This document shows positions 1-64,000 of a stretch of 64,000 bases of DNA, in pieces. The stretch comes from Gnetum montanum (lineage: Eukaryota > Plantae > Gnetophyta). Numbering within the stretch: position 1 is the first letter of the stretch; the number at the start of each line of letters is the position of its first letter. Made by a program: the position numbers and the translations under genes. A model generated the notes under the pieces. It was not told the DNA's origin, ran no database searches, and saw nothing but the letters and a program-made list of their open reading frames with translations. The DNA lies in the NCBI GenBank assembly GCA_015680685.1, contig MNCI01002172.1, forward strand, positions 187,895 to 251,894, given 5' to 3'.

Positions 1-385
1 AGAAAGAGCAAATCAATATGCAGGAAATGAAATGAGGGAACTCATGCTAACAACAAAAGTATAGACACATTAGAATATGAGCGTCGCCAACTTCCACCCC
101 TTAATCTAAAAACATCAATTGGGAGAAGTTGGGCATTTCTACGAAATTCAAACAGACGTTCATTATTTCGGATCTCTTCCTTGCAATTCAGTCATGGGGG
201 AGATGACCACCTATGCTAACCATTGAAGGCCTTAGTTCTTTTTAAGTTTTTGTTTTACATGTTTTTTTTTCCACGTTTTTGTTTTACACATTTTTGTTTT
301 ACAAGTTTTTTTTTTACACGTTTTTGTTTTACAATTTCTTTAACTTTTCTTGTTTTTTTTTTCAACATCGTTATACTTTTTCATT

Positions 386-409
386 TGTGTGTGTGTGTGT
401 GTGTGTGTG
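386..409. repeat. (TG)n microsatellite carried by the Athila element
   Basis: (TG)12 here and a shorter (TG)n at the homologous position in element B (~33347-33364). Confidence 0.9.
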
Positions 410-2179
410 AGTGATCCATCCTGTAAGTTTGTCACCCAATAAGTGTTCGGAATGATGGTGTGAACTGTTTTCATGTTGATTGCTAATGGTTGGTTTTTAC
501 CTTTAAGTCATGATGTGGAAACTAAGGTATGCTTCTTTTGATATGGCAAGAAATGAGTTCACTTCATCCATCCATCCACAAAGTTTATGGTCTCTCTTGG
601 CTTGGAAATGTACAGTCCCTCATAATAAGAACTTTAACAAATCGGTGACTAGGCATTTCTCAAAATAAGGAAGGACTCAACGATTGAAAAGGGTGTGACT
701 TCAAGGGAACTTGATGCATTTGTATTGGCCATTTTCTTGGGTTCTTGGATGTTTTCTTCTTGAGTTTTCTCATCGTTCCGGTGTTACCCAATTATCGGAA
801 GCTAAGACAATAAAAATAAGAAGTCTTTGCATGGTGTGGTTCTCACGCATAAAAACATAAAAAAAAAAGAGAAGAAAAAAAAAGAAAAAGTGAGATTTCA
901 AAGCACACCCCTTAGACAAAATAATCACTTGGGCTACGAGCACTAGTTATGGAACCAAAAGTATTCCCTCTAACTAAGGCCTTCTCGCTTCCCATTCTCT
1001 CCCTTGATTCGTCGAAACGGCGGTAACTCTTTGGAGAGGCATTCTTGCTATTCAAGAGGATGGATTGGCCAAATCAATTGATGCGAAGTCAGTGGATGTG
1101 GTTGGTTTGAGGTTGGAGTTGGAATGAGATTTGCCAAGTTACATTAATCATGAAACACACAAGGGGCTGTACACGACCTTGTTCTTGGGATTCCATTACA
1201 TTCTCTTCTCTCCACCCTTCTCTCCACTATTCACCTCATTGCCGATTATATCACTAGTGTATATTTTGGTAGATGCATTGTGTTCTTTTTGGTAAACTCT
1301 TATGGTTAAGTCTTTAACTCTTGTTCTAAAGGACATTCCCAGAACCTATGAACTCTTTGAATGTGGGTTTGTCAGGGCATTAAGGGCATGCACCTGCTTT
1401 CGGGAGGATCCACTAACATTCCTATTTGGTGCACCAGTTAATTTCTTTTCCCTAACATTTTGCAATTAATTTTATTTTATTTTGTTCATTTCCATCTTGA
1501 CATCCATTTCATCAATGCTATAGTTGTCCCTTTTTATCTATCTTTCTTGTTCTTTTTTCTTTCTCCATTCTAACGCTATCGAAGGTTCGCGATTAGTCAT
1601 GGGGGGACGGGGCCTGATTTTTTCAATTTTCTCCTAGCCCTAATTTTTTTGATTTTTTCCTAACCCCTACACCTTCGGTAGTCATCATTAATATATCTCG
1701 AGATCCGTATCAGCCATACCACAACCTAGCCAATGGACTTACACCGAAGCAAGGTATTAATTACATGATGATTCATTTATCCTTGCTAATAAAAGATTGT
1801 GTTGTGTGTGCAGATGGCAATCATGCAACAACGGAGGGGATCTAGAAGGAACATTTGGAATGGAGCAGTGCTGGAAGGAGCAATGCAAGGAGCAAGATCG
1901 ATGGTGCGCTTCCTGATGGACAACAAAAGGCGCAATCTTGGCATTGGCAGCAGCAACACTTCTTTCTCTCTTCTCTTTTCTCTCAGCTGCCAAATGAGGC
2001 TTGATGTCAATGTAATAAGGTGTTCACCCTTGTTGTCTTGAACACCAGTTTTGTTGAGTCTTGTAATGATGATCCATTCACATGTCATCCCATTAGTTTC
2101 CATTGAGTCAATAATCCCATACCTTCCCGATATTATTATAATGAACTCGAGGATAAGTTTTCATTTAGTCATGGGGGTA

Positions 2180-3027
2180 TGATGGGACGCGATATCGCAT
2201 GGGCCACGATATCGCATCGTGATATCGCATCCCTCGTGATATCATGTACGCGATATCGCGTCTTCCCCTGCGATATCGTGTACGCAATATCGTGGTGCGC
2301 CATTATATCTATAAATAAGAGGCAGCTCTCCCTTGTTTCCTCATCCTAGGCTAGATAGTAGGAAAACTCTGGCAGATTGATCACTCCAGAGATAGAATAT
2401 TTTCCATGTGCCCATAGTAGGAGTCCTAAAGTGAATGGATCTTTATTCAAGCAAACATTGTACCTGAACACGAGTTTGTGTACAGCAATAAAGATGAGTT
2501 TCTTGGATAAACCTTGCAGTGCATGGAATAAGATTTTATTTATTGTTATTTATTATCTATTATTTATTATTTGTTATTTACTGCTTTCTCTCTCAACCCT
2601 TCTCTCCTAGTTAAGTGCCTCAGTACGACCGCTTTGAGCACGTGCGTTACGTGTGGTGATCCCAACAACGATTAGCGTTTGGTAGCCACGGTTGCATCGG
2701 TTCAGGGTGTGTACGGTAAGTGGGAACGGATGCTGACACTAGGTAATTTAGACTTAGTTCATTAGTTAGAGTTAGGAATTAGTCTCTCTACCCTTCAACT
2801 CATTAGCATAGGAGACATAAAACATAAAAAGCTATAAAAAAATCATATACCTTAGGCTTACTTAACCATACACCGTGACAACTACAAGTAAGTTTGGGAA
2901 GACAACAAATGATTAACCCTAAGTGTTCCATGGGCGTGTAGGCACTTAGTCTACGGAGTTCGACCGGATCGCACGTGCTACGCTCGTATTCGTATGGTTG
3001 AGTGTAGGGGTATCTAGCCACTCATCA
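2180..3027 (+). repeat. 3' LTR of element A (848 bp)
   Basis: Ends TGATG...CATCA. TATA-like CTATAAATA near 2310. Similar to the LTRs at 25923 and 35137. Confidence 0.92.
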
Positions 3028-4479
3028 ACTACCTTGAGTGATTTTTGAAGGAAACAACAAGAAACATTAATAAAGCAAACCATCTATATAAATTGTAGTA
3101 ACAAGTAATGCATCTCCTTTTGAAATCATTTCAAGCTTCTTTGCAACAAATTCATTACATCATCTTTATTTATTTATTCTTCCCTCATTAATTTTTATCC
3201 CAAGCATACAACAACATCAATGGGAAATAGAAAGAAATCAATGTTGAATAATATTTGTCTAGGCATTTATAGCACATCAGCAACAAAAAATGTCAAAAAT
3301 GAATCAGTCAATTCAATATTTCTTTACACCATAAGCTAAAGAAGAATGACTAAGGATAACATTCAAGCAAAACATGGAAGAAAAATGCCTAACAGAAGCT
3401 GAGGAAGAGAAAAATGCTGAAAATGGTTGAACTCACCATAATTTGCTCCAAATATGTCATCCTCATAGCACTGGTTGTGTCAAGAAAATAATTTTTAAAC
3501 AATTAAACAAAGTAACTCATTTAATCAATTACTAATAATTACCGAACTAGTTATTACCAATGGCAAGTTTTGACCCCCTATTGTTCAACCTTCCCATACA
3601 AATGATCTGATAAAACTATATGTTACCAAAAAATATTAACCCATGTCTAGATCCTTTTTAAGTTGAGCATTGATTTTGCTTATTTTTAAAAACAAATGAC
3701 CTCAAAGAAACATAATTCACTACCATTGGTGCTTTGGTATTCTCCATAAGTTTTGACTTGAAATAAAGTTGCAGTTGTCAACCAAGAGACAAATTCATCA
3801 TCACAAAAAAGTTAGAGCCCAAAATGGAGAAGTATAGAAACAAGGATCAAGGTATTGAAAAAAATAAAAAAAAAGAGTAATATTACTAACCGTGAACATC
3901 TTTATATCCAAATCCTAATGCATAAAGAACTTGTCCATTGATTTATCTATGATTGTACTTAAAATAAATTTATGTTCTTAAAAGTGATTTAATCATTAAA
4001 CACACTTCTCACTCAAGCATAGAAGTTTTTAACTACTCTACTATGAAAACAATTATTGTGATATAAAATAGATGAGTAACAAGTTTATACATAAGCATGA
4101 TATCAATAAATGGATTTCTTTTTCATGAGGTGGAAAAGAGAGAAATACTTGGACAAAGAGAATTGATAAAATACTAGCGTATTATAGGGCTAAGTGTGTC
4201 CTTCCATACTCATTAGTTTTATTTTGCCAACTTAGATTATGTTCTTTTGTATTGTACAAAGTATTAATTTTATGTGTGTTTAGTAAAACTTCAGTCATGT
4301 AGAGAAACTTTGATTATAAAAATATGGGTAGGCCCACAAACACAAGTTTTGATTACACGTTACAAATTTGTAATGGATATAGAAGAAAACATCATGGATG
4401 CCCTTGCATAGTGTTATTTTTTTAGCATCTTTGGAATAGATTTCTTGGTATTGTACAAAGTCTCAACGTACCAAGTTTG

Positions 4480-4791
4480 ATTGTACATATGGATAGGCCC
4501 CACAACCATGACTTTACATTGATATAAATGGCATCATTTATTCAAAGATATAGACATGTTCATGAATAAGCCCCACAACCATGGTTTTTCATTGATGTAA
4601 ATGGTATTATTTATTAAAAGAAATAGACATGTTCAATTGAAAACAGTTATCCAATTTGCAAGTGGACAACTAAGTTTTATTGTACATATGGATAGGCCCC
4701 AAAAACACTACTTTTAATTGAGGTAAATGGTATCATTTATTCAAAGAAATAAACTTGTTCAATTAAAAACTCCTATCCAATTTGCAAGTGG
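4480..4791. repeat. Degenerate tandem repeat, ~73-bp core x3
   Basis: atggataggcccca..cattgat.taaatgg.atcatttattcaaaga.atagacatgttc recurs at ~4489, ~4562 and ~4688. Confidence 0.8.
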
Positions 4792-5379
4792 GTTGAAAAT
4801 AAATGATGGCACATAAGTCATAAATCAATAATGATCTATATCTTGGCATCTATCATTGGTCAAATCCTCCAAATCCACACAAGAAATGTTGTTATTTTGT
4901 GTTCCATATTTTGATGGGAACTCCTCACTCATCACAACCGATGATTTTTGGAGCTAATCCTTCTCCCTAGACTATAAGAATAACAATTTTTCATAATCAT
5001 AGGGAAGGAAGTTAAGCTCACAACAAATCAATCAACCTGCAAAAGTATAACATGGTAAGTGCTCAGAATCTTGGCTCTCAAGAGTTTCTATTTTTTCATA
5101 GATTATTTTCATATTTATCTTCTAATGTTTCAATACATTCAACTTCTAACAATATGAGTATCTATTTCTACATAGATTAAATAACAAAAAAACATCACAA
5201 TCATCTACATACTCAATATAACAAAGCCATTCATAGTTCCATCAAAATTTACAAAATTAATCTATGTTGACATATTCAAAATCACTAATTCCAAATGTAA
5301 ATTTTTTCCCCTCATTCTTCCATAACTTACTACAATCTTGAAATCCAACTTTTCCATTTTCATCAAAAGCTTGAAAGTC

Positions 5380-6296
5380 TACATTTTTCCAAAAAAACTC
5401 CTAATAATATCTTCATCATATTCATCGGCAAGCACAGTAGCCTTAGCATCATATAAAGATTCTTTTTTTCTTTTGTATGCATTGGAAAAATGTTGAATTC
5501 CATCATGGCTATAAAAATAATATCTTTGATCAACATTTTTATTTGACAAGTCATATCCTATAAAACTATTTGGTATACCATCTGCAACAATATTGTCATT
5601 ATGTTTGGAACATAAGTTTGGGAAAGAGCCATCATTTCCTAATTTTAACTATTGAGGACAAACACTATATCTCTCAACATCTCCACGCTCTAAATTCCAA
5701 CTTTTTTTTCTTTTCAATGATAAGCAATATTTCTATAGAATTTAAAAACATTATTCTTGTTAAAACTATATAACTTATATATAAATACATGCTTCTTATA
5801 ACACTTCATTTCATATTTTTCTACCTAAAAAATATAGTTTGCTTGTACACAAGTTGGGTGATTATTATTACTTCCATGTATTACTCTTTCTATAGTCTCA
5901 TCTGACGATTTTCCTAAATAAAGATAACATATTGTTTTTGATAAATTACCTATATATATAAAATAATCATAACATACATCTAATAGAGCATCCTCACTAG
6001 CATACAATGATTCTTGATTATTTTTATATACATATAACAAATGTTGATTTCCATCATGATTATAAAAATGATAAGTCTGATCAACATTTCTATTTGATAA
6101 GTCATACTCTATATGACTATTTGATGTAGCACCAGCAACAAATTTGCCATGATATTTTATACATGATTTTTTCAAAGAGTCTTCATTTCCTAATGTTACT
6201 TGTTCATGATAAATACTATTTCAATCAACATTTGTAGAATCAGAATGCAAATTCCTTTGTCCCTTCAATGATAAGCAACATTTCTGCACAATTTCC
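5380..6296 (-). pseudogene. Two tandem paralogous copies of an unknown ~85-aa protein module (decayed)
   Basis: KSCIKYHGKFVAGATSNSHIEYDLSNRNVDQTYHFYNHDGNQH (6170-6040) aligns with KLCSKHNDNIVADGIPNSFIGYDLSNKNVDQRYYFYSHDGIQH (5620-5490). Stops and frameshifts are present. Confidence 0.6.
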
Positions 6297-6599
6297 ATTG
6301 ATTATATTCGTTAAAACTCAACAAAAATTCTTACAAAATCTACCTTATGCTTATTTTAATTTTTTAGTGTTATAGTTATTGTTTAAAAAAAATCATCAAA
6401 GTTTAGCATTCTTTAAAGTTCAATATCAATAAAATTTATATGTCCTAACTTGTATATTTTTGCTTTATTTAGAATCAAATGGGATCATATCTTATTAGGG
6501 AAGGTTGGCAAGAGTGATCTTCCCATCTACTAATGAACTGTGACACTGGGGATCTAGATGAATGCATGCCAGCAATGACAATTCAAGCTCATTTTCAAT

Positions 6600-7087
6600 G
6601 ATATGGAGTTGCTTTCAAAAACTTTGTATATGAATCCAAGTTGTGTTACCAGAATGCAATATATAAGGATCAGCAAATCAATTCATCGAGATATGTTCAA
6701 ATTTAGAACATGAGCAACGTGATAAATAATTAGTGGTTGTGGCCATTTTACAAATTTGGAAATTCATGTTTCTATTATGAAATTGAGATTATTCCATTTA
6801 ATATACCTAACGATGCATGGTTTGAATGGTGGAAATATTTTGGTCATAATCCATATTTGATGATAGAAAATTCTTCCTCTTTTGTCAAAGGTGCAAATCA
6901 TAGTGATTATTTCTTCTATACAAATCCCAAAGTTAAAAATGTATACACATACAAGTTTGGTTGGACAAGCATGAGTTATTATCTATTTTCCACTATAGAA
7001 AGAAAACTTGTCACCTGCAATTCATTAGGATTTACTTTCTATCAAGTAGTGTACACAATAAACAAGTGGGATAAAAGTTACTTCTAA
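6600..7087 (+). pseudogene. Florendovirus ORF2-like (Caulimoviridae-derived) remnant
   Basis: IPNDAWFEWWKYFG and YQVVYTINKWDK resemble the PxWFxxWWxxFG and (Y/F)xKWWDK motifs I recall from florendovirus ORF2, with similar spacing. The frame extends upstream through TAG stops. Motif recall only, no search. Confidence 0.4.
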
Positions 7088-7559
7088 CAAAACAATGTGC
7101 AAGCTTATAATAGAACTTCATCATTGACAAATGATTTACACATCTTGAATATTCAACTTAATGGTGGACTAACATTGGAAGACCTACAACATCCACTCCA
7201 TCAAGTGTTGTTGGCAAGTCCTTATGCTGGAGATTTTGATTATGATGAAGATCCATAAACTTTAGCATAGATTCTATCTTGCAATGGTAATAAAACAAGT
7301 TACCCTTTCTCTTTATGATTATCTTTTATTTGTAATACTTACACTTGTTTCATGTGATACTACATATGCTTAATGAATAAGGACCACATATTATTTTTTT
7401 TCTGAGGATTACTAATAAATATACATAGGTCTTTACATTAACAATAATATAATGACACCAACTACTAAGAAAACAGTCACTTTTCCTTATGAATAATTGT
7501 TCCCTTTTGCTAAAATCTTTAAGGTACATTCACAATTGCTTATAGTCATTAAGTTACAC

Positions 7560-8795
7560 CAATGTAAGAACCTAGCTTGAGCTTGGTTCAGATGGTTCCA
7601 ATCTAGTTTCCAATAAAGATGGTGGGTGCTTTAGCTAACACATGATCCAACCACAATTTTCTTCAACCGAAATATTTTCTTTAAATCCAAGCTATTCTCT
7701 CTTCATTCCTAGAAAAATTTATCGAATGCATTACTTATCAAATCAACCAAAATGTAGGGAGAAAAAACAAAATATATGCATTTTATCAATACTATTCCCA
7801 TACCAAAAGCTTACTGATTAACTTTCTTAAACAAGTCTCTGCAAAAAAATATTACGATCTTGACTACTAATAAAACTAGCATTAGTTGCATGATCTAAAA
7901 ATGTCAACATAAAATCATAATAGCCTTCAACATTTAACAATCCAACCTAAAAATAAAGAAGAAAAATTCTTAACTGCTTTTTAACATTAATCATGATAAA
8001 TTATGCCTAATGTCACAACATCATCAAACATATTAGGTTGTTATGAATTCCAAGTTGTCTCCAACTAATAACCTCCATAACTTCTTCCATGGTCCCAAAA
8101 CCACCGAGTAATAAGCAAATAAAATTATTTCTACTACAACAAAATACATTAAATATTACAAAACAAAATACAAATATAGCAACTACCTAGTAAACCAATA
8201 AAGACATCTCTGTACTCTGTCATTATTGTTTTTCTCTCAAGCATAGTGTTAATAATATGAATATTGCCGATTGTTTTACCAATGATCTATGTGTAGTAAA
8301 AATCACAAGAAAATACTTAAATTATCAGTATGATATGTACAAGTACACTACACTAACAAAAGATCGTTGTTACTAGAATAGTACCTGCTTAGATGCAAAA
8401 AATTTTGGTACCACTTTGTTATTCAAGATACAAACAATAATCAACTAATAAATTCACGAACAAAATACCTTAATAAGAATCCAAATTCATAATTTTATCC
8501 AAGAACATTTCCTCCCCTACTACAAACAATGTTATCTACAACACCCATTAGCCCAATGCTTCCTCTGCCATATATTAATTCAATTTTTCTTCTAAACTTC
8601 ATACCAAAACAACTAAGTTAAATAAACAAAACATATAAATTTGTTATACATACCTTGAAAAGTAGTAACAATTAACATTACCATTTCTAATCCAAGTTGT
8701 TTTGCAGCATTTTCAAATCTATTATGTTTGCCTAACTGACTTCCACAAAAAAGACAAATTCTTGCCATTTTACTTATTCGCACTTGTCAACACAT
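7560..8795 (-). pseudogene. LOG: LONELY GUY (cytokinin riboside 5'-monophosphate phosphoribohydrolase) pseudogene, 7 exons
   Basis: Exons: 8768-8682 MARICLFCGSQLGKHNRFENAAKQLGLEM; 8596-8499 RRKIELIYGRGSIGLMGVVDNIVCSRGGNVLG; 8415-8385 VVPKFFASKQ; 8286-8187 IIGKTIGNIHIINTMLERKTIMTEYRDVFIGLLG; 8104-8034 GFGTMEEVMEVISWRQLGIHN; 7946-7804 VGLLNVEGYYDFMLTFLDHA; a probable last exon near 7636-7560 (KLDW). This matches plant LOG exon by exon. Several splice sites are broken (GT>AT, AG>AA/CG) and exon 6 is frameshifted. Confidence 0.88.
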
Positions 8796-10587
8796 GTCAT
8801 TAGTTTGACCAAAATGAAAATTTCCATTTATAATCTATTGAGAGGACCAACTACTAGAACATGTTATTCCCAATGCAACAAAAATATAAAATAATGTATT
8901 GCTTTCTGTCATATCGTCACTATCCTCATAATGATTTCTCCTTTTTTTCAACCATGAATATATCTAATAACAAAAGATTTGATCTCCTTCTCGAGCACAA
9001 CAATAACACTATATGGATACATTGATTTAAGGTTAAAAAATACAAGTTGCATAAGAGTCAAGTCCAGTCAATGTAGACTTTGAATGAACATTGATTCAAC
9101 AGATGAATAAACACATCAATCTAAATATTCTAAAGGTAACCACAGTTTTGGTAAACGTCAACGGTGAATATTCTAAAACTAGAAGTGGTTTTGGTAAACG
9201 TAAGCGGTGAGTTTAATTCAGATTGATGTGTTTGGTTATGTTTCAGTAACTTTCATTGTTAGTTTCAAATATTCTAAAACAGTATGGATTTACTTCATGA
9301 AATTCAAATATGAAGTCTTTGAAAAATTCAAGGAATATAAAGTTCTTATTGAAAATCAATTCCAAAAAGAATTAAAGTCCTTAAAAACAAATAATGATGG
9401 AGAATATTTTTTAAATGAATTTGAAAAGTTTTATAAGATTCATAGTATTTTTGTATTATGTAAAGTACCCAAGCTTTACTCCAAGTATTTAAGGAGCTAA
9501 AAACACATTGGATCTAATTTTCAAGGATGTGTTTGTTTATGTTTTAGTAACTTTAATTGCTAGTTTTGGATATTAGGGATCCTTTATAGATGATTAGTCT
9601 AAAACAGTATGGATTTACTTCATGAAATTTAAATGTGAAGTCTTTAAAAAATTCAAGGAATATAAAGTTCTTATTAAAAATCAATTTCACATAGAATTAA
9701 AGACCATAAAAATAGACATTGATGGGGACTATTTTAGATAAATTTGAAAATTTTTATAAGATTCATATCATTTTCAAGTAAAAAATCATTCCATGCACTT
9801 TACAACAAAATAGAGTTGCAAAGTGGATAAATAGATTCTCTTGTAATGAGCTTGAAGTATGATTAGTGATGCTCTTTTTGAAAATAAATTTTGAGCAAAA
9901 GCTATGATGATGGCTTGCTACTTGATTAACAAATCATCTTCATTATCATTGAATGGTAGAATCCCATAAGAGAGATGGTTCAGTAAGAAAGTTTCATTGG
10001 ATCATTTAAGAGCATTTGAGAGTATAGCTTATTATCATGTGTCTAAAGAATGTAGATCTAAATTGGATTATAAACTAATAAATGTATGTTTCTTGGGTAT
10101 GGCCATGGAATAAAAGGATATAAAATATGGAATCCTTATACCAACAAAATCATTTATACTAGAGATGTGTTTATGGAAAAATCTCAACTAGATGAGATTG
10201 AGAAAAAGATTCTAGAAAAAGCTTATTATGATATTGACCAAGAATCATCCACAAAATAAGTTGATGAAATTGAGGATGGCAAAGAAGATATACCTCAAGA
10301 AGAATATCAACCATTAAGAAAGTCAAATTAGGTCAAACGACCATCATAATATTAAGACTCTTATATTTTGTGTATTAGTAATGCTCCTCAAACCTATAAA
10401 AATACTTGTAATTCAAAAGTTAGCAAAGCTTGGAAAAATGCTATGGATGAGGAAATGTAAGCACTAATGAAAAACAAAATATGAAAATTTGTTACACTTC
10501 CTCCCTGGAAGAAAGCTAGCTAGCTACAAATGGCTCTTCAAAATAAAAGAGAGAGAAGTATACAAGGCATAATTAGTGAAAAAATAA

Positions 10588-10953
10588 TGTGGAAGATGAT
10601 GTGTAGACGTTCCACATTATTAGGAGATTGATCTCATATTTTTATTTATTCTAAATAAGATGAGATCCTAGTTGTCCATGCTTATCCATATCCATGCTTA
10701 TCCATACCCATGATTATCTCATCCATAAAGAAGATGACAAGGATCATTCCCATGATTTTAGAGACTCATGCTTATCTCTTCAAATCCATTCTTGGAAGGA
10801 TCCAAGTCTATATAATTGTAGCAGCACATATTCATAAATATATAGATTCTGGATTAACAAATTGTAAGTGTGTTTTTTTTTTTCTAATAATGTTCTGTAA
10901 TTTCTATTTCGCATAGATAGTAGATCTAGGGCCCTTTAGATTCAGATTTCTCA
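10588..10953 (+). repeat. 5' LTR of the Copia element
   Basis: TG...CA ends. Near-identical to 15610-15957, but with an extra ~15-bp tandem duplication (tgcttatccatatcca). Confidence 0.95.
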
Positions 10954-11005
10954 TTTGGTATCAGAGCTCAGTTAGCTCAGATTCTTGACAACAGATCTCT
11001 TCAGA

Positions 11006-14000
11006 ATGGCCCAAAATAATGGATCCGTGTCTCTCCAAATTCCTGTATTCAATGGAGAAAATTATGAATATTGGGCAATTAAGATGAAGACAGTTATGAT
11101 CTGACAAGATCTATAGGATATTGTTGAAGGTGGATTTCAAGATGTTGATCAAGAAACATTTCAAGCCCTAACAAAAGATGAAAAGAATGAAGTCAAGAAG
11201 CTTCGTAAGAAAGATGCAAAAGCATTATTCATCATTCCATCTGGGTTAGATTTGACAATCTTTCCCAAAATTGTGGTGCATCCAACAAGCAAAGCTACAT
11301 GGGATGCACTAGAGATTGTATACAAGGGATTATTAAAAGTTCGTGTTGTCAAGTTACAAGCTTTAAAGAAAGATTTTGAATCTTTGCACATGCTAGATTC
11401 AGAGAATATTGATCAATACATCAGCCGATTTCAACAAGTTTGAAATGGACTTGAATCTTGTGGAGAAACGCTTGAGGAAAGGCATGCTGTTGAAACGATC
11501 CTTCGAAGTGTGACCCAAAAATATGATCCCATCGTCATGGCTATTGAAGAAGCAAGAGATCTTGATAAGATGACCATGGTTGAGCTTGTAGGAAGCTTGA
11601 AGACATACTAGCAAAGAATTGTTGATCATGAGGATTCAATAGCAAATGCATTTCAAGCACAATCCTAGAGATCATTCAATCAAAATCAAAATCCTCAAGT
11701 GGATCCTCATTCAAAGGATGTGGATGTGGTCACGGTAGATCCAGACGTCGTGGCTGTGGAAGATCAAATCAATCAAATGAAGGTAAGCATTGTGATTTCT
11801 ATGGTACCAACACCCACAATACTCATGAATGTTGGTCTAGGAAGAAGCATGAAAAGAAAGGCAAAGCAAAAATTGCAAAAGATGAAGATCACCACAAGAA
11901 TCACCAAAAAGGTAAGCAACTGCTTTATACTGAAGAGGAGGAAGATCACCTCCTGATCTCTACAAAGGCATTAGATGCTAGCAATAACAACAAGTGGTAT
12001 GTTGATAGTGGGTGCAGCAATCACATGACTGGGGACAAGAAACTCTTCTTAAGTCTGGAAACATATGATGGAAAGGTCACCATAGGTAATGGGAAGAAGT
12101 TAACCATTGCTGGGATTGGATTGCTTGCCTTCACAACCATGCAAGGTAACAACTATGTTATTTCCTAGATCTACTTTATTCTAGATCTTTCAAAGAATTT
12201 ATTAAGTGTGGGACAATTATGTCGCAATGGGTATCGTGTTGCATTTGAAAAGAATGTTTGTAAAATCTCTAAGGCTGATGATGATAAGGGTATTTCCATT
12301 ATCCCTATTAGCAAAAATCAAATGTATAAGTTGTAGATACAAAAGGATGTTCAATGCCTCACTGTCACTGACGATGTTACATGGTTGTGGCATGCTCAAT
12401 TACGACATGTCAACTTTAGCTCAATGGACCGCATGTAGAAAGAAGGACTCGTTAGAGGTATGCCAAAATTTTCTTTGTCCAATAGTCATGATTGTGGCAT
12501 ATTTCAACTAGGAAAAATCACAAGATTATCATTTCCTAGGAAAGAACATAGATCTCAAGAAAAATTAGATCTAGTTCATATGGATTTATGCAGTCCCATG
12601 CAAGCATTGAGCCTAGGCAAAAATCGCTATATGTTAATCATCATGGATGATTTTTCCAGATTTGCTTGGGGTTATTTTATGAAATTAAAAGATCAAACAT
12701 TTGGATTTTTTAGAGAATTCAAGATGGCAATAGAAAATCAAAGTGGCAATACAATCAAGCAAATCCAAACAGATCGTGGTGGTGAATTTTTGTCCCAAGA
12801 ATTTGAGGAATTCTACAAGAAGAATGGAATTATTCACCAAACTACCACATCCTATACACCCCCAACAAAATGGAGTAGTTGAAAGGAAAAATAGGACCAT
12901 GGTTGAAATGGCTAGGTGTTTACTACAACTATCAAACTTAGCAGATACGTTTTGGGAAGAAACTTGTGCAACATCAATTTATCTTTTAAATAGATTACCT
13001 TCCAAATCAATTCACAATAAAACACCCTATGAATTCTGGCATGGTTATACACCTAATATTTCACATTTGAAAATCTTTGGTTCACCCTACTATGTGCACA
13101 TCCCTGCCCAAAACAAACAAAAATTAGACGGTAAAGCTATGCCTTGTATTTTCGTTGGATATTCTCCCACATCTAAAGCTTATAGGTTCTATGATAAAAA
13201 CAATCACAAGGTTTTGAAGCAACCAAAATGTTTTTTCCAGCAACCAAAATGTTTTTTGCAGGCCCTAACATCAGCGTGTTTTTTGAGCACCCTCCAGGTT
13301 ATTCTCTTTCCAACATCAAACCCACTCCAACGAAGCCAAGCAGGCACACATCTCAAGACTCTTCTATCAAATGGGGACGTCCTTCCCAGAATCATGGACA
13401 CCATGGGAATTGTGTGACTCCCAGGCCCCAATGGCCCCTTGTTTCTGCAGGGTCTACCTCACCTATTTCCCACACACTAGCGCCTCTCCTTCCTCACTAG
13501 TGCTCCCTCCATTTGGTGCAACAATAGCCAGACATCAATTTTGGTGCCCCAACTCCATGTTTTTTGGTTCTCGAGTCATCATGCCCTCCAGCTGCCTATT
13601 CTGTTATTTCGATAGCATCCAATCCACATTTCTTGTATTCGCTAGCACACAATTCGCCCTTTTGGACTTCCTTCCATCCACCATTCTATCCAATGCTACT
13701 CCCTATGGGCCTCTAACTCCACATGCTTTTGTGCCAACGTCTACAAACATTTTCCTTCCTCTTTCTACGCCATTTTCTACAGAAATTCCCTCCTTGATCT
13801 AGTCAGTAGCCGCGCCCTCCTAGGTCCTTCCCTTTGTGCCAACCATGACTCCTCCTCGATAGTCTCTTTCTTCCTCATAGGTGGCTCTCTCTCACCCAGC
13901 CTCCCAAATGTTGGATCTAAATTTTCACCACTGCCTAACCCACAGCCATTCTCACTAGCACCATGTTTAGCCAACCCAAGCTAATGCAAATGCTGCCACT

Positions 14001-15600
14001 GCTCTCTTCTCCAACATGGGTGATGACTTCTACGCACTACTTACACCGATGGGGGGGAGCTCTGATGGTTTGGCAAAACCATCCACCATCGTCGAAGCTG
14101 CACTAGATGATCATTGGAATGCAGCAATGGAATATGAGCTACAGAAAATCAATAAAAAAAACACTTGGAGTCTAGTTCCTCATCCATCTGGTAAGCTAGT
14201 CATTAGCTTAAAATGGATATCCAAACTCAAGAGAAATCAATATGGTGAACTAGACAAATTCAAAGCTTGCCTAGTTACCAAGGGATATCTCCAACAACAA
14301 GGCAGATACTTTGATGACAACTTTGCTCCTGTTTCACAATTGGAATCTATGAAAATCTTTCTAGCTATTGCTGCACAAGCTGGCTATGTGGTATATCAAC
14401 TGGATGTGAATTCCTCAATGGCGTTCTGAATGAAGAAGTCTATGTGGAACAACCCCCAGGTTTTGTTGATGAAGGAAAACAAGATCATGTGTACAAGCTT
14501 CATAAAGCTTTGTACGGGCTCAAGCAAGCTCCACGTGCATGGTATGCACATATTCATTCATTTTTCATCCAAGAGGGGTTCATCCATCTTCAGTCCCAAA
14601 CTACAATTTACAAAAAGGTATCTGGAGATAATTTTAATTTTTTCTTGTCTGTATGTAGATGATTTAATTTATTTTTCTTCTACAATTGCATTAGGAAATG
14701 ATTTTCTTAATGCTATGCAAAATGAGTTTGAAATGTCTAATCTAGGGAAAATGTCATATTTTCTGGGTTTTCAAGTAATCCAGAGAAAAAATCCATTTCC
14801 ATATGCCAAATGAAATTTTCCCGATCCTTACTTGAGAAATTTGGCATGATTAATAGTAATCCCTCAGACACACCACTCTCCCTTAGTATAAAACTTACCA
14901 AGAATGATAAATCTCCTTCAGTCAATCCATCACTATATAGATCCCTAGTTGGTGGTTTATTGTATCTCTCTAATACTCGTCTAGATATTCAATATGATGT
15001 CAATTACCTTTCTTGGTTCATGCAAGATCCGCATGAATCACATTGGAAAGCTACAAAACGAGTTCTACATTACCTGAGAACTACAACAGATTTTGAGATC
15101 ACATTCCATCAACATACAAACTTCAAGGTATGGGGATACATTGATGCAGATTGGGGAGGTGACCTTGATGATCGAAAGTCAACTTTTGGTTTTTGTCTCT
15201 TCTTCGGTCCATTGCTCATCTCTTGGGGATCAAAGAAGTAGTCTTCAGTTGCACTCTCAACAACCGAAGCAAAATACATAGCTACATCAAGTGTTGCTTC
15301 TCAAGCCATGTGGATTCACTCTATTTTCATTGAAATGGGATTCACACTTGATCCTCCCATTCACTTATACTATGACAACACAAGTGCTATTGCAATGGCT
15401 CACAATCTAGTTTAGCATGGGCGTACCAAGCACATTGATATCAAGCATCACCATCTCAGAAGCTTGATCCAAGACAACATCCTCAACATGGAATATTGTG
15501 CAATTGAAGCACAACTAGCAGATATTTTTACCAAGATTTTGAGCCATGAGAAGTTTACATCCTTCAGAGACCTCCTTGGAGTGGAACCCCTTACCATCAT
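11006..15600 (+). pseudogene. Copia gag-pol (gag, protease WYVDSGCSNHMTG, integrase, RT YVDD, RNase H DADWGGD), interrupted by stops and frameshifts
   Basis: Motifs: [70 protein letters not shown]. Confidence 0.93.
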
Positions 15601-15609
15601 GGGGGAGTT

Positions 15610-15957
15610 TATGGAAGATGATTTGTAGACATTCCACATTATTAGGAGATTGATCTCATATTTTTATTTACTCTAAATAAGATGAGATCCTAGTTGTCCA
15701 TTCTTATCCATACCCATGATTATCTCATCCATAAATAAGATGATAAGGATCATTCCCATGATTTTAGAGACTCATGCTTATCTCTTCAAATCCATTCTTG
15801 GAAGGATCCAAGTCTATATAATTGTAGCAGCACATATTCATAAATATATAGATTCTAGATTAACAAATTGTAAGTGTGTTTTTTGTTCTAACAAAGTTCT
15901 TTAATTTCTATTTAGCATAGATAGTAGATCCAGGGCCCTTTAGATTTAGATTTCTCA
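15610..15957 (+). repeat. 3' LTR of the Copia element
   Basis: Follows the PPT. Starts TA (TG mutated), ends CA, then the TSD. Confidence 0.95.
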
Positions 15958-16330
15958 AATAATACTCTCAAAAGAAGGGTATCATTCATGAAAGAATCTT
16001 TATACTAGTAGTAAAAATAACCTTTATAAAAATTATGTTGTCTTTTATGGTTGTTTTAGATCTTGAACTTAATCAAATACATGTTAACACTACTTTTCTT
16101 CATGGAAATTTTTATGAAGAAATATACATGTAGCAACTTGAAGGTTACGTGGTTAAAGGTAAGAAAAACATGATATGTCACACTTATATGGGTTGACACA
16201 ATTCCTAAGGATGTGGTATAAGAAATTTAATTGTTGCATTTTAAGTTTGATTTTGTAAGGACTAATAATGATCTTTGCATTTATTTAAAGAAAGACTCAA
16301 AAACATATTTAATATTACTATTGTATGTTG

Positions 16331-17688
16331 TGGGATCAATTAACTCAAAAGGGGGGTTGAATGAGTTTCACATAAAAAAATATGTCATATAAAGATAAAT
16401 AAAAAAATTAAACTACATGAGATGCAATATAGCTAACAATAGTAAAGGAAACTAGAAAAGGAAAAATCTCACTAATGTGTGTGGTAAAGCTCACCCCCTT
16501 AAAATCCACTAGAATTTAAACCATGGTTGAGGTTACCATTGTGGTAGATCCTCAAATGCTACACACTCCAAACAAGGTGAACAATCTTGGTATCCCATAG
16601 GACTTCCAACGACCTCATAACATCAACCAACAAGTTGTGATTCTCTCATAGGACACACTCACATACCACTCAAGGTTGATAAAAAATGTCAAATATTTGA
16701 ACTTTTCTAGGTTTCAATGTAAATGTCCCCATAAAGAGAATCTACACTCTACAAAGCTCTTAATGAATACAATATAAATGAAAGTGTAGAGAGATAATTC
16801 TTCAAATCAAATCTACACCAATGTACTTCATACTAGGCAATGAAATAGCTAGCCCTAAAAACAAATCCAAACACACAAGATATATAAGAAACAAGTAATG
16901 GATCTTAACAACATACACTCATGTGTGAAATAAATCAATTAAAACCTTAGGAGACTAATGCAGCAATGGTTATGTAGCTCCTAAGAATAATTTTCCAACC
17001 CTTGCAAGATCTTAGTCAAGAACAAGAACAAGAACCCCAATCCAATGTATTATGTCAATGATTACCCTTGGATTATTTGGATTATTTTGAGAAATAAATC
17101 TAAGCACTTTCCTTTATAATCTTTACTTCATGCAAGTTTCTTGCTTCAAACTAGAGTTAGGAAAACAACTAGAAATGAGTTTTTTTTTCTCAAACAACGA
17201 CACAAGATGTCCCGTTTAAGGCTTAGGCATCCACTTTAAGATAGCCAAGTTTCAAGTTGAACATCTAGGACAAGCTAAGATGTCCACCTTGACAACTACT
17301 AAGACTCTACTAGGATTCCATAATTGGGACATCTAGACTCTAGCCTTGAACATCTAGGATGAATTGAAGATGAACTATGAACTTGGCCTATTCTCTACTT
17401 AGATGTTTTCTATGAAGCATGAAGGTCTACGCTATAACCAAGATTGAGTGAAGATGTTCAATCCTTACTTTTTCCCATTCTAAAATTCTTGATCTAGTTT
17501 CTTTAACTCTTTTTTTTCACCTGGGACTTCAACAAATAGCTTCCTTGATCTCTGATCATTCCTTAGGTTGACTTCCCTAATCTTCAAAAACTATTTTACT
17601 AAAACTTACATAAGCTTACAACCATACAAGAAAGCACATCTCCATTCTTTAAAGTTTAACACATCAAACTAAAACAAGGTAATCAACA
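16331..17688 (-). mobile_element. Solo LTR (1358 bp), probably Copia/Sirevirus-like, inserted in the host RT
   Basis: TG...CA ends, TSD TGTTG/TATTG. Removing it restores LYVD. GGGGGGTTGAATGAG near the left end resembles the reverse of the Sirevirus U5 motif TATTCACCCCCCT. Confidence 0.7.
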
Positions 17689-18204
17689 TATTGATCATAA
17701 GTTAATATTAGAAAATAATATACAAGAAATTTCAAAAATAAAATATCAATTGTCATCTCAATTTGAGATGGACCTTAGTACCACAAGGAAAATCTTAGGC
17801 ATGGAATTAAAAGATATAGAAAAGATAAAAGCTATGGCTTGGTCAATCTACATTTGTTAATAAAATTTTAGAATATTCAATATTAAGATTGTAACTTGAT
17901 AAATACTCCATTTTCTATGGACATGTAATTATATCCATGGAGGAATGTCCAAGATCAAATGATGAAATGGAGGTAATGAGTAAAATTTCCTATGGTAATA
18001 TTGTTGGTAGTTCCATGTATGCAATGGTCTATACTAGTCTTGATATTACAAATGTAGTGGGAGCTATAAGGAATTTTATATTTAATTCTAGAAAGGAATA
18101 TTGGATGGGTATTAAAAAATTTTAGGTATCTTCAAGGTACCACTAATTTTTTCATCTATTATGAGAAAAGTTTCTTTGCATTGCATGGCTCTATAGATGC
18201 TAAT

Positions 18205-19078
18205 TAATGAGTAGCAATATTCCCTATGCCCAACCACACAAATCACTAGCGTGTATGTGTAATCTGGTCAAATTGCGTGAACTTTATTTACCTAAGTGGC
18301 CAATATTCCTAATTAGTAAAATTTGTAATCATTAGTCATTGTCTTTCCAATCAACACTTATGTTAATCTATGTATATAATTAAGTGTGGTTGAGATATAA
18401 GATATTTGTTTTTATGCTTTTTATTATTTTTTTTGCTTCTAAAATGATATAAATAAAGAATTAATATTTAGGTTAACTAATCAATTAACTACTTAATTCA
18501 CTAACTAGCCTAGTGTTGAGTATTTTTTCCCACTTTCTCTACACATCCTAAACCTATACTAATGTTGCTGAGTCACCAATTGTCTACTGCTAGACATACC
18601 AAGTATCCACTATTAGGATTACCAAGTGTTAATATATTTTGTTCAAAGTGATCGTACTCATGTTGCTTACAAACTACAATATTAATTACATAATAATAAG
18701 AAAGTAAATTGCATGTAAAGTGTTGGGATGTAAAGTTATGCTAATCCAAGTGCTGCAATGGATAAAAGATATCTCAATTTTATTTCTGCTCATGAAAATA
18801 TGTCCAAGTATAGATGCACTTAAATAAGATATCTTATAATCACTTGAATCCATGCTACGAGCACTCAAAGAGAATATTCTAACTTCTATGGGAAGAAACT
18901 ATAAGATTTAAGCTTTGGCAATGACTGAAAGGTACCATAAATGTAGGGGGTATGTGCATTTATATAGATAAAGCCTGCATCATCATTGACATATCTATGT
19001 TAATGCATCCTAAGATATGTTGATGATGTTGCATCGATGGGCCTACCTTAATGCAACCATCTTATTGATGTTGCATCA
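18205..19078 (-). repeat. 3' LTR of element C
   Basis: On the minus strand it starts TGATG after the PPT and ends ..CTACTCATTA (CATCA decayed). Confidence 0.8.
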
Positions 19079-19299
19079 TACCCCCATGACTGATTAAAGA
19101 CTCATCCTTGAGTAGACAAAAATGTGATCAAGCTTCTTACAAAATTTAGGGAAGTATGGAATTTTATTGACTAACTAACTAACTTTGATTGCCATATTTT
19201 ACATATTACAAACATTGGTGCATTTTCCAACAAAAAATTAGACACAGATAAAAATTAGCAAGGGTTTGTTAAATGGATAGAGGCGGGATAAAGTCTTCT

Positions 19300-22107
19300 T
19301 ATAGTGCCTAGAGGTGGAGGTTCCTATGGCTCTAATGGTCCTTCATTGCATCTGAGTGCTGTTGGAGGTTCAAGCTACCTTGCTACTATCACTATTGCTG
19401 CTAGAAACTTGAAGGCATCTAAGAGTGCCTTCATTTTCTTATCTTTTCTTCGTGAATCATATATGGTCTAGCCTGCTTTACCTAAATTAGCTAGTGTTAG
19501 GATATCCCACAAACATGGAAATGAAAAAAACATCTCCTTCATATTGATGAACTAGACTATGAATGTTTTATGTTCAACATCAAATGTTCTGACAAGGTTC
19601 TATAGCTCCTAGTAGTTGCGTGTCCTCCTTGTCAAGTTCTTAGCAACAATTCGTTGATATGTGAATTTGCTTCTAAGAACTTCAAGCTCTACGTTGGCTA
19701 TTTTCAACTTTTCTTTTATATCTTTATAGAGCTTGAACTCCACCTCATAAAAGAGGCCGAAGCTGGCAACCTACTTCTCTAACTTAGTCCTTGGCCTCCC
19801 TATTGTTAGCATTACTAGGTTTGCATAGAAAAGGTCAACAAGCTTTATGTATTCTATCATATTTTTGATTTGCAACTCCTTCAAGCATATTATTGCTTGA
19901 TCGTATGTATTTAGTTCATCAAAGATGGGCTACCACACATCGTCTCTTTACTAGAGTTATTAGATAACCTTATTTACCTTCACCTTAGCCAATTTGATTT
20001 CTTTTTCATTAACCTCTTTGAGCAATTCGACATGGTCCTTGTAGTGATTCTTCACCTTTCAAAATTTTAGGGCCTCATTTTTCCAAGTGGCAATCTCAAT
20101 TGCAGTTCTCTGCTAAAGGGCATGAACCTCTTCCATTAAGATATTTTGATTTTCATCAACTAACCTCCTCAAATCCAAGTACATCTTAGTAAGCTACTCT
20201 TGCTACTAGAATTCCACAAGCAATGGTTATCTCTAGTAAGGACCAAGTTCTCCTTCAAACTTGCAATAGGTCACGATCAATGTTGCCTGTCATTACTTTT
20301 GACATGGATGAATCAAAGATCATCATTTCCTTGACATTCTCAACCTCCTAATACTTCTGTTGAAGATATTGAAAAGCTTCATCTCTTGTTAGTTCAAGCC
20401 AAAGAATGGTAGGATTAGAGAGATGGGCTTGTAATTCTACAACCTCAGTAGCCAACCATTGATTATTAGCAACAGCCTCCTCAAGTTGCACATTGGTGAT
20501 TAGCAACTTATCCCTTATCTCTAAAAGATGCAACTAGTTAGTCATGACATCATCCAAGAGATTGAAGATCTCCGAAAGTGATTGCCTAGCTCCTATCAGT
20601 TGTTCCAACATTTCTTTCTATTGGGCAACACTCATATGTTCACTCCTTACTCCTTTTGATGCATGTATGTCAGCCATGGTAGCAATGTCTGATATCGATG
20701 CAATAAAAGCATTAAGAGCTTTTGCAACTCTATCCACCACCACCTCTGCTACTCTTTCTTAGCCCTTATGTGTCAAGACAAGGATTGTTGCCTCTTCTCC
20801 TTCTTCCAACATGATAGATAAGGCAACTACATTTCCTAAAATTTTGAGAAATGTCTATCTAGGAATGGATGCAGTGCCTCTTTGGTACTTGGATTAGGTC
20901 TAATGGATGTCTTATTTCTTTGTGTGAAAAATAGCAATGTTGTCTCACTGTCTATCCAACTAATGGTCCTTACATCCTCATTAAGGTGGCTCATGATTAG
21001 ACGGTAGATAGATGATTATCCACCATCTCCAAATCCTTCTTGTTACCACAGCTATTGCTCTAAAAGTTTTTTAAGACACTTAGTGGCTACAAGCATCTCT
21101 AGTATTGTTTATGGGGCTGCAAGTGGTGGTGGTTATGGATACTCCTCCTTGTGAACCTAAGCAGTAGTTTTATCTTTCATCATCTCCTGCCATGATGCAA
21201 TAGGAACATAGTAGATCACATCATTGAAATAGCAGGCTATTCCTCCCCTTTTGCATAATTCTAATTAAGCAATAAAAGAAGGATCTTTCTACACTTCTCA
21301 TTTTTCTTGAAACAACTTTCTATGTTAAGGAAGATGAGTTGGGGAGGTTAATAGGCAATTTCCACTTAGAGCCACATATGCCCTAATGGAGAAGGCTGTC
21401 ACCTTTCTTAGACTCACTGTTGGGTTGAAGTGATAGGTTGTGATCTTCAAATAGGTTCTTTTCACCTTTTCTAGGGCACTATACTCCTTACGATCCACTC
21501 CATGGCACCATTGGATGCATTCTTTCTTTGCCTTGAGATCCTCCTACGTTGAGATTCTTACTATCTTGGCCCCAATGTTAGGCAAACCTAAGGCTTCCGC
21601 AATGACTTCAATTGAGTAGAAGATTGTGATGTCTTTGATTTTGACTAATGCATCTCCTTGTCAATTGTTCTAAAAGAGGTAACTTTCCTCCATGTACCAT
21701 TCCCCACTATTGGAGAGAATGAACCATAGAGAAGACCCCTACAACTATGTCTTAACCTCTTTAGGCCCCAACTCCAAAAATAGTCTAAAGTTTAACTCTT
21801 GCAATATAGAACTTTGGACCTTCCTAGTTGGGATCCTCTCCAAGTAAGCTTCAATGAGTGTGGCCTCTAAGTTAGGTCTTGGTCTTAGAACATCATCCTA
21901 CTTAGATTGGCATGTTTTTGTAGTAGAAATATGTCTAACAAATTCCACCTTGGGCTCCTTCAGAAGAGACATGATAACATGCACAACCTCAGCTACTTAC
22001 TTCTGGCATTGTTGTTGTTGTTGTTGTTGTTAGTCCCTTTCTCCTTGACGTTACTTATTCCTATGTGGTGACAGCCCTCCTACCTACAATCCTCTTTTGG
22101 GTGTCAT
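19300..22107 (-). pseudogene. Extra (env-position) ORF of element C, ~930 codons: polyQ N-terminus, plant-transposon-like domain, long coiled coil
   Basis: ATG at 22107 follows TGCAG. Reads MTPKRG..QQQQQQQ..ITIFYSIEVIAEALGLPNIG..LLEIRDKLLITNVQLEEAVANNQWLATEVVELQAHL. Stops in the part I translated are TAG/TAA/TGA, as expected from C>T decay. The 3' end is approximate. Confidence 0.7.
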
Positions 22108-25100
22108 CTGCAATTACAAACATAACTCATGATTAGCATTTTCACATAACCTTTGTTTCCTTTGGATACCTTCCTTTGTTAGATTAGGTTATGTTAATTT
22201 CTTAGACATTAGGATTTTATTGCTAAGTTCTTATTTTATGATCGTAGGCTTGTGATATTATCTTTTTATTATTTTATTTATGCTCTAACAGAGGTTTATT
22301 ATTGATATTAACTCATTGTGATTATTATTTTAATAACCTATTCATGGGACGTTAGAAAAATTTCAAAAAACATCCTATGAGAATCTAAGGTTTGAAGCCC
22401 CTATGATATAAAGCATATCTCTGGTGGCTCAAGGATAAAAAATATAGGCAAAATCAGGTAAGCAATTTGAAAGTTATGATGCTCGAAATATTCTTTGGCT
22501 CTAAAAAAATGGCAAAAACTCCTCTAGTGCTTTGAGAAAATGGTGAAAATGAGCTAAGTATCATGCATGTTTATAGGATTTTTATCTTATGTCAACAAGG
22601 ATGGATCAATGAAGCTATTCTTAACTATATTTTCACTTTAAAAATGGAGGAATTTTGGATGAGGTTGGGGACAAAACAAAGCCAAATAAAAGCCAAAAAT
22701 ATGTAGAATGATGTCAACAACATGAAAGAGGAGGGTATTTTTGACCAATTGGAAGCAATTAGAGCATACTGGATGAGTTCTTTGAGCATGTTTTCATGCC
22801 AAATAAATAAAAACTATATGTTGTAATGCTATCAAGGTGATTGATTGCACAAGCGGCCCATGGTTAGGGACTTTAACTTAAGGTAGACAAAAAAAATACA
22901 AGTGGGTTCTCCCCAAATTAGGCATATGTCTATTATGCCCTTGCATACGTTCATGACAAGGAGTTCATGGGCATCAAGGATGATTAATGGTTGGTTTAAG
23001 TTAAATTCCATATTCATGAAAGAAATTATCCTAGGGCTATGCCATCTAGAAAATAAACTTGTCAATTTGCCATGCCATGAGGTAGTGAGGTGATAGAAAA
23101 TGAAGTGAGAAAATGGTAGATAGAGAAAATGGTGGAGGGATAATCTACATCTTGGTTATGAGATCCTTGGTAAAAATTATGATTAAGATGATCTAATACT
23201 GGTACGTTCCAAGTCTAAACTAAGTCCATTCCATTCATAGTGATCTTGTATTGACATATTCCTCCTCTTTGTTCATAAAGAGTTCATGACGATTCCAAAG
23301 GATAACCATCACTCCAAGAGAAGAGGAAAAGAAAAGAAGAAAGTATGTAGAGCCTTAGTTAGATGGGGTGGCTTTAGGCATGGGTAACATGTCTTTCCAA
23401 CCCTGTAACCAGTGCTTGTAGCCCATTATTGAGTTTAAGGGATGTGCTTTGAATTCCTACCATTGTTGTATTGTTATTTGTTATTTTTCATAGAAACCAC
23501 ACCATTCAAAGGCATGCTTTCTTTTTATGGTTGACAATAGGAGTGATGATATACCACTAGAGAATCATAGAACTTAAGAAAGAAGTTGAGAGAAGAATAC
23601 AACAAATCCTCTTAAGGTTACACCCTTCTCCATTTCCACTTGGTCCTTTCCTAGTTTATTGAGCAAATTTATTACTTTTAGTTGTAACGTGAAAGAACCT
23701 TAATGTTCCCATGATACAGATTTCCCAGGGAACAAATGGAATGGATGGATGTCATGAACTCACTACCTCACACGATTAGAAAATTGACAAATTGTTAGTA
23801 GAGAACATAATTCAACGACAAAATTTTACCTTTTGGTTAATCAACCATAACATTAATAGTTGAATTAAATAAAATTCAAAATTTATAGTAGTAATAAACA
23901 AAATCAGAGATTTCCAACAAGACTAAATATAATAAACAAAGAAGATAAGAAAACAAGAAAAAATATATAAAATAATTAATAAAATATTAAGAAAAAAGAA
24001 AATATATAAAGAACATTACAAAACAAAAAGGCAAAAAGTTGATTATCCTCATCAAGATGTTACAATGAATGGTTGTCTCCCCCATGACTAAGTTGAGAGG
24101 AGGAGATCCAAAAAATAGAGCATGCTTGTCCTTGGGTAGATGTGTTAGTGTTGTTGGTTACTTGAGGTTCCATGAATGACTTAAGTTGTTGTACATTGAC
24201 TAACATGCATATTTTAAGGGTTGGTCAAGTGGTAAATTTTCATGACCTCACAACGAAAAGTTGAACAGATTATGTAAGGTCCTTCCCATAACATTTGGAA
24301 CTTAGTGCATTGTGGCACATGCATTGGATTCTAATAAAAAACTTTATCACCAAGTTGGAATGTAACTTTTCTTATCTGTGCATCATGACATTATTTGTTG
24401 TGTACCTTATGCACTTGATTCATCATTAGGACTATTCGTTGGTTTTCATCTAGCACATCAAGTGTCATAAGACATTCTTTTTAGGTTAGATTAATGTTTA
24501 GGTCAAGCTTACATGTAGTTGTAAGTGTACAAAGTCTGGCTTGGATTGGAAATTTGGATAATTTTTCATACACTAACTTATAGGGAGAGTAGCCTATAGG
24601 AAGTTTTCATGTTGAACAATATGTTGAAAGAGCATCATTAAGTTTGGTACTCCATTCCTTCCTATATTTACTAATTATTTGTGTCAAGATCCTAGTGATC
24701 TTCTTATTCGTGACCTCAGCTTGACCGTTGGCTAGGGGGTGATAGGGGGTTGTCAGTTTATGTTGCAACCCCAAGTGTTACATTAGTTTTTGAAAAATAG
24801 ACCCTATAAAATATGTTCCATTATTTGAAATTAGTGCTCTAGGCACACCAAACCTATTTAACACTTGTTGTTGAACAAACCAAGTTGCAATGATATATGT
24901 ACAATCAAATATAGTTGCAAATTCAACTCATTTGGTAGAGCAATCAATAACAACTATAATGTAGGCCTTCCCATTTAACATGGGAGTGATGGATCCCATG
25001 AAGTTAATTCCTCAAAGGTCAAAAGGCTCCAATGGTTGGATCCATTGTTGAAGCTCCTCCATTCATACAGTCATTCCTCCATCTCATTGACATCACTAGC

Positions 25101-25922
25101 ATGAATGGGATAAATGATGAGCATCCCTAAAGATCATTAGCTAAAAGTATCTTGCCATAAGGATCTTTATAGTTCTCCTCCTTCCTATGTAGTGGTCCTT
25201 GAAGAGACATTCGTGATCATCCTAGAGGATTCTCAACTGATCTACATTAGGTACACACCATCATACAAGGCCATTGACACAAACTTTGTAAAGTTGCCTT
25301 AGATCTCCATGTAATGTTTGATTTGGCAAAGAAACCATTGTTTCTTCTTATAATTCCATTTTGCTGAAGTTTCCTATGTGAGTAGATAAGAGAGGAACTC
25401 TTCATACCAATTGGTAACCTTTGACCCTTGGACTTCGATGGACTTAGCAAAGAGAAGTTCATCTAGAAATTAATCAAATAAGGGTTCCTCATCCTCCTTG
25501 CTATCCCATCTTAACCAAGACAAATGATCAAATTATCAGCAACTACATCTCGATTCCTTTCCTATCCACCATGGTAAGGTCAAATTGCTTTAAAATTACT
25601 AGTCATCGTATAACACAAGGACTAACTGCTAGCTTGTTCATTAGAAAGTGGATTATACTATACTCAATGTGCATAAAAATTTGGTATCCAAGAACATAGT
25701 GTCTAAAGTTTTTTAGGGCATACACCATTACCATGATTTTTTTCAATGGTGATGTAGTTAAGTTATACACCTACAATGCTTTTGCTTGTACAATGGATAT
25801 AATATGGACATTTTTGATCATCCTTTTGTATAAGCATCACTCCCAAAACATAGTTAGCTGCATCTATCATTACATGGAATGGGCTAGATCAATCTAGGGT
25901 GTGTAGAATTTGGGAAGAGGAG

Positions 25923-26859
25923 TGATGAGACGCGATATGCACAAGCCACGATATCGCATCATTCCCTGCAATATCGCATACGTGATATCGCAGTCCACTA
26001 CCAAATATATAAATAAGAGGTGGCACTTCCCTCATTTCTCATCCTAGGCTTAAAGTAGGGAAACTCTAGCAGATTGATCACTCCAGAGATAGAATATTTT
26101 CCATGTGCCCATAGTAGGAGTCCCCAAGTGAACGGATCTTTATTCGAGCAGCTTTGTACCTGAACACAAGTTGTGTAGGACAATAAAGACGAGCTTTGTG
26201 GATAAACCTTGCAGTGCATGGAATAGGATTTTATTACCTGTTATTTATTACCTGCATTAGCGTGGCATGAGTACGACTTGATTATGAGCATTGACGAATG
26301 TGTACGGCTAATCAAGGAATCGGCTGCTCATCGCGATGAGTCTCTCTCACCCTCAACTCCTAGAATGCAGAATGAGTAGGACTTGATTACGAGCATCTAC
26401 GGATGTGTACGGCTAGTCAAGGAATTGGCTACTCATTATGTTTAGGCTAGTTAAGTGCCTTAGTATGACCACTTCAAGCATGTGCATTACGTGTGGTGAT
26501 CCTAGTAAAGATTAGCGTTTAGTAGCCACAGTTGCATAGTTCAGGGTGTGTACGGTAAGTGGGAACAAATGCTGACGCTAGTTAAATTAGACTTAGTCAT
26601 TAGTTAGAGTTAGTTAGTTCTCTCAACCCTTCACCTCGATAGCATAAGAGAAAAACCATAAAAGACCATAAAAATCATATACCTCAGACTTACTTAACCA
26701 TACACCGTGACAAACACAAGTAAGTCTGAGAAGACAATGAATGATTAACCTCAAGTGTTCCATGGGGCGTGTAGGCATTTAGTCTACAGAGTTCGACCAG
26801 ATCGCGTGTGCTACACTCATTTCGTATGGTTGAGTGTAGGGGTACCTCGCCACTCATCA
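25923..26859 (+). repeat. 5' LTR of element B (937 bp)
   Basis: TGATG...CATCA ends. TATAAATA near 26007-26015. Followed by the PBS. Confidence 0.95.
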
Positions 26860-27119
26860 TTGGCGCCATTGCCAGGGACTAAGTGTTTGTGCACCGAATA
26901 GAACAAAAGGGATATCACTCACATTGTTGTGAGCCTTAACGAACCTTCGGGTTAATCAAGAGAAAAAAAATTTCATAACGGTGAAATTAGCACACCGATA
27001 AAAATGCCTTCTTCTCATAAGAGCAACTCACCACCTAAGGACCATACACGAGACAGTCAGAAACATAAAACACATAACCAAAATCAGCCAAGTCCTAAAC
27101 AATATAAGATGACAATACT

Positions 27120-30100
27120 CATCCCGATGAGTATATTCCTAATTTTACTTTTATTCTCCATAAGACAAATAGGTACAGTGGAGAGATTTGCAAGGTAACA
27201 TCGTGTTACCCCCAGATCGAGTAATCTCTCGTATGCTTTTCCATGCCTTGGCACAGATTGGCATGCAAGAACTATATGTTGAATATGTTGCAGAAGATTT
27301 TGACATGAGGGATTATTATCCCACAGATGTCCAACGTATGAGGGACTTAAGGCAGGAAAGTCAACATGCACTATTGAAAGGCAAGATCCGGCACGTCTTT
27401 AGCGAAATAAGAGATGAGGAACCCCTTATCATGGGTTCTTTAATAAATGATGTTCCCCCTCCTAACGAAGGTGAGGAGGAAGGGTATCAGAACCTATGAT
27501 CAATGATACATATCCCTGGTTCTGATGTTCATGAACACCAACTGTTCATAGAGGGAACAACCACTCATGCTAAGGACGGGAACTTTGATCGTCACCACGA
27601 TCGGGGCCGTAGTAGCTGAAGAGAAGGCAAGAAACATCGCCACGGTGATGGTTCCCCTTCTTCTTCTCCTTCTTCACATCACTCACCCTCTCCTTCCACA
27701 TCTGGGCATAGCCACCATGAACATAAAGGTGAGGATAAAGGTAAAAAGGACAAGAGACCTCGACGGGAAAGTCGAGAGAGAGGACAAGGGCAAAGACGTA
27801 GGGAGAGTAGGGAACAACACAAACATCACAGGCGTCATGAAAGAGATGATCATGACAAACCCCTACTCACAACCTGAAGTATGCTTGACATAACGGAGGC
27901 AGTTAGGATTCCCACAAGGCATTTGAAAGATAGTCGGATCAAATGATTAGACATGAACAATATCCCACGATTTGAAGGGGGATACAATGCTAATCTGTAA
28001 AATCATTTACAAGAATTCCACAATGCCTGTGCCTTGCAGAATATAGAAAATGAGTGGCAAAAACTTAAGTTGTTCCCAAGGACACTCACCAAAGAAGTAG
28101 AGAGCTGGTACCGGTCCTTAGAATCAGAAACCATCAAGAGGTAGAGTACGATGCTAGAACTGTTCAACGAAAAGTATCAAACGTACTCCAGAGTGTCCAA
28201 TTTGCGTAAGTAGATCCAAGGCTGGAAGCAAGGTACTCATGAACCCTTGGATGCTGCCATGGCCCGCTATTACACATTGTTACATTGTTGCTCAGGCCAT
28301 GGGTACGCTCAATGGGATCAACTTCGCCACATCATGGATGGGCTAAGGCATGAAACCAAAAGAACCCTTGGAACTTATGCCCAAGGGAGACTCTCACAGC
28401 TTGGAGCCCATGAAGTGCATAGCTTGTTGGAACAAGTAGCAAAAGAAGAATGTGAGCTATGCAAAAGGGAAAGTGCGGAAGAGTACAACCGTGATCCCTC
28501 CCTTCGAAAGAAGGGAGTGAAATTTTGTGATGAAGAGGATGAGTCACCACTTGAAGAGTTGGTGAACTAGAAAACCTTGCCGATCCAAAAATTAACAACA
28601 GAAATAGCGACTAAGGTAGACGATGTATGGAGTTCCTTAGACTCTAAAATTGAAACTGTTTTAAAAATTGTTGAAGAGTCTAAGGTAGAACAAAGTAGTG
28701 ACAAAGGTAAGAAAAAGTGGAGAGGTTTAAGCCCTGCACATAACAAGGGAAGGGAAAAATCACTAACTTTGATGTGGTTGTGGATTAGGATTCAAATGAT
28801 GATGGTGGATGTGAGATCCACCACTATGACCATCCTAAGGGATGTTGCCCATCATCTCACATCTGCAGGAGTCTGGGGTGTATGCGCTTAATCCAAGACT
28901 CAACCAATGGCAAACACCTCGAAGGTTACCTTATCCACAAGGTAACCCAAGACAGTTCCACCAACCACTAACATATTATCCAAGTGGAACTCCACCACGG
29001 CCCATCAGATAGCATCAGCAGTGGCAACACCCACAGTCCTAGGGAATGCCACCGCCAACACAACAATACCCTTACCGACAGCCTAATCCTTATGGTTATT
29101 ATGGGCAGCAGCCAATTTCCCCAAGTGACTCTATGGATCACATAAACCCTCCACATTACTACCAAGTTCAGGAGTATTTTAGGACTCCTTCTCCTTCGAG
29201 AAACACTCCATACCCACACTATCCTCCAAATCCATCTGCATCTCTTACGCTAGTAGCCCCACTGCCAACCGCTCCAACAAAGCCTAGAGTAAATCCCACT
29301 CAACTGCGACAACCCAACACTGCGAGGGCTCCCAATCCTCCAATATCAGTTGGTTCTAACAATCATACACCAAAAAGACCCTTCCTTAGGACCAACAATC
29401 CAACCAAGCCTTCGCCTTCACAAGCGGTTGAGAATCCTAACACCCCCATACCAAATAAGGTTTCGGGAAATCCTTCGATAGAGAAATTGCGCCCAATGTA
29501 TACAGTTATGTTAACACATACAGTAACCGACTGGATCAAGGTTGGCCACCTTCCAAAGAAATTATCAAATCTGGGAGTCCCCCTAGTTTACCTCCAAGTC
29601 ACTGGGAATGAACCCCATAAGGCTCTCCTCGACTCAGGTTCCGGGGTCAACTTAATCTCACAAGAACTGTATAAAACCTCAAACCTGCCTCCACTCAAGA
29701 AGAGCAATGTTCGCCTAGAGCTGGCTAACCAATCCATCACTGTTCCTTTGGGACAGGTTGAGGACATTTTTGCCACTATCAGTGGATGGTCATATCCAGC
29801 CAATTTCATAGTGATCCAAATAAACAATGAAAAAGAGGATTTCCCAATTATAATGGGAAGGGCATGGCTGAATACAATCGACGCACGCTTAGGAATTCGC
29901 AACCTTTTCCTAGAAATATCCAGGACAAATACTTTTGGGAAAATTGAGAGGAAAAGAGTTCCATGCATCGCATATAGTGACACAAGGTATCATTGCGTGC
30001 AGAAATCATGGGTGATGCAGAGTTTAACATTGCATGCATGCAATCGGTATGCACGGGATATTGACATACAAAAGTGCCTATATGTGACAGCCACACAACA

Positions 30101-33100
30101 AGAAAACACCCAGTGGCTGATGGCTGATAAAGAGAACAACTCGACAACCTGCATGGAACTAGCTGAGGGAATAACTAGTGCTTACATTGAAAGCACAAAC
30201 GTATTAGAGCAAGTTCGTTGCCAACTTCCAACCCTTAACTCTGAAAATATTAATTGGGAAGAGTTGGAGATTCCTGAGGAGTTTAAACAAGAGCCCCTAG
30301 ATTTAAAACCATTGCCCACCGATTTGGAATACGTGACCCTTAAAAATGGAAAACCGATGATCATCAATGCAGAGCTCGCACCCACGCAAAAAGAAAGTTT
30401 GCTAAAGGTGATAAACAAGTGGTCAACAGCCTTTGCCTGGTCATACCTTGAACTAACCAAAATAAATCCTAGGATATGCTAGCATACGATTTACACAGAC
30501 CCCTCTATGAAGCCTCGCAAGCAACCCCAAAGGTGATTAAACCTGAACTTAAAAAAAATAGTGAAAGAGGAGCTAGAGCAGCTTCTCAAGGCTGGGTTCA
30601 TTTCCCCTATCGCTGATAGCGAATGGGTTAGTCCTCTTGTCATCGTACCGAAAAAAGGAGGTAAATGGAGGGTATGTATAGATTTTAGGCTATTAAATAT
30701 GGCAACATTCAAAGATCACTTCCCATTGCCATTTGTTGACCAAGTCTTAGACACTATAGCAGGGCATCACTATTACAGTTTTCTGGATGGATATAGTGGG
30801 TACAACCAAATACAAATTGCACCAGAAGACCAAGCCAAAACAACGTTCACCAGTCCTTGGGGAACGTTTGCGTACAAACAAATGCCTTTTGGCTTGTGTA
30901 ATGCACCTACCACGTTCCAACGATTAGTTCTAAGCATCTTTCAACAGCAAATAGGTAACGGAGTAGAAGTCTTCATGGACGACTTCTCCACTTATGGGAT
31001 GAGCTTTGATCAAGCCCTTGATCGGTTAGAGAAAGTATTGAAACGATGTGTTGAAACCAACCTCAAGCTCAACTGGTAGAAGAGCCATTTGATGGTTCAA
31101 GAGGGCACTGTACTGGGGCACAAAATTTCACAATCAGGAATTGAGGTGGATCCAGAAAAAATTAAAGTCATCCAAGGAATTACTCGACAACCAGAAACCG
31201 TTAAAGACATTAGGTCATTCCTCAGACACACTGGCTACTACAGGAGGTTTATTGCGAACTTCTCCAAAGTTGCCAAATTGTTGGTGGAATTAACAAAAAA
31301 AGATGCACCATTCGAATGGACCAGGAAATGTGAACGAGCATTCCAAACCCTCAAACAGAGGCTTGTGGAAGCCCCCATTCTACAAGCCCCTGACTGGTCC
31401 AGGCCATTCCATATCATGACTGATGCATCTAATTATGCCTCAGGAGCTGTACTGATACAATTAGATGAACAAAAATGACCTTATTACATCCACTGTGCCA
31501 GTAAGAGTATCACCGGTGCACAACTTAACTACACGACTACAGAAAAGGAATTAATGGTTGTAGTGTTTGCACTAGATAAATTTAGGTACTATGTATTGGG
31601 TTACAAAGTATACATCCATATAGATCATAGTGCAATTAGGTTCCTTATGAACAAGCCAACGGTTAGCCCACGTATCATACGTTGGTTGGTAATTCTTCAG
31701 GAGTTCGATTTAACAATAGTAGACCACAAAGGCACCGAGAACGTAGTCGCTAATCACCTATCTCAGTTGCGTTGGGACAAAAAAGAGGATGAATATGTTG
31801 TATCTGACCAATTTCCTGATGAAACCCTCTTTGCTAGTGTAGTAAATAATCAACCCATGGAAATAAATTGGCATAGTAGCATTCTCACTTATCTCACTTC
31901 CCAACAAATACCACATGGGTTGGACTTTAGGAAGAAACAACAGTTTCTTCACAAAACCAAGTACTTCATGGAAATCAAGGGACAACTTTATAAAGTCTGT
32001 CCTGATGGCTTGGTTCGATGGTGTGTGCCCGATCAAGATCAATTAAAAGTTCTCCAGGATGCTCATGAGGGCCCCTATGGGGGTCATTATGCTGGGAGAC
32101 GAACGGCTACTAAGGTCCTGCTTGCAGGATATTATTGGCCAACACTATTTCGGGACGTCCATCATTTCACCCAATCCTGTGAGCGCTGCCAACATGATGG
32201 TGGAATGACTGCTAGAATGGAGGATCCGCAACAATGGATTCAACCTTTAGAACCCTTCGACATCTGGGGAATAGATGTTATGGGGCCGATTACACCGATG
32301 TCCAACGAAAAAGCATATATAATAGTTGCTGTTGATTACTTAACCAAATGGGTTGAAGCAGCCGCTGTAATAGATTGCACATCATCTACAGCTACACGAT
32401 TTGTACAACAACAAATTGTTAACAGGTTTGGTGTACCACGTGCACTCATTTCTGATAATGGAACACACTTTATGGGTGCAACCTTTCGCAAACTGATGCA
32501 ACGCTTAGGGGTTGAGCATAAACTGACCACACCTTACCACCCCCAAGCCAATGGTCAAGCCGAGGTTACTAATAGGGAGATTACAAGAATACTAACATGA
32601 AAAATTAGCAAATTTAGGCGAGACTGGAGCACGAAACTGAACGATGCTCTTTGGGCATATCGTTTTACTTGAAAGCTCCCTACAGGGTATTCTCCCTATG
32701 AGCTAGTGTACAGGAAACTTCCAAAACTCCCCATATAGAATGAGCTCTATACACTGTCCATGGCTTGCGAACTTCACAAAAACAACGATTAGCAACTTTG
32801 AATGTGTTAGAAGAGAATAGATTGGTTACACTATCGTTAAATGAGTTGCACAAGGCACACAGTCAACAGCGTCATGACTTAAGGATCCAAAGGTTTAGGT
32901 ACCAACCAGGAGATAAGGTCCTTTACTGGAACCCCATGCATGTACCCCAACGTACAAAGTTTCAAACCTTGTGGGAAGGACCTTATATTATTCATACTAC
33001 CTTCCCCTCTAGAGCCATGATGATATATAAGCCTGACAGCCTGGATAAAAGGTTATTGGTTAATGTACAACAAACAAAACCTTTCCGTGAATCTGCAACA

Positions 33101-33199
33101 GCCAGTACAAGTTACACCTCCACCAACGGTCAACCTCGCTCGTTATTTCGGATCTCTCCCTTTCCACTCAGTTATGGAAGAGATGGCCACCTATGCTAA
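27120..33199 (+). pseudogene. Athila gag-pol with scattered stops and about 3 frameshifts
   Basis: Gag LKLFPRTL, protease LLDSGSGVNLI, RT WVSPLVIVPKK..FMDDF, RNase H TDASNYA, integrase HEGPYGGH..CERC..WGIDVMGP..SDNGTHF..GQAEVTN and the GPY motif. Confidence 0.93.
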
Positions 33200-35136
33200 T
33201 CATATGGGGCCCTTAGTTATTTTTACGTTTTTGTTTTACACGTTTTTGTTTTACAAATATTCTTTAACTTTTCTAGTTTTTGTTTTACAAATTTCTTTCA
33301 CTTTTCTAGTTTTTTGTTTTACAACATCGTTATACTTTTTCCATTTTGTGTGTGTGTGTGTGTGATCCACCCTGTAAGTTTGTCACTCAATAAGTGTTCG
33401 AAATGATGGTATGAACTATTTTCATATTGATTGCTAATGTTTGGTTTTTACCTTTAAGTCACAATGTTGAATACTAAGGTATGTTTCTTTTGATATGGCA
33501 GGCAATGAGACCACATCATCCATCCATCCACCAGTTTCTATGGTCTCTCTCGGCTTGGAAATGTACAGTCCCCTCATAATAAGAACTTTAACGAATCGGT
33601 GACTAGGTATTTCTCAAACTAAGGAAGGACTCAAGGATTGCAAAGGGTGTGACTTCAAGGGAACTTGATGCTTTTGTGTTGGCCGTTCTTTTGGGTGCTT
33701 GGATGTTTTCTTCTTGAGTTTTCTTACCATTTCGATGTTACCCAACTATCGAAAGCTGAGACAATAAAAATAAGAAGTTTTTGCATGGTGTGGTTCTCAC
33801 GCATAAAAACACAAAACACAAAAAAAAATAAAAAAAATAAAAAAATAACAAAACAAAGTGAGAATTCAAGGCACACCCCTTAGACAAATAACCTTGGGCT
33901 ACAAGCACTGGTTATGGAACCAAAAGTGTTCCCTCTAACTAAGGCCCTTCTCGCTTCCCATTCTCTCATTTGTTTCGTCAGAATGGTGGTGGCTCTTTGG
34001 AGATGCATCCTTGTTATCCAAGTGGATAGTTTAGCTGAATGCATTGATGCGAAGTCCCTAGAAGTGGTTGGTTTGAGGCCAAACTTGGAATGGGATTTGC
34101 TAAGTCACATTAATCATGAAACACATAAGGGGCTGTACACCACCTTTTTCTTGGGATTCCATTCCATTTTCTTCTCTCCATCCTTCTCTCCATTGTTCAC
34201 CTCATTACCGGTTGTATCATTAGTGTATATATTTTTTTTGATGCATTGTTTTCTTTTTGGTAGATTCTTACGGTTAAGACTTTAACTCTTGTTCCAAATA
34301 ACATTCCCGGAGTCTACGAACTCTTTGAATGTGGGTTTGTCAGGGCATTACGGGCATGAGCCTACTTTGGGGAGGACCCACTGACATTCCTATTTGGAGC
34401 ATTAGTTAAATTCTTTCCCTTAACATTTTGCAATTAATTTTATTTTGTTCATTTCCATCTTGACATCCACTTTATCGACGTTACCGTTGTCCCTTTTTAT
34501 CTATCTTTCTTACTCCTTTCTTTTCTCCATTCTAACGCTACCGGAGGTTCGCGATTAGTCATGGGGGTACGGGGCCTGATTTTTTTCTATTTTCTCCTAG
34601 CCCCGAATTTTTTGGTTTTCTTCTTAACCCCTACACCTTCGGTAGTCATCATTAATATATCCCCAGATCGTATTAGCCATACCACAACCTAGCCAATGAA
34701 CCTACACCGAAGCAAGGTATTAATTACATGATGATTCATTTACCCTTGCTAATATAATATTGTGTTGTATGTGCAGATGGCGATCATACAACAACGGATT
34801 GGATCTGGAGCAAACACATGGAATGGAGCAGCGCTGAAGCAGCTATGCAAGGAGCAAGATCGATGACGTGCTTATGGATGGACAACAAAGGTGCAATCTT
34901 GGCATTGGCAGCAGCAACACTTTTTTCTCTCTCTCTCTCTCAGCTGCCAACTAAGGCCTGATGTCATTATAATAAGGTGTTCACCCTTGTTGTCATGAAC
35001 ACCATTTCTGTCAAGTCTTGTAATGATGATCCGTTCACATGTTATCCCATTAATTCCATTTCCCTCAATAATTCCATACCTTCCCAATATTATTGTAAGG
35101 AACTCGAGGATGAGTTTTCATTCAGTCATGGGGGTA

Positions 35137-36692
35137 TGATGAGACGCGATATGCACAAGCCGCGATATCTTGTTGTTCCCTGCGATATCGCATACGTGAT
35201 ATCGCGGTCCGTCGTCAAATCTATAAATAAGAGGCAGCACTCCCCTCATTTCTCATCCTAGGCTTAAAGTAGGGAAACTCTGGCAGATTGATCACTCCAG
35301 AGATAGAATATTTTCCATGTGCCCGCAGTAGGAGTCCCCAAGTGAACTAATCTTTATTCAAGCAGCTTTGTACCTGAACGCAAGTTGTGTACAGCAATAA
35401 AGACGAGCTTTGTGGATAAACCTTGCAGTGCATGGAATAGGATTTTATTACCTGTTATTTCTTACCTATTATTTATTACCTACATTAGCGTGGCATGAGT
35501 ACGACTTGATTAGGAGCATTGACGAATGTGTACGGCTAATCAAGGAATCGGCTGCTCATCGCGATGAGTCTCTCTCACCCTCAACTCCTAGAATGCAAAA
35601 TGAGTACGACNNNNNNNNNNNNNNNNNNNNNNNNNNNNNNNNNNNNNNNNNNNNNNNNNNNNNNNNNNNNNNNNNNNNNNNNNNNNNNNNNNNNNNNNNN
35701 NNNNNNNNNNNNNNNNNNNNNNNNNNNNNNNNNNNNNNNNNNNNNNNNNNNNNNNNNNNNNNNNNNNNNNNNNNNNNNNNNNNNNNNNNNNNNNNNNNNN
35801 NNNNNNNNNNNNNNNNNNNNNNNNNNNNNNNNNNNNNNNNNNNNNNNNNNNNNNNNNNNNNNNNNNNNNNNNNNNNNNNNNNNNNNNNNNNNNNNNNNNN
35901 NNNNNNNNNNNNNNNNNNNNNNNNNNNNNNNNNNNNNNNNNNNNNNNNNNNNNNNNNNNNNNNNNNNNNNNNNNNNNNNNNNNNNNNNNNNNNNNNNNNN
36001 NNNNNNNNNNNNNNNNNNNNNNNNNNNNNNNNNNNNNNNNNNNNNNNNNNNNNNNNNNNNNNNNNNNNNNNNNNNNNNNNNNNNNNNNNNNNNNNNNNNN
36101 NNNNNNNNNNNNNNNNNNNNNNNNNNNNNNNNNNNNNNNNNNNNNNNNNNNNNNNNNNNNNNNNNNNNNNNNNNNNNNNNNNNNNNNNNNNNNNNNNNNN
36201 NNNNNNNNNNNNNNNNNNNNNNNNNNNNNNNNNNNNNNNNNNNNNNNNNNNNNNNNNNNNNNNNNNNNNNNNNNTTAGGCTAGTTAAGTGCCTTAGCATG
36301 ACCACTTCGAGCACGTGCGTTACGTGTGGTGATCCCAGTAACGATTAGCGTTTGGTAGCCACAATTGCATAGTTCAGGGTGTTGATGGTAAGTGGGAACG
36401 GATGCTGACGCTAGTTAAATTAGACTTAGTCATTAGTTAGAGTTAGTTAGTTCTCTCAACCCTTCACCTCAATAGCATAGGATAAAAACCATAAAAGACC
36501 ATAAAAATCATATACCTCAGACTTACTTAACCATACATCGTGACAAACACAAGTAAGTCTGGGAAGACAATGAATAATTAACCCTAAGTGTTCCATGGGG
36601 CGTGTAGGCATTTAGTCTGCGGAGTTCAACCGGATCGCGCGTGCTACGCTCATTTCGTATGGTTGAGTGTAGGGGTACCTCGCCACTCATCA
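35137..36692 (+). repeat. 3' LTR of element B, containing an assembly gap
   Basis: Matches the 5' LTR on both sides of the N run. Confidence 0.93.
35611..36274. other. Assembly gap (664 N)
   Basis: Run of N. Confidence 1.
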
Positions 36693-36697
36693 AGGAG

Positions 36698-37240
36698 GGA
36701 GGCTTGGTTTCCCAGAAATTTCGAGGCCACACATAATGTTTGGGCAAGTAGAGTTCTAACATTTGTCTTGGATGCTTGTGATACCACCTAATTTTGATGG
36801 GTGATGTGGTGGCCTCTATTTCGGTTGGATGTAGCACCACGTGGCAATGTGGCCCTAATGAATCTACACCATTGGATGATCCACCAATGTCATCTTATCT
36901 AGTGTTATCATGATGTAGCCCCAAATTTATAGATGACCTTACCTTTCAGATGGATCACTCCATGGATCATTAACTACTAAATACATCCAACTTCACTATG
37001 GTGTGGTCTTGTCTCATCTAGTTTGGTTGTGGGGTTGTCCCCATGCTAGGTGATGGAGTACTTGTAGTTTTCTTTCAACTTCAAGATACCAATGTTAAGA
37101 GACCTCAAATTTGCATGCAGGAGGTTATGGGTTCTATTCTTATTTTAATATCTACCTTTGCATCTAATCTGGGGTGTCTAAAGGTCTTCTTAATGCTAAG
37201 AAGGTAAATGTACTATTGGCTATGGAACCATTTATTATTT
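36698..37240 (-). mobile_element. Probable continuation of element C (gag C-terminal/Pro-rich region)
   Basis: Joined across the TSD, the minus strand reads accaagcctccctcctcttcccaa (TKPPSSSQ), similar to B's accaagccttcgccttcacaa (TKPSPSQ, ~29403). Confidence 0.5.
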
Positions 37241-37329
37241 TATTTATCCTACAATAGTAGAAATTGAGAATTTAGTGAGTCATTAAACTTTTCAATGAGT
37301 CTAAAACTATAGTAATCTAACAAGTTCCA

Positions 37330-38230
37330 CCCACACCCCCCTCCTTAATTGGTTATTACCATGAGAAATTATGATGTAACTATTGGAATGAATTGGTTAT
37401 ATGAACATCAAGCTTTAATCAATTGTTGAGACATAACAATAATAGTGAAGGTAAGTGAATAGAAGTTATGCATAAAAGGGTAACTTAGATCTCTAAAACA
37501 TAATTTAATTAAAGTTAAGTATATCGAGCATAAATTGAGGAGAGGAGGCTAGATTTTCACACTACATCTAAGAGTTAGAGATGTTAAAAGGAAGGAACCT
37601 ATATTAAGTAATATTATAGGAGTGAATAAATATCAAGATGCTTTTACATTAAAGCTACCAAGAATAGCACCTTGCAAAGAAGTAGAACTAACTATAGAGT
37701 TATTGTTAGGAATTGCTTCTATTTCAAAAGCTCCTCACAGGATGACATTAGAAGAAATGAAAGAATTAAAGATTCAACTTGAAAAGCTTCTAGAAAAGAG
37801 CTTCATTTTCCCATGTGCATCACAACAATATATGCCAATACTATTTGTGAAGAAAAATAATGACACTCTAAGGTTATATATAGATTATTAATAAATAAAT
37901 AAAGTTACTATAAAAAATAAGTATTCATTATTGAGGATTGATGATATGATCTCTTTGATCAATTATAGGAAGTTAAGGTATTTTTTAAAATATATTTTAA
38001 ATTTGGATATCATTAGGTTTAAAATCAAGTAAGAAGATATTCATAAGACTAGTTTTCGCATTGTATATAGACATTATGAGTTCACAATTCTATCTTTTGA
38101 GTTGACCAATGCTCCTTTTATTTTCATAAACTTTATGAATCATATTTTCGGATCATATTTGAATCAATTTGTAATAATTTTTATTGATAACATACTTATG
38201 TAATCTAGGAGTTATGATCCATGACACCTT
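37330..38230 (+). mobile_element. Decayed chromovirus (Tekay/Del-like) protease-RT fragment
   Basis: DVTIGMNWL, APHRMTLEEMKELKIQLEKLL, LFVKKNNDTLRLYIDY, YEFTILSFELTNAP, VIIFIDNIL. Confidence 0.8.
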
Positions 38231-38589
38231 AGAATGGTAACAAAGGAGAAATTGTAAGTGAAAGTGAATGGTTCTTATGAAAATAATGTAAGGATAACAT
38301 AATGGTGTCTTAAGAATAACTTGAACTCACAATTTATTACAATTAAAGCAATAGGCTTACCAATTGAGCTATCTTATACAACTTATGTCAATAATTAGTC
38401 AGTATCATTCTCTAATGGTTGAAGTATAGAAACCAATAACCATCTCCTCCACAATTTTCTTCCTTTTTTAAATAGCCTTTTTATTTGCTATTGCTATAAA
38501 TGAATTAACAAATGAAATTCTTTGGTGTATGCGATTTGCAAATGATGGTGTTGGTAAAAATATTTTTAGAAAATATTACTTCTAAAAAG

Positions 38590-40160
38590 GAAAAGTAAGG
38601 ACATGCTTTAGAATCAAAAGCCTTAAAAATGGGTAGAAGTGAGAGAGAATGCATGGAATGCAATTTCAATAAAAGCATAACTAGCACTAAAATAGAAGTT
38701 ACAATTTAAGACCAAAAAAGTCTCTCACTAAAAAAAGTTTCACTACCTAGGATCAAGCCTCCAATGTGATGAAAAATTGATAAAGATACAAGAAATAGAA
38801 CTGAGGCAAAATGGTCAAAATGGAGATTAGTTAGTGATGTTTTGTGCTATAAAAGAATCATAACAAAACTAAAAGGAAAATTTTACCAATCAATAATTAG
38901 ATTTACTATCTTATATGGTCTTTGATGAGTGGCGAGGTACCCCCTACGCCCAACCATACAAATCACAAAGCATTCACACACGATCTGGTCAAATTCCGCA
39001 GACTTTATCATTTCCAATGCACTAGCCCTTTAGGAAGTGAATCTAGTCTTAAGGTCAATCGTTGTCCTCCCAATTACACTTGTGATGTACATTGGTATGG
39101 TTAAGTGTAACTGAGACATCTGATTTTTATCATTTTATATTTTATATTTTGGTGCTTGAAATGTAGATAAAAGGAGTTTAATTAACTAATTATTTAACTA
39201 ATCATAACATAAGTACCTATTTCCACTTTCCATACACGTCCTAAACCCACGTATCCACTACTAGGTGACCAAACACTATGCTACTGGGCGTACCAAGCGA
39301 TAATGCTACTAGGATTACCAAGCAAATATGTGTTACACTCAAAGCGGTCGTGCTTATGTGTGTAATCTATCTCGCTTAATTGTCTCATTAACGTAATAAT
39401 TGAAAAATATTTGATAACTAGTTGAAATCATTTAATAAATAATTAAAAACATTAAATGCATAAATTTATAGCTAATCTATCCAAAGTGCTGCAAGGTTTA
39501 TCAAAAAGCTTGTCTTTATTGCTATACACACTGTCATGCTCAGGTACAACAATGCTCGAATAAAGATTCATGCACTCAATGACATCTACTGTGGGCACAC
39601 AAGGAAAAAATTTTAACTTTCAAATGGAAAAAATGCAAAAACTTCACTACCACTGAAATCTAGATTCTTCACATAAATGCGGTTGGTAGGCACGTATTTA
39701 TAGGTGACGGACAGACAATACGTCAACGAGGCCTCATCGACGCAGTCAACCAACAACGACTCATCAGTGTTGAATGTTAGGTACTACAGAAAAGACATGA
39801 ACAACAATTTTGTGTAGTAGAAATACAAACACTTAAATAGATATTCAATATTATAAAAAGAGATAAATTGCATAATATAGACAGTATATGAAGGTATTGA
39901 TTACCTTTTATTTCATATAAGCTAGAGAATCTTAAATGGTTTGGACATGTGTAAAAACAAATCAAATATATCTAAAAAGTCTACAAACATAATAAAATTT
40001 CAGTTTGAGAAAAGGTGACAATTCTAGAAAAGCTATTGAAAAAAGAAACAAGAAACAAAAACAAACAAACAAAAGATATGAAAGAAAAATAATTCCTGAT
40101 GATTTGAAAAAATTACAAATAAATAAGGATCCACTTTTCATAAATTAAAAGGAACTTAGA
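38590..40160 (+). mobile_element. 5'-truncated RTE-clade LINE 3' fragment, split by a solo LTR
   Basis: LESKALKMGRSERECMECNF, WSKWRLVSDVLCYKRIITKLKGKFYQSIIRFTILYG|EC..LKWFGHV, the typical plant RTE C-terminus. Confidence 0.8.
38923..39766 (-). mobile_element. Solo LTR of a related Athila family (844 bp)
   Basis: Left end TGATGAGTGGCGAGGTACCCC is the reverse complement of the B LTR end. Right end CATCA. TSD GTCTT/GTGTT. Confidence 0.88.
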
Positions 40161-40338
40161 TAACTAACCTTATTTTGTTAGGAAACATGAGGATGATGAT
40201 GAAGAAATAGCATTCTTAGCAAATTTAACCAACAATGTATAATTTCTAAACTTTTTATGTTTTCTTTCTGTAACAAAGGGGTAGTGTACCATGATCTTAT
40301 GTGCTTAGTTGATATTTTATTTGGGGAATGTGCTGCAG

Positions 40339-40533
40339 ATGTTAGAAATCGAAAATTCAACGCTTCCGACTGCGAACTTTGAATTGGTTGCAACGGACCC
40401 CATAAAGGGACAACTGGCGACTGTAATTAGGGTGGCACCAAATGCTGAAAAACAGAAGAAATTACACTCAAAAGCAAGAGATGCAAGAAGGAAAGACTGG
40501 GAATGGAATAAAAAAAAAACAAAACAACAGTAG
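40339..40533 (+). other. Candidate orphan terminal exon (MLEIENSTLPTANFELVATDPIKGQLATVIRVAPNAEKQKKLHSKARDARRKDWEW...)
   Basis: TGCAG acceptor, an open frame with protein-like composition and retained CpGs. No upstream exon is recognisable. Confidence 0.3.
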
Positions 40534-43500
40534 TTTCCTGATATGTGACAACCTCAAAAGCAGAGACAAGATACTGTTGAAGGATAATGAAGTGGGGTTG
40601 TTCCTCAACCAGAGCATAGCAAGTTGCATGGTCATGCTTTGTGAATATATTTGATGCAGTCAATCACATCAAATGTTCTTTTAAAAAAATAAAATAAATA
40701 AGTGCACTGCGTTGATGCTGAACGCTCTTTTCCAAGTCATGGCACGGTCCTACTTCACCAATCCTGCTCGTTAATTGCAGGACTAAATAATGAGTACCTG
40801 CCTTCCATTATCTGGTCAACTTTTGCACTCACAAAGTAATCAACTAATTTCAATCGTTTATCTGAGCTAACTCTTAAAGTTAATTGTTGGGTAAACTAAC
40901 CTTCAAGTATTCTTGCAGAGATAAGAAGGGCATGGGGCAAAAGATGATACCTGCATCGTTACAGTTCATCCGTTTGGTATTTCCGTGTAGTTTAGAAACA
41001 CACTTCCATTTATGAAAAATAAAAATCTTTCTCCTCGTGTTCTTATTCTGAGTGCATTAAGCTTATACAAATGAACTGGACTTCTTCCCTGGCATAGAAG
41101 TTAAAGAGCCCTCAGAAGGAATTTAGATTTTAGATTAGGGAAGGACATGGCAAACAAGAACTACTAAAATATTTATGCACTGGCTATCTAACTAATTTTC
41201 AAATGTAACTTCATGTGTTTTGGAAATATCTAACCTATTCTTCTCCTCCTTTGTAGGAGGCTTTAGGTGTGAGCCCCATGACCTTGTTTGGTAATCTCAG
41301 ATCACAGGTGTTCCACTCAGCAACACTGATTTATAAAATTTGAAAACATAAAAATATAAAAAAATCCGTGAAAGAAATCCTGAAACTGTTGCAATGATTC
41401 TTTTAGGATTAAACCTATGGTTTACAAAAACAAACCAGATACTCTTTAGCAATAAGCTGCTTAATCTTTATCGTTATTTGTATTTTATATAAGCTGTAAA
41501 TTCAATCAATTTAACTGGCTGTACCATTGAGAAGACACATACTGAATTTGAGTCTGAAAGCAGAAAAAGACAGTAGATTTGGTTCTCATCGGCTACGTCA
41601 CCAATACAATCTCTTCTAAAACAAACTTAAAAAGTAATTCATCCTAACAAATATCTGAGGTCTGGTGGTCTCCATGTGTAAAAGATATCATTTTAGGTAC
41701 CATGAACAGGTGCAAAGAATTGCAAGTGGGGTTCCATTCATATTGACTGGGGTTGTCTCCATCAGTCATTAATGCAGATAATGCTTTCGCATTGAAAACT
41801 AAGGTGTGCACATTTCTAAAGGCTGCCATGTGCACCACGGATCATCAGGAACAGCCCAACTTTCAGGTTTCCTGTTGCATTCAAGATTGCATACTTCCAT
41901 TAATGTTTAGACCAATACCTTTCTTGTAAATCAGCCAAAAAAAAAGAAAAGGCATTCCAGCACAGTCCGTACAAATAGAACTGAATGTTCATACAAGGGT
42001 TCCTGAAGATAAGAATGAATCTTTGAGCAAGATTTTTTAGCTAGGATATAGGTGCTGCAAAGAAATTTACAACTTTTGTAATACTTCTGCCTACACATCT
42101 TTTTGACAGAAAAGACCATGGAATCTAGGCACTCATTGTTTATCGTTAGGCACTCAATGTTTATCGTTGCAGTGGTGATATGGTGACAAGAGAGAATAGT
42201 TGTAATTCCCTGTCGGTCCAATATGGGTTGAAGGTCCGGTAAAATTTCTCTGTTCGGTTATAAATCTTTTCTTGGAAACTTTTTAGAGCATATAAAGATT
42301 ATGACCACTTGGCTAATTTTGGGAGGTGGGGTTTATTTTCTAATAGATTATTGGTTATTCCAATCTATGTTATGCTTGGAACATACCTCTAAAGTACTAT
42401 GGGATATTGGTAGTGGGTTTTGAACCAAATACTTTAGGGTGTAAATTGGGCGATGTTCAATGAGATTACCATTTTATTATGAAGATTGAATTTATTACTC
42501 AAACGTGAGAGACTTAACAATTGTTGAGGAAGGAGAATAGAGAATGGTTAACAACTGTTACCACTTTGAAGTAGGGGAAAGCAATATCATTCATACATGT
42601 CAACTTAGGTTTATTATGAAAAGAAAAACTGCAGCCAACAGTAAATTGAAATAAAATAATAAAATAACTGATTTGCCATGGTTATCTCACTATAATTATG
42701 TGATGAGAAGTTACAATTATTAGCCATAACAAATGCCCTGAGCAACTCAAGACTAAATTTAATATATTTTTGATGTAAAATATTATCATCTTTGAATTTT
42801 AAAAAACATGTGAGGATCATTAGTTTTCTTATATAGGTGTAGACTTTTCTTGAATAACATTCATTGAATGCACAATAGTGTCCTAGTTCAAAATAATATA
42901 TGGTTTTTTTGGAAAAAAAAATTAAGTTATGTATTGCTTTTTATTCTTTTCATTTGAATTTGTTACTAATCATTTTTGTTTTCAATTTTGCAACTTAGAC
43001 TTTTATACATTCAAATGAAGATGTACTTATAGCACACCCCTAAGGATCTAAGAACATTAAAATGTTAAATTTTATGCACAGTTACTTTTCTATGTGGCAT
43101 AGGAGAAAGTTGAGTGGGTGGTTAGCCTAACAAAGGTTAAGAGTTTGGTTTTAGTACTCAAGGGTGTCAAGACACTCACTTTTCAATGGAGAGGTTATAA
43201 GTTCAATTCTTGAGTCATTTTTAAGTGTAGCAATAGTGGAGTAGCCTTGTGTGATAAAAGAAACATTAATATATATATATATCCTATAAAAGAAGTTCTG
43301 AAACTAGTCCAAGATCCAAGGGTTTGAATTGATGTAAGTAGAAAATTACAATTTTAGTTTCTAGATTTATGAAGTTCTTCATTTCAATAAAAAATTGATA
43401 TACCTCATGCTTGATATGAATTTGAGACTAGAACAAGAATAGTTTTAGGGTTTGGAGAATTTTTTAGCAGGATTTGATAAGGAAGATGATAAAATCATTC

Positions 43501-44460
43501 ATTCTAGTACAATGGTGCTCAAATCATTGTAAGGATGCCAATATACTTGGCATATAAGCCCTAACCATTAGGATATCTTTAAACACTTCATTCAACTTTT
43601 TAAGCACACAAATTTTTTATTTTCTTCTTGAAACTAAATGGTGAATTTCATTCTATAAGAAACCACGTAATTGATGATTTCCTTATTTATTATAGATAAA
43701 ATCTATTATAAGATGCATATTACACTATATCTCATTTAAAATCATAATTGTAATCTATTTTCTTAAGTTATCCTCTAAATTTATTTTTAAATTAAGTTTA
43801 TTAATTTAAGAAACCAAATAATATACATTCTTATATAAAAATGAAACTAAAATTGTTTTTAATTAATAGGTTACATAGGTTGTCTAGACTATGTAAATAA
43901 ATTAGTAATTTCATCTACTATCAATGCCCACAATATGAAACTGAAACTATTTTTATTTAATAGGTTCCACATGCCTTAATAGCCTATTAATTATGCTAAT
44001 GTTCAATACCAACCATGTATATGTTCTTAACAAAGAAATAAAAATCATGATCAACTTTACATTTTGGATACATTGATAAATATTTAAATAATAAAGGTAA
44101 TAACTTAAACTAAATGATTCTTAAGTTAAACTACATCTAAAAATAAATATCAAAATAAACTACATCTAAAAATAAATATCAAAATTATTTTTGACTTGTA
44201 AAAGAATTATCCAAAACATTCTCTGGTACCTTTTAACCACATAATATTCTTTTGACGTATTGACTTTGTACTTCTTTATTTTAATTTTTCTTTTTAAAAG
44301 TTATAATATCAAGTAAAGTTTAGTGTTGATTCTGTTTTTTAAGTAAACCTACTTCATGACGTCAAATTTGATAAATAACTTTCACCTAAAAATTAAGCTG
44401 TATTTTGAATTTCATGCATGATGCAATATTTTCTGACCTAATAATCATACATTCTGAAAC

Positions 44461-44700
44461 ACAATTCAAAGATTCTTCTGCAAGTTCAAAGATGCCTAGA
44501 TTACTTAGTGTATAAGAATGTACACTAACATACAAATGTCACAATTCAAAGATTCTTCTGCAAGTTCACAGATGCCTAGATTACTTATTGTATAAGAATG
44601 TACACCAAGATCGAAATGTCACAATTCAAACATTCTTCTACAAGTTCAAAGATGCCTACGTTACTTACTGTATAAGAATGTACACTAAGATGCAAATGTC
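44461..44700. repeat. 80-bp tandem repeat x3
   Basis: acaattcaaagattcttctgcaagttcaaagatgcctagattacttagtgtataagaatgtacacta... starts at 44461, 44541 and 44621. Confidence 0.92.
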
Positions 44701-46729
44701 ACTTATCAATGTCGGTTTAGAACTTTTGACAAGTAATCTGCTATAAAAGCAACAAGTAACCTACTCCAATTTCATGATCAAATGATGCAATTTCTCATTT
44801 CTAAGAGTGCTGTGACTTGGAAATATTAAAATACAATATGATATTCTTTTTCTAAGCAACTTCACTTTAAGAAGAAACACTCCACAAATTTACCTGTCTT
44901 TTTCAAGCCAGACTTGTTTTGTAAAACGAACGAATTTGATCGGTGAATCAAGCAAAGTAAGATATTGAAATTATATATATAAGTTAAAGTAACTTGATAA
45001 ATTAGCTAAATCGAGTTAAAGAAATGTAAATTTGATTCAACTTATTTGTGAATATTACAACAAAATTGTATTTCATTTTAACAAAAATAATGAGAAAAAG
45101 CTAATTATTTTACGAGTAGTAAGTCGAGCGATGTCATGCATTTCAATTTCATATCCAATTTTTTCGACGAACTCACGAAACTCCTTCGAAAAACAAGAAC
45201 TAAACGCACGAAACTCGTTCGAAAAATAAAAACGAGTTAACTAAGAATAGCTCTAAAGAACTTTTGATTCAACGCAACATAAAAACCATCTTAGTAAAAT
45301 GTTTAATTTCAAAAGTTTATGCTTCAGCTTCATTGAGAAAACCAAAAATAGTTCTCGTGATGCACATCTTGCATTGTAGGCCTGTATACCTGATAAACTT
45401 TACCCTTCATTTTTTGAAGTAGATTCATTCGGAAAATCTTTCTCCAACCAAGAACGAACAACCATACAGATCACCACACAACATTAAATTCAAAAAGCAG
45501 AAGAATCCTTAAACTCGGTAGGCATCGCAAACACCATCCTACATTGAAACATATGAATTGGAATCAATTTTAAACATAATACCGAAAAAATGTAACCACA
45601 TCCTGATCAATATTCATTACACCTTAAAAGTAATTAAACATGTGGCTTAACACCAACGTTTTGTATATGCCAAACATCAATGTATAACGATTTCATATCG
45701 CTTAACTTGAAGCTTGAAATCCTACACCTTGCCCAGTTGGGTAGGCATTTTTGATACTGCTGCATATAATTATTATTACTCGAAATGTAATTAATTAATT
45801 TGATAAAAAGTCCCCCCTAATCCGGCTTTCATTAGATGTTTGACCAAAAAACATAAATCCAATTGTGCAATACCACGCGCATTTTTGTTCTCAGCATCTA
45901 TAAGATCACTCTTCATTCATTCGTTCAAAATCAAATTTTCACAAACTCCACGAATCCCTTCAGAATCAAAATAACAGTCTACGCAACAAACTCTAACATC
46001 CTATTCCAACCTCCGAAAGAAAAACATTCATCAAAATCCCAACCATGTTCATCAACACACTTTAAAAGTCAAGTCTGCGCAGAGTTCGAACAGTTACTTC
46101 AATCTCCCACCAAACAACAGCAGTTCGCGACTTCAAAATTTATATCAGACCATCCCTCTACCGACATTATTGAACCGTAGAATACAATCTGAAATTGCAG
46201 CGCTGTCAGCATGAACACCCAGAAAAAAACATTTTCCAAACCACACGTCACGCATTCAAACAAAACTTGCCCACGCAAACATCATCCAAATTCAATTAAA
46301 AGCGCGCCGCAAGTCATGCCAAGTACCCCAATAACGCAGCCAAGATATCCGCTTCTCCAATCACCATTACGCAACAAAAACATCACAGCCAAAACCGCAA
46401 ATAAAATCCCAAAACCCGGATTACTGTCACAGCCAAAACAGGAGTCCATCTCTACACAACTTCTACTACCTCATCCCTATAATTTCTCGCCACGTACAAT
46501 GAATCTGGAAGACTCCAACCCACCTAGTACGGTATCACGTTAAAAACAAACTTCGACAAAATTTTCTTCCAAAAAAAAAAAACAGCATTCTGGTGTCCTC
46601 GAAGGAAAAAAAACCACACACACATAATCCATTCTTATTATTTTCAAGATAAATAAAAATACTGCAAATACATCTCTATCTAGACACACGTTATTGCGCC
46701 TGAGCCTGCGCCTGACGTGGCGGTGTCTG

Positions 46730-48547
46730 TCACGAGGACTGCGTGGCTCGAGTGGGGCCCATATCCGACGGCGCCGACGAATACGTGACGGGAACCGCCG
46801 TGGCGGCCACGCCGACGTTGCCCATAACGGGCGTCCCGCTCTGCGTGTAAAACACCGGCCTCGGAGCGCCGCCGACGCCGGCCGGCGCCTCGTAAACCAT
46901 TCCCCCATGATGATACACGTACTGACCACCTTCAGTATGCGCGGGCCGGTAAATCACGCCGCCGGCGACCGGCCCCTGGGCGTAGACCGGCGCCGGAACC
47001 TTCGCCTGCGCCGGCGGCTCCCGGTACGCCTCGGTGAGCTCGGCCGACGTGGGCGCCACCGGCTGCCGCTGCACCACCGGCGCCGGCCGCTCGCCGCCGC
47101 CGTACACGTTCACCGCCGGCGACCGCGCAACGTAGTACGGCGCCGCCACCTGGGTCGGAACCGGTGCCACCGCCGGCTGCGGCGCGCGTTGCTGCACCGG
47201 TGTCGGCACCGGTGCGTGGACAACGTACACCTGTGCAATAATAATAATACCCAATTTTAAAAACTTTCATTGGAACACGATGATTTAAGATTCACAGTTA
47301 AATTTCTGAAATCGCGTCGTCGACCCACCCACCTGTTGATGAGTATGCGGATCCCAGTAAGTGACCGGCTGCTGCGGTGTGACGAACTGCTGCTGCGGCG
47401 CAACCGGAGCCGGCGCCGGCGGTTCCGGAACGTTGCCGTAATCGGCTACGGTGGGGGCGGAGCTCGCAGCACTGTAGACGGGTTCCGGGTTCATAACCTT
47501 GACCGGCTGCGGCACCTGCTGTGGCGGTGGCGCCTGGTGCGGCTGCTGCTGCTGCTGCTGCTGGTGCTGCTGCTGCTGGCGGATCTGGAGCCTCTGAAAT
47601 TCCTGCACCGGCACCGGCACCGGCTGCTGCTGCTGCTGCTGATGATGTTGCTGCTGCTGCTGGTGCTGAAGCTGATGCTGATGCTGAAGCTGATGCTGAT
47701 GCACATGCGGCTGAGGCGGCGGGGCCACCGGCTCCTCCGGTTCCCTCCTCCGGCGCTCCGGGACGTCGGGCTCCGAGATCCGGGAGCTGGAGCTGCGCAC
47801 CGATCCTCCCTCGTTCCCGGCGAGATCGGCCTCATCGGCGGCCGACTTGCCCTCGAGGCCGAACAGATAGTCGGGGATGTTATTCGACCACGCCGAGTTC
47901 TCGGAGCCGGCGCCGCCCCCGGACTCGGAGCGCGAAACCCCGGCGTTGAGGGCGTCGACGAACCAGCCATCCTTCTTCCCGGCCTCGTCCGAGGAGGCCC
48001 CCGCGTCGGCGCCCGTGGCGCGGAACAGAAACAACCTCAGGCGCGAGAAGCGGAAGCCCCCGTGCTTGCACAGGCGGTCGTACTCCGCCATCATGTTGTC
48101 CAGATCCTCGTCGTTGGTCACGGACACCAGGGCGTCCAGATCCTCCGTGGGCAGCTGATACTTGAACGAGACGGGCACGCCCGTGAACGCCGCCAGGCGG
48201 GCCATGATGACGTTGTAGCGGATGTTGCGGTCGACGGCCAGGATGCGCGTTTCGCCGCCGGCGTACGTCAGCTGGTTGTCGTGCGGCCGCGGCATGATCC
48301 GGCCGCCGAAGCTGCACATCAGGCGGACGCGGTTGCCGTCTCCGGCGCCGGCGCCGGCACCGCCGCCGGCGGCCGCGTCCCAGCGGTTGAAGTCCGTGTC
48401 GTTGTCCCTGGACGATCGCGGTGAGGAGCCCACGGAGTCCGGGTAACCGGAATCCATATCCGGCGGTGGCGGAGGCGGAGGAGGCTGAGCCATCATTCCG
48501 GCCGCAGCAGCGCCGGCGTCCATTACCCTGCGCACTTCGCCGCTCAT
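46730..48547 (-). CDS. PB1 (Octicosapeptide/Phox/Bem1p) domain protein, PAL OF QUIRKY-like class, 571 aa, 2 exons
   Basis: RLMCSFGGRIMPRPHDNQLTYAGGETRI..KYQLPTEDLDALVSVTNDEDLDNMMAEYDRL..RLRLFLF. Exon 1 48547-47333, GT-AG intron 47332-47231 (phase 0), exon 2 47230-46730. Q/P-rich C-terminal half. Confidence 0.9.
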
Positions 48548-48636
48548 TTCACGTTACCAGACTGTGCTCGGTTCCTGATCTCCCTGAAAAGTGAGGACGG
48601 ATGTAAGGGGGGCTGAGACAGGGGCTGGGGCTGGGG

Positions 48637-48642
48637 TTTATA
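48637..48642 (-). promoter_or_regulatory. Putative TATA box of the PB1 gene
   Basis: CTTATAAA about 90 bp upstream of the ATG, followed by a pyrimidine-rich leader. Confidence 0.5.
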
Positions 48643-51600
48643 AGGGAAGGTAGAGGCGGTGGAGTTGCGTACCAGGCGCTGGTCGCGCGCCACGCTTTCC
48701 TGCATAGTTGAGTGTGTTGTTGCTGTTGGAGTTGGTGTTAAGTGAGTGCGGGGGGATGGTCACATGAGGTGTCCAGGGAGGGCCTGGCTTGACCCTGAGC
48801 AGACCCTGCTTCCGCCGCATTGAATGCGATTTGGGATCGACTGTGACGCGTGCCTGCGGGCCCCCCCCCCCCCCCCCCCCGCTTGGCTGCCTTCCTAGGT
48901 GGGTTTAATGACTCGGTGACTCTGGATGGGATTTTATTCGGTCGCAATATATATATAATTTGTTTTATTTATTTTTGGCTTTGGAAAATACTGGAAGGCA
49001 AGGCATTTGGATACGCCGTATTTTTGATTTCCTCACCGCTGTTTTCCCGGGCGTGTCTGTTCGGCCTGAAATCACGGCGGATTTTGACCTGCACCTACAT
49101 CCGCACTCTGGATTTGTTGAGCGAGAGCCGGACGCACAGGCTCCCCGCCTTTCTAACGAGTTTTTCTTGAAAAGAAACTGATAAATAAAAAAGTTAAAGC
49201 TTAATTTTGAAACTCGAAACAAATTCAGGTGCTCATTTTTCAGGTGGTAGCGCAGCCGGAAAGGTTACTCTTTTATTTGTTCATTTGCAAATTAAATTCT
49301 CTGGATCAGGTATATTTTACGAGTTTTCGCATTATTGTTAAAAAAAATTACCAAGCAAAATTTAGATGATACTTATTAAGAAAAGATCATAATTCAGAGC
49401 AATAGTAAGGTGCTTGTTTCTTGAAGTAAACATATATACAACCACCATTGACAGTCAACTGTATTAATTTTTTAATATCTAAAACACCTTAATACCACCA
49501 TCAGTTTCCTCCCACCCACAATATTCACACATATACAAAGGCTTAAATCTATTCAAGTAGTCCAAAATGTAATTTCCGACCTGAAATTGACACGTTATAA
49601 TATCATATTCCTGAGCTACCTCCCTCAAGGGACTGCAAGGAAAGAGGGAGGAGCAACAGCGAGGACTCCACGTTCCACTCTTACGCTGCTTAAACTTATA
49701 TTATTATGCATTAGCATTGATACTGCTTGACCATTATATTATTTTGCATTAGCATTGATACTAATTGACCATTATATTTTCCCATTCCGTGCTCGACCCG
49801 GCGACAGCGTAGCCGCTACCCTTCCAACGCATACACAAAAAGTAAATATCACATGGCTCGCAGGAAGAACGTATATCTTATATTCGCCATCAAACTAAAA
49901 GCAGCAGCAGTAGCAGTAGCGATCGAGTGCTGAACCAATGTGCAAATGACGTGTAAATGGCATGCGAGGGCGCATACGCACAGCTTAAAATTCAAAGCTG
50001 TCGGATAGCGTTTATTCAAATTAAAGTTAACCGGATTAACATTGCTATATTACGCGACATAATATTCTATCATACGATTCTTCCGTCCGCATGAAGTGGT
50101 GGGGACAAGCAAGCTGACGCAGCAACGAGGTGGTTGCAGAATCGATCAAATTCTTGACTTTGGCACTGATGTTATTGTGAAGGTTTGAATTTCGGAGTAT
50201 GCGCGTACCGGCGTGAGTCACCGGCGATGTGACTTACTTTGGAAGTTAGGGATGATGTTCATGTCGATGATGATGACGACGACCAGGGAATATGAATGAG
50301 CTGCTGCTGGTTTTCCTCTCGTTTGATTATGGTGGCATCCAAAGCAAAGCGATAAAGTTGCTTACGAAGTATCTCAGATACTTCACGGTGTAGACGGGGT
50401 GATTGGAAAAGAAAGTTTACAAGTCAGTTTGTCTTGGTTTCAGTAGGCCAAGCTATGCCTAAGCCACTTTCCTGGTCACTCACTGTAACGGAATCATGTC
50501 CCTGGAATGGGCATAATTGTTATTTTTGCCGCTAAGTCAATGCGCCTTTCATTTAGTAATCAAGATTCTTTTCGTGTGCCCGGGGCAATTCTTGGGAAAA
50601 AGATTTCTATAAAATTCCACTCATGGCATATTCATGTGATGAACTATATGTGCGATAATGTCTTTTGATCATGTAATAAAATTCTTTGAGATTCTTTTGG
50701 GTTTGAATTTCATCAAAAGGTATCAGAAACTGGGCTGCCAAACATCCTAAAGCCGTCTTTCTTGTTAACTATCGAGCATATGGCAAAATCATCAATAGCT
50801 CTGAGAGAACACGATACTCAACCAGAACATAATGTAGAACTTCCTCTGAAAAGGATAGTTTATATAAAGAAAGTGTCCTGTGATTATGCAAGTTACAGGT
50901 ACAATTCCAACGATTCTAAGGAGTATGTTCAAACACAGTTATATTTTTATGTTCCAGGTCATATAAAAGTATATTGGAATACCTAACATAGGATCTACAC
51001 CTAACATAAGATCTACGACAAAGCTGTTGCTTTAGTGATATATTAATCAATCATGACAGTCAAGAACTACTTTTGTAAAACTTGATTAAAACCTCAGAAT
51101 ACCTACAGCTGCTTCAAAGACAATGTAATACATTACAATTATATAAAGTAGACTGAAGCTAAACATAAGGGAAAAGCAAAAGTCTCATCTTCAAAACTTT
51201 AGGCATAATATGCCAAGACAAAAGAAAAATTTTAACGATAAATAATTTGATTAATATGGAGAGCACAATGTAGTTGATAGATATACTAAAATATAAATCT
51301 TTGTTTATGGCCAATCTTTAAGCATTGCCTCTCCAACTTCTTATATTTACAATAAATCCGCAGAACCAGACATCAAATATAGTAATAACGCTAACCTATT
51401 AACAACAACTAAGACATGGATCTGGGGGTTAAGCCCCCAGAACTTCATGGGTTGACGACAAGGATCAGTAGAGAGCACCATTTACAAATTTAGATCATAT
51501 TGCTGACTAAGAATTTTTCAATTGCTCGTTTTCACATTAAATAAAAAAAACCAAAATTTTCGCATGATAGTTCTCCTACGAAAGGATTTTTGAATGCCTT

Positions 51601-52222
51601 CTACTTCATTCTGTAAACTAATATATTTTTAAGAAGAATACTTCGTTGTTATATATTTATAAAAGCAAATTGGGTAGAACATTATTCAAGAAAAAAACAA
51701 GAATTGAACAAATACCACGTAAACAGCCACTACATCAGCAAAATGAATATTTGCACAAGATTTCAGATCATTTTCATTGCAAAAGAAAATGATACAACTG
51801 GGTCTGTTGACTTCTGGTTCCTCAGGGATCCGCTGGCCTACCCAAGAATATAGCCAACTGAATAACGCTTCCATGGGCAAACTTAAATAATTAAAATAAA
51901 ACAAAACGTTCCGTTAGGAGCCTGAAACGCAATTTCCTTAGTATCAAAATTGTTGACATGAGATGATATGTAGCCTCTACTCTCGAACACCTTGGAAACC
52001 TGCTATTCTTGCAATAAACGGTCCTTGCATTCGAGATGGTCCTATCCATTGTTTTTATCCAAAGAAGTTCAAATACAAATACATTGCCAATGCCCAAAAT
52101 CAAACAAGTGACACTAGGATAAGCAATTTCATTAAAAACATGTGTTGGAGCATCAAACGCTGATTGTCACCTCACGTCTGATTCATCAAATGAATAATCA
52201 CTCTGCATATGAAAATAGCCTT

Positions 52223-55200
52223 TTAACATCGATGCAGTGGAGCAGGATATATATTCAACTCCTTATACCGTCCTCGGAAATTTGGTGGAATCACCACTTC
52301 CTGCATTGTTAAAAACCTTTCAATCAGAATTCTTTCAATATAAAGAATCTTGTACAAGAAAACAATGTAACAGTTCTAGTTGCAGATGAGATGTGTTTGG
52401 TATATCACTTTCCAGTTCCCGATCTCTGCTCACGGGTATAAGTTTCCAAGCAATTCTTAGGAACAGGCAAATCTAGATTTAATAATCAACAAAATTTTCT
52501 TTCTACCTATTATCCATCCAAACAAAACAAAAAACCTCTGCCTCATTACAGCAGTTAATCAGTCATTTCCTTCCTGCATTTAACCTTGGTAGAAAAAATT
52601 TTAAAGTTGTATTTTATAATAAGTTAGCCACAAGTCGAGTCCAATTTGGTTGTGCTTCTCCACAAGCATGACTTATATTGCAGTCGTCCAAACTTCGCTT
52701 CTCATTTAGTCAATCAAATTAAGTTCGGTAAGATTTGATCCAATTCATTATCTCATAAACAGTGCACAAGTTGATCCTTCCTCACTTGGAAACACCTGAA
52801 AGCTTTTCGGTTGTATAGCCCACTTCTTTTAAAATAGAAAATACATAACACACGAAGAAGAAAAAAATGGAAAGATTACATGAATGCACCAATGTAATTA
52901 AATTACCAGCCAGAAGAACATAAAATAGCATCAGAAATATCAACTGCAGACGTGTACCTGGCTATCCAAGTTTAGAGCAGGCACGTGCAATAGGTCAGGC
53001 AGCATGACAGGATTCATTGATTTGACAATATTGTCCACATCCTGTAAAAAGCTTAATTTCAATACTGACTGTTCCGGGATATTCAGTTAATAACAAACTC
53101 CAATGCCAACCCTTCGAAATAGCATCTAAGAAAAGATTCAAAACTAGTATGGCTTCGTATTATAAGAAGCAGAAATTCTCGCAAAATTCTCCACATCTAA
53201 AAGATGTTTGTCAGGTTTCAGCATTGATTACAAAAATGGATATTAAAAGACACTTAAGAAAGTAAATTCAATATAAGCATGGGTACCTCCCCAGAAATTT
53301 TTGAACGATGTAGAAGCTCTTCAATCAATCTATCTAAGATATGCCTGTTGTTCTGTAAAGCTTCCAAAGCTGCCTCTTCTGTTTCTTTAATATACTACAT
53401 AAACAATAATTCACGGTAAAATTCCTATAAGTATGCATTTTTAAAAAATGGGATGTATTTCCTACTTTTAGTAGCCTAAACCTCCTATCATGTGTTAGAA
53501 CTTCATAGAATACGAACTAACAATTAGAAAGAAACAATATGAAAAGTACAAAAACAAAAAACAAAAACAAAAACATATCATATTATAGTCCGCCATATCA
53601 AAACAATCCTATAGAGCCTATGTTAGACCTTAATAAACATCTCATTTATCTATTTGATTTCTCATAATCCAAATTTTGTTTCAAGGTTGCCTCGATGTAA
53701 ACCTTCAACAACTGACTTACACATTACTGGTTACAACAAAATTTGAACGAGTAAGAACAAGAATAAACAATCCGACGGAACAAATGAAAAGCTTACCCTT
53801 GTTACTTCTCGAGTAAATAGTTCTGAAAGCTCTACTGACATATGAGCCTTTCGATCTGCTTCCCTCCACTGGAAATGCAATTGAAATTCTCAGAAGAATG
53901 CCCGTGAGACAGCAAAAACATTGCATTGCTTTACTGACTGATATACCTCATTTTTATTCAAGCCTGCTTCAGGGTCATCGTATGAAATTTGAAATGGAGG
54001 TTTATATTTGCCAGTCCATGTCATGCGTAATAAGCCCAACCGTGGATTGCCAGGACTTATTACCAATTCTCGGGCAGTCTGAAAATCAAAAAAGGAAAAT
54101 GAACTTTTAGAAGTTACAACATAAGATGCATATAAAAATATTGTATGCTTCCATGCACATCTTCTACAGCCTCTGAACAATCGGGGATGTTAAAATGCAA
54201 TAGAACCATTCAAAATTGACATAAGTGGTACCCAAAATAAGAATCAAAGCTTAGGCTTATTTTAGTGAGAATGCAATTAAGCATTTCAAAACAAATTTGA
54301 AAACAGTCAAACGCATCAAAAACTGCTTTTTCCACTTGGATATCAGGTTCATATAGAATGGAATAGAATGCAAGAGGGTTTACAGAGACCTGAGAGAAAA
54401 GAAGAGACATCGTAACAAAATTAAATAAATTCATTTATGAAGTGAGGGAGAAAGATAATACTCTGGATATGTTAGCGAGATCATCATAACCTTGATCACT
54501 TATATCATTGAATATTATTTTTTCCGCACATCGTCCTCCATGTGCAACTATCATCTGCATTTTTAAATAACCGACCGTTGGATACCCTTTCTGCAACATT
54601 TCCTCCCTAGGATAATACAAGCTTAACACATCCTCCTGCAAACAAGCTTTAAATTAATAACACTAAATGGTAATACTAAAATCAGCTGTAAAATGTAGTA
54701 TAGTTTCCAAAGCAGGTGTGCTAACTTAGTTTAGACAAAAGTAAAGAATTTCACTTATCGCTAAATGTGGCTTAAGAGGATAAAAATATATTTATATGTT
54801 ACAAATGCAAACCGCTGTGTAAATTTAATATAGGAACATGACAGATAATTATGTAGCTTTGAAATGAAATGCAGAGCAAAGAGATACCCATAGCAGGATA
54901 AACATTGCAATGCTTCAAGAATATGGACTAGTTTAGGCATGCCTGTGTATCTAGCATTTTGAAAAAGAATACAAAAATAGCATTCTGATCTTTACCTCTG
55001 CACCAGGAAACATGAAGGTAAATGCATGGTAGTCAAAACGTGGAAAGAGATGTGCTAAGAGAATATGACCAGATTCATGCACTGCCAGTAGCTTCCTGTT
55101 CTCAATAGGAACCTGAAATTTTTACAACAAAACAAAAAAGTAAGAAGAATGAGAATGTGGGACCCTTGTCAAATATATCTTTGCAAATTGAAATATGATA

Positions 55201-56829
55201 TGAATCAAAAATGAGAATATATTTAGCAAAGAAATGCAGCACAAAAGCTGCCTACAGACATTTTCTTCGAAGTTGCGCTGCTCCTGTTCAGTCAGTAAGA
55301 TTCCACAGCTTTCAAATAACTCCTTATCCAAGGCATCAACAATATCCTGCTGAGATACTTCTCTTTTCCCCTTGCGTGCCTGAAGTAGTTAAGTAATACA
55401 AAATAATACTTTAAAAATCAGTGATTTAAAACTTGACAAAAACAACTTTCAGCTTCTTCAAAAAATTGGAAAATTTAAGGTCAACAAACATTCCAAGAAA
55501 AGCTAACGAAAAAAAAAAGCAACAAGTTTAAAAGAAAATGCTTTAAAAGTTTCATATTTTGCACATCATACAAATATGCATAACAAACAGACCGCATAAG
55601 TAAACATACAGAAACATATTTAAAAATAGCATAATCCATATATAAAGTTGCAAACAATATTAATATAAGTTTAAAAAGTGCTACGAATCATTTATCTAAA
55701 ATATCATAATTAAAGAAAGTCATAATAAAATGTGTTATATTAATGTCTAGCTTTAAAATGTTCATACTATATAAAACATAGTCCAGCATTACTGCACACG
55801 CTCTAGCAATGTTGAATGCATAGAATGTGGAATGCTAATTTCTTTTCATTTTATATGCTTCACTTTCTATAACTTTTAATAATCCAGGTAGTTCAATGAG
55901 CTTAAATTAAATTTTGTTTACCTGTAATTAAAATTGATTATAATTTAATATTTTATGATGAAGAATTTGATTTTGAAGTTTTTTCATCTGAAATAAACTA
56001 TAACTATTTTATTATATTGTTCAGGAATAATTTTTCAAACAAAAAAGTTCATTTTTTTGGCTAACCTTATGGGAAAACCAGTTATGCTACTTTTCCGAAA
56101 AATTAACCCAAAAAATACACTAAATTCGTGACTTTTTTAGTAATTTCTCCCCAAAGTAGTGAAAAATCACATGCTTTTTAATCATTGTTAAAAATGAAAC
56201 AGCACCCTAGAAAACACATTAATATACATTCATCATCCAGTACTAAGGTTGCTGTCACTAGAATTCTTGTAAAAGTCTATTTACAATAAACTCCCAAGTA
56301 ATTTCTGCCTGTACCATATACATGCACATATAGACATATAGATAGACACAACTCCACACAGATGCACTACTGATACTAGATACACAGTATCTCACAATAG
56401 GAAAACCAAATTCCAGCATAGGAGAGCTAGGATCTTAGGTTAGACATGCATAGTGAAAGAAGCTTAATAACACAAGAATGATTCCAAATGTATTCTGACA
56501 AGTAATGAAAGCTAAAATCGCATTTTGCTTCTTTGTCTATCTGCAGCACAGTGTCAGATCAATTTCTCAATGAAACTAGGCATTGCCTAAAACTGTGGTG
56601 GATTTGGCCATGTTATAGGACTAGCATGGTGGTCATACTTTAATATTTGTTTTTTTAAGAAAAAAGAGGGTTTCGCTAACATTATTGCTGATTATTTGGA
56701 ATGGATGGCTAAAAGAAAGTAAATCCATCAAACAGCTAGAACTGTGCTATCACTGTTGCTTTAGGATTTCACATAAATTGAGGCACTCATCAAAAGTTAG
56801 AAAGGAATTAAGGTGGAAGAACGTTCCAT

Positions 56830-56860
<31 letters not shown>

Positions 56861-59800
56861 TATTATTTAAAGTTTGTGGTGTAAACTTCATTGTAGGTGC
56901 AGTGATCCAACCATTGTATAGACAGGGATTTCCCTTGTTGTCTATATATAAATAAACAATAAAAGTCATGATACATACACATCGCATGGGAATTATAGCT
57001 TCCTTAAATTTGATGCAGGAATATCATTAATTCATTGGCATGAAACACCTCAAAGCTTCCACAGCCCTCAAAGCTTCCACAGCAGATGCACAATATGATA
57101 TCAAATATCTCAAACATGAGCTGCAAGGACTAAGCTACGAACCTATTTAAGAGCATGTTTCCTAGATATAGGTCTGTCAGCCAATGGTAACGATCACCAA
57201 CGACTACTGGAACTGCCAAACGTAACTAGACTGGTAACCTTGCAAGTATTTTGAGACAATAGCATATAAGCATGGGCTGAACCTTAATTAATGAATCCGT
57301 AATTAATTGGGAGAACCCATCGGTATATTTGAATATGATCACAGATGGAAACCCAGTTCTACCAACTTGGCAACAGCTAGTCAGCTTCAACATGTCGGGA
57401 TGCCAAATGACCGTTGATGATGAAAGGCCACTAGAAAGATTTTGGCTTGAAAGAGAAAACAAGGGTTGGCAAGAGAGTCATCATTTGCAAGGGGCAGGGC
57501 CCCAATGTGTATACACAAAACAGAACATGAGGAGAAAGTCTCTTAGCCTACTCAACCATCAAGCTAAAGGCTCATGGACCTGGTAAACATTCAGAATGCC
57601 TCTCAAGTTTTCATTATCTCCTTGGGAAGAGGAACACGACTGATGGCATATATTAGATGAACTCGTGTTCAGGCTGTTGGTGATCTAACTGATGGCACGT
57701 TAGAGGGCTGTGCCTCTCGTAGGTGAGGAATTTGGGTGGCAACGTGATGCATGCCTCGCTTATAGTTGTCAATCTGCGTCACAAACAAAACATAGCATTG
57801 CAAACATAACAATTGAATGATAATACAATAACACACTACTGAAAATTATGCAAAATTCAGGAATGCACAAGATATTATCTGTTTATGAAAAATGTATGAT
57901 AAAATATAATCATTCAAATAACAACCGTTTCACTAGAGTACCAAGGTTAAAGTACTAAACTATATCAAACCGAATATTGTTAGCAAACTTTGGTAAATGG
58001 CCTAAAGAGTTTTCTTAGTGACGCAAAGTAAAGTCAGGGTGAATATGAATATCTTTAACAAAACTGTAGCATTCTTTCCGAGAATAATACCTGATAACTT
58101 CTTAAAAAATTTAGGAGTTCTCAATTAAACATTCTTGCACCTTTCATATGCTTGGCCACTCACTGAATTAAACAGGCATGCATCTGATTGGGATTTCTTT
58201 AATAATCACCTATACACTTTGATACACTCAACTTCTAACAAGAAGGAAATTGTCTTGATATTACATGTAATACTTGCTTAAAAATAGTATATATCGTAAG
58301 CATTTTCTTAACAGCCATAAAAGGATTAACGCTACCAATTCATTCTATGATTCAAATTTGCAAACATACTTTGGCATATCATGGACTACATATAAAAGCT
58401 GTAGACTATTACAAGAAGAAATAACGGATCATTGACATAAAACTTACTGCTAATATGCTAGCCTCATTAACAAGACCTCTTATATCTGCTCCAGTAAATC
58501 CAGACGTACGAAATGCGACCTGCAGGAGTACAAAGAAATTGCATGCTAATTAACCCACAAAACAACAAAATACATAAAGAAATAAAAAAGGAAACTTTCA
58601 ATGGAGTGTCCTATTGAACATGAAACACACCTTGCTGAAATCAACATCCTTTGCTAGTGGCTTCCTTTTAGCATGAACAGAAAAAATCGAAATACGCTCC
58701 TTCTCCCCAGGAAAGCCTATAGAAACTTCACGATCTACGTACCCTGATTGCATAAAACGTCTATCCAGTTCTTCAGGCCGGTTGGTAGCATAGAATACCA
58801 TAACTCCATGACTTGAATACTGTTGAGTGTCTACGACTCTTGTCATAACACTAGAACAGAAAATCGGTCGGAAAAATGAGAAATTCTATTTAATGACTAT
58901 ATTCACATTAGTAAGAATCCACGGGTTAGATGCCTTCAAGTCTATATTCAATGATTGTATATCACAGCATTATCAATGACAAGTATTGTTACTTCCACTA
59001 TCTTAGCTTTGCACTTACATCTTTGTAATCGATATTCTTTTTAATCCAGTTGCATTTCCTACCATTTTGATGAAATCACAAAGGATACACTACAACATGA
59101 TTCTTATATAACCAACGAGGACATACCTTCCACAAGCAACCATCTATGGATGAGAGAAAATGCATATTGACAATGGGGATTTAGTTTCCTAAAAGGACTC
59201 ATAGATCAGTTTATTTGGTGCACCTAAGATTAGTACCTCACGGATATTTATGACAAAAAAGGTTACTCAGAATCCAAATACTTGTTAGAAGTTAAAACAT
59301 ATTTTCAAACACAGGAAAATTATAGTAGGAATTCTAAAATTTTACCAAAATTTTTCAATGCACCTGAAGAAAAATATCGTTATCACAAAAATATAAACTG
59401 TTTTTCCAACAAAGCAAATATAAATTGCTTAAAATAAGTAAAACACCTTGCAGAGTATCAAAAGCTCAGCACATACTTGTTATCCAATTCATTTAGCAGT
59501 TGATCAAAGGCAAATTTTCGCATAGGATCATCACTGATATTTTTTCCAGCCAGTGCATCAATTTCATCAATGAAGATAAACGCTGGACCCTGTAAAAAAC
59601 AAGCTGAATACAACAATTAGAACATATTTATTCAATTCAACGTAGTTATTAGCTTACCAGCATAAATTGTATACATATTTAAACCATCCCGTAAAAAGCA
59701 GAAAAGCTTTAAAATGGAGATTGTCAATTGATAAATTCTGCACTGCAAAAAGTTCAAAGATCAAAAGAGAATATCTTCAAGGCAAGGTAGTAAGACCTTT

Positions 59801-62800
59801 CCATATCCTGGTTGGCTGCATCATATTGATAAATATTATGATGCAGACTTGAAAAAATGGAATAAAAACCATCTGAAGAATGGTATCTATTTTGATACAC
59901 AAAATCTTTGCAAAGCACATATTAGGATACAAATCAAATTCATACGTCAAGCAGATATATTATGCCCCACATGTTAAAAATTACAATGGCCTAACTGAAT
60001 TAGGGTTCCTTTGTAATCTAAGAGAGAAGCTAAAACTACAATTAGGATACCAAACTAACAGAGATAATGAGATGGAGCCAAAATTAAATTTGCAAGAAGT
60101 GTACCCAGCGGAAAGCTCACAGGAACCCCATAAAATAGTTTACCTCTTAAAGCTTTAAGATCTTAAATAATAATAATACGCTGCATCAAGCAGCCCAAGA
60201 ACATGCTTATCTAGATGGAGTGCACAATTTAGATGGAATGCTGGAGGGTAGAATGATTGTGCTTCAACTTCATTAAGCAGGTTTTTATTTCAACTTCAAT
60301 TTCGAATGACATGTACACACAAGTTTCCCAACACTGATGCTTCATCCTTGTGCTTTTACAATACTTATAGTAGTTGTAAGAATGCTACCAAATTGGGATT
60401 CCCTGCAATCTCTGGCTTGATTCCAGAAACCAATATTAGAACCACATCCACTTTGCAATTCCAGGGAAATAATGACACATGCTAGATTAACAATTGTTTG
60501 GAATAATGCTTTTGTTGTAATTTTAATTATAATTCGTTTACCATATATAAAGCATTCTACTATGTCCACGTGGATGCCATTGGGATCATTGGTCATAATT
60601 TACTCAGACATTTCCTTTAAACATTCCTGTGTATCATATGTAACCTACTGAAATTGAACCTGTGACTTGTGAAATGCAAGTCACAAGTCTTATTAACAAG
60701 CTACATCTATTTGACAGTTTTGAAATTCTGACAGGTTACTATATTCTTCTAGATTGGTTTTGAAATCTAGCAAACCAACATGGAAATTTAACCTTTTTAT
60801 TTTTCTCATGGTACTAACAGAAATATGAAATACAAATGCTTCACACATACCAAATACATGAAATAATATGAGCATACCCATTTCCTGGCAGCGCAAAATA
60901 ACTCTCCAACCCAGTCAACTCCATAGAAAGGATCTGATAAATCAGCACCTGAAACAAAAAATACAGGATAACCGCTTTCCTTTGCTATTGTGAGCACCAA
61001 ATGAGTTTTCCCGGTGCCAGGTGGCCCGCTAATCAAGACACCCTGTGAATTAAAAAATACCATTACTTTACCTCTTCACAAACAGGTGACATTAAACTTG
61101 TATATTAAAAAGACGGTATAAACCTAAGGACCAGAAACATTAGATAATAATAATAACTAGTCAAATCTAAATAGGGATAAGAATCATAAGGGAATACCCG
61201 AGGAATTGTTGCTCCTTTTTCATGCAACTTCTCAGCATTTTTCATAAATGTCATAATCTCCTCTAGCAACACCCACACATCTCCCCCAAAAACGGTATTA
61301 CCATAGCCAGCCAATTCTCTGTCCCGGGCAGTTTTCAGCTGCATTTAATGAGAACAATGATCAATGATACTTCAGTGGCTTCTAGTAAAAGAATATATAA
61401 GCATTTCGTCAATGATTGAACTCCTCAAAAGTTTTAGCAAAAATTATTCTAAAATCATCATGCCCATGATCAATAAGAAAATAGTTGAAATATCTTATGT
61501 ACGACTATGAATAGTATGGAAGGACAAAGAGCTCTGTGATTCACCTTTTCTGGTTTGGGCTCCCTCCGCGTTAAAAATTTAGGAAAATATAAACTGTTTG
61601 TCATCTTTATTACATTTGTTATGTGGCCAAGGTACCACATAAATATCAAAGCCGGAGCTAAAACTGCGCAACCACGAAGAAGATAGTAAAGAACGCTTCT
61701 TGTAAAGGTATCAGTTTCCACACCGCACCGTTCAAGCAACTCAAAGATATATGGATCCACTGGCATGTCAACCTAAACCAATATAGTTACAATTTCAGAA
61801 AAATACCCTTTTTAATGGTTTTGTGACAAAATAATTGAAGTCTTGAAAAAAATTTTAAAAGGATGAAAATTAGTATATAATAGAAACTTATATAAACTAT
61901 ATTTAAATTACACAGCCACTACATTCAAACATATTCGTTAATATATTTTAACGGAAATGGAGCATACAATATATTCAGACGGAAATCCTTCTTTCATTAT
62001 CACATAAACCTTCCTCAGATCTTCCGTAAAAACTGCTGCTTCAACCTGCAAATGGGCAAGCATTCGCATGTGAAATCATGAGAGCTAAAACCAAACACTA
62101 TTAATATCTAATTTTCAAGAGCATGTCAAAATTTTACTAGAGTACACACTAAATGAGCAACTCCCTTTAAAGTTAATACGCCATCATCCATAAAATTAAG
62201 TCACCTCCAAGGATTCAATTTTCTCAAGAAAATATGTGTAAGGTAGCTTTGGACGATATTGCCACCATCTTTTAGAAATCCATTCACCCCTGCGGCGTTT
62301 GGCATCATATTTCTTTCGTTCTTGGTCCTTAAGGTAATTTTCTTTCATCTCTTTCCAATCAAAAACAACCACATATTTGGAGGTCAGCGCATTAACATCC
62401 TCCTCCCACTTTTCCTTGTCAAGAATTTGTTTCCATTTTGTAAGCCTTTCCTGCCATGTTCCTCTAGGAGTCATTTGCTGTTCGGCCACATCCCCTGGAA
62501 GGAAAACTAATTCTCTAGTAACAATTGCCAAAAAGGAAAATAAAGTTGATTCAACAACTAAACCCCTAATAAAGAAATATCAAACATAAAAAAGAAAAGA
62601 AGGCCTTAACTTATATTATCATGTGGCAGTAGCCTGGATTATACCCCATGTCTAAGAAAACAAATACAGAGTAGCCTAAGATCTCTTTATTATTTAAAAC
62701 AAATATAAGTAAAGCAGTGAAATTACAAAAAAAATCGTTAAAAATATCTAAAATAATTTACTGAACTGAGCAATAATAGCTCCAACACATACATTTTAAG

Positions 62801-63808
62801 TAATTAAACTCAAACAAATGGATTGTAACTGATACCAAAACTGGGAAAGGATAAATTTCAAGATGATTCAAAAACAAAAATATTGACCTCTTAGAGATAG
62901 TGCATCATTTGAATTTCTACTTTCTGCTTCCACACGCTTGAGATCCGTTCCGACAACCTTTTCTGTTTCTGATGTAAGTTGTTTTGGATCATCATCTTCC
63001 CAGGCAGTTTCACCAACATATGAATCACAATGATGATAGCTTCCATCAGGTCCAAGAATATACTTCTTTACTTTTAGACCTTCAGGCATGTATGTTCTCC
63101 AAAGAGCTTTCTTCAGCCTTGAAGAATCCAAAAAAAAAAAAAAACAAAATTGATCATGTTAGTGGTTAGACAGATCCAGATAAATAAATCATAGAGAAAT
63201 GAAAATTGGCATGCAACTAAAATATACCGAAAAGAAAATACAAAAAAGTAGTTAAAAGGGCTTGAAGCAAGCACAGTGGTCTGAAGCAATAAGTTTCCTC
63301 CTAAAATATGAAAGTCATGTGATAAGCATTTAAATAAACATCACTGGCACTGCCAATTTATTCTTTTCATTGTAAAAGAAAAGCTCTCATTATAAAGAGC
63401 TCATCCACGTAGAGAACATTGGATTGGAACTCAAAATCAAAAGAACCGAACTGTTAAATAATGTGTGTATTGAAGATAGAAATAACTTGTCCAAGGCATT
63501 GCCTAATAGGTAGCTTTAGCCAATTAATGTCCATTTTGAAACTTCATGCTGCAAAATGCAAATATTTCACCTCTGCAAGACTACTTATTATACAAATTTA
63601 GCCCAGAATATTTATAATACCTTCTAACATTGCTAGGAGTTGGATCAGGAATTACTGCTTCCATGTAAGATTCTGCAATTTTGTTGATATTCTTTTGTAC
63701 TGCAAATCTCCTGTGAAAGCCTAAATATACTCGTTGAAATAAAGTAGCAGTGGCAATCAAGTAAAGAAGCAGAACTCCCCAGCGTCTTAGCTCCCAGCTA
63801 TTAAACTT
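52223..63808 (-). CDS. FTSH12: FtsH12-like chloroplast AAA+ zinc metalloprotease (5' end beyond the window)
   Basis: 18 GT-AG exons: 63808-63621, 63117-62888, 62494-62205, 62045-61968, 61772-61545, 61338-61198, 61042-60878, 59589-59477, 58850-58631, 58519-58448, 55379-55260, 55112-54996, 54635-54462, 54078-53947, 53868-53797, 53394-53287, 53041-52958, 52300-52223. Motifs WISKRWWQYRPKLPYTYFL, GPPGTGKT, FIFIDEID, HESGH, MIVAHGGRCAE and C-terminal IYPAPLHRC* are characteristic of FtsH12. Confidence 0.92.
56831..56860. repeat. Compound (TG)n(AG)n microsatellite in an FtsH12 intron
   Basis: tgtgtgtgtgtgtgagagagagagagagag. Confidence 0.85.
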
Positions 63809-64000
63809 CTGTTATAGGCCAACAGGGAAGATTAAATATTACCAAAGCTCAGTGCACTAAAAACGTCACCACTACTCAGTAGAGAACAGAATCTGCAATA
63901 AACCAGCAATCCTCCTAAAGCTAACAAATGATAAACAACATAGCAATTCAATTGACACAAAATATAAGCCATAAATAACTCATTGCATGCCAACAATAAA

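What the first reader, a model, noticed from the sequence alone, without database searches (positions are those of the whole stretch)
3028..9150. Cargo block inside the TE island: cytokinin-activating LOG, a pararetrovirus-like ORF and an unknown duplicated module
Seen: about 6 kb of uniformly AT-rich, C>T-decayed DNA packs a complete intron-containing LOG copy (-), a convergent Florendovirus-ORF2-like frame (+), a tandemly duplicated unknown module (-), a gag-like snippet (FLPYDYEKLLF, ~5010-4970, -), further spliced-looking fragments (3.5-3.95 kb) and tandem repeats. Known: LOG performs the final cytokinin activation step in meristems, and Helitrons, CACTA and Pack-MULEs capture intron-containing gene fragments. 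Inference: this is a remnant of a large mobile element that carries a hormone-activating enzyme and viral sequence, possibly able to influence meristem or germline cells. No termini are visible, and the left end is cut by element A.
Basis: partly seen in the sequence, partly recalled or inferred. Interest (0 to 1): 0.85.

Follow-up and report, generated by a model that had tools for sequence, protein, structure and literature searches.

The report
Plant repeat carrying cytokinin enzyme gene
This stretch is a broken inner piece of a plant repeat found in many copies in four organisms, likely a jumping DNA element, and it carries a whole gene for the cytokinin-activating enzyme LOG that is dead here but was likely intact when the repeat spread.

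Summary
The core claim holds. A 7-exon, 6-intron plant LOG gene lies at 8768-7631 (-). This copy is dead: 4 of 12 splice dinucleotides lost, a frameshift, PGG read as LGG. Public DNA runs of four organisms show 3161-9023 as one repeat unit. Summed contig depth in run X1 is 60-509 times that of this copy's own allele. That means at least about ten and probably about a hundred copies, introns and spacers included. Other copies mostly carry the canonical LOG letter where this one is damaged, so the family ancestor was likely an intact enzyme gene; one codon is unresolved. All relatives leave the window at 9023 with one shared sequence. So 9023 is a break in this copy, the neighbouring Copia is not part of the unit, and neither end of the element is in view. 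The element class is unknown, and dispersal against tandem array is untested. The florendovirus-ORF2 and gag labels got no support from any search that ran; the one sensitive search never ran. No spliced LOG RNA was seen, and nothing shows an effect on meristems. Best reading: a LOG gene captured as DNA by a large transposon and amplified as a passenger.

The parts
3028..9023 (.). Inner fragment of a multi-copy repeat unit; both true ends missing
   Evidence: X1 depth 333-2800 in 22 of 22 bins 3161-8902 against 5.5 for the own allele at 9034-9167
8682..8768 (-). LOG exon 1 (ATG at 8768; donor intact)
8499..8596 (-). LOG exon 2 (donor reads AT)
8385..8415 (-). LOG exon 3 (acceptor reads AA)
8187..8286 (-). 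LOG exon 4 (catalytic Arg kept; His and Pro of the motifs lost here)
8034..8104 (-). LOG exon 5 (catalytic Glu kept; acceptor reads CG, donor reads AT)
7804..7946 (-). LOG exon 6 (frameshift near 7849, absent from 11 contigs of other copies)
7631..7708 (-). LOG exon 7, degenerate, early stop; assigned by splice site and position only
6479..7315 (+). Broken reading frame facing LOG (7 stops in 278 codons; open core 6734-7084); origin not established, florendovirus-ORF2 likeness recalled only
   Evidence: no hit in 12, 15, 18, 25, 27, 38, 61
6001..6318 (-). Unknown module, copy 1, opening at an acceptor-like site
   Evidence: no hit in 25, 45, 64
5450..5767 (-). Unknown module, copy 2 (73.6% like copy 1)
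4801..5040 (-). Exon-like stretch with FLPYDYEKLLF; gag label unsupported
4470..4791 (.). 73-bp tandem repeats, variable among copies
   Evidence: joints
3437..3960 (-). Short exon-like pieces with donor-like sites at about 3891, 3724, 3557, 3437; unidentified; lower depth than the rest
9034..9234 (.). Single-copy filler between the unit and an old Copia integrase; not part of the family
   Evidence: depth 5.5-13.5
2607..3027 (+). End of a Gypsy-type LTR that cuts the unit on the left; its other end is outside the window

Best explanation
The block is a decayed inner piece of an old repeat family with many copies, likely a large DNA transposon, that likely captured a whole intron-bearing host LOG gene as DNA and spread it as a passenger while the gene was likely still intact. 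Shown: the gene and its damage here; many diverged copies of every part, introns and spacers included, in organisms A, B, C and F; linkage of LOG to the facing frame in other copies; the break at 9023. Inferred: (i) capture at the DNA level, because all six introns are kept and several spliced-looking pieces lie on one strand, as in Helitron or Pack-type cargo. Helitron is my first choice and CACTA/MULE second; the class is not shown. (ii) An intact ancestral enzyme, from the majority letters of other copies. (iii) Silencing and C-to-T decay after insertion. (iv) Later cutting of this copy by a Gypsy insertion on the left and a repair junction to a Copia on the right. This copy makes no enzyme.
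For: Depth: X1 bins are 60-509 times the own-allele depth, median 236, over 22 bins. That is about 107 after the mean contig-overlap correction and about 8 in the worst case. The tool warns that summed depth is no copy number. An independent floor: 26, 11 and 16 distinct contigs in X1, X10 and X6 cross 9023. Part means in X1: module 1160, + frame 2090, spacer 1565, LOG 1593, left pieces 546. Contigs of other copies span LOG exons and introns (X1 records with 27-54 differences). Others join 7356 to 7769 (X5) and 7545 to 7656 (X1 2 contigs, X5 1). Other copies: canonical acceptor of intron 4 at depth 1752 of 1757 (X1), 1083 of 1107 (X10), 1591 of 1606 (X6); one more base at the exon-6 frameshift in 11 X1 contigs. 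Of 11 majority letters shown in exons 1-6, 4 give the P0001 residue, 2 a similar one, 2 are silent, 2 neither, 1 unresolved. Of 59 near-invariant LOG columns this copy lost 13, and private decay alone predicts 10.6 +/- 2.9; 69 of 102 other columns differ from P0001 against 15.9 predicted. TE-like CpG and CHG loss throughout.
Against: No terminus, target-site duplication, transposase or helicase was found. Dispersal was not tested, and contigs cannot tell dispersed from tandem copies. No single contig spans more than about 400 bases of the unit, so whole-unit linkage rests on even depth and a few joints. Only 40 of 176 majority differences were displayed. The one at 8211 would by itself give a stop in exon 4, and the other two letters of that codon were not shown. 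The state of the PGG proline and of the two dead donors in other copies is unseen. The left pieces have about a third of the depth, and far less in shallow run X17 (5-19 against 24-236), so the unit is not uniform. The column test used one plant LOG and 119 mostly bacterial ones.
Confidence: 0.6

Rival explanations
1. Same element, but LOG is a working accessory gene kept by selection inside the element. Active copies would raise cytokinin locally and favour dividing meristem cells that carry them.
For: The ancestor kept the invariant columns while the variable ones diverged. All six introns are uniformly short, 82-98 nt. CHG sites are kept in LOG exons (10 seen, 11.1 expected) but lost in its introns (2 of 5.9) and in the rest of the block (33 of 88.6) (small counts, one of several comparisons made). 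Precedent for an accessory captured gene: KAONASHI Ulp1 in non-TIR MULEs (PMC13317346, passage).
Against: The constraint may all date from before capture, since host LOGs show the same pattern. RNA: depth under 0.7 on LOG in X22; 50 of 12.9 million reads on 7560-9560 in X19, carrying intron letters, with no splice joint. No close protein relative among 546 candidates.
Confidence: 0.13
2. Not a transposon but a host segment holding a divergent LOG paralog, amplified by tandem or segmental duplication and then silenced.
For: No termini or transposition genes seen. Nine LOG duplicates occur in one Y-linked region of Populus euphratica (PMC7947767, passage).
Against: Tens to hundreds of copies, most 80-95% alike, at similar depth in four organisms. 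Compact packing of unrelated pieces within 6 kb. This copy sits alone in the 64-kb window.
Confidence: 0.15
3. The unit is the extra region of a large LTR retrotransposon transcribed on the + strand, where antisense genes keep their introns through reverse transcription.
For: All spliced-looking pieces are on the - strand, the one unspliced-looking frame is on +, and there are tandem repeats; such extra regions are recalled from Tat/Ogre elements, not tested.
Against: The adjoining Copia is joined by single-copy filler and is not part of the family. No primer site or LTR in the block. The gag label is unsupported.
Confidence: 0.09
4. The unit is an endogenous pararetrovirus that picked up LOG.
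For: A tryptophan-rich motif order in the + frame resembles florendovirus ORF2 as recalled; no call tested it positively.
Against: No movement, coat, protease, RT or RNase H domain in any of six frames. No tRNA-Met primer site. The frame has 278 codons against 45-58 kDa for ORF2 (PMC4241990, passage).
Confidence: 0.03

Closest known systems
Plant LONELY GUY cytokinin phosphoribohydrolases (Arabidopsis At2g37210/2a33, Asimina LOG8 P0001)
   Same: Same gene: seven exons and six introns as in rice LOG (PMC8989509, passage), 49% identity to P0001 without gaps, catalytic Arg and Glu kept (residue roles recalled)
   Different: Dead in this copy, part of a repeat of tens to hundreds of copies, more divergent at variable sites than decay explains, TE-like base composition
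KAONASHI (Ulp1 domain transduplicated into non-TIR MULEs)
   Same: Host enzyme sequence carried as a gene by a DNA transposon family (PMC13317346, passage)
   Different: There the cargo is a protease domain in an element of known class; here it is a whole hormone-activating enzyme gene and the class is unknown
Helitron-like element moving type-A cytokinin response regulator copies in Populus, and nine Y-linked LOG duplicates in P. euphratica
   Same: Transposon-linked copies of cytokinin-pathway genes, partial or intact (PMC7947767, passages)
   Different: A few recent copies in sex-determining regions, and the LOGs there are not described as transposon cargo in the passages read; here one LOG is part of an old, abundant unit shared by four organisms
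Helitron and Pack-TYPE (Pack-MULE, Pack-CACTA) gene capture
   Same: Several intron-bearing pieces packed on one strand in a repeat (general features recalled)
   Different: Usually gene fragments; here all seven exons, likely intact at amplification; no termini seen
Florendovirus ORF2
   Same: Recalled motif likeness only
   Different: Shorter, broken, with no ORF1 beside it; no search confirmed homology

Membership tests
Plant LOG gene | PF03641 domain and likeness to solved LOG structures | tested here: met
Plant LOG gene | Seven exons, six introns | tested here: met
   count as in rice LOG. That the intron positions are the canonical ones is recalled; no plant genomic LOG was obtained (one search kept 80 uninterrupted, bacterial-type loci)
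Functional LOG (this copy) | PGGxGTxxE motif, open spliced frame | tested here: not met
   LGG, 4 of 12 splice dinucleotides lost, frameshift
Functional LOG (family ancestor) | Motif residues, splice sites and frame intact in most copies | tested here: inconclusive
   Shown differences mostly favour it; 8211, the proline and two donors unresolved; 40 of 176 rows shown
Functional LOG (family ancestor) | Cytokinin-nucleotide phosphoribohydrolase activity (the motif alone does not prove it, PMC8989509) | not testable with these tools
   needs an assay
Transposable element (any) | Many copies | tested here: met
Transposable element (any) | Copies dispersed, with shared ends and unrelated flanks | not testable with these tools
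   no genome held; the left end is cut by an LTR, and 9023 is a private break
Helitron | 5' TC, 3' hairpin plus CTRR, RepHel | not testable with these tools
   ends not in the window; no RepHel in 3001-9302 or 18200-24201
CACTA or MULE | Terminal inverted repeats, target-site duplication, transposase | not testable with these tools
   ends not in the window; scattered CACTA pentamers are at no boundary
LTR retrotransposon | LTRs, primer site, gag-pol belonging to the unit | tested here: inconclusive
   none inside the block; the Copia beside it is excluded; unseen parts could hold them
Endogenous florendovirus | ORF1 with MP, CP, AP, RT, RH upstream of ORF2 | tested here: not met
   definition
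Endogenous florendovirus | Sequence homology of the + frame to ORF2 | tested here: inconclusive
   no hit, all weak for distant relatives; full HMMER search never ran (queue full, 10 of 10 tries); fold pLDDT 38

The most novel reading that the evidence does not exclude
A plant transposon family keeps its own cytokinin-activating enzyme under selection and uses it, as gall-forming microbes use LOG-type genes (recalled), to push the meristem cells that carry it to divide: a selfish element with a hormone gene.
Probability: 0.13. Interest if true: 0.9.

Novelty: new variant of a known kind. Interest (0 to 1): 0.6.

Why it matters
Gene capture by plant transposons is known, but the cargo is mostly fragments. 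A whole hormone-activating enzyme gene amplified to tens or hundreds of copies, and likely intact when it spread, gives a direct test of an open question: are captured genes passengers, or are they kept because they help the element? With this many copies dN/dS within the family can answer it. Even as passengers, the copies would inflate LOG gene counts in this lineage and could make small RNAs against the host's own LOG genes (inferred, untested). I found no report of LOG as transposon cargo in six literature searches, which cover open-licence PMC and bioRxiv only.

Tried and rejected
No genome is held, so copy mapping, synteny and termini could not be done. + frame: word-based protein search, 0 of 166 candidates; Atlas with the open core, no usable hit; viral contigs, 0 of 6 pattern matches; motif scan of viral contigs, 0 of 120 loci matched by tblastn at E<=1; metagenomes, 0 of 47; single-sequence fold pLDDT 37.8, so no fold search was run. 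The full HMMER search met a full queue in 10 of 10 tries. The supplements of PMC4241990 that could be read hold no ORF2 sequences for the terms asked; one .doc file could not be read and may bear on this. Module: 0 of 202 candidates; Atlas best 0.76, below lead level; differences between the two copies are even over codon positions, 32/36/29, so no sign of coding constraint in that frame. Rfam: 0 matches in 2900-10700. The family's continuation beyond 9023 is not elsewhere in the window. The Copia as part of the unit was rejected. Zero stops in 161 LOG codons is not significant alone (P about 0.25). A LOG tree was not built: only 1 plant sequence among the 120 listed. One search had three exon ends misplaced (two by one base, one by three), corrected; its codon read-outs lie outside the affected stretches. 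No RNA holder was listed in the index. Earlier findings of the scan: nothing in 4 look-ups. I guessed a gnetophyte host from genome features and used the name in two paper searches; no call tested it and nothing rests on it.
Full report
Setting. The window is plant DNA: nested LTR retrotransposons over the first 39 kb, then a GC-rich PB1-domain gene and further exon-like frames. No genome is held. Copy number and neighbours were therefore tested by laying public sequencing runs on the window. Organisms and runs are cited by their codes.

The LOG gene is real. A read-through Pfam scan of all six frames of 3001-9302 gave one family, PF03641, E 7e-12. The best solved structure is Arabidopsis At2g37210, E 6.5e-17, and the best of 176 protein hits is a plant LOG8 (P0001). 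Seven exons can be placed (8768-8682, 8596-8499, 8415-8385, 8286-8187, 8104-8034, 7946-7804, 7708-7631) with introns of 85, 83, 98, 82, 87 and 95 nt. The first 161 codons have no stop and match P0001 at 79 of 159 aligned residues with no gap. Rice LOG also has seven exons (PMC8989509, passages). This copy is dead: the donors of introns 2 and 5 read AT, the acceptors of introns 2 and 4 read AA and CG, exon 6 shifts frame near 7849, exon 7 opens with an early stop, and the PGG motif reads LGG.

The block is one repeat unit. 18 of 24 listed runs, from six organism labels and seven studies, hold part of it; I laid 5 DNA runs of four organisms and 2 RNA runs. At 80% likeness every one of 22 bins from 3161 to 8902 has summed depth 333-2800 in X1, and the profile is alike in X5 (organism B; rank correlation 0.94). 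The window's own allele is seen as contigs without a single difference at 8981-10066, depth 5.5-8.3, and alone at 9034-9167, depth 5.5. The raw ratio is 60-509, median 236. Overlap between short contigs inflates this: about 107 with the run's mean contig length, about 8 in the worst case. The tool itself says summed depth is no copy number. A separate floor comes from 26 distinct X1 contigs crossing one point, 9023, which is at least 13 loci if both alleles differ. Introns and spacers are as deep as exons, so ordinary host LOG genes cannot explain it. Contigs with 27-54 differences span LOG exon-intron stretches. Others join the 3' side of the + frame to LOG across deletions (7356 to 7769 in X5; 7545 to 7656 in X1 and X5). 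Against uniformity: 3161-4204 has about a third of the depth and nearly vanishes in shallow run X17, and no contig spans the unit.

The ends are not in view. On the left an LTR ends at 3027 (CATCA), and the element it belongs to runs out of the window. On the right, depth falls from about 800-2000 to 5.5 after 9023 in X1, and likewise in X10 and X6. The contigs that leave at 9023 (26, 11 and 16, plus 10 RNA reads) all go on with one sequence, agreement 0.88-0.94. At a true element end, the LTR end at 3027, agreement is 0.39-0.40 in the two deep DNA runs X1 and X5, and 0.42-0.61 in X17 and X22. So the family continues upstream of LOG, this copy was broken there, and the Copia integrase from 9204 is a later neighbour joined by about 200 nt of filler. 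That continuation is not elsewhere in the window. The filler-to-Copia part is also present once in organism C with 13 differences in 216 nt, so this locus, and the amplification before it, likely predate the split of A and C.

The family's LOG was likely intact. This copy differs from the majority of copies at 109 places in X1, 45 of them of the C-to-T or G-to-A decay type; only 40 of 176 rows were displayed. Among those, other copies have the canonical acceptor of intron 4 (1752 of 1757 depth in X1, 1083 of 1107 in X10, 1591 of 1606 in X6) and the usual G at +5 of the intron-2 donor. Eleven X1 contigs have one more base at the exon-6 frameshift. Of 11 majority letters in exons 1-6, 4 give the P0001 residue, including the His before the catalytic Arg; 2 give a similar residue, 2 are silent, 2 do neither, and 1 (8211) would alone give a stop, with the rest of that codon unseen. 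At 59 near-invariant columns this copy lost 13, where its private decay predicts 10.6 +/- 2.9. At the other 102 columns it differs from P0001 at 69, where decay predicts 15.9. The ancestor of the copies had therefore diverged widely while keeping the core, which is the mark of selection for the enzyme. This cannot say whether the selection acted in the host gene before capture or inside the element. A weak hint for the latter: CHG sites survive in the exons (10 of 11.1 expected) but not in the introns (2 of 5.9) or the rest of the block (33 of 88.6).

Expression. In X22 depth on LOG and the + frame is under 0.7. In X19, 50 of 12.9 million reads lie on 7560-9560, 45 of them under 95% alike, with intron letters and no splice joint. 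About 26% and 2% of these runs were read, and the tissues are unknown. Nothing shows a working copy today.

The other cargo is unidentified. The + frame has 7 stops in 278 codons and an open core of 117. No search found a relative, but all are weak for distant kin and the full HMMER search never ran. Its motif order resembles florendovirus ORF2 as I recall it; that is a lead only. Florendovirus ORF2 is 45-58 kDa and follows a polyprotein ORF1 (PMC4241990, passages), of which the block has no trace, so this is not a florendovirus insertion whatever the frame's origin. The duplicated module is real (73.6%) and unidentified. The gag label found no support.

Mechanism and rivals. Six retained introns argue for capture as DNA, and several spliced-looking pieces on one strand fit Helitron or Pack-type cargo (recalled). 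I put 0.6 on a large DNA transposon carrying LOG as a passenger, 0.13 on the same element keeping LOG as a selected accessory gene, 0.15 on tandem or segmental amplification, 0.09 on the antisense extra region of an LTR element, and 0.03 on an endogenous virus.

Comparison with print. Captured genes kept in transposons are known, such as KAONASHI in MULEs (PMC13317346, passages). Helitron-linked cytokinin response regulators and nine Y-linked LOG duplicates are reported in Populus (PMC7947767, passages). Six searches (listings only) showed no report of LOG as cargo of an abundant repeat; subscription literature is not covered. Passages of PMC4411674, PMC13308828 and PMC8620675 added nothing on this unit.

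Verdict. A real and unusual repeat-borne LOG; a new variant of transposon gene capture; class and function open. Interest 0.6.

Noticed in passing
window 4205-4465 and 4727-5248: RNA run X22 has depth about 8-32 per mate direction here, from a related copy (all reads differ at 4854 and 4896, at least 6 further differences); part of the unit is transcribed from some other locus while LOG is not.
   Followed up: no
window 9034-9234: Single-copy filler with a 14-bp inverted pair (about 9108-9121 / 9220-9233), a doubled TTTGGTAAACGT motif and CpGs kept (4 of 5.0 expected); looks like a break-repair junction.
   Followed up: partly
window 9204-18200: Old Copia with a duplicated integrase start (9225-9451 / 9526-9774, 79%), holding a younger Copia at 10588-15957 (LTRs 91% alike, target duplication AATAA, tRNA-Met primer site) and what looks like a solo LTR near 16330-17650.
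   Followed up: partly
window 7940-8038, 8100-8389, 8312-8673: Single DNA contigs of organism F skip stretches of LOG, one roughly intron 5; letters between are unknown, so these may be deleted, intron-less or merely diverged copies.
   Followed up: no
window 46730-48553 (-): PB1-domain gene with 67% GC and undepleted CpG in a 29-35% GC landscape.
   Followed up: no
window 24569-25909 and 31377-32710: 1.35-kb inverted pair at 69% identity, one arm in a Gypsy integrase region: an older relative inserted in the opposite direction.
   Followed up: no
window 19300-21900 (-): Long decayed frames without a Pfam family, probably the accessory region of another retrotransposon.
   Followed up: partly
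window 44460-44702: Three 80-bp tandem copies, 90% alike, near the PB1 gene; the window also holds a 664-base gap near 35610-36275.
   Followed up: no
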